A stretch of 64,000 nucleotides of DNA from Raillietiella orientalis (lineage: Eukaryota): the NCBI GenBank assembly GCA_036172245.1, contig JAYWIR010000002.1, positions 248,001 through 312,000 on the forward strand, in the 5' to 3' direction. A program made the translations under genes and the position numbers. A model generated the notes under the pieces. It worked only from the letters and a program-made list of their open reading frames with translations. It had not been told where the DNA came from and did no database searches. This document shows positions 1-64,000 of this stretch, one piece after another. Position 1 is the first letter of the stretch; every line of letters begins with the position of its first letter.

Positions 1-3000
1 GTCGTGTTTTTTCGTTCTTCGGCTTGCACATCCCGGCAACCCGTTCGCTTGCTCTGGCGAACCGGCAACTTGTAGGGGACTTGAGAGCTTCACGGTCTCC
101 CCCCCCCCCCTCCCTTCGGTGACAATGCGTCCTACACGGGTTTTCCCTGATTTTCCGCTGTTTGCATGGGAGTTTTTTATGTTGAATATGAAAAAAAAGA
201 AAGCTGTTGAACTTCCTCCCCTGAGCAAACACTCTGTATTTGCTCAGGGGAGCTTTCTTTTTAACTGCTGCTAATTGCACGGCATCGAACAGTGAGGTTT
301 CCGCGTGACCATGGTTCTTGAAAGGGTGGGGTCAGCTCGTGTACCTAAGCTCGCGAGTGCGACGCACGCGATCGATGTTGTTCGAGGTGTTTGCAATCGA
401 GGATTCTGCGACAGGGAGCTTCCGTTGCCCGATGGGGGTTTCAGTTTGCATGGAAATGCGCGCATACGTCTGTTTCTGTTCCTTCAGCAAGACCGGGCGA
501 GGTTGCACGACAGTTTCTTTACTGTTCGACCAGTACGTGTGTGTGTGCCGTCGCCCGAGGCAGGCGATTCGAGGAGCGAGGCGCTGCGGTGACGTTTTTT
601 TTGGCTGCTTGTCTTCGGGACGATGCAACTGTCGTGTGTTTCTCTTTGTGATTGCTCCAGTTTGCGCTTGTCCCCTGCTCCCTGAAGATGGAGCCGGGGT
701 CTTTTTTTTTGAATGAGAACAATGCGCGCGCGCAGGGGCATGGTAAGGTGAATGGGCCGCTTGGGGAAGTGGCGAAAGGCATGTTACGTCTTTCGGGGGC
801 TTAACGTGCTGACTTCGCGGAGGGGAAGGCACAATCCACGGGCGATCTGCTGGCCGACAATCGGATTGAAGAGCGGAAGCGGAGCGGTGCTTCGGAGAAT
901 GCGCGCGCCTCGGACATTGCGTGCGAGCCGAATTACGGCATGGGCCAGGGGCGAAAAAGTCACTTTTCTCAGTCGGAATCTTCCACCCTGCGTGCTCCTA
1001 GCGATCGATGACGGGAGCGGAGTACTACTACAAAGAAAGGAAAAAAGTCCTCCACAACGTACGGAGAAGAAAAAATGAGTGGTTCATTTCCGGAGGAAGG
1101 AGTCATGGGACATATCGCGTAAGCCCAGGATGCACGTGTGGAAGGTCTTATGGAGGAGCTACATGGAGAACGGGCAACGAGGCTTTCCAGAGCAGAGAGA
1201 GTGAAAGAGAGAGAGAGAAAATGAAGTTTTGCAATAAACGCAAGTTCTAAAGGCGAATGACTGAAACCAAAAGCTTTTTCCCAGAAGCCAGAGCGCGTTT
1301 AGGGGAAGGCAGACTTGCAGGAAATGGCGAAGGGTGCGAGGGAGAAAAGCCTTAAGCTATGCGTCGATGCCCCTTCGGCAAACGCGCAGCGAACAGGACT
1401 TCGACACCGAGGTTTTCTTCCATCGCTTTCGGAGGATCATGCGCCACGGGGTGGGAACCTAAGCGCGCAAGACGGAGCGCCTAGCGCTTTCGCAGGAGAC
1501 ATAAAGGGGTGTGCAGAAGATGGAAGATGCAAAATGGCAACTCACGCAGCAGCGCGGGTGTTGGACAGGAAGAAGGAACATGGTTTTCTCCCGCTCAGTA
1601 GTTTCTTGCCAACATGCAGATGCTTCTACTCTATCCTGTGGATGGTAGGAGTTTGGTTGCACGAAGACAACGCGCTGAAGGGCAAGTTCAACGAAACTCA
1701 ACCTTTTGTGCACCCACAGGAAGGCTTTTAGGAGGCGTTTATTATGATAGAACTCCCTGACGAGATCATGAAGGTGATATGGATGCAGAGAGAAAGCACT
1801 TCCTCATCGATCTGATTCAGTGATCTTCTGTGGACCAGTAACTTTTAATTCTAATTTCCGAATGATCTCTCACTTGATCGATTCTTGAAGTGAAACAGTA
1901 GAGTGTGCCTCTTGAGTAGCTGCGGCGACTGTCTACTGCACAAGTACAAATGCAAAGGCGCGCACACGGAAGTAGAAGGAGCGCCAAAAGTTGTAAGGCA
2001 CACTTGCGTCGCTTTGGGGTGTGAAGTGTGCGCATGCGTGCGTGTACCCAAGGTGGTGGAGTTGCTGTAAGATCCTGGTGAATCGGTGAAATTGCATGTG
2101 CAAGATGGTATTTACCTATATATGACAGCACGAGAAACGTTTCTTATGTCCCGTTCGTTTCTTTAGAAAACTACTCTATCTACATGCGTTGCTTCACCTC
2201 ATGTGTTGCTCCCAGAGCAGGCGCTCGGTTCCAATAAGACCGAAAGGCCTCATCGGACCTCGATCTGAAAGTTCTAATCAGATATTGGAGAGTTTGCTCT
2301 TCGGAATTTTCCTTTTGAGCACGTGCTGCGAACCTCGCGGGTTGCAGGCAGCTCCTGGCAACACTGCTTTGCTTCTCGTACAATCAGGATTCTTTTGGCG
2401 TTGCTGTGGCATTGTGCTGCGGTTTCTACTCGGTCACGGATACCCCCTATTTCCAATGATCGTTCTCTTCGGGACTGGGTGCTACCGGTTCTTCTAGTGT
2501 GCTCGCGGGTATCACCCCGATACCACCTGTGTGAGAGAATGGATTTCGTCAGATGACTCAGATGATTTTGTATCATCTCATCCCATCTTCGACTTGCTCC
2601 GAGATTTCGGAGCTTCTCTTGCGGACGGTGATCCCCATTCTGCGCTTCCAATACGTGTCCCGTGAGTGTTAAACATTCCAGTGCAACATTCCTTTTCCAA
2701 GATTCCCGCCTGTTCTTTGGAGACTTTCGCATTCCAGCAACTCTTCGTCATTTTGTGGATCGAGACATCATAGGAATCCCACTACAATTGCTCTTTGGCT
2801 CCAGTCATCGTTATTGCTTTCATTTTTTTTGTGTGGCCTCTTCCGACGCCGTTGACGAGCCGTTGGTCAATCATAGGGGTCTTACTATGGCTACCTTTCC
2901 TTCGCCCTAGAGCGCTTTAGCCTCGAATCTGTAATTGGAACCTGGAACGTTCTGGTTGCCCGGCAACCAACTCCCAGTGCTTCTGGGTAGCCTTCGTAGT

Positions 3001-5239
3001 TTAGGGTCACCAGCTCATCACTCTTTTCTGCCATCGTCGCTTGATTGTTGATGCATCTGCTGAGGATGTGGGAAAACGTGAGGTTCTGCATCCCCTACAC
3101 AGTCGATCGGCGCTGTCCTTACAGGCAGAAGGCAGTGCCAGATGCATGAACTGGAGGTGTGCATTCTGCAGAAAGCGCTCCAAAGCTCGATGCTGCCCAT
3201 CGTAGGAGCTGGTTTTCTCTTGACCTGTTAAGATATGTCCATGCTACCTCGCTTCGAATCCTTAAACTCGAGCTGATATGTTTCTCTACATTTGCATCGA
3301 TCGCGGAGCTGCCACATGTTATTTCAGTTACTTCAAATGACCATTTAGGTGGGATTCACTGTATTAAATCTCAAAGATGCACTCTGGTATCATGCAGTGG
3401 GATTCACTACAGCATGATAGAGAAAAGATGTGAATCTGAGATCTACAATGTTATGAAATTCATTTTGGAACATTTTGGCAAAAGAACTGGAAATCAAATG
3501 CATTGCATTCAAATATATTTGTGAGTACATAGAAGAAATAAGAATAAATGAAAAATGTAATCATATTAAGATGTTTATAAAAGAAGAAAATTGAGAACTG
3601 AGTTTAGAATCAAAAGTTCAATCGAAATGATGAGTTTTTGCAATGGCTAATATTTACTTGAACACGTGTAACGTGGTATTCCTGGGTATGGAAGCATGTG
3701 TTTTGAATGTAGTTACATTGCTAGGATGGTGATATATTTTTCATATTGGTATAGAATATCAACCGTTAATAACCGTTTTGTTTAGAGTAATGAAAAAAAT
3801 GCAAACCTCAGCGCAGTTCTGTTTTGGTATCAAGTATCTTTGCAAGGTAGAGCTGGTAGTTTCTCGGAATATTGCCCACGGTTACTTATATTACACTTGC
3901 CTGTGAATTTCGTTACAAGTAGAAAATTACATACTTATTTTAATCCATGTACAGCCGCCAAATGTTTTTAGGATCTCATATTTAAAAGATATCCAGGATA
4001 TATGTTCATACTTTAAAAATTTTGCCATTAAGAATTTTTCGGAGGTGAATTTCAGAACTGTATACTGCGGTTACGAACTGCACTTCTTTTTGTCAACGTG
4101 AAGATGAATTGAAAACATGTTTTCAATCTGAGGGCTGTTTAGACGCTAATGCCTAATTAATTGTCAGCCTACACAATAATGAAATGGATCGTTACATGGG
4201 TAGCCATACCAGGAAGCTAAGCAAGTTTTACTTTTGCTAACGGAAAGCGTTCATTAGCACCATGAAGTGATCAGCTCATGAGAAAAGTTTTCGAATCAGG
4301 TATTCAACATGTAAACAATGGGTTGTGAGTGCAGCTCAGCAGAGTAAGAGATGGAGGTGAGCTGCAAGCATCAGAAACTGGCAAAGCTTCTAGAAATGTT
4401 ATAGATCAAACAGTATCTTTCAGTTTGTGTTTCGTGTCTCAACACAAGGTGTTTATTCTAGAATTTTTCCCTTGCCAAGACAATCGTATTTTGAATACAG
4501 TGATAGAAAGAATGCCTATACAGAAGTCTGCATTACCTTACTACAGAATGGTTGGAATATCCTAGTACTTTACTAAAAGTATGATAAGAACGGTGTTTTC
4601 CCCTTCAGATCCGTATTTATTTTTATTTGCCAATACATTGTGAAAATAGGAGAATAGGAGAAAATAGGAGAATTGTGAAAATAGAAAATGAAAATAGAAA
4701 TCTATATGAAAAGAAATCTGTATGATGAAAACAATTTCCATCTTGGAAGAGTGACAGTAGCACTGCATGATGATAAGTGAACAAGACTTTAAAAGTGACC
4801 GTATTTTTATGAGTCATCCTTGATTTTTTTATTTTCTTGATTGATTTCCTTTCACGTACTTTGATTAAATTTTGTGTTCAAGCTTTGATAATAGGTATTT
4901 AAAATCATATTCCAAGCAACTGTTATTAAAGATTCTAATGTGATTATGTAATAATAATTGTGTAGTAATAAGTTAGTGTAATAAGTAGTGTCATTTCATC
5001 TGTCATTTCACTCATAAATGACCTTGCATCTTCCACAGAGAGCTACTACTGCATACTAAATATTTCTGTTTCTCATTGTAGAACAATGCTTCAAATTTCT
5101 TGTTTAATGTGTAATGGGGATAGTATTTCAGTTCTGTTGCCACTCATATTGTTATTGGCACTCATGTTTGGGGAAATTCAGAATTTCTTATTCAGAATAG
5201 ATGGTTATATTCAGAGTTATATTCAGAATAGATGGAAGT

Positions 5240-5366
5240 GGGATGAACACTTGCCTTGGTGTTCTTCAGAAGGAAGGAGAGCCATGCTTACGGAGGATAT
5301 GTTGCTGTTTTGTGTATGTATTTTTTCGTATGTAAGGAATGTAGACGGGGGCATCAGAGTAGAAAT
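5240..5366. repeat. 127-bp dispersed direct repeat, copy 1 (copy 2 at 7904-8030)
   Basis: gggatgaacacttgccttggtgttcttcagaaggaaggagagcc...gggggcatcagagtagaaat aligns without gaps to 7904-8030 with about 4 substitutions. Confidence 0.9.
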
Positions 5367-5994
5367 TCACGAATTTCAAGCACAAAATTACGTAGCATTG
5401 TTTATTCTACATTAAATGCTGCTATGATTCAGGAAGATGTAGGAGGGCTGTTAATACATAATTATGAAGGAGATTTTCTACTACATGCAAATTTTTTGGT
5501 ATTTTGTTTGTATGAGTTTCTTGCATTGATATATGCTGAAATAAGAAATTCAACCAAAGGTTGGGAATTTTTAGAGTTCTCATATTGTTAGAGGGTCTAT
5601 TTACTGGTATGAGGAACAGTGTTTCACAAACTAACAATTACATTCCAAGAATGTGTGCATGTCAAGTTCTCATTATGGTGCCTGATACAGTTTCTGATTA
5701 GTCTTGTTTTGATTAGTTTCTGATTGATCATATTCAGATTCGTGGATTGTGGTTCATGGTTTTCTTATTTGGGATAATTTTTTATAGAGAAGTTTTGCAG
5801 ATAAACAATTCAGAAAGAAAAAAAAAATTGTGATTGAGTAGTGATCCCCAAGCTTTCAGAACTTTTACACCCCTTTTAGGAAAAAACAATTTTGAATGGA
5901 AAAAACAAAAACTTGTAAATGATGAGTTTGTTTTCTGTAATTTTGTAATTCATTTTCTTTCAGATGTAACAGACTACTTTAGTCTACATAAATC

Positions 5995-7359
5995 ATGTAT
6001 GTGATAAGGTGTAATGTAGATATAAAATAGATATGGGTGTGTATACATATTTATGAGTGAAAGCAAAAGCAAAATACCTGCTTGAGTCCGTCTTAAATGA
6101 TCAATAGAAGATCTATATTTAATTTTCACAGCTATAAACTTATACAAAGATTGTGTCATGCCACACTGCCACCATCATCATCATCAGGTAAATTATTATA
6201 TTGCAATATGCATTCCAATGAGCATTTTTTTGAATTATGATACAGTTGATCCTGGTCCAATATTTGTTTCTGACAGTGTACAAAAAATTCTTCTTTCTCT
6301 TAATGATGATGATGTCTTGAAAGTGCACTTGCCATATAAAACTGGGGAGCTGCCTCATATCAAGCATGTATTCATGACCAAGGAATTGTTTGAGAAGGTA
6401 TTGGCATCTTTAACCAGCTAAATTGTATTACTGTTGTGCATATAGCATCAACAAAAATGCCAGGAAGATATCAGAAAATATTTGCAAATGCCTCCTTATT
6501 TGCTACCACGTCAGGAGATCCATCAAGAATTTGAATATGATCCAAAAGTCCAAGGTCATGATGAATCTAAATTCTCATTCATTGATCTTTCTGCCAAAGT
6601 GTCCCCTAGAGTAAGAGCATTCATAGTTTTGTATTATTCACCATAAAAAATTAGAAACGCATAATAGTGGTTCGGGAACCCACAGGTGAATTGAGGAGTG
6701 CATATTGGGCCGAACGAGAGCGTCTATTACAAGTGTACTTTCCAAGACCTGGAGTGCTTCATCGCCTGCCTATGATGCTGCAGGAACCTCAACTGAGTGT
6801 AAATACGATTTCTAAGTATCTAGCTTAACTAAGCACTTCGTTTCCTATAGTCTCTCCTGGAAAAACACCTTTATACATTTGTTTTGGATCGAGCATGTTT
6901 GCAGCTCGAACCTGATGACCCCATCTTTGTAGATCTGATTGATCGAGTGTATTCAGACATAGACCAGAAAGATAAGCACAGCATGCTCTTGTCAAGTAGA
7001 TATTATGGACACATGATATTCCATCTCACTTGGAAAAGGAGTTTGGATAGTTTGCTTGCTTCCTACCTTCGCCACAGCACCATGGAACGAGCAGCCTTAC
7101 TTGTGCAGCTGAGTTACTTAGTGCATCCAGAAGATAGCCCAGTCTTGCAGGAAATAGACCATCCAGAATGGATCAAAGTATGTCATCCATTTTATGTCAA
7201 AGATTTCTGCAAATAGCTTCTATTCTTTAGCATTATATTCAACATAGGTCCAGTTCGAAAAAAGAAAAGTTATTGCATCTTCTTGAGGATTTACAAGCAA
7301 AATTGGACGAGAAAAAGAAATATGAAGCTTCTAGAATTGGCATCCATGGTCTGAGATGA
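5995..7359 (+). CDS. MRPS22: Mitochondrial small ribosomal subunit protein mS22, ~328 aa; join(5995..6008,6132..6187,6246..6397,6446..6610,6655..6798,6851..7177,7231..7359)
   Basis: The spliced translation has MRPS22 motifs in order: LQMPPYLLPR, FSFIDLS, RIIVVREPTGELRSAYWAERERLLQVYFP, VLDRACLQLEPDDP, LLSSRYYGHMIF, LLVQLSYLVHPE. All six introns are GT-AG (123, 58, 48, 44, 52, 53 nt) with consistent phases. The first exon and start (MYVISYKLIQRLCH..., presequence-like) are less certain. Confidence 0.93.
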
Positions 7360-7422
7360 AAGTGGTTGCAAGGTCGGGCGCAATTAATTATTGGACTATT
7401 TATAATATATGGAGACCTAGTG

Positions 7423-7428
7423 AATAAA
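7423..7428 (+). promoter_or_regulatory. Polyadenylation signal of MRPS22
   Basis: AATAAA about 64 nt after the TGA stop at 7357-7359. Confidence 0.6.
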
Positions 7429-7903
7429 GAGAATTTTTCAAGCATTTCAAAAAATCACTAGGAAGAAAATTCTGTCTGCATAAAATCTTGTGTTTCGTGT
7501 TTCCAGACCCTGCAATTTTAATGTTTTCGCACGTAGTTTTCGTACCCAGCTTGTTTTCGTGCGCATTATTTCTAATACACTTTAAATTCCTTCAGGAAAG
7601 ACGACTTTTAAAATGTTGGCTGAGTGGTTGTTTACAGTTAGATGTTTGCCCGCTTCGGAAAAGTTTCGGTTCGAGTGCTCACGTTTTTGTCAAAAAAGTT
7701 TTCTGCAGACTGGAGAACTTTGCTTTGCTCTCTGTGAACTCTTCTTGGACGCTGAAGAGCATTTGCATTTAGCGTTTTTATTGATACAGTGTCAATGCAC
7801 GGTGGTGTTAGAATGTTTGCTGCAGTTATAGAGTGTTCAAACTAGACTGTGATTTCAACAGTGCCGTTGGTCTCGTGTGATCACTGGCTACGCGTTCCGG
7901 TTT

Positions 7904-8030
7904 GGGATGACCACTTGCCCTGGTGTTCTTCAGAAGGAAGGAGAGCCAAGCTTACAGAGGATATGTTGCTGTTTTGTGTATGTATTTTTTCGTATGTAAG
8001 GAATGTAGACGGGGGCATCAGAGTAGAAAT
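7904..8030. repeat. 127-bp dispersed direct repeat, copy 2
   Basis: Near-identical to 5240-5366 and in the same orientation. Confidence 0.9.
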
Positions 8031-8449
8031 ATTTTTGCCGTCATATGCGCAAGATGAGCACGTTTATTTTGCGCATCGATATTCCCACTTTCGATCCACT
8101 TTAAATATTTCATCAAGAAGCAGAAAACCGAGTTCTTACGTGGTGACCTGTATGGTCACTACTATATGGTGAAACTACTCTCGTGGTAATCTTCGGAAAT
8201 AATTAACAATGGAAAATTTAGAGAAAATACAAATGAAAAAAGATTTGTTTCCTTATGCATCCTGAAAACCGTTCAAAGAACAGAGCTAGCAGTCAATATC
8301 GATATCAAAAAATAAAACTCAAGTCATAACTGCCGGAAGCTGTTGGCTGGTCATCAGTTTTAGTATTGAATTTCATTTCGTATCCAATTTCATCAAGTGC
8401 AATTCTGTTGCTTTCGTTATTGCACAGAACTGGAAGAGTTCGGGCAGTA

Positions 8450-9280
8450 CGTTTCCTGCGTCTCCAGAAAAAAAAATGCAACCCTTGTTTTGTGTCCCCT
8501 TGTTGATTCCTTCTCGTGAAAGCCCGGCAAGCTCAATACGTATTATTTCGGCCCATCTCACGTTTTGAAAACTGATACACGCGTGTTCCCCAGCCGTAGA
8601 AAGGAGAAGAAATCATTGCAGGATAGTTTTCCGCGGAGTGTATCCCATTGGTAATTCTCTCGCCAGTGAATGTAAAGACCAGCGAGCGTGGTAGGAGGTG
8701 GTGGTGGTGTGTCACATCAAGGAATAAGAAGACGTCGGAAATATCCTTCATTGCAGCGTGCCTTTGGAAGGCCAAGATTACGGTCATGTGGTTTCCGGAG
8801 GAAGCAACAAAACGAGCTCACGAAATCGAAGCGTTTTGAAATCTTCCCCTATTTTCGGACTGCTGGCGAAGGAAGTGGGAAAACTTCATGGCTTGCAGTG
8901 CCGACGGCTTCCAGGAGTCTGCGATACCGTTGAAGGTGCGCGAACGTTTCCTCAAGGGATCTGAAAACGTAAGGATAAAATTTATGCTGGATGCCATTCT
9001 CAGGATGCAGCTTAATAAATAATCTAAATGCTCACGCAGCCCGACGACACAGAAGCAGCAACGGTGCTTGCAATTTGGCATAAGTGAAATTGGCTTCCAC
9101 ATTCATGGATTACTTTGAGACAAGGCAGAAATATGCATGTGTGAAAAGTGGAGGAAAGCCTTTTAAGAAAAGACATCGATAACACAGTGACACGAGGCTC
9201 GTTTACTCCCGAATGTCTCTACAGAAGACTCTTCAACTTATTCATTCAGGAATAATGGAGGGAAGCAGAGTACACAGAAT
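8450..9280 (+). mobile_element. Possible highly degraded P-element/THAP9-like DDE transposase relic
   Basis: Frameshifted motif-like pieces occur in the expected order: CV..LVD..VKA..Y (~8490), VVG..VSHQG (~8690-8722) and FTPECL..LFNL.RNNGG (~9200-9262). These resemble the P-family FDEM / VSDQG / FxQDxLExxFxxIRxxGG catalytic motifs. There are many stops and no TIRs were seen. Confidence 0.35.
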
Positions 9281-9489
9281 GCGATGAGAGTTGGACCTTT
9301 ATCGTACGGTATCGTGCAATGTCATCGCAATCTCATAAGAGATGTGCTTGCAGCTTTGGTATGGAGCGTTATTGCGAAAATTCACTCGGGAGGAGTTCCC
9401 CAGAGAGTGGGTTCACAGGGAGTCGGATGATCTTTCATGGGAGCTCTTGAGAAAAAAATCTGTGCAACTCTACGAAAATAGCGCACAAG

Positions 9490-9513
9490 TTTTTTTTTTT
9501 TTTTTTTTTTTTT
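9490..9513. repeat. Poly-T tract (T24) followed by further T runs
   Basis: Read directly from the sequence. Confidence 0.9.
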
Positions 9514-12500
9514 AGTAATGTTTTTTTAGTATTTTTTTTTTGTGTCCACTTTCAAGGTACTCCAGCTGTTGCTCATAGTAAGCGATACCCCAAAATCCGT
9601 TCGTTGTAATCTCTATTCACCTTCCTAGAATGACAGTAGATGTCGCTGTTATCACTCCAAAGAAATAACTGTCCTTATGCACACACTGCACTTATAATCA
9701 ACATGCACTCAGCTCTCTTTCCAGCTCTTTACACACACACACACGCACTAAAAAGTCTTTTCTGGTTTCCATGGTACGAGGCTTGTATGCTTGTTAAAGA
9801 AACGATGCGACTTCTCGTGCTTATGAAGCGATGGGTCGGAAACATCCGTTTCAAACGAGTGGAGCTTTAAATGGGCGAGACTTTTGGCTGGCAGCCACAA
9901 TGGGAAGACACAAAGGCAAGGGATCGAAAGCCATTCTGTGTCAGTCAGTTTGCTGGTCCTAGTTTCGAGGGTCACCCGTATCGCGTCACTTCATTGTGCC
10001 ACAGTCGGGATGGCCACGAAGTGTTGGTCAGCTACACTCTGAGTAAGGAAGTTGAGCAGACTTCGGGCAGTTGGATGTACATTTGCGTCTGGGATGGTAT
10101 TCGGTGGTTTCCACATTTCCTCCTCGTGTTTAGAGTATCGAATATTCATGGCGGGTTCTAAAATGTTCTATGACGACTTTTCGCCTCCTCTTTTTTTTCC
10201 TTCTCTTTTCTGTGCGTTTTCACCACCATCTTTTGAGTCTCAGCAAGAATTCTTGCTATGCTCCATCGGAATCATACGTCGGACTTTCCCATAATTCCCT
10301 CCGAGCTGTGGAACGCGTAGCAAAACGCTCGCAGATTCTACGTACACTTGTACATATACTCATTGTAGTATACTCCGGTCTCCGTCAGTGTGCAGAGTGC
10401 AGTGTTTCATCAGTGTGGCTTCACAATTCCGGTTCAAGTCGGATTTGGCTTGACCTGTAGCTTTAAGAATTTTCATCTTCAGCTTTGAGAAGTTCTCCAT
10501 GGAGATTTTAGCTACGGTCGTTCTTGTGTCGATATTATTTTTGCCTCGTCGTATGATTGGAAGTTTTAATTTTCCAAGTTATTCCATACAGAAATACAGT
10601 CGTCACGCGAATACAAAAAAAACCAAAAAAAAAAAAAAAAAGAGGGAATGCTCCCAAGAGCTTTAAAGTATACCTATGCACATGTGGACCGCTTTACGCT
10701 GAGGAGCACTTGCGTATTTGGATCCGTGCACTTTATTTATTTATTTTTTTACGACACTAAAATTGCCACTTTTCCGTTTTGCTTTTCGTCTTCACTGGAT
10801 GTCAGCCACAAAGCGTGTGACTGGCATCCCTGTCCTCTGCTCGTTCGAAACGGACGATCATATTTTACTTTCATTTTCCATCCCGTCGTCTTTGAATTCC
10901 TTCCACGTCGTTTGGAGGACCTTGCAAGCTGCTTCCGAGTACACCAACATCCATCAAGATGTTGTGGAGATTGCAGCCGCTGTTTTTACAGGGGGTCACT
11001 TTGCATCCAATGCTGCTACAACAACCACTTTTCCGAAGCGAAAGTTGCTCGCTACGAAGAAGGAGGAGGAGGAGGAGGAAGGACCCTATTCACCGTGAAT
11101 GGCATTCCGGTTTTCCAACTGCACTTCGGCTTGCAGGAGCTCCCATCTCAGACGCTCGACTGCAAGGCGTCGGAAAAGATGCAGCACCAGAAGAATGATC
11201 CGCGTCCCATGCGTAATGTCTCTCGCTCGGTTGACCAAAGAGAATGGGCGAGCGCATTTCATTCCTGTTCCCGGTCTTTCTAAGCAATCTCTCTCCATAA
11301 TTTAGTAAGCAAGAAAAGCGAAGGGAGCACGGAAAGCGAACCCGGGTGATCACGTGCGTCTGCTCTTTTGTGCCGTGAGCCCATGCAACGACCAGGAAAA
11401 TCGCTCTTGCGCGCTTTCTTAAGATCCCATTGTGCATTCAGGGTCATCCGATACTGTCAACGCGGCTTGGATTAGAAAGTGGTGCATCGCTTTTTGTGGC
11501 CCGCCCTGCAGGTGGAACACACGAGATCGATGAATGGGCGCAGCGTGGCATCCAGGCGGGTTGCGCGCAACGGGAACACTCCGCCGCCCGACCCGCTGCG
11601 AACGCGTCCTGCCATTTGCGGGGCACGAAAACAAGGAGGGTGTCGTGGGCCCGGACTTTCGTCCCTCGGGGAGAGGGGAGGGAGACACACACACACACAC
11701 GCCGCCACCAAGTGTTGTAGCGCGTGTGGCGCTCTGCCCCTTTTCCTCCCAGAGCCGAGAAAAATTCCAGCTTTTAGCCCTTCCCCGGGATGCCGCTTTT
11801 CCCTGCAGCTCCGTGCGCGGTTGGCTTCGCACGGAGGCGCGCGCGCTCCCGGAAGGCTGTTTCGGTACGTCAATCGCGATTCCCGAAAATCCTCTTTCCC
11901 GGAGCGCGAACCCACTCGTGTGTGAGGAGGAGAAGAGGGACGGCGAGTCGTGCGCGAAATGTCCCGAGGGGAAACGCCCTCTGGACAGTTTCTCCCTTTC
12001 CCGGTAAGCTTCCAAGAAGAAGAAGCCCTCGAGATCTCGCGAATGTCGAGTCCGGCCGCGCGTCCCCTACAGTCCCTCTGGTCGTTAAGGAGACCCCGCC
12101 TGACTCGCCTGCAAGTTGGGAGCCGGTCCTCCGGTTATTGGCTTCCAGAAGGCGGGGTGGCGGATCCTCCGGACCCCATTGTTTTTGTTTCTTTGTCTGC
12201 CTGTTTTTTTTTTTTTTTTCTCCTTCCTTTTAATCGAAACCTCCCTTGAAGACGGGGAAGCCAAAGAGAGCTAGGAGGGCTGGGATAGCCAGTTCGCCGA
12301 GGAGGGGATACGAGAAGATTATGGCCCAAGGGCTTTGGAGTTCAGTCTGCAATCTGGGAAAGGTTTTGTGGAGGTTGAGAGGACGATTTTTTCATTCAAG
12401 TCACGGCGGTTGTCCTTCGAATGGCCGGAAGGGGCGACCGTAAACCTGGTCTTCCGATCCAGATGATGCGGGGAAGTCCAGAACATTCCCGGTTCCTTCC

Positions 12501-12596
12501 TCGGATCCGTGAGCGGCTCCAGAACTTTCCGGACAAACGGGGAAAAAAAATTTCTTACCCCTTCCTCCCCCCCTTTTTTCTTCTTTTTTCGCATCT

Positions 12597-12986
12597 TTAG
12601 AAAATGGAAGTTTGGTCCTTGCGTCTGCGGAGGCGAAGGCGGTTCTTGTAGTCCTTCACGAACTGGACAATCCTCCCCCTGTTTTCTCGGACCTTCCCGG
12701 AAGAAAGCGGACGGTATCCCAGGTTGAAGCACTTGATGATAGTGCCGAGAGCGGCGACCACGATGCCCAGGACGAGGAACTGCAGCGTGCCACAGCGCCA
12801 TTCCCGGAAGATGTCTTCTCCATAGGAATTACCGCCCGTGGCCGTCCGGTTTTTGTACAGCACCAGCGAAGCCACGCTGAAGAGGAGGTACGAGGCGGCC
12901 ACGATGAGGCAGAGGACCCGCCAGCCTAGGAGGGTATCGAACTCTTCTTTGCCGTCCACCATCGCCTTGCTGTCAGCTGAAGACAT
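12597..12986 (-). CDS. Uncharacterised small membrane protein, 129 aa, two predicted TM helices and a basic C-terminal tail
   Basis: Intronless ORF MSSADSKAMVDGKEEFDTLLGWRVLCLIVAASYLLFSVASLVLYKN...EWRCGTLQFLVLGIVVAALGTIIKCFNLGYRPL...DQTSIF*. It has two ~20-aa hydrophobic stretches, GC3-rich codons and protein-like composition, unlike the neighbouring spurious ORFs. No family recognised. Confidence 0.65.
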   Translation of the reverse strand: MSSADSKAMVDGKEEFDTLLGWRVLCLIVAASYLLFSVASLVLYKNRTATGGNSYGEDIFREWRCGTLQFLVLGIVVAALGTIIKCFNLGYRPLSSGKVRENRGRIVQFVKDYKNRLRLRRRKDQTSIF

Positions 12987-13122
12987 GGAAGGTTTTTTTT
13001 TTTTCCTCTGTTTTTCCCATCCCCCCTTCTCGAAAGCCTTGAGACTAAAGTGAAAACTTCTGAGTCCGGTTGCCTTGGAGACGATCTCCTGGTTCAGTGA
13101 GGCGGCAAGCGAGCGTCGAGAA

Positions 13123-13167
13123 TGTGTGTGTGTGTGTGTGTGAAAGAGAGAGAGAGGGGGGGGGGGG
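13123..13167. repeat. Compound microsatellite (TG)n-(GA)n-Gn
   Basis: Read directly from the sequence. Confidence 0.85.
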
Positions 13168-13248
13168 AGGGAACATGGAAACGCTGCTTCTGCTCGTGCG
13201 TTCTCTCGATTGCGTCGCGTCCTCACGGATGCTCTCTGGCGCGTTCTG

Positions 13249-13260
13249 ATCGCGTGCCAT
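13249..13260 (-). promoter_or_regulatory. Class C Hairy/E(spl) binding-site match TGGCACGCGA
   Basis: The reverse complement of atcgcgtgccat matches the GGCACGCG site bound by HES repressors. An N-box (CACGAG, minus strand) lies nearby at 13193-13198. Confidence 0.4.
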
Positions 13261-13510
13261 CCGCCGTCGTCATCTCGTCCGCACCCGGCGGCGCCCTCTT
13301 TTCGGACATCCCAGAGGCTGCTCGATGGTTCTCCCGCTGAAGGGCAAAGCGCATGGGAGGGTGCGGGGGAAAAGGAAGGGGAGGAGGAGGAGGAAGGGGA
13401 GGGGAGGTTGGCCCCTCCTCCTCCCCTTCACTCCTCCTCCGCATCTTCCTCCCTCCCGTGGCACTGCCACCGGGCCCGTTCCGCAGCTTCGCGGCGGGTG
13501 CGGCGGCGGG

Positions 13511-13518
13511 TGACGTCA
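13511..13518. promoter_or_regulatory. CRE palindrome TGACGTCA upstream of the HES gene
   Basis: Perfect CRE with a reverse CCAAT (ATTGG) about 15 nt downstream, in GC-rich DNA ~250 nt before the ATG. Confidence 0.4.
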
Positions 13519-13767
13519 GCGGCCGAGGGACGAATTGGTCGCAGCGGTTAATCTGCCGTGTCCACGGAAAATCGCGGCAGAGGCAGGTTCCAGGTGGGTA
13601 CAGGACTAAACGGTCGTCAAAGACTTCTTCGCGTCTCATTACCCGAGAAGGGGGCGTGTCTGCTCCCGAAGCGTGCCCGGCGATAGGCTACCGTTCGCGG
13701 GCGGCCGCGGGTTCATGTCTTCGGGCTGCTCTCTGGTTCCGGGCGATTTAAGGCCGCGCGCCTCGCG

Positions 13768-14509
13768 ATGGACGGAGCAGACGCAGCCTCGCCGCGACTC
13801 GGTCCGCGTCGCCGTCGTGGTGGTGGTGGCGGTGGTGGTGGTGGTGGCGGTGCCGGAGGCGGTGGTGAGACGATGCCCGCGAGCTACAAGGAAAGCAGGA
13901 AGGTGGGTTCTGCTCCGGGGGTTGCTGGCGAGAGCTGCAGGGGTCGATCTCTTCCAGGTTAGAAAGCCGCTCATGGAGAAGAAGAGGAGGGAGCGCATCA
14001 ACTCATGCCTGGAGAAGCTGAAGGAGATGCTGCTGGAGGGTGCCCTGCACCAGCGGGAGGTTGGCAGCGTTCCTCCTCTTCCTTTCTTTCCGACCACCTC
14101 CTCCCCCCCCCCTCTTCCGAAGGAAACAGGGGAGGAGGCAAACGGGTTCCGGTCCTTCCAGGTCAACAAGCCCGCCAAGCTGGAGAAGGCCGACATCCTG
14201 GAGATGACAGTACGCCACCTGCGCCTGGCTCCTCTCGTCGAGAAGAAGCACAGGTTCCACGAGGGCTTCCTGGAGTGCGCCCGCGTGGTGCGCCACTTCG
14301 CCTCCAAGCACCGGCTCCCCGAGTCCTTCACCGGACGGCTCCTGGAGCACCTGGATCGGTGCTCTTCCTCCATGGCGCGTCCCGAGTCCCGGAAGGTTTC
14401 TCCCTCGGCGCCTGATGCCGCCACCGCCGCCGCCGCGCGTTGCGGGTGCGCGGATGCGAACGCCACAAAGGGGAGCGACGAACTCGAGGTTGTGTGGAGG
14501 CCGTGGTGA
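13768..14509 (+). CDS. HES: HES / Hairy-Enhancer of split family bHLH-Orange-WRPW transcriptional repressor, ~194 aa; join(13768..13902,13958..14059,14162..14509)
   Basis: bHLH with the basic-region Pro: SRK|VRKPLMEKKRRERINSCLEKLKEML...KLEKADILEMTVRHLR. Orange domain: RFHEGFLECARVVRHF...RLLEHL. C-terminal Groucho-binding WRPW*. GT-AG introns of 55 and 102 nt sit at conserved HES positions. An alternative start exists at ATG 13873. Exact orthologue not assignable. Confidence 0.95.
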
Positions 14510-14922
14510 CTCCCTCTCCCCCCCCACCCCCTTTCTCCACCTCCCTCCCTCCTTCTTCGCTCCGAGCACCCGTGACCGGGCGGCGGCACGGACCCCATTT
14601 TGGGGAGTCATCCGGCGTAGGAGGAGGCAACTCCCTTCTCTCCCTCCCCCGATTGGCAAGCGGCGGGAGCGCCTTCCCACCCCCGTCCTGCGAAGGGGAG
14701 ACGAGGAGGAGCTCCCCTTGGTAGCCCCCCTTTTCCCGGACGTGGTGGTGCTCGCCTCCTCTGCTGCGCACAGCTCGTCCGGACCCGGGCGGCGGGGCGC
14801 TCCGCCGGTTCCGCTGGCCGCCGCGTTCCTTCTGCAGGGATGGCCGAAGAAGACGCCCCGCACAAAGAGGCGGCAGCAGCAACAGCAGCAGCAGTGCAAG
14901 CAGCGACAAAGGCAGGACGGCG

Positions 14923-14928
14923 AATAAA
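14923..14928 (+). promoter_or_regulatory. Likely polyadenylation signal of the HES gene
   Basis: First AATAAA after the stop, followed by a T/GT-rich stretch (gttctttgttcgtc). Confidence 0.6.
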
Positions 14929-17149
14929 GCGCGCGTTCTCTCGGGCAGTTCTTTGTTCGTCACTTGGCAACGGGCGGATTGGCCTTTCGGGTGAGGCTGG
15001 ACGGAGATCGCCGCCGCGTGGGGGTGGGAAAGGGGTCGGTCGGATTGCCTTCTCGAAGAGGAGGCGTCGATCGGAACGGTCATCTCCAAGAGTCGACACT
15101 CTTCTCCAGCCTGGCGGACCTGCTGACCTCGAAAGAGCGCGCCCCTCTCCCTCCCCTCCTCATCGGAAGGGGGGGGGGAACACCATCAACCTCTCGCTGG
15201 TCCAGCAGCATTCCTCCCTCCCTTCTTTTCGGCTTCCTGACCTGAGGGAGATCGACCCCAGACCCACCTCTCCCCAGGGCATCAACCGCTCCCTCCAGTG
15301 CCAAGGTCCGCGGCGCCCGCAAGGAGGATCCCTTGGGCGCCTCGGTGGCCTTTGCGGACGCGTCGCTCCGGGAAGCGAGGGGAACTGCGCAGCTCTCTCG
15401 AGGAAGTGGGCAATAGCCGCAGGGATTTTTCTTCCCAAAGGGAGGCTGCCCATCTCCCGTGTCGATCGCCCTGGTGGGGAGAGGTCAGCGGACTCTGGGA
15501 AGAGCCAGCGGAAGTCGGAAGGGATCGGCTGCCCCTCCTCTCCCCTTGCATACTCCCTCTTCCCTCGAGGGCCCTCTTCGGAAAAAGTGGAGCCGATAGG
15601 GTGGTCTTGCCCCATTGGAACTTCCTTGGGACCTACCGAAGCGCCTGCAAGTCACGCGCTGTGGAGCCCCCTACCGCCTGCATTTTCGAGGTCAGTCACG
15701 GTCAACCGGAAGACCGCAAGCAGACTCCCCCCGAGTCCCTCCCTCAGCCGGTGTCTTCGCCTCCAGACCCCCATCCCTCCAGCAGGAAGGGGGGGAGGCG
15801 AAATCCTTTGCCCTTCTCCTGAGACTTCATGCCCTGCTCCTGAGGCCGCCAAGCCTCCCGTGGGGGGGGACCGCTCCAGGGAGAGCAGGTGGATGCCAGG
15901 ACGAGCAAGGAGCCTTCCCAGCGTGCGTACATGCTCTCTCATCCTCGAAGGAGGCCGGGGATTTCCAGGAGCAGGGAAAAAGGGGGAGGGCGGGGGAACC
16001 CACCGTTTTCCCGTGCCCGCTCCCGGGGGCACGGCTCCATTTCCAGACCATCACAAGCCCGGCGGAAACGGCGGAGATTCCTAGCCAAAGCCACCTCGTC
16101 CCGTTGGTCCCTCTCCCCCCATCCGGGAGCTCGGGGTGGTGCCGCCCCTGATTGAGCGCTGCCCACCGAGCGGGTAGGCAGGAGAGACTTATCCAACCTC
16201 TCCATGTCTGGAAGCGTCGCCCTTCCTTTCTCCTCATCCTCCCCAGGGCTCCGGGGTCGTACAGGGAAAGCTAGCAGCAAGGGAGGACGCGTCCCAGGTG
16301 ACTCCTTCCTGTGGGATCCCGTGGCCATGTTGCCCGGCTCCTACCAGCGCCGCCATCCCCTGCTGTCTCTGTCTGCGGGCGCGGAAGTCGGGTGGCCGAG
16401 TCGGATGGCCACAGGCAGTTGCCGACAGCGACCATTCGCCTCCCCTACCCTGCCCCCCGCTCCTGACCAGCATGCACGAGTGACTCAGGCTTCCCTGCTT
16501 AGAGCAATCTCTGGAAGTTGACAGCCGCGTGAAGGGGAAGGCTCCTGGGAATGAAGGAGTCCTCCCTCCCTCTTCCTGGATGCGGGCGAGAGAGACCCTG
16601 GGAAGCTCCTGGATCTCCCGAGGAAGCTCCGGCACAGAACGGGTGAGGTGGCTCTATCGACCGTGCGGGACGGAGAGTCCTACAGCCACGGGAGAAACTG
16701 GGAGGAGGGGCGCATTCCCAAGGATTTCCGATCCTCCCACTGGTGGCTGGAGACCGCATGATGTCCACAGCAAGCCGAAGGAGATGTGACGGGATCCGGG
16801 ACGCGGCGCTCTTCCGCGGGCGGGCCTCAGCGAGATGCACGCGCGTTGCCTCAGTAACGTCCGAGCAGCCGATCGCAGCGCAGCAGATCTTTCCTGCTTC
16901 CCAGAGCACGGGGCTTCTCCCCCCCTGCCTCCCCTCTCCCGAGCAGGTGGAAGGCGAGTTGCGCTTAAGGAGTCTCCCCCACTCGGAGGGGGCGGGGCGA
17001 GGGCGCGGACTTTGAGCTGGAACGCCTCCTTTTCCCTCTCCTACCCTTCCCTTCTTCTCCCTTCCCCCGCGGCGGACAGGAAACGAGCGTTTCCAAGGAG
17101 ACCCCCTGGAGGCGTCTCTTTCCCTATTCTCCATGAGCGGACGGGGCTC

Positions 17150-18000
17150 TCCCGGCTTTCCCACATGAGCAAACCCGAATGACGACCCTGTCCCGCTGGA
17201 CGTCGGCGCCGGCGACGTCCGCCGCGCCAGGGGCAAGGGGCGAGCGCCCGAGGGACGGGTGGCGGGGACGGAACTTCTCCCGGCAGCGGTGGCTCAGGGG
17301 AAAAGGAAAGAAGGGAGGGGGAGGAAGGCGTGCGCGCGCCGACGAGAGAGGCGGGGATGAGGTCGTCGCCGTCGGCGGGCTGGTCGGCGGGTAGAGGCGC
17401 GGCGGTGGCGGCGGCGGCGCAAAACGTGCAGGGGAGAAGGCGCGAGGAGCGTCCGCCTGCGCGCACGCGCACGCGCACGCGCAGGCGGACGCCCGCGGCG
17501 GAGAGCCAAATTGCCGGAAACGGGCAATTCTCGCGCCTCGCGTCGCGACAGCCTCGCTCGCTCGCGCGCGCGCCTCTCCGTTCGTTCGCCCGTCCGTCCT
17601 CCCTCTCGGCGGGCAGCGCTCAATCAGGGGCGACGCCGCCCCGGCGTCCGTAGGGGGGGAGGGACCAGCGGCTCCCATTAGACGGAACCAGCCGCATCTT
17701 GGCGGCTGCGGAAACGCCCCCGGCCATCCTTTCTCTCCCTCGCTCACCCCCCCTCCTCCCCTTCCCCTCCCGCGCGCGCGGAAGCGGTGGCGCACGGAGG
17801 AAGCCGAGGGGTCACGCCGGGAGGTCGCGAGCGCTCCCGGAGTCACGCTCGCTGCTGCCGCCGCCGGGATGCGTCCTGTCGCGCGCGCAAGCGGACGGGT
17901 GACCTTGGCGCGCCTGCCCATGCGGGCAGGGCGGGGACGGTGTCCCGGGCCGCACCTCCGAATGAGGATGGGGAGGAAAGGAGGAAGGGGAGGCGGGTGC
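17150..18000. promoter_or_regulatory. CpG-island-like GC/CpG-rich region (putative promoter or enhancer)
   Basis: Dense cgcgcg and ggcggcgg runs; Su(H)/CSL consensus TGTGGGAA on the minus strand at 17158-17165; no credible ORF. Confidence 0.45.
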
Positions 18001-18886
18001 TTCCACCCGCGCCTACTCGTCTTCTGGCCCCCGGGCCAAGGTTCTTGGCGCCATCTCGCCCTCGGGGCTCCTCGTCCAGGAAAGCCGGTGCCGTTGGAGG
18101 CCCCGGGAGCGTCTCAAGGGGAAGGCCTCCGACACCGCGTCAGTCTCCGGGGCAAGTCGGGTGCATTCCTCGAAGGGAGAGGAGGAGGTAGCGCCGTCGC
18201 CGCGGGATCGTCACGGAGACCCGGGGTGTACCTCCTTCACACCGCGCCGCCCTTCCCTGTGCCTTCGTCTTTTCCCTCCTCAGTGCCGCACCGGTAGCCA
18301 TCCTCTCCCAGATTTGTCCCCGAGGACTCCAGTGAGCCCACTCCCCCCGCCTTTCCTTTCTTCCTTGCTCTCTGCACTCGGGTGCCCTCCCCTGGTGGCA
18401 AGTCACGGACCCGCCACCTCTGCCGTCCCGCAGATCTTTCGCCCCCTCGTGCCCCATGGAGTCCACTGCATAGAAGGGAAGCCCAAAGGGCTTCAGGGAG
18501 CACCATGTGCCCTCCTGCCCTTACTTGAGCGCCGGCCATCCTCGGACGCTTCCTTTCCCCGGTGGGCAGACAGGCCCATTCGGTTTCTCCAGGTGCTCCC
18601 TCGAGGAAGCTTCCAGGTTCTCCTTCCTCCCCCCTTCCCGACGAGCGTCCATTGGAGTCCTCTTTTTCATCCTTCGCGAAGAGGGAAGAGGAGATCCCAC
18701 TCGGCGCCCCTCCCTTCCTGCGTGCGGGAAAGCGCGGAAGGCGGGACGCGTAACTACTGACTGGGGGGGGGGGGGGGGGTCGAGGAAGGCCGTCCCCGCC
18801 TCTTGGCTTTTCTCTCAAGCCCCCTTAGGTGTGGCGGTTCCCGCTCGCCCTCCCAAAAGGAGGAGGTGGATTTTTCCGTCTTTGAT

Positions 18887-19150
18887 GGGACGTCTTCCGA
18901 TCCATCAGGACAGCACCCCGTGCTGTCCCGGTGGATCGTCAAAAATGACACCTGCGTCGGATGCTCATTCCGCGGAGGTCCTCTTAGGGGAGGCTCCCTA
19001 GAAGAGACGCTCTCCCGAGTGGATAGCGTGCTGCGTCCTCCTGATGGATCGGGGTGTTCCCCGGATTCCAGGTCTAGAGCGCTCTGGCGCTTCCCGATAA
19101 CGGAGCGCTTCCTTCCTGGTTTCCCTCGAGGTTCCTTGAGAATCTCGACG
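18887..19150. repeat. Fold-back / MITE-like element; related diverged copy in opposite orientation at ~32190-32420
   Basis: 14-bp perfect inverted repeat ccgatccatcagga (18897-18910) / tcctgatggatcgg (19039-19052). The segments tcaggaggacgc and ctcgaggga are shared with the 32.2-kb region. Confidence 0.45.
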
Positions 19151-22100
19151 GACGCCTCGGCGCGATCGTACCCTCCATGCATCCCAGTCCTCTGGCATCC
19201 CCGTCTCGCACACCCTCGCTAACGACTGTCCATCCCGAGGGCGCAGCAGGACCTTCAGACGGCCTCGGGGGAGGGGGGCAGATTGACCAGACATCGGCGA
19301 ATGTAACCCCTCCCCTTCTGTCCCTTCCCTGCCCAACGCGGCGGGACCTGGGTAGGCACGCTTTTTGATCTCTCCAGCTGATTGGTCACTGGCCCGGAGG
19401 TAGCTTCCGAGGCGAGTGACTGACTCTCGAGGACGCCTCGACCCCCTCCGGGGGAAACCACTTGTTTGTGTTTTCTCAGAGGGCAGGGTTTTCCCGTGGA
19501 GGGATGTCCGGCCCCTGCACGTTGCCCGCTCCCAGCCGGGCTGGAGATAAACGCAGGAACCGCTCTTGGGACGGGCTTTCAATCCCTCTGAGGTCACACC
19601 CCGAGGGACCAACCTTGTCACCCTCGAGAAGTTCTGTGGGAGCGGCTGCCGTCACCGTCCGTGGTCCACTTCCGGACAGCGCGGAGATGCGGGTCTGCGG
19701 GACCACGGCTGAAAGGCTTTCTCTTTCCTCCACGGAACGGAGAGAATGGATGGGAGGGAGGGAGTGGGACTGCTTTCTCGCCTGTCTCCTGAAAGCTGGC
19801 GCGCTTAAGAAAGAACCCCCTCGTGCACTCCACGGAGCTCTCAAAGACTTTGAGAGTCTCCGCTAACTATCTTGGGCTACGAGCTCTTTCTTCGCAACGG
19901 AGGGCCGCAAACGAGAGGCCCTCCGCCTCATGGACACCGCATCCCCCCCAGACAGTGGAGCAGCATGGTATCCGAGGGCATCCTCGTTCTTCTGGAGCGG
20001 CCCCGGTTCTTCTCTTCGGCTCTCTCCCGTCCTCCTCACTCCTTCCCCCTGCAGCCTGCTCTCCTCAGCCGCGCCTACTCGCCTCATCCCGAACGGAATC
20101 TCGTTCCCCGAGAAGGCCTGCGTTCTCCCTGCCAGGAGGAACCGGGAGAAACCCAGTGCGAAAGCGCGACAGAGGCACGCGTCTCTCGGTGTCGGGGGGG
20201 TGCGCGGTGGCAGGTATCCGCGTCCGCGACCGAGTGGCACCGAGGAGATTGGGGACCTTGTGGATCCGCTCCTGTGTCCCCTCCCTCCCCTGCCGCCTGC
20301 CATACCCGTAGAACTGGTGCGCTCGCCTTTGATGGACCCTCGATGGTCACACACAAAAAAAAACGAAAAAAAAAAAAAAAAAAACAGGAACGTACGCGCG
20401 CTCGTGTGAGTGCTGAATCTCTGCTCTCCGGACTCCTGCCCTCGGTTTGGAGCGCAAGCAGCTGTCCTGTGAGCCCTTTCGAGCGGCCGTCTCCTGAGGT
20501 ACCCTGCCAGCCTGCTTGCTTCGCCGCCGCTTCCGGTTAGGGAAAGAGAAAGCGCTGCTCTTCCTCGCTGAGTGCGGCAATGCCCTCGCAGCATCCACTC
20601 GGAGGAGGAAGTGTCCTCCTGCTCTGTGGCTCTAGGAGGCGGCAGCCGCGATGTCAGGGAGTTTTCTCGCCTGTCTCCGCGACACACGCCGCCTCAGGGC
20701 AGGTCGAGCATCGACGTGCAAGGTCGCTGAGTCCATCCGGTCGGAGGGTAGGAAGCGCTCAATCTTTGGTGATGTGCGCTCCGCTCGCGAGAGGTGGCGA
20801 CCCGAGGCCAACGCTCTGCCTCGGCTCTCCGCTGCCGAAGAGCAACGCACAGGGGTCGCAGCAGACGTTTTCTCGAGTTCTTCTTTCGGAAGAAGGGAGA
20901 GGGCACGAGAACGAAAAGCCTCCAGGATACTCTCCATCGTCGTCGACAACACCTCCATTGCTGTGGTCTCCGCCGTCGGTGTCTGAGAAGCCCTTTCTTG
21001 TGCAAGAAACGAGATGAAACGAAAGGAGAAGCTTCTGGGATGCTTCCCAGGCAAATGGACGCTTCGTTCGCTGGAGGAAGGAGCCTTTCCTTTCTCGATG
21101 CCTTGCTAGTGGGTCTGGAGGGAAAGTCGTGGTGTTCCAGCCTTACTAGTAGCCACCGCATGTCGGGGGTCTTTCGAAGGACGTACATTCCTTCTGGTAC
21201 AGAATCCAAGTCCCTCTCTTTTCCGAGACATGCGGTCGTCATTCTTGGGGCTGAGTGAGCGCAACCGCCGTCGCGGGATAACCAGGTGCGCGCGTTTCCT
21301 CTCCCGCTCAGCGGAGCGGGATTGGTGCTATTCTGTAGACGGCTTCAGAAGCTTTCTGGTATACGGCCCGAGTTTCCCACAGGAGGATTTTCGGAGCTAC
21401 AAGAATCCAGAGAGGGAAGTGCCCTAGCATCTGCTTAGGGGCAGCACTCCTTGCCGACTCCATGGCAACTTGCCGCTGCGCTTACGTCCCTACAGAGTGG
21501 GTTGTGAAGAAGACTCAAGGCTCTTCCGACAGCCTTCCGAGTCCAGTCAGTTATCCGCATCAAACTTGCTTCAGGGAAGAGCGCGTGCGCGGTGTCTTCC
21601 CCTCCAGGTTTGAAGACTCACGTCACCGAGCTTGAATTCGACTTCCCGTTCTCCTACGGAGGACCTGCCGCGTTGCCGCCCTGTTCTGCCTCGCCGGCCG
21701 AAGAGAACTCGATCCGCTGCTGCTGCTTACCTACGGCAGATAAGTGGGAAAATCACAGACCGAAACGGGCGTCTTGCGAGATGATGCACTCCTTGCGTTC
21801 CGACCTCTGGGGCTCGAATTGGAACGGGGTAATTCCCGAGCGAATGTTCACGCCGACTTTTTCCCTGCGAGAGATTTTGAAACCTCGTGATGTCCGACGG
21901 CCACGACGACCACGTTGTTATTTGTTTTTAGTCTGCGGCTTCCAAGGAGAAAGTGGTGAGCTGCTTGCGGCGATGGAAACATGGAAAACGTCAAAGGTGA
22001 CGCAAGAGGCTGAACACAAGGCAACGATTGGAAGTTTCCACGGTGGGGGGCTCGAGGGAGGGCCGAAACATCGCTTCTTAGGAGACCTAAAGGGTTCCTA

Positions 22101-22479
22101 ACTCTAGGAAATTTAGAGAGGGTGAGCGCCGATGGCTATGGGCGATGGTTGCAAAAGATGGCGGGACAGAACCAGATGCTGGAACGCGCCAGCTCCTCCC
22201 CGACGCGTTCCACCTGGTGCCACAGGATCTTCAATTCCTCCCTTGGCATCGTATCGTTTCGCAGATCTCGAGGTCCCAGGGGTTCTACGCCGAGTGCTTT
22301 TGTGAACTTGTTCGACCTAGGGAAGGGAGAGGATCGCTTTGCCTTTCATCCCTTTGCCCACCCTCCTGCAAAGCCTCCGGGAAGCCGCCGAAAGAGCGGG
22401 AAGCACCAGGATCGACAACCTGTCCCCCTCCTTGCAGCACCAGGGACGCGTGTGAGTCTTCGGGAAGCGACTCCGAGCA

Positions 22480-24450
22480 TAGGCAGGCGCGACCACTACC
22501 TGGTCGTGCCTGGGATGCCACAGAAGCCAAGGCAGAGAGAAGTGACCCAGGTCGACTCGTGACTTCGGCAGAACATGGTGCTCCAGTCTTGGGCCGCTCC
22601 GGGTCTCCTGTCTGTGCACCCTCACTGTCGCTGCAGCGGGCTCCCTGAAGTCTCCGAACTCCTTCCACGAGGAGGATGGCGCGCTCATGCTGAGGAGCAT
22701 GAGAGAAGTCCTCCAACTTGGAACTGGTCCACGAGGATTCTGAGATGACCTTATGGAAGATCGACAAAGAAAAGAGACCAGGCGCCGGGAGTTGTCTTTC
22801 CTTTTCTCCTTCAGAGGAGTCCCGGAGTCCGTGAAGGATCGGCTTAAGGGTCCCTGGGAACGATGAGGTGCTCAGGGAGCTCGAATTCTCTCTCTCACGA
22901 GGGCAGCACGTCCGAAAAGGAGGGTGGCGTGCAACAACTTCCATCACCGTCGCGACACGTATCGGACTCACGTTCTGGGTCCACAAGCATCGTCCTTGAG
23001 ACCGAATGGCGGAAAGTCCCTAGGACCAGTCCATCTTATGCAGCGGACACTCCGGATGAGGCATCCGTCTGAAGAGAGGGAGAGAGGGAGGTCTTTTTCA
23101 GCTAGTGAGGACGTGTCTCTCCCATCTGGTTCCCCCGAATGTCTCCCGCGGCTCCCTCGACGGAAGCGGAGGTTTCTCTTCCGCGTCGCGGGCCAGCGAA
23201 AACGGTGCTCTGTCCTTCTCGAGGTCCTCCAAGGAGGGGATGGCGGCGTCCTCCCTACCTTTCTTCCGATTCCTCCTGGAATTAGGAAGAAGGAAAAACT
23301 AAGGGGAAGGCAAAGAGAAGCAGGACGGTGTCCGAGCCATCCCGAATGAGCGAGCGCCCGCTGGCCACGGTGGGCGGCAATGGGCGTTTAGAGAAAGGAA
23401 CTGTGCGTGGGAGACTCCGGGAAAATCACCGCAGCTCGCAAGCATCACGTGCCGACCATTAAGGCAGTTTATGGAGCGCTCGCCGACACGATCCGGATAT
23501 CCAATCAACGAATCGTCCATAAACAGCGCTCCCCCCCCTCCCAGTCTAGTCCATGCTTGAAGACCGAAGACCTCTTTCGACCAAGTCGCCGTCGCAAGCC
23601 ACGCCGGGACGCTTCCTAACAACCCCCTCATTTTTCATTGTCGAGTTCCCTCCGCTTTTGTGCTTCCTGATGGGTTTCCCCGGCAACCGCTTTCGGGCAT
23701 GTTGCCTTTTCCCGCGGCGGCTTCTACCTGTGGCGCCCGCTTCGGCGCTCTGGACGCTCAAGGGGGGGGGAGGGATAGTTCGGGAAGGCACCTGAAGACT
23801 CTTTGTTGGGTTGAGGAGGAGGAGAGCCTGGAGTGCAGCCTTCCACCGCGACCCGAGAATTTCGAGAAAACGACGCAGTCGAGTGGGGTGCATGCACGCG
23901 CGCTTTCTCAGAGCGCTGGTCCTCGCTGGTTTGGTCCAGTGGTGCAAGGACGAAGTTCTTCTCTACGCCATTTTGCGACGACCCTGTCCGCGGAGTGCCG
24001 ATAAAAAGGGGGAGGTTGAATTTCTCCGAGTTCTGACAGCGTGCTCCCGGATCGAGGTCGGCGGCCGTGCTAGTGGTTTGCGAGGCGAGCGACGATGGTG
24101 GTTTCCAGGATGGCAAAAGCTGCTCTTATTGCCGGTTCAGCGCCACGAAGGAATTCGAAGCACCCCAGTCTTCCGCGACGCAGCTCTTCCCCGATGAACG
24201 GGGGATGCTGTCGCCAGGAGAATCCTTCCTTATTTCGCTTCCGGATCCGTGAGGCACTCACTCGCCGGCTGTACGCTCTCGGTTCGAAGGAGGTTCTCTG
24301 AGAGAGGCGCTACTTCCACCGCTCGGTGACAGCAAGTTCGAGGACGCCTCCCTTAACCCCGAATTCGCCACGCGGACTTCGAGGGAGCGTTGGAGTTCCC
24401 TTCCGAGAGAGGCGGCAGACGCCAGTCGCGCTCTTGCTGGGGACTCTGCC
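22480..24450 (+). mobile_element. Possible ancient degraded APE-type non-LTR retrotransposon (LINE) ORF2 relic
   Basis: Scattered motif-like fragments in LINE order: RDHYLVV (~22490, cf. SDHxLV), GFQDGKSC (~24100, cf. GFRxGxSC), LTRRLYALG (~24260) and GVP (~24390). Heavily disrupted. Confidence 0.3.
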
Positions 24451-25626
24451 CCGGACTCTGCAACGGAGGAAGCAAAGAGCGGCTGCGGAGACTGAAGCGT
24501 CTCCGGAAGAAGCCACGTGGAGGAAGCCGGAAAAGTCGATCGCGTGTCCTCCTTTCCGCTCCTGGCTGGGAAGATGCGGAAGATCCCGTGGAAGTGAAGG
24601 CCAATAGGTAGCAGCGGACTGGAGGGGGCGAAAAGGCCACTGCTGTCATGGGAGCCACAAGGAGTTTCCGATCACGTTCCCCGTCTGCGCGCGCGCACAC
24701 CTTGGGCTGCAGAGCATGCTGCCTCATGGCACCTCAGCAGCCTTTCTATCGGGAGTTTGGGTGCCCACTCCGACCGTCGAACCAGCCCTCCTTCCCTTGC
24801 CATCGCTCGGCACGGCTCCGGCACCCACGGACCCTGACCTCCTGGCGTCCGAGTGGAGGAAGCCGTTTCCGGCGTTGGTCCCCCCCCCCTCTCCTGACCG
24901 GGAGGTCGCGTCCCCTCCTCTTCTCCTCGTGCAGGTCTCAAGCCGCCGGCACCCTCCGAAGACGGCGAGCGAGCGAGGGAGCGGGGTGGCAGGCATCCTT
25001 GCTGGACCCCACGTGGCAGTCGGGCGTGGTCCGTGCCCTGCACTGCCTTCCCCACGGGATGATTCCTCGCATGGAGTTTGAATCGGGTCCGGAAATGCCG
25101 CGCCGTCACATAGGGGGAAGCACAGCAGCAGAAAGAGGTAGGAGGAGGTCCATGGCTCCTCGCAAGCCTGGGACCGTCAGCCTGGGGGGACCCGAAAAAC
25201 GGAAGAGTCTCCTCCTCCGTCCTCTCCCGGCTGCCTTTCCCTTTTTCTTCCTCCTGGAACCTCGAAGGTCTCGGGAGGAGAGGGAGAGAGAACAGGGATG
25301 GTCGGGAAAAGAGCCAGCTGGCAGTCCGAGAGTCATCTCTCTTTTTGGACGTGCTGCAGAATGCCTCCTGCTCTCCTCGACGACCAAGGGCGCGTGGGCC
25401 GTGACTGCGTCCCTCGGTGACACCAACAGTCCCTGGGCTCCTGCAGCAGCCGCAGAGCGATGGAGAGAGAGGGAGAGAATCCGGGCAAGCGAAGAGGCTG
25501 AGAACGCACCGAGGAGCTTCCGAGGAACTGCCACCTCGCACGCGCGCCGGCGTGGCACCACACGGCTGTTCCGTTCGCTTGTCCATGAGCATTCCTTTTT
25601 TTCTTTCCTTTCTTTCTCCGGGTCAC

Positions 25627-26555
25627 CTCCTGCCGTGGCGAGGAGGGAAGAGCAGGAACTCCAGAGAGAGAAGGCGCATCAAGGCGAGTCTCCTGCCTTG
25701 CTGACCACCCGCGCCTCCTTTCCGGGTTCCGAGGAGGCGGGTGGGGGTGGGGTCGGAAAACAGAGGGCGCTCCTGCGCTGCTACCGGAGAACGGAAGCTC
25801 CCGGGGCCCCCAGAAAGTCTTCCGGAAGGCAGAAACCGGCGTTTCGGGAACGGAGGCATCCGCTCGGCTTCAAGGGACTCTGATAGCCCCGGTCGGGCAG
25901 GTGAAGCGGCTCTCGACGTGCACTGTCCAATGGATGTCCCCGACAGGACCGAAGGATGACCGCGTGGCTTCGGGACGGCGTGTCATCCAGAGAGCGGCCT
26001 GTCGCCCCGGTCGCAGCACCGGAAAGCCGCTGCTTGCCGGATGTCCAGGAGCTCCCGGAACGCGATCTGCCGGCTGCCGCTCGCTCGCGGCTCTCTCCAG
26101 CAAGTGGGTCGCAGGGTAGGCAACCGTGCGCATGGGTTCCCAATGCGGATCAGAAGAACACGAGAAGGGTTTCGCGTTTGTCCGGTCGCGGATGCGGGAG
26201 GCCGTCCCGAGGCACCAGGAACAGGGAGCAGGAGGAGGCCGGCCAACTCGAGGGAACCAACTCGAGGCGGGAAGCGAACCCGATGCAGCGGGGCGAAGTG
26301 GTCGCCCACGGTGGGGAGGGCGCCACCTGCTCTCTCTCTCTTTCTCTCTCGCACGCATCCATCGGCAGGGGCGGAAGAGGAGGTGAGGATCCGGGGAGGG
26401 GGGAGAGGCAAACGCTAAGAAAAAGGTGCTCCCTCCTCTCTAGAGGCGTGCTCTCCGCTGCAGGGGTAGCTGTCCGCGAGATGCAGGGGATGGAGAGGTG
26501 CGTGGGGAAGAGGAAATTCCCAAGGAGCAGGCAGAGCACCTCAACGAAGCAGCGG
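25627..26555 (+). repeat. ~930-bp direct repeat, copy 1
   Basis: Collinear with 41979-42908 (offset ~16353) with only scattered substitutions; it yields near-identical spurious ORFs in the track (25870..26358 vs 42223..42711). Confidence 0.95.
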
Positions 26556-28101
26556 TGCTTCCGGGGATTGAGAGAGAACTGGTCAACACCGGGGTTGCTC
26601 CATCACCCAGCAGACCATTTGCCAGCTGATTGGTCTAGGATCTCTAATAGACTCCTGAAATGCTGAGATGGAATTTTATTGATGAATTTTTGTTGATGGG
26701 AGCTGGAGGGAAAGGGCATCAGCCGAGGACCAGGACGCGCCGCAAATGATGGAGATGGCCCTGGTCCGCGCGTGGCGTCAACGAGGGATCCAAACGTGGT
26801 GCTCCAAAAGGGGCAGGGGGCGTCCACAGTGGATGCCTTCTGCCCTTGGGAGTATCCATCGGCGGTGCTAGATATGGAACAGCAAAAGAAAAGGGGCGTC
26901 GAGGATGGGATCGCTGCTTCGCCTCCAGATGAGCGTCTTTGACAGCAAGAGAGCTCACCTTGGGATCTGTGCGGCCTTGGGATGCAGCAAATCTTAAGGA
27001 GCGAAGGGAATGTCACGTTCTCAAAAGTGGGGGAAGGAAGTGCTGTGCCCGAGCATTCTGTATTCCCGGGGTATGTATCGGACACATCGAATGGGTCACT
27101 TGCCGGGAATGCAAGAACCTCCGACACTTGCAGAACTGGTCCAAGAGAAGGGGCACGAAAAGAAGTTGGCCAAGTGTCTCTGTCTTCCTTTTTTTTTTTG
27201 CATCGCTGTGCGTGTCTGTGAATGATCAACAGAACCAAGATCCGTTCCCTTGAATCTTCTCAGACTCAGATGCAACCCTTGAAGCGAAGAAATTGGATGC
27301 AGGTGAAGTGCTGCCGCCAAGCTATCATGGAAGATCAGTGATGCATGCATAAATGTGTGCTGAAATTCATTCTGATAAGGGCAGGGAATGGCGCACAGAT
27401 GGAGCTCTACCGATGGACTACGCAGCTTTGGAGGAGTCCACTGCCCCTTGACACCAGAGAGTTTGGTTGGTATGGTGAACATCGGAGGCGAAGATCGGCA
27501 CTCGGCCATCCTAGACTCGACCGATCAGGATTCGCTCGGCAGACAGTGAGGCGCCAGACTCAGTAATCTGCTGGGAAAACACAGTGGCATCCTTTTATTC
27601 CGGTTTCCCTCGTGAGCTGACCGACTGCTGAAAAGCCCCATGACTCCTGTGCACCTGTCCACAGGCGCGCCCCCAGCTCGCTGGCGTGCGCCTTTAGGAG
27701 CTTCGTTTTCGCCCTCGCGCCCTCGCTGGAGACCAGGGTGTTCCCGCCGATTTGTTGCGTGATGGCAGAACGGCTTCGCTCTCCATCTCGCTGTTCAATG
27801 TTTGGGGTCCACGTGGTCGCTGCCCCAAGGGCCCAAGGAGGTGTCTTCAAAGACGAGACCAATTCACACAAGAAGTTTCCGTTACCGTGGATTCGCTCCC
27901 ATCAGGAAGACCGGAAACATCACCCAGCAGCAGAGGCAGAAGATCGGTGCCTCGCTGACGCTCCAAGCGCGGATCTGAATCTCTAAGCCCTCCTCTTTCC
28001 ATTTCCCTCATTCAAAGTGTTCTGATGGCTCATTTTGACCCGTGAAAGGAAGCGAAGAAGAAAAAGGCACTCGGCTTCACGGGTGTACGCCATACGCTTA
28101 C

Positions 28102-28343
28102 CTGCAGCAGAACCTGATGGAGATGTTTTGGGAGAGAAAGCTGACAAAATAACCATCAGGACATGAATTTCTGTAACGCAAATCCTTCATGTCTGTGCTC
28201 ACCTTCCCATTCACCACTTCGCTTTGCTGAGGACCACTAGAAGGTTTTGCTCCGAGGTCTGTCGACATCTCTTGACCAGAGTGCAACTCCTCGAGCTTTT
28301 TTGTTTTTCCAGCATCCTTCTCGTTGGTTTCTCTGCTCCCCAT
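28102..28343 (-). pseudogene. Spliced minus-strand exon pair (28343-28203, 28140-28102); probable gene relic
   Basis: CCACCATGG start context, AAG|GTGAGC donor, 62-nt intron ending ttttgtcag, 39-nt in-frame exon LSLPKHLHQVLLQ, then a CAG|GTAAGC donor. The next pyrimidine tract ends in cgg rather than cag. Confidence 0.35.
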
Positions 28344-30299
28344 GGTGGGATCTTCTGGACGTTTTGCTCAGAAGACTGCACCACCAACGGAACAGGAAGT
28401 AATGACTACGTCTGCGCTCTCCAGCTCCGCAAGTCCTGCATTCTCTTCCGCGCCCTCGTTTCCCGTTCTGGCCTCGGTTCTGCTGCATCATGACGCCTTT
28501 ATTAGTGCCCGGGAGTGTGCCCTTTCCTGAGCTTGCGTTCTGCAGCTGCGTGGTGCTTCATCTGCCGATCCAGTGCAACTGCCCAGCAGTCCCGACTTGT
28601 GCCTGTGGTCTCAAGCCTGCTGCTGTTGAGAGATCTCCAGTCATATGGATATTCAAAGCCGTGGATGGCATTTCTAAACTTGAGTTTACTTTTTTTTTTT
28701 TTTTTTTTACTGATTCGTGGATTTTACAAAATGGATGTAAAGGGTTGTTGAAGTGATGGGGCGCAGATAACTGAAACATGCAATGTTGAAACCAACAGAC
28801 ATATTAGAGGAGGGTGACAACACACTGTGGAGCGCGGATCAGTCGTGCCTCGATGGGAAGAATCCCTGAGGAATGACGGGGTTACCTACAAGACCACCCT
28901 CAGAGGGTGTAAAAGACCCTATTATCAGTCATCTCATATCTCTCCATTGCAGCAGCGCTACTTAGCGCACCTCGACGCTAGTTCCTGCACCAATCATCCT
29001 CTGCTAGGTGCGAGCTGTTATGATGGCCTGGGACGCGACAGAATCACTGCCTCCAGGACTGGTCGTCTCTCCCTGTCGTACTGCCAGCTGCGTGCGAGAG
29101 AAAGGAAGCGGCTGAAACCAGTGACCCCTTCTACAACCTCCATTCCTCTTCCTGTGCAAGCCCTTTTCCACCCAGGTGCAAGCCTCAAGGAGCACGTCGC
29201 TGCGAGAAGCCGATCCACGCTATTACTTATTTATTCCTTCGTTCGTCTGCTCTCCCTCTTCACTCTGCACTCCCTGCCCACTGTCGGGAGAACACATGGA
29301 TTCGCACGGTGTGACACACGCACGAAAAGACACACATACACGTAGCGAGGCAGGGGAGAGCAGCGAAGAGGAAGTGTTGCTAGGAGACGCGTACACCCGC
29401 GCTGACAATCGCGCCTGCGCGGCCATCGTGGAAAGCGGAGCACTCCCAATCGCCTGCCACTCTGGAAGACCCAGTTCGTATTTGTTTTCCTCCATGAAGC
29501 GTGGTGATGAGGCACCAGTAATTGTGGCAGAAGAGTCCTCGAGGATATTCTCGGAAAGGCGAGAGCTGCGAGTCATCTGCCTCCTTGCGCACTCCCGAGA
29601 CTGCGGCAGGTTCCACGTCAACGCATTCTCGGATGGTGGCAGTGCTCTTGAGAGCCCCTTCTCTCTAGAAGAGGATGAATTGAGAGCCGTGCTTCTGTTC
29701 ATCGGGATTCCTTGAGAGGACTCTTGCTGCGAACCGCCGGATCTGTCGAGGGCTCCTGCGGAGAACGCGGCCAAGATTCAGCATTCTCCTGGCCCCTGTG
29801 GCTGAATGGGCTTGGTCCAGGTGCCGGGTAGAAAATCCTTTTAGTCCTCTGCCTCGACGCCCGGGATCCCCGCAACCACGAGATTGATGGGGGGTCCTGG
29901 AATCCTCCTCCTCCCGCTGCTGCGCGGGGAAGACAACCGTCCGACGACGCGCGCTTCTTTCGGGATTTTCTGCTGGGCATGAGGGCGTTCTCCTGCCGAA
30001 GGCCGGCCGTGGGTTTGGCGGCTTTCGGGGCCCTGGAAGAGCCGTCTCCTTCCCCTCCTGCATTCCGCGCTGAAAGGGCGGCGCGCCTCCCCGATCGGGC
30101 AGGCGGCTTCTCCTCGCCATGGAAACGCGCGCGTACCTGTTCATTCGGACGCGGCCCGGACGTCTCAGAAGGCTAACGAGCGGACAAAAGCGCGAACAAA
30201 AAAAGGGAGGGAAAGGGAGGGCGGGGGAGGGAAGAAGAAGGGCTTTCGGGAGTTTATCCCCCTGAAGAGACCTAATTGTTCGGGAAGATTTACTTTTCC

Positions 30300-32300
30300 T
30301 GCTTTCCGCATCTCCCCGCTGGCCGCGCGTCGGTCTCCGCGAGGCTGCGGGGAGGGGAATTGGCGCGCGCGTCGCATCGGAGATGACCCGCCGGAGAAAA
30401 CCTGCTGTTGGTCCGGACGCCGGTTTCTGGAGGCGGTGAGGTGGGGGAAGGGGCTCGAGAGAGAAGGGAGCAGCCCGCGCGCGCGCCTCCCGTCGAAGGA
30501 GGGCGTGCGGAGCCGTGGCGGCGTGTCGCTGAGCAGCCGCGTGCGCGCTTTTCTCAGATCTTCGTGCCCTTGGCACCTGGCTGGGGACATTTCCGCTCCC
30601 TCCCTTTCACCCCTTCCCTTCCCAACGCTACTCTCCCTTTCTTTCCGGCTTCGAGGTGAATTCGCTGTCACCGGGGAAACGGGTGGCGACAGATGGGACC
30701 GACCGACGCGCGCGCGCGCTCGCTTCCCTACCCTCTGAGCGGAGCTCCGGCGAGTCCCTGGGCACGGAGTCCCGAGCTCCAAATCCCGTGGTCTTCTAGA
30801 CTCGTCCGGGTCCCTACCCTCCTCCCCTCGTATTCCGGGACGGCGAGTCTTCTCTGAGTCCGTGGCAACCGGGAGTCCAGTGGAAGGCCAGCAGGAGGAG
30901 GGGAGCAGGAAAAGGGACGTCTGGAAAAGGAAGCAGCCATGCGGGAAAGGTCATTTGTGGTCAGCAGGGGGTCATGGGTAGGGTCTCTGATCGAGGGAGA
31001 GGACCCCGGGCGTAGTCTGAGTCGCAGGGTTAGCGAAGGAGTCGCGCGGCGGGGGGATGAGAGGGAGGGACGGCCTCACAAGTGCGCACGCGCCGGCGCG
31101 CGCGCGCAAGATGGGGGTGGAGGAGGAGTGAAGAAGGGGGCGCGAGTGAGCAAGGCCGTATGTCGCCAGGCATGCCGGGCGCGGACGTCCGCGGAAAGGG
31201 CGAGTCACCCCCTCCCAGTCGGTCAGAGAGGGGGGGGGAAACATCGCCGCAACAGAGGGATGCGGGAAGGGGGAAGAGGGGGGGAGCGGAAAAAGGGAGG
31301 GAAGGCGGGGCGCTCCCAGGGCCCATTCGCCCGTCCTTCCTCCCCCGCTCTCTTCCCTCGCTCATTGTCGCGAGGCGGCGGCTTCCCTCCCCCTGCCCCT
31401 CCCTCCACCCCTCCGGCGTGCGAGACGCTCGTCACGCGGCGGGGGTCGTCTCGAAGACGAATGGGGCGGCCTGCCCCGAGGGGGACTGAGAAAGGCGACC
31501 GGCGAGGAGGAGGAGGCGCGCGCTGCTCCTCGGAGAAGCGCTCCAGGATCGCGCTTCTCCGGGAGGGGGAGGGGAGGGAGAGAAAAGGTAAGGAGGGGAG
31601 ACCGACGCGCGGGATCGCCGCTGGAACGGAACCGTTCGGATCGGACCGGTGGCGTCAGGCGGAGGATTGGAGATGGCGTGCTCTTCTCCGGTAGCGCTTC
31701 TCCGCGGGTGGAAAAGACTCGCCGCGGGACGAGGAGGAGGACGAAGGGGTGAGGGCAGCATCAGCGCCATCTCCTCCCTTCCTGTCTCCCCCTTCCCCAA
31801 GGCAGTGCGCGATGGAGGGACCGGCTCGAGTGCTCGTGCGCGGGGGGACTTACGGAGTCTCCAAGTTCGCCTCTGGGCAGTCCCCACTATCCCCAAGCGC
31901 GGTCTCCTCGTTGCACGCTCCCTATGAGAGGGGAGGGAAAGGAAGTTTCTGGAGAAGCAGATGGGGCTTCCTCCGGATGATGCTGACGCGATCTGCCCTC
32001 GAGGCATGGGAGGACAGAATGCGCCAGAGATGACCGCCTCTGGAACCGCTTCCTTCGCTTGTTTCCATCCATTTTCGTCCTGGCCCGCGGGTAGCGAGGT
32101 GGCTGCCTGGGAACCAGGAGGATGAGAAGGGGGAGAAGGCACGTTGCGTCCGCCTCCGGAAGCCGAGGATCGCGCGCCGACGGGGGTCCGAGGGAGTCTC
32201 GAGGGAGAGTCAGGGAAACCCGATCGGAAAAGGGAAGAAAGAACTTTTGGGAACGTCCCTGAGATGGCGCGCGCTCGTGCCTTGCCGGCGAAGCCCGAGG
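30300..32300. promoter_or_regulatory. CpG-island-like region with candidate non-coding first exon ending at 31587 (+)
   Basis: Very CpG-dense, with GA-rich tracts and a consensus donor AAG|GTAAGG at 31587/31588. Confidence 0.4.
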
Positions 32301-35300
32301 ACACCAGTCAGGAGGACGCGCGTCCATCTCCCATCCTCAACAGGATCTGGAAGACCGGCTACTCCGGAAGGGGACTCTGGCGATCCGATCGGGAAGGAAC
32401 TACCCCCTACGGCCCCATCCGGATTAACGTTAATGCGGGAAGAAAGGGACGGGGGGAAGCGAGGGAGTGGGAGGGAAGTGCGGACAGGGATTAAGGGTGA
32501 GCCGAGGGGGAAGAGGAGGGCTGAGCTCTACGCTCCGACAGGACGCCTCTGGTCTGTTGGCGCGCTGATGGGCGGCTGTCGCCAGCAGCGGACCCGGCGT
32601 ACCAACTCCATTCGTGTGCGCAGCCATCGCGGATTGCTGAAAAGGTGGAGGTGAGAGACGGGACGAAGGAGGTGGGGTGGGGAGTGGGAGGATGGGAAGG
32701 GTGAGATCTCGTTCCCGTCTCCGCTCTCTAGGATCTTCTCCCGTAGTGCCTTTGATGCCACCGAACCCGTGTCAGCGGTGTTCTTCCCCTCCTCCTCCCG
32801 CCTTCCTCCTTCCGCGCCTCCTTCTGTTCTTCCTCTTCGAGGGCGGAGCTCGCAGGGCTCGCAGGGGACCTCGCGTCGATGCTTTAATTGCACCCCGGCC
32901 CGCTAGAGTTTACCCAAGATGCTCACATCTCGAAGAACCAGATGGAGGGAGGAGAGCAGGGTGAAGGAGTCGGGAGGGAAGGGACCAATGAGCGAGCAGG
33001 ACCTTCCGAAGTCATTCCCGCGCACGAGGAAGGTGCTAGCGGAGGCGGGATCCCCGCGAAGATGGCCCAACGACCCTACACGCGGGATTCACGGGGCAAT
33101 GGGGAAAAGTCCTTCAGGATTCCTCCTGGAGGAAAAGGGAGGGGGAAATCCGGGTCTCTGCTGCAAGGGAAGGGGCAGGAGAAGAATGATGAGAGATTTT
33201 TTCCTCCGTCTTCCTCCTTCGAGAGAGAAAGGGGTGAAGTCGCTGGGAGGATCTCCCACGCGAGCTTCAGTCCGTTCCTGAGGGCCGTTGGTGCGCTTTT
33301 CTTTGCTTTAAGGGCCGGCCATCCAGTACCGCTCCCAAGCGACGCACCCAACCTGCATATGACCATCGAGGGAGGAAGGGCGAGGGAGAAAGGTCTCCTC
33401 TTCCTCCTCCGAAGGCGGACCACTTTCCCTCGACCGACGGCGCGCGCGATGGCCTCGTAACCCAGCGCACTTCTGATCCACAAACAGAGCTCCAGGACCT
33501 TCCTCAGCTGGGCCCTCCGGCAGGCCGAACTCATCCCCATGACTTCCCGCGTCGGAGGAGTCTTCAGGAGAGTTGTTGGCGAGCTGCTAGGAGACGGTTA
33601 GACGCCGAATCCACCCGAGCTCAGAGTCCCGGATGACTCCAAAGCTTTCCTGAGCCTTGACAAAGAAGACCGCCCCTCTGTTCAGGAAACGAGGACGCAA
33701 TTATCTCCAGGAAGGCTTTTGGAACCTGAAGAACAGGAGGCGTGCGACTTGCCTTTCCTCCGTATCCTGCCTCTTAGGAGCGACAATATTGCTGCCGTCC
33801 AGGAGGGCCGACCGCATGGTCCGCACGTTCCGTTTTGGCGAGAAGTGGCAACCCTGATACCAGGCATAATAGCAGCACGAGGCCGCAGCGGAAAGAGGGC
33901 GGCACGGCTGAGGGCCTCCTGATGACCTCCTTGCTGAGGAATATGACGAGATGGCTCCTCCTGGGACACTTACAGGGCCAGTGTCCTTCAGAGGAAACTG
34001 CTAGGAGTGCCAGTGACTCCTCCTTCATGTCTCCCACGCATGGTGACATGCATTGTTCTTGTATTTTTGCCTTCTCTTCCCTCCTGTTCCTCTGGGCGGC
34101 CTGCCAGCTGATCCCCCAGGTATTCTTAGACTTTCATCCGGACTGAAGTCCCACTTCACTACTTTGGTTCAGGGATTCTTTCCTGCTAAGTACATTGCAA
34201 TGAAGTCCCCGGGTTAACCAAGCGTCAACAGCCGTCCTTCATTGTTTTTCTTCCTTACCCGCACAGAAACCACAGAGAAACCAAGAGAGACAGCACAAAC
34301 CAAGAGATGCGGCGAATGTGAAATGCACTACATCGGTTATTCCATCTACCACTTGCAGAGTCAGTCCACTTGTTCTTGTGGAGTTGAGGACAGCTGACAT
34401 CGATCCTTCCAGCATCTTGCAACGGAGACACACGAGACAAGAGCGTTCTCGGTGGAGTCTGCCAGATGGCTGCGAGCGTTTCTCAGGAAACCGGTCTGCG
34501 ACTGATGGAACGCTGCAGATTTGTTGACCGCCTGTCTTTTCTAGACCTTTCCGAGCTTACCTAACCCAACTCCGGAACGAGTGCCCCACGGAAAGGCGAA
34601 GGATTCCTTTGACTGTTGGTCGCGTGTCTCCGCTTCAGGTTCATGAGAGTCTTGGGCGAGGACACGCCAGGAATGGTGCAGGACGAAGGACGCATGCCTT
34701 GGTGAGGTTCCTGGTCGGTAAGGATCCGCTCAGTGTCCGTCCCTAGAAGAGACTCTGCTCCACCACCTCGCCGGCACGGAACGAGTTTCCCTTGCAGCGG
34801 CTTGGGAGGGCGCCGCGCTCGTCTCGTCGCGCGAAAAGCACGGCACGCTTCTCGAACAACGCAGGCTTCGATGCCAGATGCCCCAGCAGGCCACGAATGG
34901 TTCCCCATGAGCTCGCCTTTCCCAAGCCGCCTGCCCCCTCCCCGATCTCGACACTTCGGTCCCTCCTTCCTCGCTTCCGCGCTCGCGGGAAGGAGCTGCA
35001 AAGCACCACGGAGTGGAGAGAGGAAGCAGATCGTCGCACTCACAGGAGACTTCCCTCCTTGAAAAGGCAGTATCAGGAGGCAGGTAGCTCCGCGGTTCCT
35101 CTTCATCTGGAAAGAAAGACGCCTCCATTCTTGGCATGCTATATTTGCCATGGCTCCATGTTCCGAAATGACTCGATGGTTCCTTCTTGTTCGTGCATTG
35201 GTCAAGAACCTTCCGGCTGCTCGAAGTGCTCCTGTGCCAAGCGCAGAATGTTTGCTCCATTTCCTCTGTTTACTCAGAAGATTCCCCACTACTCTATCCC

Positions 35301-36659
35301 TTTATCTAATCCCAGGGGCGGACTCGAAACTCCACGGAAGAATAGACTCATTGGCTCAGCTTTTCCCGCCCTCCTTACACTCCCACGCTCACCCGACTCC
35401 TGAGCAGTGGTCTAACAGGTGGGGGGTGAACGTGGGTGGGGGTGGAGTACGCTAAGTGGTCTCTAGACTGCCCGCGAGCACCCTCATTCTCCAGTCGCCT
35501 CCCTGTCGGATTCGATTCGGTTTCGTTCCGTCCAATCTGGATGACCTTCCGCGTGCTGGTTGCGAGCCACAGGGCAGCATTGCTCGCTGCGAACGCAGCG
35601 TCGGAAAGAGCGGTGCTCGGCAGCCGTGGAAGGGTTTCCTCCGCCTCGGCTGGGAAGAAGCGGAAGCGCGAACCTTGCCCATCCTCCGCTGAGAAGACTC
35701 TCCAGCTGTTTCCAAGTCACGAGCTTGGAGGACGCAACTCGACACGCCCCTTGTCCGGGGTAGCCCCGGGGAATCCGAGGACGAAGAGCTCCCGCTTTTT
35801 CCTCCGGTGCATGGAACGCATCAGCAGCATCCCTCTTCATCTCGAACTGGGAAGCGATCAGCTTCTGGACTCATCTTGAGTTTATCGCCCTTTTTCACGC
35901 TTGGAAGAGCCTCCCACGATTGCTCTGGCGCGGATGAGACATCAGTCTCTTTTCGCGCTCAGCTCCCTCGCTCGAAGGCGGCTTCCTTTCCACCGGGGAG
36001 GAGGAAGAGGGGGAAGGGGAAGGGTGAAAAGCAAGAAAAGGAAAAGCGCGGAGATGGACCAGTGGATCGAGAACTCTCGATGGCACCTGAGAAGTCTTAC
36101 AGCAGCTGCAAGAGAGCGATTCTCAAGCATCCTCGGCCTGGGAGATTTCCCGCCTTGGCTCCCCTCCTCTCACTGGAATGAGCTGCTGCGAGGCTCCAAC
36201 CGTCTTCACCAAACTGCTCGTGCCCGCCTTCGAAGGTGTCCACCGCACTCAAACCGAGAACGAGTCCCGGTCTTTCCTCAAGGTAGTGCCTCTATGCTGG
36301 GATTCCATCGCAGGATGCGATCGGAACCCCGGATGCCAAGACACTGCAACAACTTGCGGATCTGCCGCCATTCTCGGATAGGGGACCATAATGTTCCGAT
36401 TGCAAGAAACGTGGTTAGGGGGAGGAGGTCTCTAAACCGATGTCCGGAGGCCATCGGTGGTGGAAAACGAGATCACCTTCGAGTAGCGACTCCTCCTCAA
36501 CCGAACGCTCTACAACTTCGCCGGCTGTGGAAAATCCCCTTACCGGGGAGCATCTGCCTTTCCAGGTGAGGGAGCTCCTTACTCTCACTTTCATTCCCTT
36601 GTTCCTGCCGACCACACAAACTCGTCTCTGAGCCCTGAATGTGACCCGGAAGGGAGCGC

Positions 36660-37317
36660 ACCCTCGTTGGTGGCCGCGTGGCGCCAAGTGTCGCGGGTTC
36701 GAATCCTTCCCGGGAAAGGGCCGATGCCGAGAAACGAGAGAAGGGCATAGTGGCTTTCGAGTCTCCTCACAGGACGACGCTGGTTGGCCTATTCGGATGC
36801 GGCACTCTTGGGATCAGCTGGAAACCGGATGCCCCCGTCGACTGACCAGGACTGGAAGTCTTCTTAGAAATCAAGGAACCCTTCGGGATTCCCATCTAGC
36901 GGTAAAAGCGAACCCGCCCCTCCCCTCAGGGGGGAACCTCTCCATCGCGTAACTTGGAGCTGGTTGATGCCTCTCCAGAGTGTCAGAAGCATGCGGCTCC
37001 CTTCGGGGAGCTGCCTTTCAGAGACATTGGGAAGCGTCTCTTCGGGGTTCTCAGAGGAGCGCCAACAACAAGGACAGGATCTCCTGCGGGTTTCCTCCGG
37101 AGAAGAAATAGAAGCAGAAGTCCCCACCGAGGGTCTCAGAGAGAATAATGGGGTGGTTCCCTTCGGGGTTCCCCTACTAAGCGTAAGAGGAACGACCTTC
37201 CTTTGGAGCCTTCCTGGATTCACAGGGTTGTCCTTAGGGAGTTACCCCCTATAACTTGTAGAGTGACGCGCACCTTCGGGTGGCGTAAAGCAGCGTTCAA
37301 GAGCGTTCAGTTCCTCT
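36660..37317 (+). mobile_element. tRNA-derived SINE-like element, copy A
   Basis: A-box-like TGGCCGCGTGG and perfect B box GGTTCGAATCC (36696-36706), followed by a ~600-nt body homologous to 40151-40863 (-), 49020-49385 (-) and 62707-63405 (+). Confidence 0.75.
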
Positions 37318-39038
37318 TTGTGAGGCCCCCCTGTGAAAGCGGACGGTTCTCCAGAACTTTGCATACCGGAAGAAAAAAAAAAAAAGGGAAGCATGCGGCA
37401 GGGAACAGCAGGATGAGGACTGGAGTCCCCGCTTGCAGTGTGGCGTTCTTCTGAGTCCTTCCGTGCGATCATTTCAAAGAGATCCGTGGATTCAGCATGG
37501 ACCGATGCGCCTGCTGTTTCCATCCCAACGTGCTATCAGAAGCAGACCGATGGGAGAAGTGGACTGGTTGATGACCTTTGACACTGCAGGATGCCGACGC
37601 AAGCAGCTCTCGGTTCCGTCGAAGCAGGCAGAGCGCCCGTTGTGGTCACGAGCGTCTGCAGCTGTGACCATGAACCAGCGTTCCTGGGTGAGATCGTCCC
37701 GGATTCCCGCAAACCACCTCCCGGATCCAGAGAAGCCTTCGTGCTCTTTCAAAACATGTAATCTGCCTCAAAGACGGGAACAGCTGTCCGCGGACGGGAG
37801 CGTGGGAGCCAGCGAGGTCTTGCAGCGGTTGAAGGGGGAACCCCACGAGGCAGCGGTGGTCCACTGTCTTTTCCGTGTGTCTTCAACGCGTCCCTCACGG
37901 AGAGACTGAGATTCTTGTGGACATCGACCGATTTGATGTCCTTCAGTACGCATCCTAGAAACTCTGGGTGTTCGTGCACACCATCCCCTTTCCAATGTGC
38001 TCTTCCTCTTTCCTTTAACGCTGCGTCGCTCCCCGAGTTCCCACATCCCAGAAATCCTATAAAACTGATCTTGAGATTGCTGGAGCTCTCCTTCGGGGGC
38101 GAAGAGAAGATCCAATCCTGCTCCGCTCTTGCCGTCCTCATTTCGCCGTGCTCTTCTTCCGGCTGTGTGGCTGAGCATCGGCCGGGACGAGAGAGGTGCC
38201 CGACGGAAGTTCTTTCCTCCCCTTCTGGAGCACCACATCCTTTCCCGTAACAGGCCAATCGGAGACCGTAGTTTTGGTCACACATCGCCTCTGGAGCGCA
38301 CTAAGCTTCAGCTCTGTTCGGCTTCCCAGGAAGGTTTCAGATGTCCTGCGCCTGGTCACCGTCCCTTCGGGAGATTTGGGGACTTTCGATGGATTCTCAT
38401 TCGATGGCGCGAGCGAGTCAGAAAGTCTGCTCTTACAGGGATGCCATTTGCGCGAGCTCCAGATACGTTTGGCCGTCGCGACTTGCTTGAGTCACCGGCT
38501 GCCCGTTTCCCCTCCGTCTGCGCCTGGTTACCGTGGCGACGCGTGTGGATTCTGCTGATCTGGACTGAACGCGGAGACCTCCTGTGCCGAGCGGCGGACT
38601 TGGAACATGTCCCTCCCATCAGCGAGGAGCAAGTCCATCCTTGGACAGCTGCCGCGCCCCGGCCACCCTCCCAAGGACGCCTAGTCGACCAAACGATGAA
38701 AGTTGATGAAAAAATCTCTATTCCTTGCTCTTGTGAAGTCCCCGATCTTCGGGATGAATAACTCGCGAGTTCGAGTTGGTTCCCAGATCCCGGTTTCCCG
38801 GGATTTCGGCCATCAGCAGTGAGGGCGCCACCGCTGGTGTCGGCAGTTACGTCTCCGCGGGCCAGTCGCGTGGCGCTCCTCGCGCACGTGGCTGACCCGT
38901 GGCGCTCCGGATCCGGGACTTTCCAGCCTTCCCCCAGGGCCGATCGGACCTTCTCGGGAGGAATGCGCAAAGGAGTGGTTCCAAGAGTGGCGCATGGCGG
39001 TTGCCCGGCGGAAGGAGGTGCACGGGCTTACGATGCGG

Positions 39039-39046
39039 TGACGTCA
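39039..39046. promoter_or_regulatory. CRE palindrome upstream of the receptor gene's first coding exon
   Basis: TGACGTCA in a CpG-rich stretch ~430 nt before the ATG. Confidence 0.3.
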
Positions 39047-39477
39047 TCGCCGGCGTTCATTTCCGCGAGCGCGAAGAATCGGCGCCGAATCGTGGGTATA
39101 ACCCAGCTTGATCGTGCGTGCGTGCGTGGAAGGGGTTTCGAGACGGAAGGGGTGGTGCGTTTTTCGCACGTGCCACGGCTCCGGCTATCCTTGTGCGGCT
39201 GCCTGCGCAGCAGCGGAGGCGAATCCCCTTGGCTGCTAGGGAATGAGCCTCTCTCTCTCTCTTCCTCCTCGAGACCGGAGCTGGGAATCCCGTTCGCCAA
39301 GCATGTCGCAAGGCATCCCGCGTCCCTGAGCCCACCCGAAAGAAGCGACTCGCGATCAGCTTACTCTCCTCAGCAGATGTTCCCATCTCTGGGTGGGGGC
39401 CTCCGTGGAGAGGATGCTGTTCTCTTCCTCGTGCGCCGGTTCGGATGCGAGACGTGCGCGGCGAGTTATCTCTCACC

Positions 39478-39529
39478 ATGAGAATCTTCTCCTCCGTGCT
39501 TCTGCTGAGTTGGATACCTCGTTTTCCAG
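39478..39529 (+). CDS. Receptor exon 1 (signal peptide MRIFSSVLLLSWIPRFP)
   Basis: caccATG start, hydrophobic core, and a CAG|GTAAGC donor in phase 1 matching the next exon. Confidence 0.65.
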
Positions 39530-42500
39530 GTAAGCGTCATGTGTGGAGAAGGGGCAGGGACCTGTGTTTTTTTTTTTGGAAGGGGAGGGGAGGGAGGAGG
39601 GATTGAGAGCCGCCGGTCCTCGGCATCCCCGCGCGGAGACGCGTAGAAGGTGGGCCGCCCTCAGGCGAGGCAGAGTTCACTTCGCGGCCGTCGGAGCGAG
39701 AGTTGTCGCAATGATGCAGCCAGAGAGAAGGTTGCGCCTCGACACAAGTGAGCGGGTGAAAAGCTGCGCCTCATCCGGATCCGGAGCTTCCCTCTTCCGG
39801 ACTGGCAGAACCGCGGGAGAGTGCAGCTCTGGCGTCTCCCCTTTTTGCGTGCGATTCCTCTCTTTGCGAGGGCTGAGAACACGGGTTCCGGGACGGCTTG
39901 GATTCCTCGCCGTTCCTTCGGGACATTGCGGGAGCGCGCTTCCGGGAGGTCCTCCTCTTGGCTAATCCTTCGCGTCAGAGCCGACGTGTGCCCTCTCCAA
40001 GAAAGCAGCGGTCAGGGCGAGTGCCTCTGCCGACGTCGCTCGGGATCGCGGTGGAGTTCTCTCGAAGGTGGAGGACCTCACGGGATGGCCTTTGGTTCTC
40101 CAAGTACTGAGGAACCGTTCACCTCCTCGAGAAGGTGGGAAATGAGGGTAGAGGAAGCTTTTTGACACCATCAATGCCATCCGAGGGTGCGCGTAACTCT
40201 TCAGGCTAGGGGGTACCCCGGGAGGGGAACATCCTGTGAATACAGAAAGGCTCCTAAGGAAGCAGTTCGTTCTCTTACGCTTAGTAGGGGAACGCCTCAG
40301 GGAACCACTCCTTATTCTCCCCGGAGACACCCCCCCGGAGGTGGATACATCACGTTCCTTTTCCAGAGGGAACCTGAAAAAGATCCGCTCCTCGAATTTC
40401 TACTCTGGAGGGAAGAAATTCAGCAGAGGATTCTTTGCGTGCCGACCACTCCTTTTTTCCTCCTCTGGGGGTCGCTTCCCGAAGGGAGCAGCAAGTTCTG
40501 GAGAAGCATCAATTAACCAGCTCCATGGTACGCGATGGAAGCGCCTCCCCCTCCAAAGGGAAAGGGGATGGCTCCATTGCACACCCGGTGGGAAATCCTA
40601 AAGGACTCCTTGATTCCTGGAAGAGCCCTGGGAGGTCGACTTCCAATCCTGTCCAGTCGACAGGGGCATCCGGGATTTCCGGCTGCTTCCATCAGTGCCA
40701 CACCTTAATTGGCCATCCAGCGTCATCCTGCGACTGGAGGAAGACTCGGAACTCACGACGCAACTCCCATTCCTCGGCGTTGATCCTTCCTCGAGTGGGA
40801 TTCGAAGCCGCAACGCTTGGTACCGCGTGCGGACACCGCAGCCACACGGCCGTCAACGCGGACCAAGCCTCTGTCTTTCAGGGATGCTGCATCCCAGTTG
40901 CGGCTAGCGGCGAATGCGGCTGTCTTGTAGGGAAGCCGCTCCGGGAGCATTCGGAACGGAATCGGAATCTGGGATGGACGCGTCCCTGGGAACGGAAAGA
41001 GGCACCGGTTTCGAATGGTCGGCGAGAATGGCGACCTTCCCTCTCTTTTAGCGTGGCCAAGCACCCCTTCAGCATGTAAGGGAGGTGGAGTAGGTTGTGG
41101 GGGCGGTCGCAGTCTGCGCCAAGCGGGGTTTCTTTGAGTGGACATGGGCGCGCGGCGGCGCTCCAAAGAGCGGTCCCTCAACCATTTGGAAGAAAGGAGT
41201 AGCACAAAAGAAGGTGCTCTCGCTCGTGATCCGTCTTCCTCCCCGTCTGCGGCCCGAGGGCATTCGGTGAGACCTCACACGCGCCGCTTCGCCTCGGCTG
41301 AAGTTCCAGGACCCCGGGCAGGGACAGTGTTGGCGACGTCGAGCCCGTCCTCCGTCCGGCGGGGACCGCGCCACTTGAGCTCCATCATGAAGTGGGGCGG
41401 GGATGCAGACGGGTTTCCTCGGGTAAAAGTGGTCTCGCGTCGCAATCCAGGGTGCAGGTCTCTTCCCTTCTTCCCGCGTAACCCGGATTCTCGATTTTTT
41501 CCCGCCAGCGTTCGGGGCGCGCGGGAAATGCGCGGATCAAAAACACTTGCGTGGAAAGGAGCCCTGACGGCCTCCTGTTTGCATGCGCCTCCTGGCCGGA
41601 CTTGCCCAAACAGCGCTGCGACCATCAGGAGGAGGAAGAGAGGGGGCGCAGGAGCCTTCTGAGGGAAGGAAAAAGAGGGAAGGGAAATGGAGGGGCAAAG
41701 GGATGCCCTGCGATGGCATGGAAAACAAGATGCAGATGACGGGAGGATTCCGAGACGGGAACTGCACGCGCTTCCCACCGGGAAGAGGCGCAACCGAGCT
41801 CCCGGTACGGCACGCCAAGAGTTCCGAACGAAAAAAGGTAACGGGGAGGGGTGTCGAAGAGATCTGACGCTGCGGCCGAGGGATAGAATTCGTTTGCGGA
41901 TGGGGTTGAGGGAGGACGACTCTCCGAAGGAATGCGAGATCCTGACCGAGTGGGGTGGATCTTCTCGCAGCCTCAGGACTCCTGCCTTGGCGAGGTTGGG
42001 AGGAGCAGGAGCTCCAGAGAGAAAAGGCACATCAAGGCGAGTCTCCTGCCGTGCTGACCATCCGCGCCTCCTTTCCGGGTTCCGAGGAGGCGGGTGGGGG
42101 TGGGGTCGGAAAACAGAGGGCGCTCCTGCGCTGCTACCGGAGAACGGAAGCTCCCGGGGCCCCCAGAAAGTCTTCCGGAAGGCAGAAACCGGCGTTTCGG
42201 GAACGGAGGCATCCGCTCGGCTTCAAGGGACTCTGATAGCCCCGGTCGGGCAGGTGAAGCGGCTCTCGACGTGCACTGTCCAATGGATGTCCCCGACAGG
42301 ACCAAAGGATGACCGCGTGGCTTCGGGACGGCGTGTCATCCAGAGAGCGGCCTGTCGCCCCGGTCGCAGCACCGGAAAGCCGCTACTTGCCGGGTGTCCA
42401 GGAGCTCCCGGAACGCGATCTGCCGGCTGCCTCTCGCTCGCGGCTCTCTCCAGCAAGTGGGTCGCGGGGTAGGCAACCGTGCGCATGGGTTCCCAATGCG

Positions 42501-45500
42501 GATCAGAAGGACACGAGAAGGGTTTCACGTTTGTCCGGTCGCGGATGCGGGAGGCCGTCCCGAGGCACCAGAAGCAGGGAGCAGGAGGAGGCCGGCCAAC
42601 TCGAGGGAACCAACTCGAGGCGGGAAGCGAACCTGATGCAGCGGGGCGAAGTGGTCGCCCACGGTGGGGAGGGCGCCACCTGCTCTCTCTCTCTTTCTCT
42701 CTCGCACGCATCCATCGGCAGGGGCGGAAGAGGAGGTGAGGATCCGGGGAGGGGGGAGAGGCAAACGCTGAGAAAAAGGTGCTCCCTCCTCTCTAGAGGC
42801 GTGCTCTCCGCTGCAGGGGTAGCTGTCCGCGAGATGCAGGGGATGGCGAGGTGCGTGGGGAAGAGGAAATTCCCAAGGAACAGGCAGAGTACCTCGGCAA
42901 AGCAGCGGCGTGCTGGAGGTGCCCAAACGTGGAGGTTCTTTCATGATCCAGGAAAATCTCCGAAGTGGTAGCTGAAGAGGAGGCGCAGAGGGTGGAAACT
43001 GCAATCACCTGATCGAGGCGTTCAAAGGTTTTCTGGCTACCAAGTTGACACCTGGTTCCAGAACGTGTTCCTGCTGTCTGTGTGACAGTCGTGGCGGCAG
43101 GAGTCCGTCTACGATGGGGACGATCTTCCGCATGGATGCGAGAAGAGCGGCACTCTCGAGGTTACGTCTTCAGGGGAACCTGGACGGATTGAGTGCTCAT
43201 CCTGGCGCCGGCTCCCAAGTCTCGGATCGGGTTTCGGGGAGCTGGAAGCGCTCTGCCTCCCTCCTCCCGCTTCTCATTTGCGTTTCCAAGACGACAGAGG
43301 GTAAAGGAAAGAAAGAATCTTCTTCCTTTCTCCTTTCCCACTTGGGAGGTTTTCCAAGTGAGCAGGGATGGGAGGTGCGGTGTACCTGGAAGAGGAATCA
43401 AGGAAGAGCGGTTGGTTTGACAGGAGACGCTCTGACGTCAGCACGAGGTGTTCTTCAGCTTGCCTTCTGCTGGTGATATGGGTCTTCGGCTCTCTAAGAA
43501 GAAGGGGAGAAAGGAAGCTCACCTGAAATTCCCCGGGAAGAACCAGCGAAGGAGGCGTCGGTTGGCACTCCCGATGACCCCGGACGGGAGCCGGAATTCC
43601 CGAAGAGCGTGAAGAGGCATCACGACGGCAAGCCTGGAGGTTCTTGCAGCTCTCAGCTCGTCGACACCATTTTCAACGGACGGTCCCCGTTGCTAGGAAC
43701 CTGCCTTCCCCCAAGTGCCTCTCGACGGCGCTGGAGGTCCCTCGTTCCCCGAAATGCATGCCCTCTCACTTTACGGGCACAGCGAGGGGGCTCACGCTTC
43801 TCTTCGCAAAGATCTGGGACTCGTCGGTGCTGCCCTCTACGACCTTGAGGAGCCCCTCAGCTTCCCAAGACCAGGTACGAGGCCTCTCCCTCCCCCTTTC
43901 GGAAGGCTTTTTACTAGCACATCTGGAGAGCTGGCAGTCTGGGGGCGGCAAGAACGCCCGTGCGCTTCTGGTGCGAGGCGGACGTGACGTTCGTACAGTA
44001 CCTCATCCGGAAGGCTGCAGGCGGGGAAGGCATAGCCATGCACACGATGCCGCAGATTCGGACCCGCTCTCACTTCCGTTTTCTTATCCCGGAATCATTC
44101 AGGCATCGGCAAACGTTTGCAATGGGGACGCGTGTTTTTTCTTCTTCAAGGAATGGGCGGGCGGGGCGGGCAGAGCAAGAGAGTGTGAAAGCTGATCTTC
44201 GCTCCCGATGCAGTCGCCGTAAAACATTGCGCTCCGAATCCCCTGACTGCCTCCTGTCAACAACCATGGTTGGTAGGAACCTCACTTCCGAAGGGAGAGC
44301 CCCTTCACCCCTGGGGGGGTCACGTTCTCCTTCCTCTTGACAGACCTGGAAGGAGTGCAAAACTCTCGAGGTTTGTGTCTCGTTCCGGAAAGGAGGAAAG
44401 CAGGAGGGGAGGGAAGCACATGGAGAGGGGAAGGAAAAGCAGTGCTGCACCGAGAGGCTCTCTGTTCCCTCCCCCACTACCAGGGAGCGGTAGAGTCGCA
44501 GTTCCACAATAGAGGGGAGCCACCTTCGGAGCCGCTGGTGCAAAGGGAGCTCACGACCCCGTCGCCACTGCCGCTGCCGGGTGGCCAGAGGTTCCATTCA
44601 AGAACAGAGAGGCGTCCTTTGGTTCCACGCGCCCGACTCTGTCCCACACGAGCTCGCACCGAGGGCAATCTTTGCTCCTGCTGAGCCCTCGGTCCGAATT
44701 CATGGGAGGAGAGGACGCTACTTTCGCTTCGCCTGGTAAGAAAGAGGAGGTGGGGAGGAGCATTGGGATGCGGACGGCGCCATGCTCCAAAGCGGAAGGG
44801 ACGCCGCTATTGTTTTTTGGACGCCGTCCGTGGAGGAAGTGGGACGGCTTCCTTCTTCCCTCCGGAGCCTTCCTTCCATGGACTGGGAACCATCCCTCCC
44901 CCTGGACACAGCATGGAATTTAGTGGCATCTAGGGGAGGATCCGAAAATGAGGAGGAGATGAGGGGAGGAGTCCACCCTCCGCTCTCTTCGCCCCACGTC
45001 TCTTTCGAAGGGCGTTGACCTGCTGCGAAAGTCAGCGGCAAGTCAGGGCGTTTCGCGCAGTGCTTTTGGAACCCCTCCGGCTGTCGACCACTCCTCGAGA
45101 GGGGAGGACGGCCGGACGATGGTCCGAGAGATCGCCTTGTCGCGAGAAGAAAGAGAACCAGCGCGGGCAGAGCTTCCCATAATTCCTTGCTTCCCTCAGG
45201 AAAGCAAACGTTCTGCCGTCACCCGGGGCTGCCCAAACACGGAGACTCGGATTCCCAGAAGACGGTGTTCCTCCCCGGAGAGATCGTGTCCTTCAGCTGT
45301 GATGAGGGATACAAGATGCTGGAGCCAGACAAGTTGGTGTGCCGCAGCGACGGGAGCTGGAACAAGAAGATCCCGTTCTGTGGTGAGCCCGCCTCTTTTG
45401 AACCTACGACTGGGACCGAGCTTCTTGCGCCTCAGCGCCAAAAGATTCCAACGCTCTCATGTCGATGCGCTTGTGCGGTGCTGGCAGACACGTGGAAAGT

Positions 45501-48500
45501 GGTGCATCCATAGATGCAGGTGCGTCCGTAGACGCCGATACACGTAGATGCCGTACGCGTTGGTATGTGTGGCTACGGTGGACTCTGGTCTATGTGGATG
45601 CAGGTGCGTCCTTAGACGTTGATACACGTGGGTGCGTAGACTCTGGAACACGTGGATGTTGATGTGAATTCTGATACCTATGCTGAACCTGCTGCAAGTA
45701 TATTGACGAGTGCTTTTTTTCTCAGTGCCTTTCTATTACATCTCTAACCATCTATCTCTCCATATGATGTAGGATCATTGGTATTCTTCGAGAGGATGCT
45801 CTCGAGATTTTCTGGTCTGAGACAGGCTGTGGTTTAGGGAGGAAAAGGTCAGGATGAATTCAGAGTCAGGAAATGCTGCTAGATTAGTGGAAGGGATGGG
45901 AATGAGGTGGAACATTTGCGTGTTTTTAGAGGTGGATGCTCAGCCCATCCTGTCCTTAGATAAGGGAAGGAAGTTGAGAGTAGTCCATCAGATGTGCAAG
46001 AAACCTTTACAAAACCAGCATCCAGAATCCTCTGGAGATGATGCTTTAACAATACACTGGTTCTTCTTCTAGTACTGTGGTTTATAAAACACGCATCCCC
46101 TTCGAAATTTTTGCGGGGCTCTCCATCTGCTACTTGAGAGGAGCTTTAGAGTAGGAGAGATCGTAAGAATTTCCATTTCATTCCCGGACCACGTGTGCTG
46201 ATTCCTTGTCTTCTTTCCGTCGCACCACTTTTTCTTCTTTCTTTAGGAATCTTTCAGATGACACGGACCTTAGTTGAGAAAGTGATAAATCTCTTCGCTG
46301 AAGGCTCTAATAAACCGGTCGCTCCAATCCAAGAAAAGGAGGGGGGGGGGGGATGAAAAGGGAAAGCTATGCGCTTGCGCGTGTGCGTGCGTGTGCGTGT
46401 GTTTGTTTTCCAAGGTGGTGTCATCTCGTTCAACGGATTCGGCCCTTGACAACTGCTTTTATCTTTTAAGTGTCCGAAGCCGGAATGCCTGGAAAATCGC
46501 TCGGGAGAGGCGTGGGCGAAGTCCCATGCAAAACAAACAAACAGACAAAAAAGCAAACTCCTGTTGGTTCAGGAAAGGCCGTTCACGAGATGTCTGTCCC
46601 GTAGCCATTATCGTATGCGAGCCAGGCTTGCGGTGCGGAAGACAATAACACGTCCGAAGTGATTATTACAGCTTTATGGGATCCGGAAAGGAATGGGAAC
46701 AAACCCTCAGGTGATGATTCCAAGCTGCATCTGAAAATAGCTGGAAATGATGAGCGCAAGTGTCCTGCCGCACGAGGCGTACGTGAGGGACAAATGTTCG
46801 ATTACATAGGGAAGCCCCCAAAAAGGGTCAATCCTGTTGTTTCGGTTTGAAAGAGACGGTCGTAACCAGCTTTAATGGACTCTGATGTACTCCGGCGTCT
46901 GCGTGTTTTCCTCCTGAACCGATAATTTCACTTGTCATGATCGACTTCCAAACAGCGTGGCTCACCTATTCAAATCCGGGAACAAGAAGAGAGGACCACT
47001 GAACGTGGACCGGGAAAATACCTTTTTGTCCATGCTGGTCCCGCTTAGGATGGGCTGAGAGTCAACACCTGTCGATTCATGCGTGGAGCATGGACACTGT
47101 CTGTCCCGTGTTGTTACGCAGGAAGTGCATCACTAGCACATGGTACACCGAGAAAGTGTTGTGTCGACCGGAGATTAGAAACAATACTTAGGTGAATCTT
47201 TGCTTACAGAAGGTCCTCTGGAGCTTGTCTTCAGGAAAATTCTCCTGAAATGAGGGATCGATTTCACCAAAGCAAAATGCGTGCTCACGTTATGAGCCAA
47301 TACCCATCGGAAGGGGCAGCGTTTCTGGGACAGCGGGAACAAAGTGTTCGGCACCTTCACGGATCGGCGACGTAGCTATTGGTATTGCGTATCTAGGCTT
47401 CCAAACCCGAATAGAGCATCAAGCGCTATCCACGAATCCAATCGGTTGGACGGTGCGCCCACCTTGAGAGTGTCAGGTGAGACCACAAGTTCGAGAGGAA
47501 AAGTTCAGCTCTTCAATAGGGCAATGAACAAGAAATCCCTTCCAGAATTTTCCCAAGAGCAGCTCTGGGAGAATCCACCCTCTGCTGTGATTGAACCGCA
47601 AGCAGAGTGTGGATTCTCTTATATTATCTTGCAGTGAGTGAGGTATAAACTTCTTCATCCGTTACTTTGAACCGGTCCTTTCCCGAATTCCACTCGGAAT
47701 CTCTTGACGCTTTCATTGAGCCGCTCTAGCAGCTAGTTTTACCGCCATGTGGATCCAGTCTTCATCCGCAACTGGATTTCTTTTCTCGGAAAATTACAGT
47801 CGGGAATTCCATCCCCGCTTAGCTTGCGAAGGATCCTCCTCCCCTCCATCTTTGGCCTGTCATCTTGATCAGCTGATCCTTGTATCCAGAAATCGCTCAC
47901 CTTTCCTGAATTCCCTGCCAGATCACAGAGCAGGCGCTGGCGGCAGCAAATTCGTGTTCACCACTCCCTGCTCCTGTCTAGGTTTGCTGTGCTCTAGAGT
48001 TCTTCTCGTGCAGCCAGCAGAACACTGCTGCTGAAAGATCCCTTATCGCACCGCGGGACGCTCCTCAAAACCGTGCGTGCTGACCCCTCTTCGACGATTC
48101 GAGCTGAGTTTCTGTGTATTCAAGTTGAGCGTTTACGTTGGTCACATCCGGAGGCTCCCAATTCGTGCGTCATCCAGGCAGCCACGTGCTCTGCGTGGAG
48201 ATCCTTGTGATGAGCCACACGGCATACGGGCATCCATCAGATCCTGGAGATTTCGAATCGGAACGACTCATCAAACAAGACTCGACTCCAAGGTCGACGC
48301 TTCGAGAAGCACACGTGTCAAAGGCGATTGGTTTCATTCCTGTGTTCTTTCACACGAACAGCTGTCCATCGTTGACCTGACGTCAGCCGAAACATTTGAT
48401 TTCGGGTAGCTGCCTCACGGTAACACCGAGAGCACAGTACATGTGTTTCCCATGGTTTCCGATGCTACCCGCATTCCATAAGAGGAGACGCTCTCACTTC

Positions 48501-51500
48501 TTCACGCTCTCGGCGTAGAAGGCACCGCGGACTTTCCAGGAATTTGCTCTGCTTGTTCCTGTGGTTCGGCTTGCGTTTGAATTCCCCGAAGCGCTTATCC
48601 TCTGCTGTTTCGCCTCACTTTCTCGTGATAGCGATTCACTTGGGCTCCGAAGGGAATGCGCCACGCCACGAAGGAATTGCGAAGCACTCGCATGTACATT
48701 CCAGTCACTGGAGTGATACCTTTTCATTTAGAGCAGTAAAGTTTCTTGATTCTTCCCCTTTGCTTCAGTCTGCCCCTTATTCTCTCATGATCAGCCTCCT
48801 TGATCCGTTGTGAACTGCAAAACCTCACAGAAGAACCCATGGACTCCAACAAGAATTAAGTACGAGTAGTTCTTCTTCATCACTGTGCACATATTATTAT
48901 TTTATTGGTCTAGGATGATAAAAGTCCTTTTGGCTTCTTCTGCTTTCCTTTGAACTTGTTTTTTGAGGGGGAGTTTGCCAAGTGCTGAAGAACCGTTCGC
49001 CTCCTTAGGGGGAGCTCACGAAGATCTTTAGACATTGTCCATGCCACCCGAGGGTGCATGTCACTCCTCAGTTGGAGGAGGGGGGTAACCATTTTATGAA
49101 TCCAAGAGGACTCCGGAGAAAGGATTTCGTTCCTCTTACTCTTGGGAGAGAATCCTGGAAGGAACCTCTTCCTTATTTTCTCCGGAGTGACTTCCAGAAG
49201 GCCCAGTCTTCATTTCTTCTTCGAATAGAAACCACAAGGAATCCTCCCCTGAATTTCTTCTCCGTAGGAACCTCCCGGAAAGGTTCAGCTCCTTATTTCC
49301 CCCTCCCCTGAAGAGAACCCCGAAGGGACGCTTCCCAATTCCTCTGAAGGGCTGCTTTCCGAAGGTAGCAGCGCACTTTTTCCGAGTGCCAGCATTGCAG
49401 AGTCAACGAATATACTCAATTTACGCATCAGCTGTATTTAATTTTATATATACAATTGAATACATAAAATGTTTACACAGGATAATTTTGTGCTTTGCCT
49501 TCAAAAGGGAGTTATCCAAATCATGTGGATCTTACCCATAACGACACACAAAATCCCTGTGCATACTTATATGAAATGACATGATGGAACTCGTTTCTGT
49601 TCAGCTGAAAGTGCCACATGTTGAACTTTGTGGTACCCATCCTCAATGGAACGTGTGTTTGTGTGTGTTTTAACAGTTTCACACGTTCATACTCCAAGAC
49701 TGTAGCGCTCCTCCCAGCTTAGTCTGAGTGCTGGTCATGTGGAGGTGGTAATTTTGAAGACACTCCCTAAGGTGAGTGTATACGTGCGTTAAGCGTATGT
49801 CGGTTTCATTATAGCATCCAATGCTTCAATCGTAAAGATCGAAGCATCGGATGGATATGTAAACATCACTGCCCTTCAGCCAAATGCACAGCGGCTTGCT
49901 GCCCGAGATTTTCCAAACGTCTCTCAAACTGGGAGATGTGTGTTTGGAGACAATAAGGATGCTCCTTTGCTGATAACGAATGAAACATCTCTTATTTCAC
50001 GGATTCTTTTCTGACAATTCATCTCCCTTCGTCCTTACGAATTTTTCTGCGAATCGTGGTTACCATTTTTTTTGTTCCTTATCGATGTGCACGAGGTTCT
50101 GTCCTGCCTCACCCTGTCCTGTGCTCAAAGGTCCTCTACAGATAGAAAGAATCTTCACATGACGCAGTCGTCCACAGCATTGAGCTGGAAATATTTTTAT
50201 TCCTTGATTCATCTGTCCGGTTCCGTTCTTTTTCATTTTTCCTCGATTCATTCTTCCCTCGAGTCGCCCTAATAGTTCTTCAGGTAACAACATTCCTCCT
50301 AACCAGCTCTCACCTTGAAAGATGGCTCTTCACCTCATCTTCTTCAGCAGGAATCGCGGGAGGAGGGCATTGCGAGCAATGGTGTTTCCATGCTTCCTTC
50401 TGGGAATTCTCTGCTCCAAGTGCGGCGCTTTTCGAAAGCAGAGAGCACCTCGGAGTGGCCATGAGGTGAGCTCTCCCAAGTCCTGACTGTAGCCAATGTT
50501 TGTCGAGTCTGATCTGAACTGCACTCTCTCTTTCCTATCATCATGTGATTCTTGCTCACCGTCCGATGGTCGCGGAATCTGAATTTCATTCCTCTCAGAA
50601 AGCTCCCTTCCAGGATTGGACTAGACGAGAACGCAGTCCCGAAGTCTCTGTTCAGAATCATCTTTCTGGAACTCTTTCCAGGCGAAAACCTCGTCTACAG
50701 GAAGATTTCGTCTCAGTCCGGCACCCTGAAGAAATACGACTCGAGCTTAGCGATAGACGGAGATTCTCGGACGTGCAGCTACACGGACGCAGCGTCCCCT
50801 AGCCGCTGGTGGAAGGTGGAGCTGGGAAAAACGTACAACGTGACTTCTCTAGTGTTCTCCTCCAGCCCAGGTACCCTCACTGCTCCCAACAACCCTGATC
50901 GGTGCAAGGAACGCTTTCGCTCTCAGGGACCCAGCAACGGTTCACAGTCTACCTGCTGGCTATCCAGGAGGACGGCAAGGAGAAACGGAACCTTTGTGTC
51001 TCCTACAGGAAACTGAGCCTGCACGATTTTTCCCCCTTCACTACTCTGAAGTGTAACCGTGGATACGGAGCAATCGGCCACACGCTTTACATCGTGGACG
51101 ACCGCGATGGATTCCATTACTTCAGCTTATGCGAAGTGGAAGTGTACTCTTTCCCAGGTACGCTCATGATGCTGGATAATTCTTCTCATAAGCTTCCTGC
51201 TCCATGAGGAGATCCCCGCGTTCGTCTTTCGGTCCAGCAGCTAAGAGATCCCCAACTATAAAGACATCGCATAAAGAGCAAGCGTGACGCACCTTGCTTG
51301 CGGGCTTGCATTGCACTCGACTCCTCCCTCTCCCTTCAGGGGCTTTTTGATCTTCGGTCTGCGGAATCAAATGGACTCAATGTTGTCCGTTGGACTTTCG
51401 GATCGAAAATGAAAATTTGGGACGGACATGAGCCGCATGTTTAGAGAAGATTCGACTGGGATTTCCTCCAGTCAAATCTCCCCATCCCCTCCAAGACTTG

Positions 51501-54500
51501 AGAAATCGGCTTGCGCATGCACCCACAGGGATGATGCCCCACTTCCTCAGCAAGGAGGAACAATGACAAAGTCAACAAGGAAGGCAGAAACAGCCGACAA
51601 ATGCAGTTATTTCTCTCCGAACTGTCCAGCCAAGGAGACTTTCCATTGGAAACTCATAGGGAAGAAAGTCTGCTCTGATGGCGAAGAGGCAAGAGAAACA
51701 GGGACTCTTCTGACGCAGATGATTCTCTTTATATCTTGCGCTGTAGTCACAGAAGGCATATCACTGAAAGGAAAAAAAAAACACTGGAACTCGGAGGCAC
51801 ATGAAGAGCACCACAGACCCGCCGAAGCATTAGAAAAAGACAATTGAGAAAAGCTGATCAGGAAGAGGATGAGTTCCACGGATATTCCCGGAGTCTCCGA
51901 GTGGGAGTTGCTTGGCGCTGAAAAAACCCCCTCGGCACCTTGGGGTCGACGGGATCTCGACAAGCTCCCACTCGAAAGGAGGATTAATGGAGCACATCCC
52001 TGAGTCGCAGTCCATATTCAAAGGTCGACTCAAGGGGATGGGAAAGACCGCTTCCACTTCAGATCAGGGGTTGCCACAGATCGTGATCAATCCTTGCATG
52101 AGCGCTGAGCGTTCCACACCTTGAGCGTTCCACCGGCAGCCATTAACTCTTTGCCAGAGAAATCGTGCAGGCAGGTTGCGCAGTGCGAATGCTGGATGAC
52201 AACGCACCTCGGCATTTCCTGAAATCCCCCTGACTCAGCAGGGATTCTAGAAACCGAGAAGCCTGCTAGTGGCTACACTAAAGTCAACTAGTCAGGAGCC
52301 GGAACAAAGAGCAAATGTTCCCAGCATCTGTATCGAATCCTGGATCACAAAGAAAGTGGGATATAGCAAAATGCAAAGATTGCCCATGAAACCAAAGAGC
52401 CTTTTATTCAGATGACAAGAAGAAAAGAAAAGAAACGAGGTGATGATGAATTTGGCGAAAGAGAAGTTCCACCTTGTTTTAGGACGTAGCTATGGTATCC
52501 AAGCTCTTTTCAATGCGCGGCGGTAATACCATCAGATGCTGCAATGGGGTACCAAGTTAACAGATGATCCTAGACTGGATAGTACATTCCTCATTATCTA
52601 CAAGGACTCAAAGCACTATCTTTTGGGTATTTTAATTTCCGCTCAACCTCCGCGGAGAAACAAGACAAGGACGCAGCTGAACCACAGAATGCTTTGATTA
52701 CTGATTCCACGATATTCATCATCATCACATGGCGAAGAGACAACTCGCCGTCCAGCCTACTCTGGAGCCGAGTGTTCATCCGTTTCCATTCCTTCCCAGC
52801 GCAGCTAGCAGTGCCACAAACATGGACCTCTCTCTGCTACCCTACACCTTCCCTTCTTGGTTTGTTTCTGGTGGGAAATTTTGCTTCTTCCTGTGAGTTG
52901 ACTCTTTCTGTCCTGATTCCCGGCAACGAATCTTGGATGGCAGCAAGACCGATCTAAAAGAATGTCCTCACTTCCCTCTGGTCCTTCCACCTAAGATGTT
53001 CTGAAGAGCTGAGCAGCTTCTTGAGCTTCTTGCAATGCATTTTTCTGTTGCCAGCGTCTTCTTCCAAAGCTGCTGCTCTAGGGAGCTGAGAGTGGAACTG
53101 CTTCTCGAATCTTCCATCTTCCTGCGCTTCTTCCCGATCCACTTTGCGCTATGTCCCCATCCTACCCACGCGTGGCGAGCCAATCTGCTTCCGACCGATT
53201 CTTCTTTGGCTTCCGGCTGATTCGCGGTAGAGAATTTTGTGGATCGGGCTAGGCTTCCAAGCAAAGAGGAGAAAGCTTCCTCCCGCTTCGAAATCTCAAT
53301 GCTGGGATTAGGGTATATTCCCTGGTTGCAGCGTTTTCATTCTGACATCAGCTCACCGCATGAACGTGACCCAGGGGAGCAAAAGAAAGGTAGCGTATTC
53401 TTGGATAAGCGCATGGAGACTCCAGAACCGTCGAGGAACAGGAAGGAGACGAGCTCATCCTCTCAACAGGAGCAGCAAGATTCTTCTACAGAAGTGATGG
53501 GAACCAAGAGGAATTCTTGGGAAAAAAGGGAGAGGAGCAAATGCATACGGAAGCCGCGGTTGGGCGACAACTCCTTTGTTTCCGAAAGAGAGTGGGGGAT
53601 GATCCAGGGGTGATGCTTTCTGTGCCTTTCTTCCGTCCTCATCAAAAGCAAACGAAATGCAAGGAGAATAAACGCGTCTTCCTTTCTAGAAGTATTCCTC
53701 TGTGCTTACCCGAACGCCCCTCCTCAAGGAGCTGTCACGGTCGACAACAAAATCGCGTCCTACCGGTGCGAGCCCGGATACTCCCTCGAAGGAAACCCTG
53801 AACGATTCTGCATGGATTCGGGAAGATGGACGGGCAGCACTCCTACATGCACAGGTAGAGGCGCACCTGGCACACGCTGTCTCCATCTCGGCTTTCGTCC
53901 ATCCCAGTGATCCGCTGCCCTCCACCGGACGGCCTTCCCGGGGGGAAGTTTTCAGTATTCCCTGCTTCCGAAGGCAGGTCGGGGCACCTTCCAGGAACGG
54001 TCGTGAGGTACTCTTGCTTCCCTGAGTCGGTCATCGTTGGGAGCAGGGAGAGGAGATGCGACGGCTCTGGTTTCTGGACGGGGATGTCGCCTCGGTGCAT
54101 GAGTCCTCAGCCAACCTTCCTTGCCGGATCTTCCCCGTCAGAGTACCGCTGCAACCCGCCGCCGCACGTTCCAAATGCCGACGTGGAGGTCGCAGGGCAC
54201 GCAGCGTACTACCGTTGCAAGCCAGGATACGCCATGCGGGAAGGTGAGCGGCCAACGACTCCTGCGGCCCACCTCTCGCGGTGCTCTTCTCCTTCAGGTT
54301 CCAACTCCACCTCGTTGCACGTCAGTGTCTGTCGGGCCAACGCTACGTGGACTGACATTTCCGTGATCTGCTCACCTACAGGAGGATTTCACCAGTGTAG
54401 CGGAGTCTCTTCCTCGATCGCAGCGATCTCTGGGGGTCTTTTGATCGCACTTCTGGTACTCGTCCTCATCTTGTTGATCTACACGCTTTACAGGTGAGTG

Positions 54501-57500
54501 CCAAGGAAAGGCCGTGATCAGTTTTCGGTATGAAGGGAGATCGGGGTGGCGAAGATGTGTCCCGAGATAAAGTACAGCCAAGGGCCATGGTTGAGATGGA
54601 GGTGGGGAAATCGATGAAGGCGTTTGGAACTCTGACGGAGAGGATGCGGTGTTGGCCGCAAGTCACGAGGGTAGGGAAATGGGTCGAGGTGCGTGCCTTG
54701 TGGGAGTTCCGGGAATAACCTTTGGCGCTCCTCTTGGATGTCGCGTTCGATACATCATCCTCAACGTTCGGATCCAAGCAGAAGGATCTTAGGAATTGTC
54801 CTTGCTACGTGTAGAGCCACGACGGGTCTCTGTAGACATTTCTCTCCCTTTTATCCAACCAACTTTCTTCTCTCCAGCTTCTGCTTCTCCCGGAATTTCC
54901 GGCGATCAACATTTAAAAGAAAAAAAAAAACATGTTGCTGACGCCAAACTCGGAAAGAATAACTCCATGCAACCCCCCAGACGGTCTTTTGCGTTCAGGA
55001 AGCAGAGGTGGTCTAGGGTGCTGAAGCTCACTGACGTGGTTGGATCATACCCCTGAGGACACGATCGTCCACTGGAAAACTGAGTAGAAGGAAACTCTTT
55101 CGGAAACGGCTAGAGGGGAGCGATTTGCCGCTGGCGCAATCCAGTCAGACCCTTGCTTCCGACCCGCTCTTGGGCTAGGCAGCTCCATAAAAAAAAAAAA
55201 ACACCTTCAGGCCACCTGCCATCCTGACTTTGGCCCGTTTTCATCACGCATGAAATGAACTTTGGTCTGCGTCCTGCCTGAACGCAGACCTTCCTTCCAA
55301 ATGCCTTCCGTTTCCGGTGTACCGACGCGTCGGCGGTTCTCTCGTGATGCAGATGAATAGCGCTGGAGCATCACTTGTTGCGTTTCAAAAAACGCGTGCC
55401 AGCAATAAGTCCCTATCCTTTGTTTTCCCACCGGACACTGCGATCCTCTTCTTCCGTCTGGGTAAATCCAACGAGTCTTCCTCCTTCTTCCAAGTATGCA
55501 ACGAGCAACACTTGCCGATTCATCTTTCCACATGATTTCCATCTTGCTGCCTTGTTTCCTATCGTCTTTAAAGTTTTACCAGCCTCGTCTGTACACAATG
55601 TTCGGATTCTTGGGTCTCGGTGACTTCGAGGAATGCCCACTCCGGTGATTTTGGCATGTTCACGGGGGAAGACGGATGTCTCGTTGATTAAGCTGCTAAG
55701 AGTTGGGAATGGACTCTTCGATGTCCTTACCAGGAACACGAGGACTGGTTTTCTTCACATGCGCCTTGGGCGCATGACCTTGGAAGAGATTTGCGAGCTT
55801 CCAAGTGGAGGAGTCTCCGAGTCACTCCGATGCACCCACGAAGTTGAGCAGCAAGTTCTTGAGTATTTGGAGAACCGAAAACGAGAAAAACCGTGAAAAG
55901 GTGCTGATGGAAAGCAGAAAAATGGATTAGCATTCCATCATCATAGGGATTCCGTCCACCAGCCCAAGGTCAAGCTATTAAGATAAAGACCCACTGAATA
56001 GAAGACGAAAACAATGAACTCGATGGAACCATGTCACGATGAAAAGAAAGAGTATCGGAAATGGCTTAGTGAGACCTCGAAGAGGCGGTGCTCCAATAAT
56101 ATTTGGAATTTCATGCTTCCTCCATTTTGTCACGTTCACCCCCTGATTTATTAAGAGCGCATCTGATTTTCATGCAATCAAGACAAAGAGGTCTTAGTAG
56201 TTCTCTTGTGATGGACGTGAATAATGCTGGAGCATCACGTGCTGCATTTCGAAATGGACCAGCATGATAAAAGTCAATGCAAAGGAGGGTGGCAGCAAAT
56301 CTAACTCAGCCAGCTCTTGAGTCGAATAGGTCAAGTTTAAGGCTGAGAGACGGGGAAATTGCGTGAGAAAATTGTGCGCTGTTTCGTCATCGTACCTTCG
56401 AGGAACTTCGGTTTCTGCACACCTTAGGAGTGCTGCAAGCTGTCATCCAACAGTGCCCTTTCATGTTCCATTCCGACATCGGTCACACTAATGCTGTTTG
56501 CCCTACCTTCCGTTGCCTGACAGGGTGCTTCCCTCTCCTGCACAGGATTTCGACTCGTGGTCACCAGGAGTACTCATTTTGGATTCTTCGGTTTTGAGAG
56601 AGAGGTCGTAGGAAGATCCCCTACTTGCACCGACTCCAGGGACGCTAATTAGGAGCTCTCTCGCGATTTGCTCTTTCTCGGCTGGCGACTCAGCCCCCAG
56701 CGTACGCCACGCTTGCGGTAGCCATGACGGCTCCTTGGAATGGCTCTGATGTTTGAAGTGAATGGTATCATAAGGGTCAAAACCGCAAGCTAAAGAAACA
56801 CCATGACCGCACACACTGCTGTAAAGAAACCGAATTACCAAAAAAAAAAATGCTAAAGTCGATCACACGTAATTTCGTAACAATTTCATTTAAAAATTCC
56901 ATTCATAGATTCAATACGACTTTTTGAATTCCGATGTTCACCTCTTCCAGAACCACGGAAATAAAAACCGGCGTGTAAAGACGCGTTCCTCATTTCCTTC
57001 TGCTGCTAGCAGGAGATTACAGCGGTTCGGAACGAACGAATAAATGAACAAAATGTCCCGTAGATGCGCAAACGGGAAGGGAAAAAAAATTTCCACGATC
57101 ACCCTTTTTCCTGATCGAGCGAATCCACTTTGATGTCGATCCCAGTTTGGAAGAGAGCGCTTGCTCAGGCTAACCTTGCGTTTCCTTGACGACTCATCCT
57201 GCAAACTCCGGGGCGGGAAATTCGAAGCAAGAATATAAAAAATTATGTCAGGAGATGCAGATGTGTTCTGGGATCACAAGACAGTGATGCTGTTTCAGGC
57301 TCAAGATGCAATCCAAAAATGCTCCATCTGCAGTGGCCAGGAGCCGCGCCAACGGGAGCTGCGATAGAAGGGGATGCTCGGCGGATGAGAAGCCTTCGAA
57401 AGCCGACTTGGGCAGAGCTGTGTATGACGAATGCTACTTCACGGAAACGCTGTACGAGACCGTCTGTCCCATCACCAGCGCCTACGTACGAAACGAACTG

Positions 57501-57653
57501 TTTCCCGGGCCTCCGGAACCTTTGCAGAAGAGAGACAATACGGAGCAGTCGAAATCTACGGGCACGCCTTTCACGTACAGCATCCCCGAACCATCTGGTC
57601 CTTTGTATGCAACCATCGACAAGTCCAAGCGTAAGAAAGAAGAAAACGTTTAA
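39478..57653 (+). CDS. Type I transmembrane sushi/CCP + F-type-lectin-like (FTP, F5/8C fold) receptor, ~555 aa, related in architecture to furrowed/CG9095; join(39478..39529,45200..45382,50682..50870,50927..51157,53690..53854,53908..54102,54142..54243,54298..54493,57299..57653)
   Basis: Phase-1 symmetric exons encode four CCP domains (e.g. FCRHPGLPKHG...SFSCDEGY...CRSDGSWNKKIPFC) and an FTP domain (NL...SSQSGT...LAIDGD..TCSYT...WWKVELG...LCEVEVY). These are followed by a TM (IAAISGGLLIALLVLVLILLIYTLY) and a phase-2 join to a Tyr-rich tail. The joined frame is open to TAA 57651-57653. Confidence 0.85.
40151..40863 (-). mobile_element. tRNA-derived SINE-like element, copy B (in receptor intron 1)
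   Basis: The reverse complement carries the head ggccgtgtgg...ggtaccaagcgttgcggcttcgaatccc and a body collinear with copy A (e.g. cttacgcttagtaggggaac). Confidence 0.75.
41979..42908 (+). repeat. ~930-bp direct repeat, copy 2 (in receptor intron 1)
   Basis: Near-identical to 25627-26555. Confidence 0.95.
45200..45382 (+). CDS. Receptor exon: CCP/sushi domain 1
   Basis: Four-Cys plus Trp sushi pattern; ccctcag acceptor and gtgagc donor, phase 1-1. Confidence 0.92.
45500..45700. repeat. Degenerate minisatellite with GTRGAY cores (~16-18-nt units)
   Basis: gatgcaggtgcgtcc-tagacg--gatacacgt occurs twice ~83 nt apart, plus related units. Confidence 0.7.
49020..49385 (-). mobile_element. tRNA-derived SINE-like element, copy C (3' part only)
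   Basis: gccacccgagggtgc...ttcgttcctcttac...gaaccccgaagggacgcttcc matches the bodies of copies A, B and D. Confidence 0.65.
50682..51157 (+). CDS. Receptor exons encoding the FTP/F-type lectin-like domain (50682-50870, 50927-51157)
   Basis: AIDG, WWxVxLG and LCEVEV motifs; 56-nt GT-AG intron. Confidence 0.9.
53690..54493 (+). CDS. Receptor exons encoding CCP 2-4 and the transmembrane helix
   Basis: Three sushi patterns (YRCEPGYSLEG..RFCMDSGRWTGSTPTC etc.) and a long hydrophobic helix, ending at TAC AG|GTGAGT. Confidence 0.9.
57299..57653 (+). CDS. Receptor last exon: cytoplasmic tail with tyrosine motifs
   Basis: The gtttcag acceptor is in phase 2 and continues YR-LKMQSK...; motifs VYDEC, TLYETV, TYSIP, PLYATIDKSK and C-terminal ENV*. 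Confidence 0.72.
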
Positions 57654-59000
57654 TTGTGGACACACCATCGCGCTTCGAAGCTGACGTCCCCCAACCTTGA
57701 GCACTTCCAGGCACGCCGCGTTTACCGGGATCGCGTTCGATTACGGACTCGAAGAAAATCCACGAAGGAACTTGTCGAAAGGGGTGACCCATGCTTCCTG
57801 GGAGAGATGCAACATCCACTCGCTGCCTCAGAGTTGGGAATTTCGGACCGGATTCCACTCTTGCGTGCGGGGAGATGAACTTCGGGGAGCCTCCCTTCAC
57901 GGAATCCAAACTCCCCAAAATTCTCGTGGCGAGAAACCGACATTTGTTTCTTGGGTAGCTTCTGGTCCCATGCATGTAGCTGGTCAGGAAATCGGTGGCA
58001 TGCTGGGTGAAGACCAACCCAACTGTCCATCCGGACGGACACACCCGCCAGTGTGGCACGCTGCGTTCTTCGAATAAACCAGATGCTGGTGATCAGCTGA
58101 AAGCCTTACCTTACCGCCGCCCTCGGGAGGAACCAGCGGCTTCAATTCCTCCGAGAAGGGCAGCATCGTGATCCGTGGGCATCCTAGCAAAAGGATAGAC
58201 GTCCAGAAAGGCACGTCATCCTGCCTCGCACCTGGGGAATCGCGGCGACCGGAAAGGCTCCGCTTGGGGGCTCGCGCGCCAACTCTTTAACATGTGCGCA
58301 CCACGATGTTTCCCTCTGTCAGTAGACGAACACCTCCGTCGCTTTACTGCGTGGCAGAGGGCGCGCGCTTCGTACGCCACCACCATGGCGAGTGATTCAA
58401 ACCGTTCCTCCCTTCGAGAGAGAGAAACCAAAGTCATCTTCCGGGCTCTGAAACGTTTATCAGCTGTGAAACTGAGCAGACATGTTTGCATAAGAAGGAG
58501 ACATGGGGGTGCAGAAAAATTCAGGAGGAGAATCCCCACGCCTTTTCAGCCTGCCACTTCTCTTCCTCTCTCGCTTTGCCGTCAAGAGGCTCCTTTATTT
58601 CACCTGATCACGACAGGATGTTTCTTGTAAAAAAATATTCATAAAAAAAACAGTACACAAAATATAAAAAGTATCTTTTCCCTTCGTAGTGGTTCCACAT
58701 CACCACTACGAATGGAGGTGCCTCGGAGGCGCTGCTTCTCGTGAGCAGCTTTCTGATGAGGTTTGCACCGGAGGAGTGCGGAAGGGGGTAAACAAAATGG
58801 GAAAACACACAAAAGTTCAGTTCCAAAAATGCTGGGAGGGAAGGGATTACGAATTTCTTCCTGGCTTCCTCAGCATCCTCTAGAGGATTCTGGCAACGTC
58901 TTCCTATTGTTGGCAGAGATGCTGACCATCTCGTCGCCTTCCTCATGAAGAAGCAGACTACTGCCGTTCGACGCGACTCCTCGTCGCCACGATCACACGA

Positions 59001-59150
59001 AGGCGAAATGACAAGCAGCTGTTGCAGGTTTCCCAGGAGACCATAGCTCACTATTTCTTTAAGTTTATCAGGATTATTCTGAAAACTTCCCGCTAAACGG
59101 CTGAAGGCCAAGCAGACTGATTCAACACTCTTCCTGTCCTGATGAGTCAA
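59001..59150 (-). pseudogene. TRIP12: Isolated fragment of the HECT E3 ligase TRIP12 (ARM-repeat region)
   Basis: LTHQDRKSVESVCLAFSRLAGSFQNNPDKLKEIVSYGLLGNLQQLLVISP closely resembles TRIP12 [23 protein letters not shown]...LLTNVQQLLVVTP (recalled). There is an apparent frameshift upstream and no further TRIP12 exons in the window. Confidence 0.75.
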
Positions 59151-59282
59151 TGGCCACGAAGGCAGCGCAGGGCTTCAATGGAAGCTTCAGGAGACATCGA
59201 GTCGTGCGCGGAGAGGCGCCGCAAGACCTCTCTGCCGTTGGTCATCGGGAGTGGAAGAGCCGCAGAGAAGAGTTCCCGGACA

Positions 59283-59899
59283 CTCAGGAGAACAGCACAA
59301 TCCAACAACAGGTGCGGGGAGGTTTCCCGTTCTCCACCCCTTCCTGGAACAGTCTGGGACCGCACTACCCCTCGCCCACTGGTGGACTCGTGCGTTGCAT
59401 GGGATTGTCTAGTGCAACAGCTGCAATGCCGAGTCCTGCCACTTCAGAGAAAGCGTAGAGCTATCCACAAACACTGGGGGAATTTCGATGTACTGTAGGG
59501 AAATCGCAAAAAGCTCCATCCAGAGAAGAATTCCTTTTGGGATGGTGGCGGGGGTGCATGCGTCAGCCAGTTGACGTGTCCATCCCACCTTTTTTTCTGC
59601 GATTCTGCGATGTCCTGCAAAATCGCGGGAAATGCATCGCTGTTTCCGCCCTGACGTACGGTGTCCAGCGTGGCTGCAAGTGGGGTGTTTCAGGTGGTCT
59701 TCCTTGGATATTCCATGATTTCCTGCAACGAGCAGAGGGCGTAGTCCGGTTGCTCAGGAGGGCAACACAATCCAACAACAGGTGCGGGGAGGTTTCCTGT
59801 TTCCCGAATCTGGCATAGTCTGGAGTCGCACTGTTCCTCGTCCAGTGCGTTGTATGGGATCACCCAGTGCAACAACTGCAGTGCCAAGTCCTGCCACTT
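59283..59899 (+). repeat. Local diverged duplication (~150-160 bp; 59283-59445 and 59753-59899)
   Basis: Both copies share cacaatccaacaacaggtgcggggaggtttcc...gtgcaaca-ctgca-tgcc-agtcctgccactt. Confidence 0.85.
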
Positions 59900-60224
59900 T
59901 TGGGCAAGTGTTTCAAGAGGTTCCTTTCATTTCGGGTAGGGACCCATCCGAACCTTCCAGTGCACATGCAAGAGGTCCTGCATGCTTGAGCGCCCCATTT
60001 CTTTCCTGACGTGCCCCACCCGTTCCTTGAAAATTTCCAGTTCCTCCCGTGGCTTCCTCGCTGGCCGATTCCCGTGGTCTCATAGTTCACCGCGTACTTG
60101 CAGGGGGAGGCTCTTTGAAGTGGATCCGCGCTCTCAAGGGCAAAAAGGACGTCAGCTACGGACCACTTTCCTAGCCACGGTACTGATCAAAATCCCGAGC
60201 GCCGAAATCTCGAGGTCACAAAAA

Positions 60225-60655
60225 ATAAGATACATGTGTATTATACATAATAATATGTATGTACATTTAGGTATGGATTAATATACAAATTTATCTTAAT
60301 ATGCATATTAATAATATTAAGATTTTAAGCACATATATTTATTAACATATGCATTGAATATTAAAAATTAAAAACATGTTTATCTTATATATTAATGTAT
60401 ATATTTATACACACAATAAATACATGTTAATTGAATGTATAAATATCGAATTCTAAAAAATAAATAATGGTGGTAATTAAAAAAGTGGAAAAAATACATA
60501 TAATAACCATATATATTTATTTTTATAACGAATGCATTAATATGTTAATATATATTAGTAAACATACTAATAATATGTATTTTAATAAATATTAATAAAC
60601 ACTAGTGTTAAAATAAATTTGTATATCAATATATATAACAAGCACGCATTTATTT
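60225..60655. repeat. Extremely AT-rich low-complexity (TA/TAA/TAT) tract
   Basis: Abrupt compositional switch relative to the GC-rich flanks. Confidence 0.85.
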
Positions 60656-60659
60656 GTTA

Positions 60660-61320
60660 CGAGTTTTCGGGACTTGTACAACTGTCCTAGCCATCCTGTT
60701 GGCTACGTGGATCTTCTTGATTGACCAGGCAACAGATCTTATAACAATTGCTCTTACAGCCGCGGGCACTCCTTTGCAGGAGAAGGGGGAGGTCAAGCTT
60801 CAACACTTGCTCCCCTTCCTCTCTGCCTTGCCTCTTCCAAGGCTGCAGATGAATACTCGAAGGGAGACATTCATAATGAGTTCCTTCCCTACTCTCTGGA
60901 GCACCAGGTCCGGCTTTGGCTGCCCGTTTGGTTCCGGGATGGTCTGGCCGGAGGTCACCAACTCCCAGGATCTCAGCGCGGGCTTCCTGATTTGGGTCAC
61001 CCACCTCTTCACGCCTACCCATGGTCGTGCCCTGGTTACGGATGCACCCGTTTGGGATGTGACCAGGGATTTCTCTTGCGTTCCACATCTCCTGCATAGA
61101 CTACCTGAGCTGTCCCTGGAGGAGCAACGTCGGCTCACAGGAGGGAGGTCGGGTCGCGCCTCACGAAACCAACGAGTAGGCCACCTCCCTCTGAACAGAA
61201 AATGCCCAGAGAGGGGACGCTGTTCCACTTGGGATGCGCTCTTCCCGCGATCCGATCACGCTGCCTGGCCACTGAGCCTCTACTTGGCTCCAGGCGATTT
61301 TCTTCCCCATGACTGCTGAG
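60660..61320 (-). mobile_element. Relic 3' end of an RLE-type (R2/R4/NeSL-like) non-LTR retrotransposon
   Basis: Frameshifted CCHC knuckle (LCRRCGTQE / GHIPNGC), upstream PTR motif, and restriction-like endonuclease motif KPDLVL...V...K.SK. The relic may extend to ~61900. Confidence 0.72.
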
Positions 61321-62706
61321 TCCCTAAACGTACTCTTGGATGTTTTACTCTCAGACCTGCATTTTGCCTCGACTCTTCTTGCAGATAAACTCGCGTGCCT
61401 TCCCAGCGTCCAAGAGCTCCTGACGTCGTACAGCACGCATATAAGAATCGCTTGATTAGCACCCACTGAACTGTGGACTCCCCACGAGGGAGGCCCGCAA
61501 GCCCAACTCGTTATCTTCCCACCTCCCGCATATGCGACCTTAGCCGGTACCAGTGAGATGCCAGCTCATAGGCAAGAGACTGAGTCGTTCCATGAGCACC
61601 GACCTCAGTACGCAAGCCGAGCGTGTTGGCTGTTGAAGAGCAAATGTTCCCGATGCTGCCCCACACGAGATGTGGTCTTCTCTGGATGCAGTACGGGACT
61701 CCTATGCTGTTCCTCCTCCCGCGTTGTGTCGCGTGCAGGCTCGCGATGTCTTTGCTAGCGCGCGCGTCAGACGCGAGGCTCCCCCGAAACGCGCTTTTTG
61801 GGTGTTTCCCTTCCAGGTCTCCTCTCCGACTCGAGTCCACCGTATACCTCATGCTTTCCTGCGGTCCTGGAGCTGCGTCATGGTTCTTTCCCATCGTCCT
61901 CCCGTCTCCGCCGATTTCCCGAGTCTTCATCCGTTGGGGGGGCCTTGCGCCTCCCTTATTTATTTATTTTTGGCCGCCGGCCCAGCCTGAGTGCATCGCG
62001 GTGCGCATTAGCCCCCGCTGCTCGCTTTCGATCGGTGGCCTTGACGCCTAGCCGCTCGCACATGCAGCTTCCTTCTTCTCGGCAATTACATGCTCTAATC
62101 ACCACCGAGTGAGAGCACCGTGCCATGCTTTACGCACCTCGTCCGTGGGTCCCGCGGACGACGGTCTATTGGAAACCGCGGTGGCTCACGCCGGCGCGTC
62201 TGTAGCGCTGCCTGACACGTCCTCCTGCCTTCGGATGGGGGAGGAGTTACGTCGCCGATTTTTGGTTCTTTGCTTGGCAGTGCTGAACGCACGAGGAAGA
62301 GTTCCATTCCTCCCAGGAGTTCAGGGGTCTTCTCATCCCGAGAGCGCTCTTAAGTCTCTCTTCCTCTCCTTGAAAGAGACTCTGCTTAAGGTGAACTTCC
62401 CTCTCGAACGATTCCCAGAAGCACTTCTGGGGAAACACTTTCTTCATCCGGTTTGCGAGAACGCCTGCTTCCGTTTCCTTTGAGGTGGCAAATCCCTAAC
62501 GTCTGCACGATGCGATCCCTCCTTCAGAGGTTTGCGTCCTCATTGTTTTTGGCCACATCCAGGTTTCCGAGGCCGTGTCCACGAGTGTTCGCGAGGACCA
62601 CCTCTTTCTTTCCATTTGCTTTCATTACTACAACGGTGCGGCTGTTTTCCGGAGGACCAGCAACTCTGCAGGACTTGGTCCCACGAGCGGGAGACCGCAA
62701 CCATAA

Positions 62707-63405
62707 GCCCGCGTCGGAGGCCACGTGGTCACGGTATCCTCCGTGGCACCAAGCGTCGTGGGTCCGAATACTCGGAAAGAATCGATGCCGAGAGATGAAG
62801 GTGCGTCATGGGTTCCAATTCCTCCTGCAAAATGACGCTGGTGGGCCTCGCCTCAGGTGCGGCACTGGTAGCTGAAAAACCGGATCTCATTTCCTGCTGA
62901 GTAGCCAGGATTGGAAGTTGACCCTCTCGGGTCCTTCCAGGAAACAGAATCAAGGAGTTCGGTTCCCTTCAGGGGTTTCCCCTCCGGTTGTGCAAAGGAG
63001 AGAATCCTCACCCCTTCGGTGAGGACCCTCTGCCTGCACCTTGGAGCTGGTGGATTGATGCTGCGTCTCCAGTATGCAAAGAAGCGCTCTGCTCTCTTCA
63101 GGGAGCGCCCTCCAGAGAAAATTCGGAAGCGTCCCTTCGGGGTTCTCTTCAGAGGAGTAAACAACAGAGGTTTTCTTACAGATTTCCTCTGGAGAAGAAA
63201 TTCCTAATAGCGGACCCTTTTCGGGTTCCCTTTGGAGAAGAAAAAATGGAGCGAACCCCTCCGGGGTCCCTTTGGAGAGAATAAGAAAGGAGATTCCCTT
63301 CAAAGTTCCTTCCCCAGGCGTGAGGGGAACGGACTCCCTTATCCGGAGCCCTTCCTGGATTCATAAGGAGGTCTTCCCTTGGGTACCCCCCATCTTGAAG
63401 AACCC
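62707..63405 (+). mobile_element. tRNA-derived SINE-like element, copy D
   Basis: Head gcccgcgtcggaggccacgtggtcacggtatcctccgtggcaccaagcgtcgtgggtccgaatac and a body collinear with copy A (ggaagcgtcccttcggggttctc...ggagcccttcctggattca). Confidence 0.75.
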
Positions 63406-63501
63406 TTCTTCGCCGTCACTTAAGCAAGAGTCGCAAGCCTTCTTCCAGGGTTTTGCTCTGCAAATGGGCGAAGGCAAGAGCGGAACGCCGCCAGAGGCGC
63501 C

Positions 63502-63678
63502 CTACGCGGGAGCCATGCATGAGCTCGTGTCTCCGGATGGACTGCTGCGGCTTGCGCACGATACGGAACTGGCGACCGTCGGTTCGCGCCTAACCGACGC
63601 AGCAGCTCTCTTGTCGTTGGTTGCCAGGTATGACGTAGACATTTTCCTCGAACAGCATCTCCTTTTCCACAGCCATTC
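63502..63678 (-). CDS. Possible terminal exon of a minus-strand gene continuing beyond the window (EWLWKRRCCSRKMSTSYLATNDK...MAPA*)
   Basis: ctgtactttag acceptor and an open, Ser-rich, cytoplasmic-tail-like frame; no homology recognised. Confidence 0.25.
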   Translation of the reverse strand, partial: EWLWKRRCCSRKMSTSYLATNDKRAAASVRREPTVASSVSCASRSSPSGDTSSCMAPA

Positions 63679-64000
63679 CTAAAGTACAGTGAATTGGCTC
63701 TTTGGCATCGCCTCAAGGCAAATCCCTGGACAATTCGCCCACGGTCCACCGATGGTTCGTCGACCTATTTCCGATTTCGAGAGAAAGATGTGAGAAAGAT
63801 GTTATTTCGAATGTGTAGCAACTCTCCTGACTCTGTTCTTCTTTCTTCCCTTCGCTGCCAACTGTGTGGCCAATTCAGCTTCCAGAGTGGCTCGTGGGTC
63901 AATTCTCATGGACTTCCTCCGTTCGGATGCTGTGCCTGAGTGTCGCTCGCAGTCGCGCGCATCCAAAGAAACTCCGAAAAGATGCAAAAATCTTCTTGAA

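Follow-up and report, generated by a model that had tools for sequence, protein, structure and literature searches.

The gene at 39478–57653 of the analysed stretch of Raillietiella orientalis DNA (64,000 nt, referred to here as the window) is best explained, with a probability of roughly 0.5, as a single-copy and fast-diverged relative of the furrowed and CG9095 genes in which the C-type lectin domain (CTL) has been lost or was never gained, and whose product would be a contact receptor that docks SH2 proteins through its tail. Since the predicted tail resembles those of furrowed proteins in kind, the receptor is regarded as a variant of the furrowed type and not as an immune receptor of a new class; that it serves in immunity is possible, but unsupported.

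The receptor gene is predicted to comprise nine exons (Table 1), joined by eight GT-AG introns into a single open frame of 555 aa, which begins with an ATG in good context (ctcaccATG, 39478) and closes with a TAA whose last base is 57653. Seven of the introns are phase 1 and the last, between the TM and tail exons, is phase 2. The predicted order of the protein, SP-CCP-FTP-CCP-CCP-CCP-TM plus a 118-aa tail, is that proposed in the first-pass annotation, and is borne out by the nine-exon model, by Pfam and by FTP and CCP profiles. The CCP profile identifies four domains in the joined model (E = 1e-15, 1.8e-16, 2.3e-13 and 3.6e-7), Pfam Sushi matches two stretches of the exon 6–8 frame (E = 4.4e-11), and an FTP profile that excluded this protein is matched from position 2 to position 140 of 142, with 55 bits. 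Exon 3 matches the striped bass FBP32 structure (3cqo, E = 6.5e-5, first half), and exon 4 alone matches the FTP profile (E = 6e-4) and gives feature scores in the ESM Atlas of 0.97 to unnamed clusters and 0.90 to an F5/8 type C cluster. A Kelch reading of exon 4, suggested by PDB matches (best E = 5e-4), was rejected because the FTP profile, the cysteine pattern and the exon context fit better; an AlphaFold model of the first half of the FTP was discarded (pLDDT 45.5). The putative signal peptide is short, with a best 11-residue hydropathy of 2.2, and would be joined over a 5.7-kb intron; two small introns, at 54103–54141 (39 nt) and 54244–54297 (54 nt), preserve the reading frame and might be retained. 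As a prediction from the open frame, splice sites and domain profiles, the gene is confirmed as real and intact.

Table 1. Predicted features of the receptor gene, in window coordinates.
Feature	Position	Strand	Description
Exon 1	39478..39529	+	Start codon and putative signal peptide (aa 1-17); phase-1 donor CAG/GTAAGC (slash, exon end); join to exon 2 inferred
Exon 2	45200..45382	+	CCP1 (aa 23-78; four Cys, conserved Trp); Pfam Sushi E 8.8e-13
Exon 3	50682..50870	+	FTP first half; F5_F8_type_C_2 E 1e-6
Exon 4	50927..51157	+	FTP second half; Cys165, Cys184, Cys210 (in LCEV), Arg146
Intron after FTP	51158..53689	+	2.5 kb, phase 1; position of CTL exons in furrowed/CG9095
Exon 5	53690..53854	+	CCP2; Pfam Sushi E 1.9e-10
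Exon 6	53908..54102	+	CCP3; Sushi/CCP profile
Exon 7	54142..54243	+	CCP4 first half
Exon 8	54298..54493	+	CCP4 end, short stalk with Cys406, TM (aa about 413-437), phase-2 donor
Exon 9	57299..57653	+	Predicted 118-aa cytoplasmic tail, C-terminal -ENV
Candidate poly(A) signal	58073..58078	+	First AATAAA 3' of stop; sequence match

The FTP shares with F-type lectins (eel AAA, 1k12; striped bass FBP32, 3cqo) the signature of the fold, the two core disulfides, a mid-domain intron and the h2DGx calcium motif (AIDGD, aa 102–106), but it belongs to a membrane-anchored mosaic as opposed to a soluble lectin, and the fucose-binding His and first Arg have been replaced. Against the fucose-binding motif HX24RXDX4(R/K) (PMC5712786), the His is Tyr112 and the RxD a Ser/Pro run, with Arg146 kept; absence of two of the three triad residues argues against canonical glycan pattern recognition. 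Two triad residues are also missing from the FTP of CG9095 (PMC5712786). The vicinal CC is absent from the receptor FTP. Cys406, in the stalk (codon 54396–54398), is the 21st cysteine of the ectodomain, so that one is left unpaired, and it may link two chains as a disulfide dimer. The TM helix is uncharged (no D, E, K or R) and offers no charged residue for pairing with an activating-type adaptor.

The first-pass annotation had reported no C-type lectin exon at 51158–53689, and this was upheld when a furrowed-type CTL profile, which recovered four of four control CTL exons in two paralogues, was run over six frames: neither a CTL exon nor a remnant was detected in the 64,000 nt, the post-FTP intron included. 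The only match to the profile in the window (6.6 bits, E = 0.44) lies near 6.2 kb on the minus strand, distant from the gene. In the genome's furrowed gene (C6), phase-1 introns follow the FTP and fall at the mapped CTL boundaries, so that loss of the CTL can preserve the frame.

This furrowed-type gene (about 2238551–2269879) and a CG9095-type gene (C32, about 1162989–1177706) are separate loci, and the lectin-less receptor is thus a third gene, apparently single-copy, and not the plain orthologue of either that the first-pass annotation had asked to be checked. The C32 gene is labelled by its architecture, the full order CCP-FTP-CTL-CCP3-TM, no named CG9095 protein being among the matches. 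A candidate paralogue on C79 turned out to be another gene, its TM preceded by a single CCP, and the neighbours of the receptor gene are MRPS22, a hairy-type bHLH gene and a tRNA-modifying enzyme, with no paralogues alongside. In common with CG9095 and the C32 gene, the receptor has an N-terminal CCP-FTP, three more CCPs, one TM with a phase-2 intron after it, an unsplit CCP1 exon, a two-exon FTP into which CCP1 runs straight, and a degenerate fucose triad. It differs in lacking the CTL and the long stalk, in having a phase-1 as opposed to a phase-0 intron after the FTP, in an FTP of 23% identity, and in its unrelated tail, that of C32 having seven tyrosines, none in an [ILV]Yxx[ILV] context. 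With furrowed (Drosophila fw, Tribolium TcCTL15 and the C6 gene) it shares the CCP-FTP cassette, CCP1 leading straight into the FTP in the C6 gene too, a phase-1 intron after the FTP, a single TM and a tail of about 100–120 aa with several tyrosine motifs, which in furrowed are IYENI and YDAP (insects), PIYANV (chelicerates) or IYDYV and PYENV (C6 gene). Conversely, it lacks the CTL, has four CCPs against the eleven of TcCTL15 (PMC9954269) and the C6 gene, and has an FTP that is 24–29% identical and without the vicinal CC, and a tail without the VTxNGxAV end.

Common ancestry with furrowed and CG9095 is favoured by CCP1 and the domain layout and not by the FTP tree, and is only partly resolved by these sequence comparisons. 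Within the genome, CCP1 finds its best non-self match in CCP1 of the CG9095-type gene, at a score (116) reached by 7 of 2412 CCPs of other proteins. Over 38 furrowed CCP matches of pre-FTP position the receptor CCP1 scores 95.5 on average, compared with 61.8 for the 332 other CCPs of furrowed and 69.3 for the 2412. CCP2–4 show no in-order match to CCP2–4 of the CG9095-type gene. Identity of the receptor FTP is 23–29% to furrowed/CG9095 FTPs and 19–30% to unrelated ones, and the furrowed FTP clade (97/98 and 100/99) includes the C6 gene and leaves out the receptor. The first-pass annotation had proposed a phylogeny against furrowed and CG9095: in both FTP trees the receptor falls outside the furrowed/CG9095 family, on a long branch and with no support, but its placement with the furrowed and CG9095 clade was not rejected by the AU test (p = 0.128); pairing with the CG9095-type gene alone was nearly rejected (p = 0.058). 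It could feasibly be that phase-1 CCP and FTP exons were instead shuffled together in this lineage, the CG9095 layout being convergent and the product still working as a contact receptor whose tail docks SH2 proteins. Such an independent assembly, which we consider rather unlikely, would agree with the phase-1 state of every ectodomain intron, with an FTP about equally distant from all those sampled, with a second divergent and unrelated-looking CCP-FTP mosaic, secreted, on C39 of the same genome, and with the CCP and FTP mosaics of sea urchin, sea anemone and amphioxus (PMC5712786); it sits poorly with CCP1 being specifically closest to the CCP that precedes the FTP in furrowed and CG9095, and with the unrejected family clade. 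The mid-FTP intron is also present in the C39 gene and is thus not family-specific.

No orthologue was found in other organisms by searches of low sensitivity. Neither the CCP3-TM frame (2585 candidates) nor the first FTP exon (32) drew a significant match in word-indexed searches, which is weak evidence, and when the CCP3-TM frame was searched exhaustively, the best 150 of 711 matches were multi-CCP proteins of 27–42% identity. The FTP profile retrieved mostly tandem fucolectins and furrowed among the best 120 of 710 matches, CTL-less forms being possible among the other 590. None of the 268 proteins compared has the receptor architecture; FTP and CCP are combined in 48, four of which, two short CCP-FTP pieces and two large REJ-domain mosaics, have no furrowed-type CTL. 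A metagenome scan with the second FTP exon revealed no relative, and CCPs accompanied 0 of 49 metagenome FTP loci. The suggestion that the receptor is undescribed stands insofar as no description of its exact architecture was found in the literature covered.

The tail frame of exon 9 looks to be coding, with a synonymous codon bias (0.087) above the maximum (0.079) of all 1722 overlapping non-coding windows and a GC3 of 0.63 against an intron GC of 0.49. At 1.8 bits, the 57299 acceptor scores lowest of the eight (2.8–11.3 for the other seven), and a score of 6.0 or more is reached by at least 15 of the 227 AGs 3' of the TM exon. Perhaps the tail is joined to the ectodomain in only some transcripts or in none, the main transcript ending short by intron retention or use of another acceptor; a retained intron would stop two codons past the TM (Tyr-Arg-stop), and an 18-codon frame at 55000–55053 has a basic start and coding-like codon use (0.187). 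We nevertheless consider this distinctly improbable, since the codon-biased tail frame fits the phase-2 donor, in-frame acceptors at 57341 and 57479 enter the same frame, and exon 9 is needed by no other upstream gene.

The tail holds six tyrosines: Tyr480 (VYDE), Tyr484, Tyr490 (TLYETV, 57447–57464), Tyr500, Tyr531 (YSIP) and Tyr541 (PLYATI, 57600–57617). TLYETV is its one match to the ITSM pattern TxYxx(V/I), which is matched by 3.2% of shuffles and by 2 of 36 furrowed tails too. A consensus scan of the 118 aa found no ITAM (two YxxL/I). Nor did it find an ITIM, for which the consensus is (S/I/V/L)xYxx(I/V/L) (PMC12151841). A pair of [ILV]Yxx[LIV] sites is seen in 0.22% of 20000 tail shuffles, for a pattern picked post hoc from this tail. 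Furrowed tails carry motifs of the same kinds, [ILV]Yxx[ILV] in 25 of 36, P[ILV]YAx[VIL] in 16 and [ILVM]YEx[VIL] in 10, so those seen here are not special; the C6 tail itself has five tyrosines. Similarity to five furrowed/CG9095 tails was not significant (163–721 of 1000 shuffles reach the score), a likeness to the C6 tail being rejected at 721, and an ESM Atlas search with the tail gave no usable match. Of the immunoreceptor-style phosphotyrosine tail claimed initially, the six tyrosines and the ITSM-pattern match hold good, but ITIM and ITAM are absent and furrowed tails are similar.

It is conceivable, albeit improbable, that the protein is a haemocyte immunoreceptor, its CCP-FTP reading a self marker or TEP/C3 deposit and TLYETV and LYATI recruiting Corkscrew/SHP2 or Csk in PD-1-like fashion, thereby restraining self-attack. 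The core of PD-1 that binds SHP-2 is indeed YATI (PMC12151841), and the ITSM-pattern match, the paired sites, rapid divergence from the paralogues and a possible disulfide dimer point the same way, as do the precedents of Src42A/Shark/Corkscrew signalling in Draper (PMC8092387) and sushi-containing ITIM receptors in Botryllus (PMC12582321). However, besides the missing consensus motifs, the Glu at +1 of TLYETV is outside the preference of SHP-2 (PMC12151841); the TLYETV and LYATI sites are 51 residues apart, as opposed to 25 in PD-1; the gene is single-copy among neighbours that are not paralogues; and the motif types are those of furrowed tails. A composite, in which a furrowed-like adhesion gene has turned into a disulfide-linked inhibitory self-sensor of haemocytes, its complement-regulator-like ectodomain of CCPs and a pseudo-lectin reading self surfaces or TEP/C3 deposits and recruiting the same effectors through a PD-1-like TLYETV/LYATI pair, seems distinctly improbable. 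The Botryllus fester co-receptors (FcoR) and Drosophila Draper, which are likewise type I receptors of invertebrates and have docking motifs with tyrosines, are analogues in function only: FcoR also has a sushi domain but is Ig-based and from a polymorphic multigene family, with a canonical ITIM or hemITAM in some members, whereas Draper is EGF-based with ITAM/ITIM, neither of which occurs in the receptor. Between the self/non-self and cell-contact roles originally offered, adhesion or contact signalling is the better supported, the FTP being fucose-degenerate and the gene single-copy. Membership of the furrowed family does not exclude immunity, since immune roles are reported for Tribolium furrowed (PMC9954269).

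As a furrowed/CG9095 relative, the type I membrane protein would display a short CCP-FTP-CCP-CCP-CCP rod, the chains perhaps paired through Cys406, and bind a protein partner in matrix or on an adjacent cell via CCP/FTP surfaces, by analogy with furrowed, a homophilic adhesion molecule for which the second CCP is reported as mediator (PMC4229721, PMC9954269). Stabilisation of Frizzled is a further function of furrowed. The FTP itself would not bind fucose. Receptor clustering would lead to phosphorylation of Tyr480, Tyr490 and Tyr541 by a Src-family kinase, and the phosphorylated residues would dock SH2 proteins; YETV and YSIP would suit kinases or adaptors, and YATI would suit SHP2/Corkscrew at +1 and +3. 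At -2 and +5, YATI lacks the residues preferred by SHP-2 (PMC12151841). The likeliest setting, again by analogy with furrowed, is epithelial, neural or sensory-organ cell contact.

Were the receptor to prove specific to haemocytes and coupled to SHP2, the invertebrate inhibitory receptors would gain a new scaffold, although present evidence falls short of this; an inhibitory self-sensor would amount to a receptor of checkpoint type made from CCP and F-lectin folds as opposed to Ig or C-type lectin domains. Furrowed tails themselves have lineage-conserved tyrosine motifs, a signalling side that is without discussion in the furrowed literature covered. The furrowed and CG9095 genes are known arthropod CCP-FTP membrane proteins in which the role of the FTP is still open (PMC5712786), and a natural version with no CTL and a fucose-dead FTP would represent a ready-made deletion test of the parts needed for adhesion.

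In the window (G000:C2:248001-312000), computational joining of the receptor exons gave nine exons that meet across eight introns, all GT-AG. The last intron is of phase 2 and the other seven are of phase 1, and the exons form a single open frame of 555 aa, or 568 aa if the 39-nt intron at 54103-54141 is retained, that ends in a tail of 118 aa. The span proposed by the first-pass annotation, 39478..57653, coincides exactly at its ends with the start and stop codons. When six pieces were scanned with Pfam, exon 3 matched F5_F8_type_C_2, exons 2, 5 and 6-8 matched Sushi (CCP), and no family was assigned to exon 4 or the tail. A profile built from 33 other F-type-lectin-fold (FTP) domains matched the joined model from 2 to 140 of its 142 positions (55 bits), and a CCP profile detected four domains there. 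A C-type lectin (CTL) profile built from 14 furrowed-type proteins recovered all four CTL exons of the two paralogues, on contigs 6 and 32, and found none in the receptor gene. The exon joins and the Pfam and profile results therefore bear out the anatomy first proposed, including the missing CTL exon.

By the F-type lectin motif definitions of PMC5712786, the receptor FTP has the calcium motif (AIDGD) and lacks the fucose motif. The fucose-binding His of the 3cqo and 1k12 structures aligns with Tyr112, a Ser/Pro run stands in place of the RxD segment and vicinal cysteines, and Arg146 is the sole fucose-triad residue left. Furrowed FTPs in the same alignment are likewise without the His, and two triad residues are reported as replaced in CG9095 (PMC5712786). 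Since the triad is mostly replaced in the receptor, fucose binding is unlikely; another ligand is possible.

A search of the genome (210 Mb, 491 contigs) located PF22633 in at least four places among six candidates and Sushi in at least 35 among 46. The contig 6 gene resembles insect furrowed at its tail terminus, its FTP nests within the furrowed clade, and it groups with insect furrowed in the tree (support 89/78), a placement that suggests the genome is that of a pancrustacean. The CG9095-type label of the contig 32 gene rests on architecture, because no named CG9095 protein was among the matches. With a furrowed type on one contig and a CG9095 layout on the other, the window gene makes a third. 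It is apparently single-copy: its tail and FTP exons match only themselves in the genome, and its CCP exons have no close second copy. No further CCP, FTP or CTL exon was found in the window or its flanks (10 kb on the upstream side, 20 kb on the downstream side). Nearby lie MRPS22, a bHLH-Orange gene and a gene for a tRNA-modifying enzyme (four Pfam matches on three of 33 frames scanned). The fourth gene, on contig 39, is probably secreted, because a stop follows its terminal FTP; its first FTP exon has no genome match beyond itself.

Genes related to the receptor and its upstream neighbours
Feature	Location	Strand	Remarks
Furrowed orthologue	G000:C6 about 2238551-2269879 (L013-L016)		CCP-FTP-CTL and ten more CCPs (11 total), TM, five-tyrosine tail
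CG9095-type gene	G000:C32 about 1162989-1177706 (L009-L010)		CCP-FTP-CTL-CCP3-stalk-TM, 138-aa tail with His run
CCP-FTP mosaic (fourth)	G000:C39 about 1924850-1927284 (L023:2850-5284)	+	At least three degenerate CCP-like exons, then terminal, very divergent FTP
MRPS22 exon	window 6851-7213	+	Pfam; upstream of receptor
bHLH-Orange (hairy/E(spl)-type) gene	window 13610-14509	+	Pfam; upstream of receptor
tRNA methyltransferase-family exon	L020:3343-3909	-	Pfam; upstream of receptor

Elsewhere, two adjacent frames with similar TM sequences lie 3' of a single CCP exon (G000:C79:272755-273536, L022) and are probably alternative TM exons of one gene, which we take to be of mesh/SUSD2 type. GC content, 33-43% at window 2-10 kb, climbs to 59-69% at 12-26 kb; across the receptor gene's 3' half it is down to about 48-52%. 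Abrupt composition shifts also occur at contigs 39 and 79. Diverged direct copies of ~150 bases each were seen by eye at window about 59290-59445 and 59755-59900, followed by a very AT-rich island of ~430 bases (about 60225-60660) in surroundings of 50% GC; an intron of the contig 32 gene holds a longer one (L009 about 2620-3930).

Several features favour descent of the receptor from the furrowed/CG9095 family: its domain order is that of CG9095 minus the CTL, its first CCP (CCP1) abuts the FTP directly, and a phase-1 intron follows the FTP in furrowed and receptor alike. Mean scores of CCP1 were 95.5 for 38 matches to the pre-FTP CCPs of 35 furrowed-type proteins, 61.8 for 332 other CCPs of those proteins and 69.3 for 2412 CCPs taken from other proteins; seven of these 2412 attain the score of 116 that CCP1 has against the contig 32 CCP1. 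However, receptor FTP identity is 23-29% to furrowed/CG9095 FTPs and 19-30% to the remaining ones, no match in order exists for CCP2-4, the intron after the FTP is of phase 0 in the contig 32 gene, and the mid-domain phase-1 intron of the receptor FTP is present in the contig 39 gene too. The phylogeny suggested at first pass placed the receptor FTP, the longest branch of a 34-row tree, outside the family without support. AU tests (17 rows, LG+G4) gave p = 0.128 for the furrowed/CG9095 clade and 0.058 for pairing with the contig 32 gene. An independent, exon-shuffled origin, the product working alike as a contact receptor, is unlikely on this evidence; common descent is more probable than not, albeit unproven.

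All the exon junctions are predicted, and the acceptor of the tail exon (57299) scored 1.8 bits, the lowest of the receptor's eight, on a crude scale trained on 20 paralogue introns, by which at least 15 of 227 AGs 3' of the TM exon reach 6.0 or above. Further in-frame acceptors enter the tail frame at 57341 (six tyrosines retained) and 57479 (three retained), and retention of the last intron would bring a stop two codons past the TM. Synonymous codon use in the tail frame resembles that of the other exons, scoring 0.087 versus a maximum of 0.079 in 1722 overlapping, non-independent non-coding windows. That the tail is joined differently to the ectodomain is very improbable. A possible short alternative last exon at window 54999-55056 (+) would give a tail of 18 residues, basic at its start; its codon use is coding-like, at a length too small to judge.

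The tail contains six tyrosines and, on a scan with the general ITAM consensus, no ITAM. By the consensuses of PMC12151841 it has no ITIM and one ITSM pattern, TLYETV; among 20000 shuffles of the tail an ITSM arose in 3.2% and either motif in 19%. Two patterns picked post hoc from the tail itself were rarer, a pair of [ILV]Yxx[LIV] sites occurring in 0.22% of 20000 shuffles and P[ILV]YAx[VIL] in 0.054% of 50000, which suggests that these are real docking sites. Among 36 furrowed tails (41 furrowed-type proteins less five without a detectable TM), whose counts are not independent because the sequences are related, 25 have [ILV]Yxx[ILV], 16 P[ILV]YAx[VIL], 15 at least four tyrosines, 10 [ILVM]YEx[VIL] and three an ITIM or ITSM pattern. 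The five tyrosines of the contig 6 furrowed tail include IYDYV, YHEP and PYENV, and lineage-conserved motifs are seen in furrowed tails generally (IYENI/YDAP in insects, PIYANV in chelicerates). Hence, of the immunoreceptor-style tail first proposed, a tyrosine tail with one ITSM pattern stands, but ITIM and ITAM are absent and the kinds of motif are not unusual within the furrowed family. Direct alignments with five furrowed/CG9095 tails were not significant, so the likeness is one of kind, not demonstrated homology. YATI is identical to the core sequence at which SHP-2 binds PD-1, but in this tail the residues preferred at -2 and +5 are missing; YETV, with Glu at +1, falls outside the SHP-2 preference (PMC12151841). 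The TM has no charged residue; the 21 ectodomain cysteines, with an odd one in the stalk, suggest a disulfide-linked dimer.

Furrowed adheres homophilically and stabilises Frizzled (PMC4229721, PMC5144966); its second CCP reportedly mediates the adhesion, and a beetle orthologue has an immune action too, via the CTL (PMC9954269). A Src42A, Shark and Corkscrew module is present in arthropods (PMC8092387). To the demonstrated layout, CTL absence, degenerate fucose site and coding tyrosine tail of the receptor we would add a working in which the CCP/FTP rod binds a protein ligand and the receptor clusters, a Src-family kinase phosphorylates the clustered tail, and SH2 proteins then pass on a contact signal, with a probability of about 0.5. 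A haemocyte inhibitory receptor, for which Botryllus FcoR offers an analogue (PMC12582321), is quite improbable, and an immune checkpoint slightly more so.

The receptor is built like furrowed, CG9095 and F-type lectins, despite belonging neither to the first two, having no CTL, nor to canonical F-type lectins, having no fucose motif; the plain orthologue of a characterised family that the first-pass annotation had allowed for was not seen. Its architecture occurs in none of 268 proteins compared, no orthologue was found among the matches listed for single-exon queries, and in the literature covered, mostly titles and abstract openings, no CCP-FTP-CCP3-TM receptor lacking a CTL was seen to be described. 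The receptor is real, and is a new form of a known CCP-FTP build.
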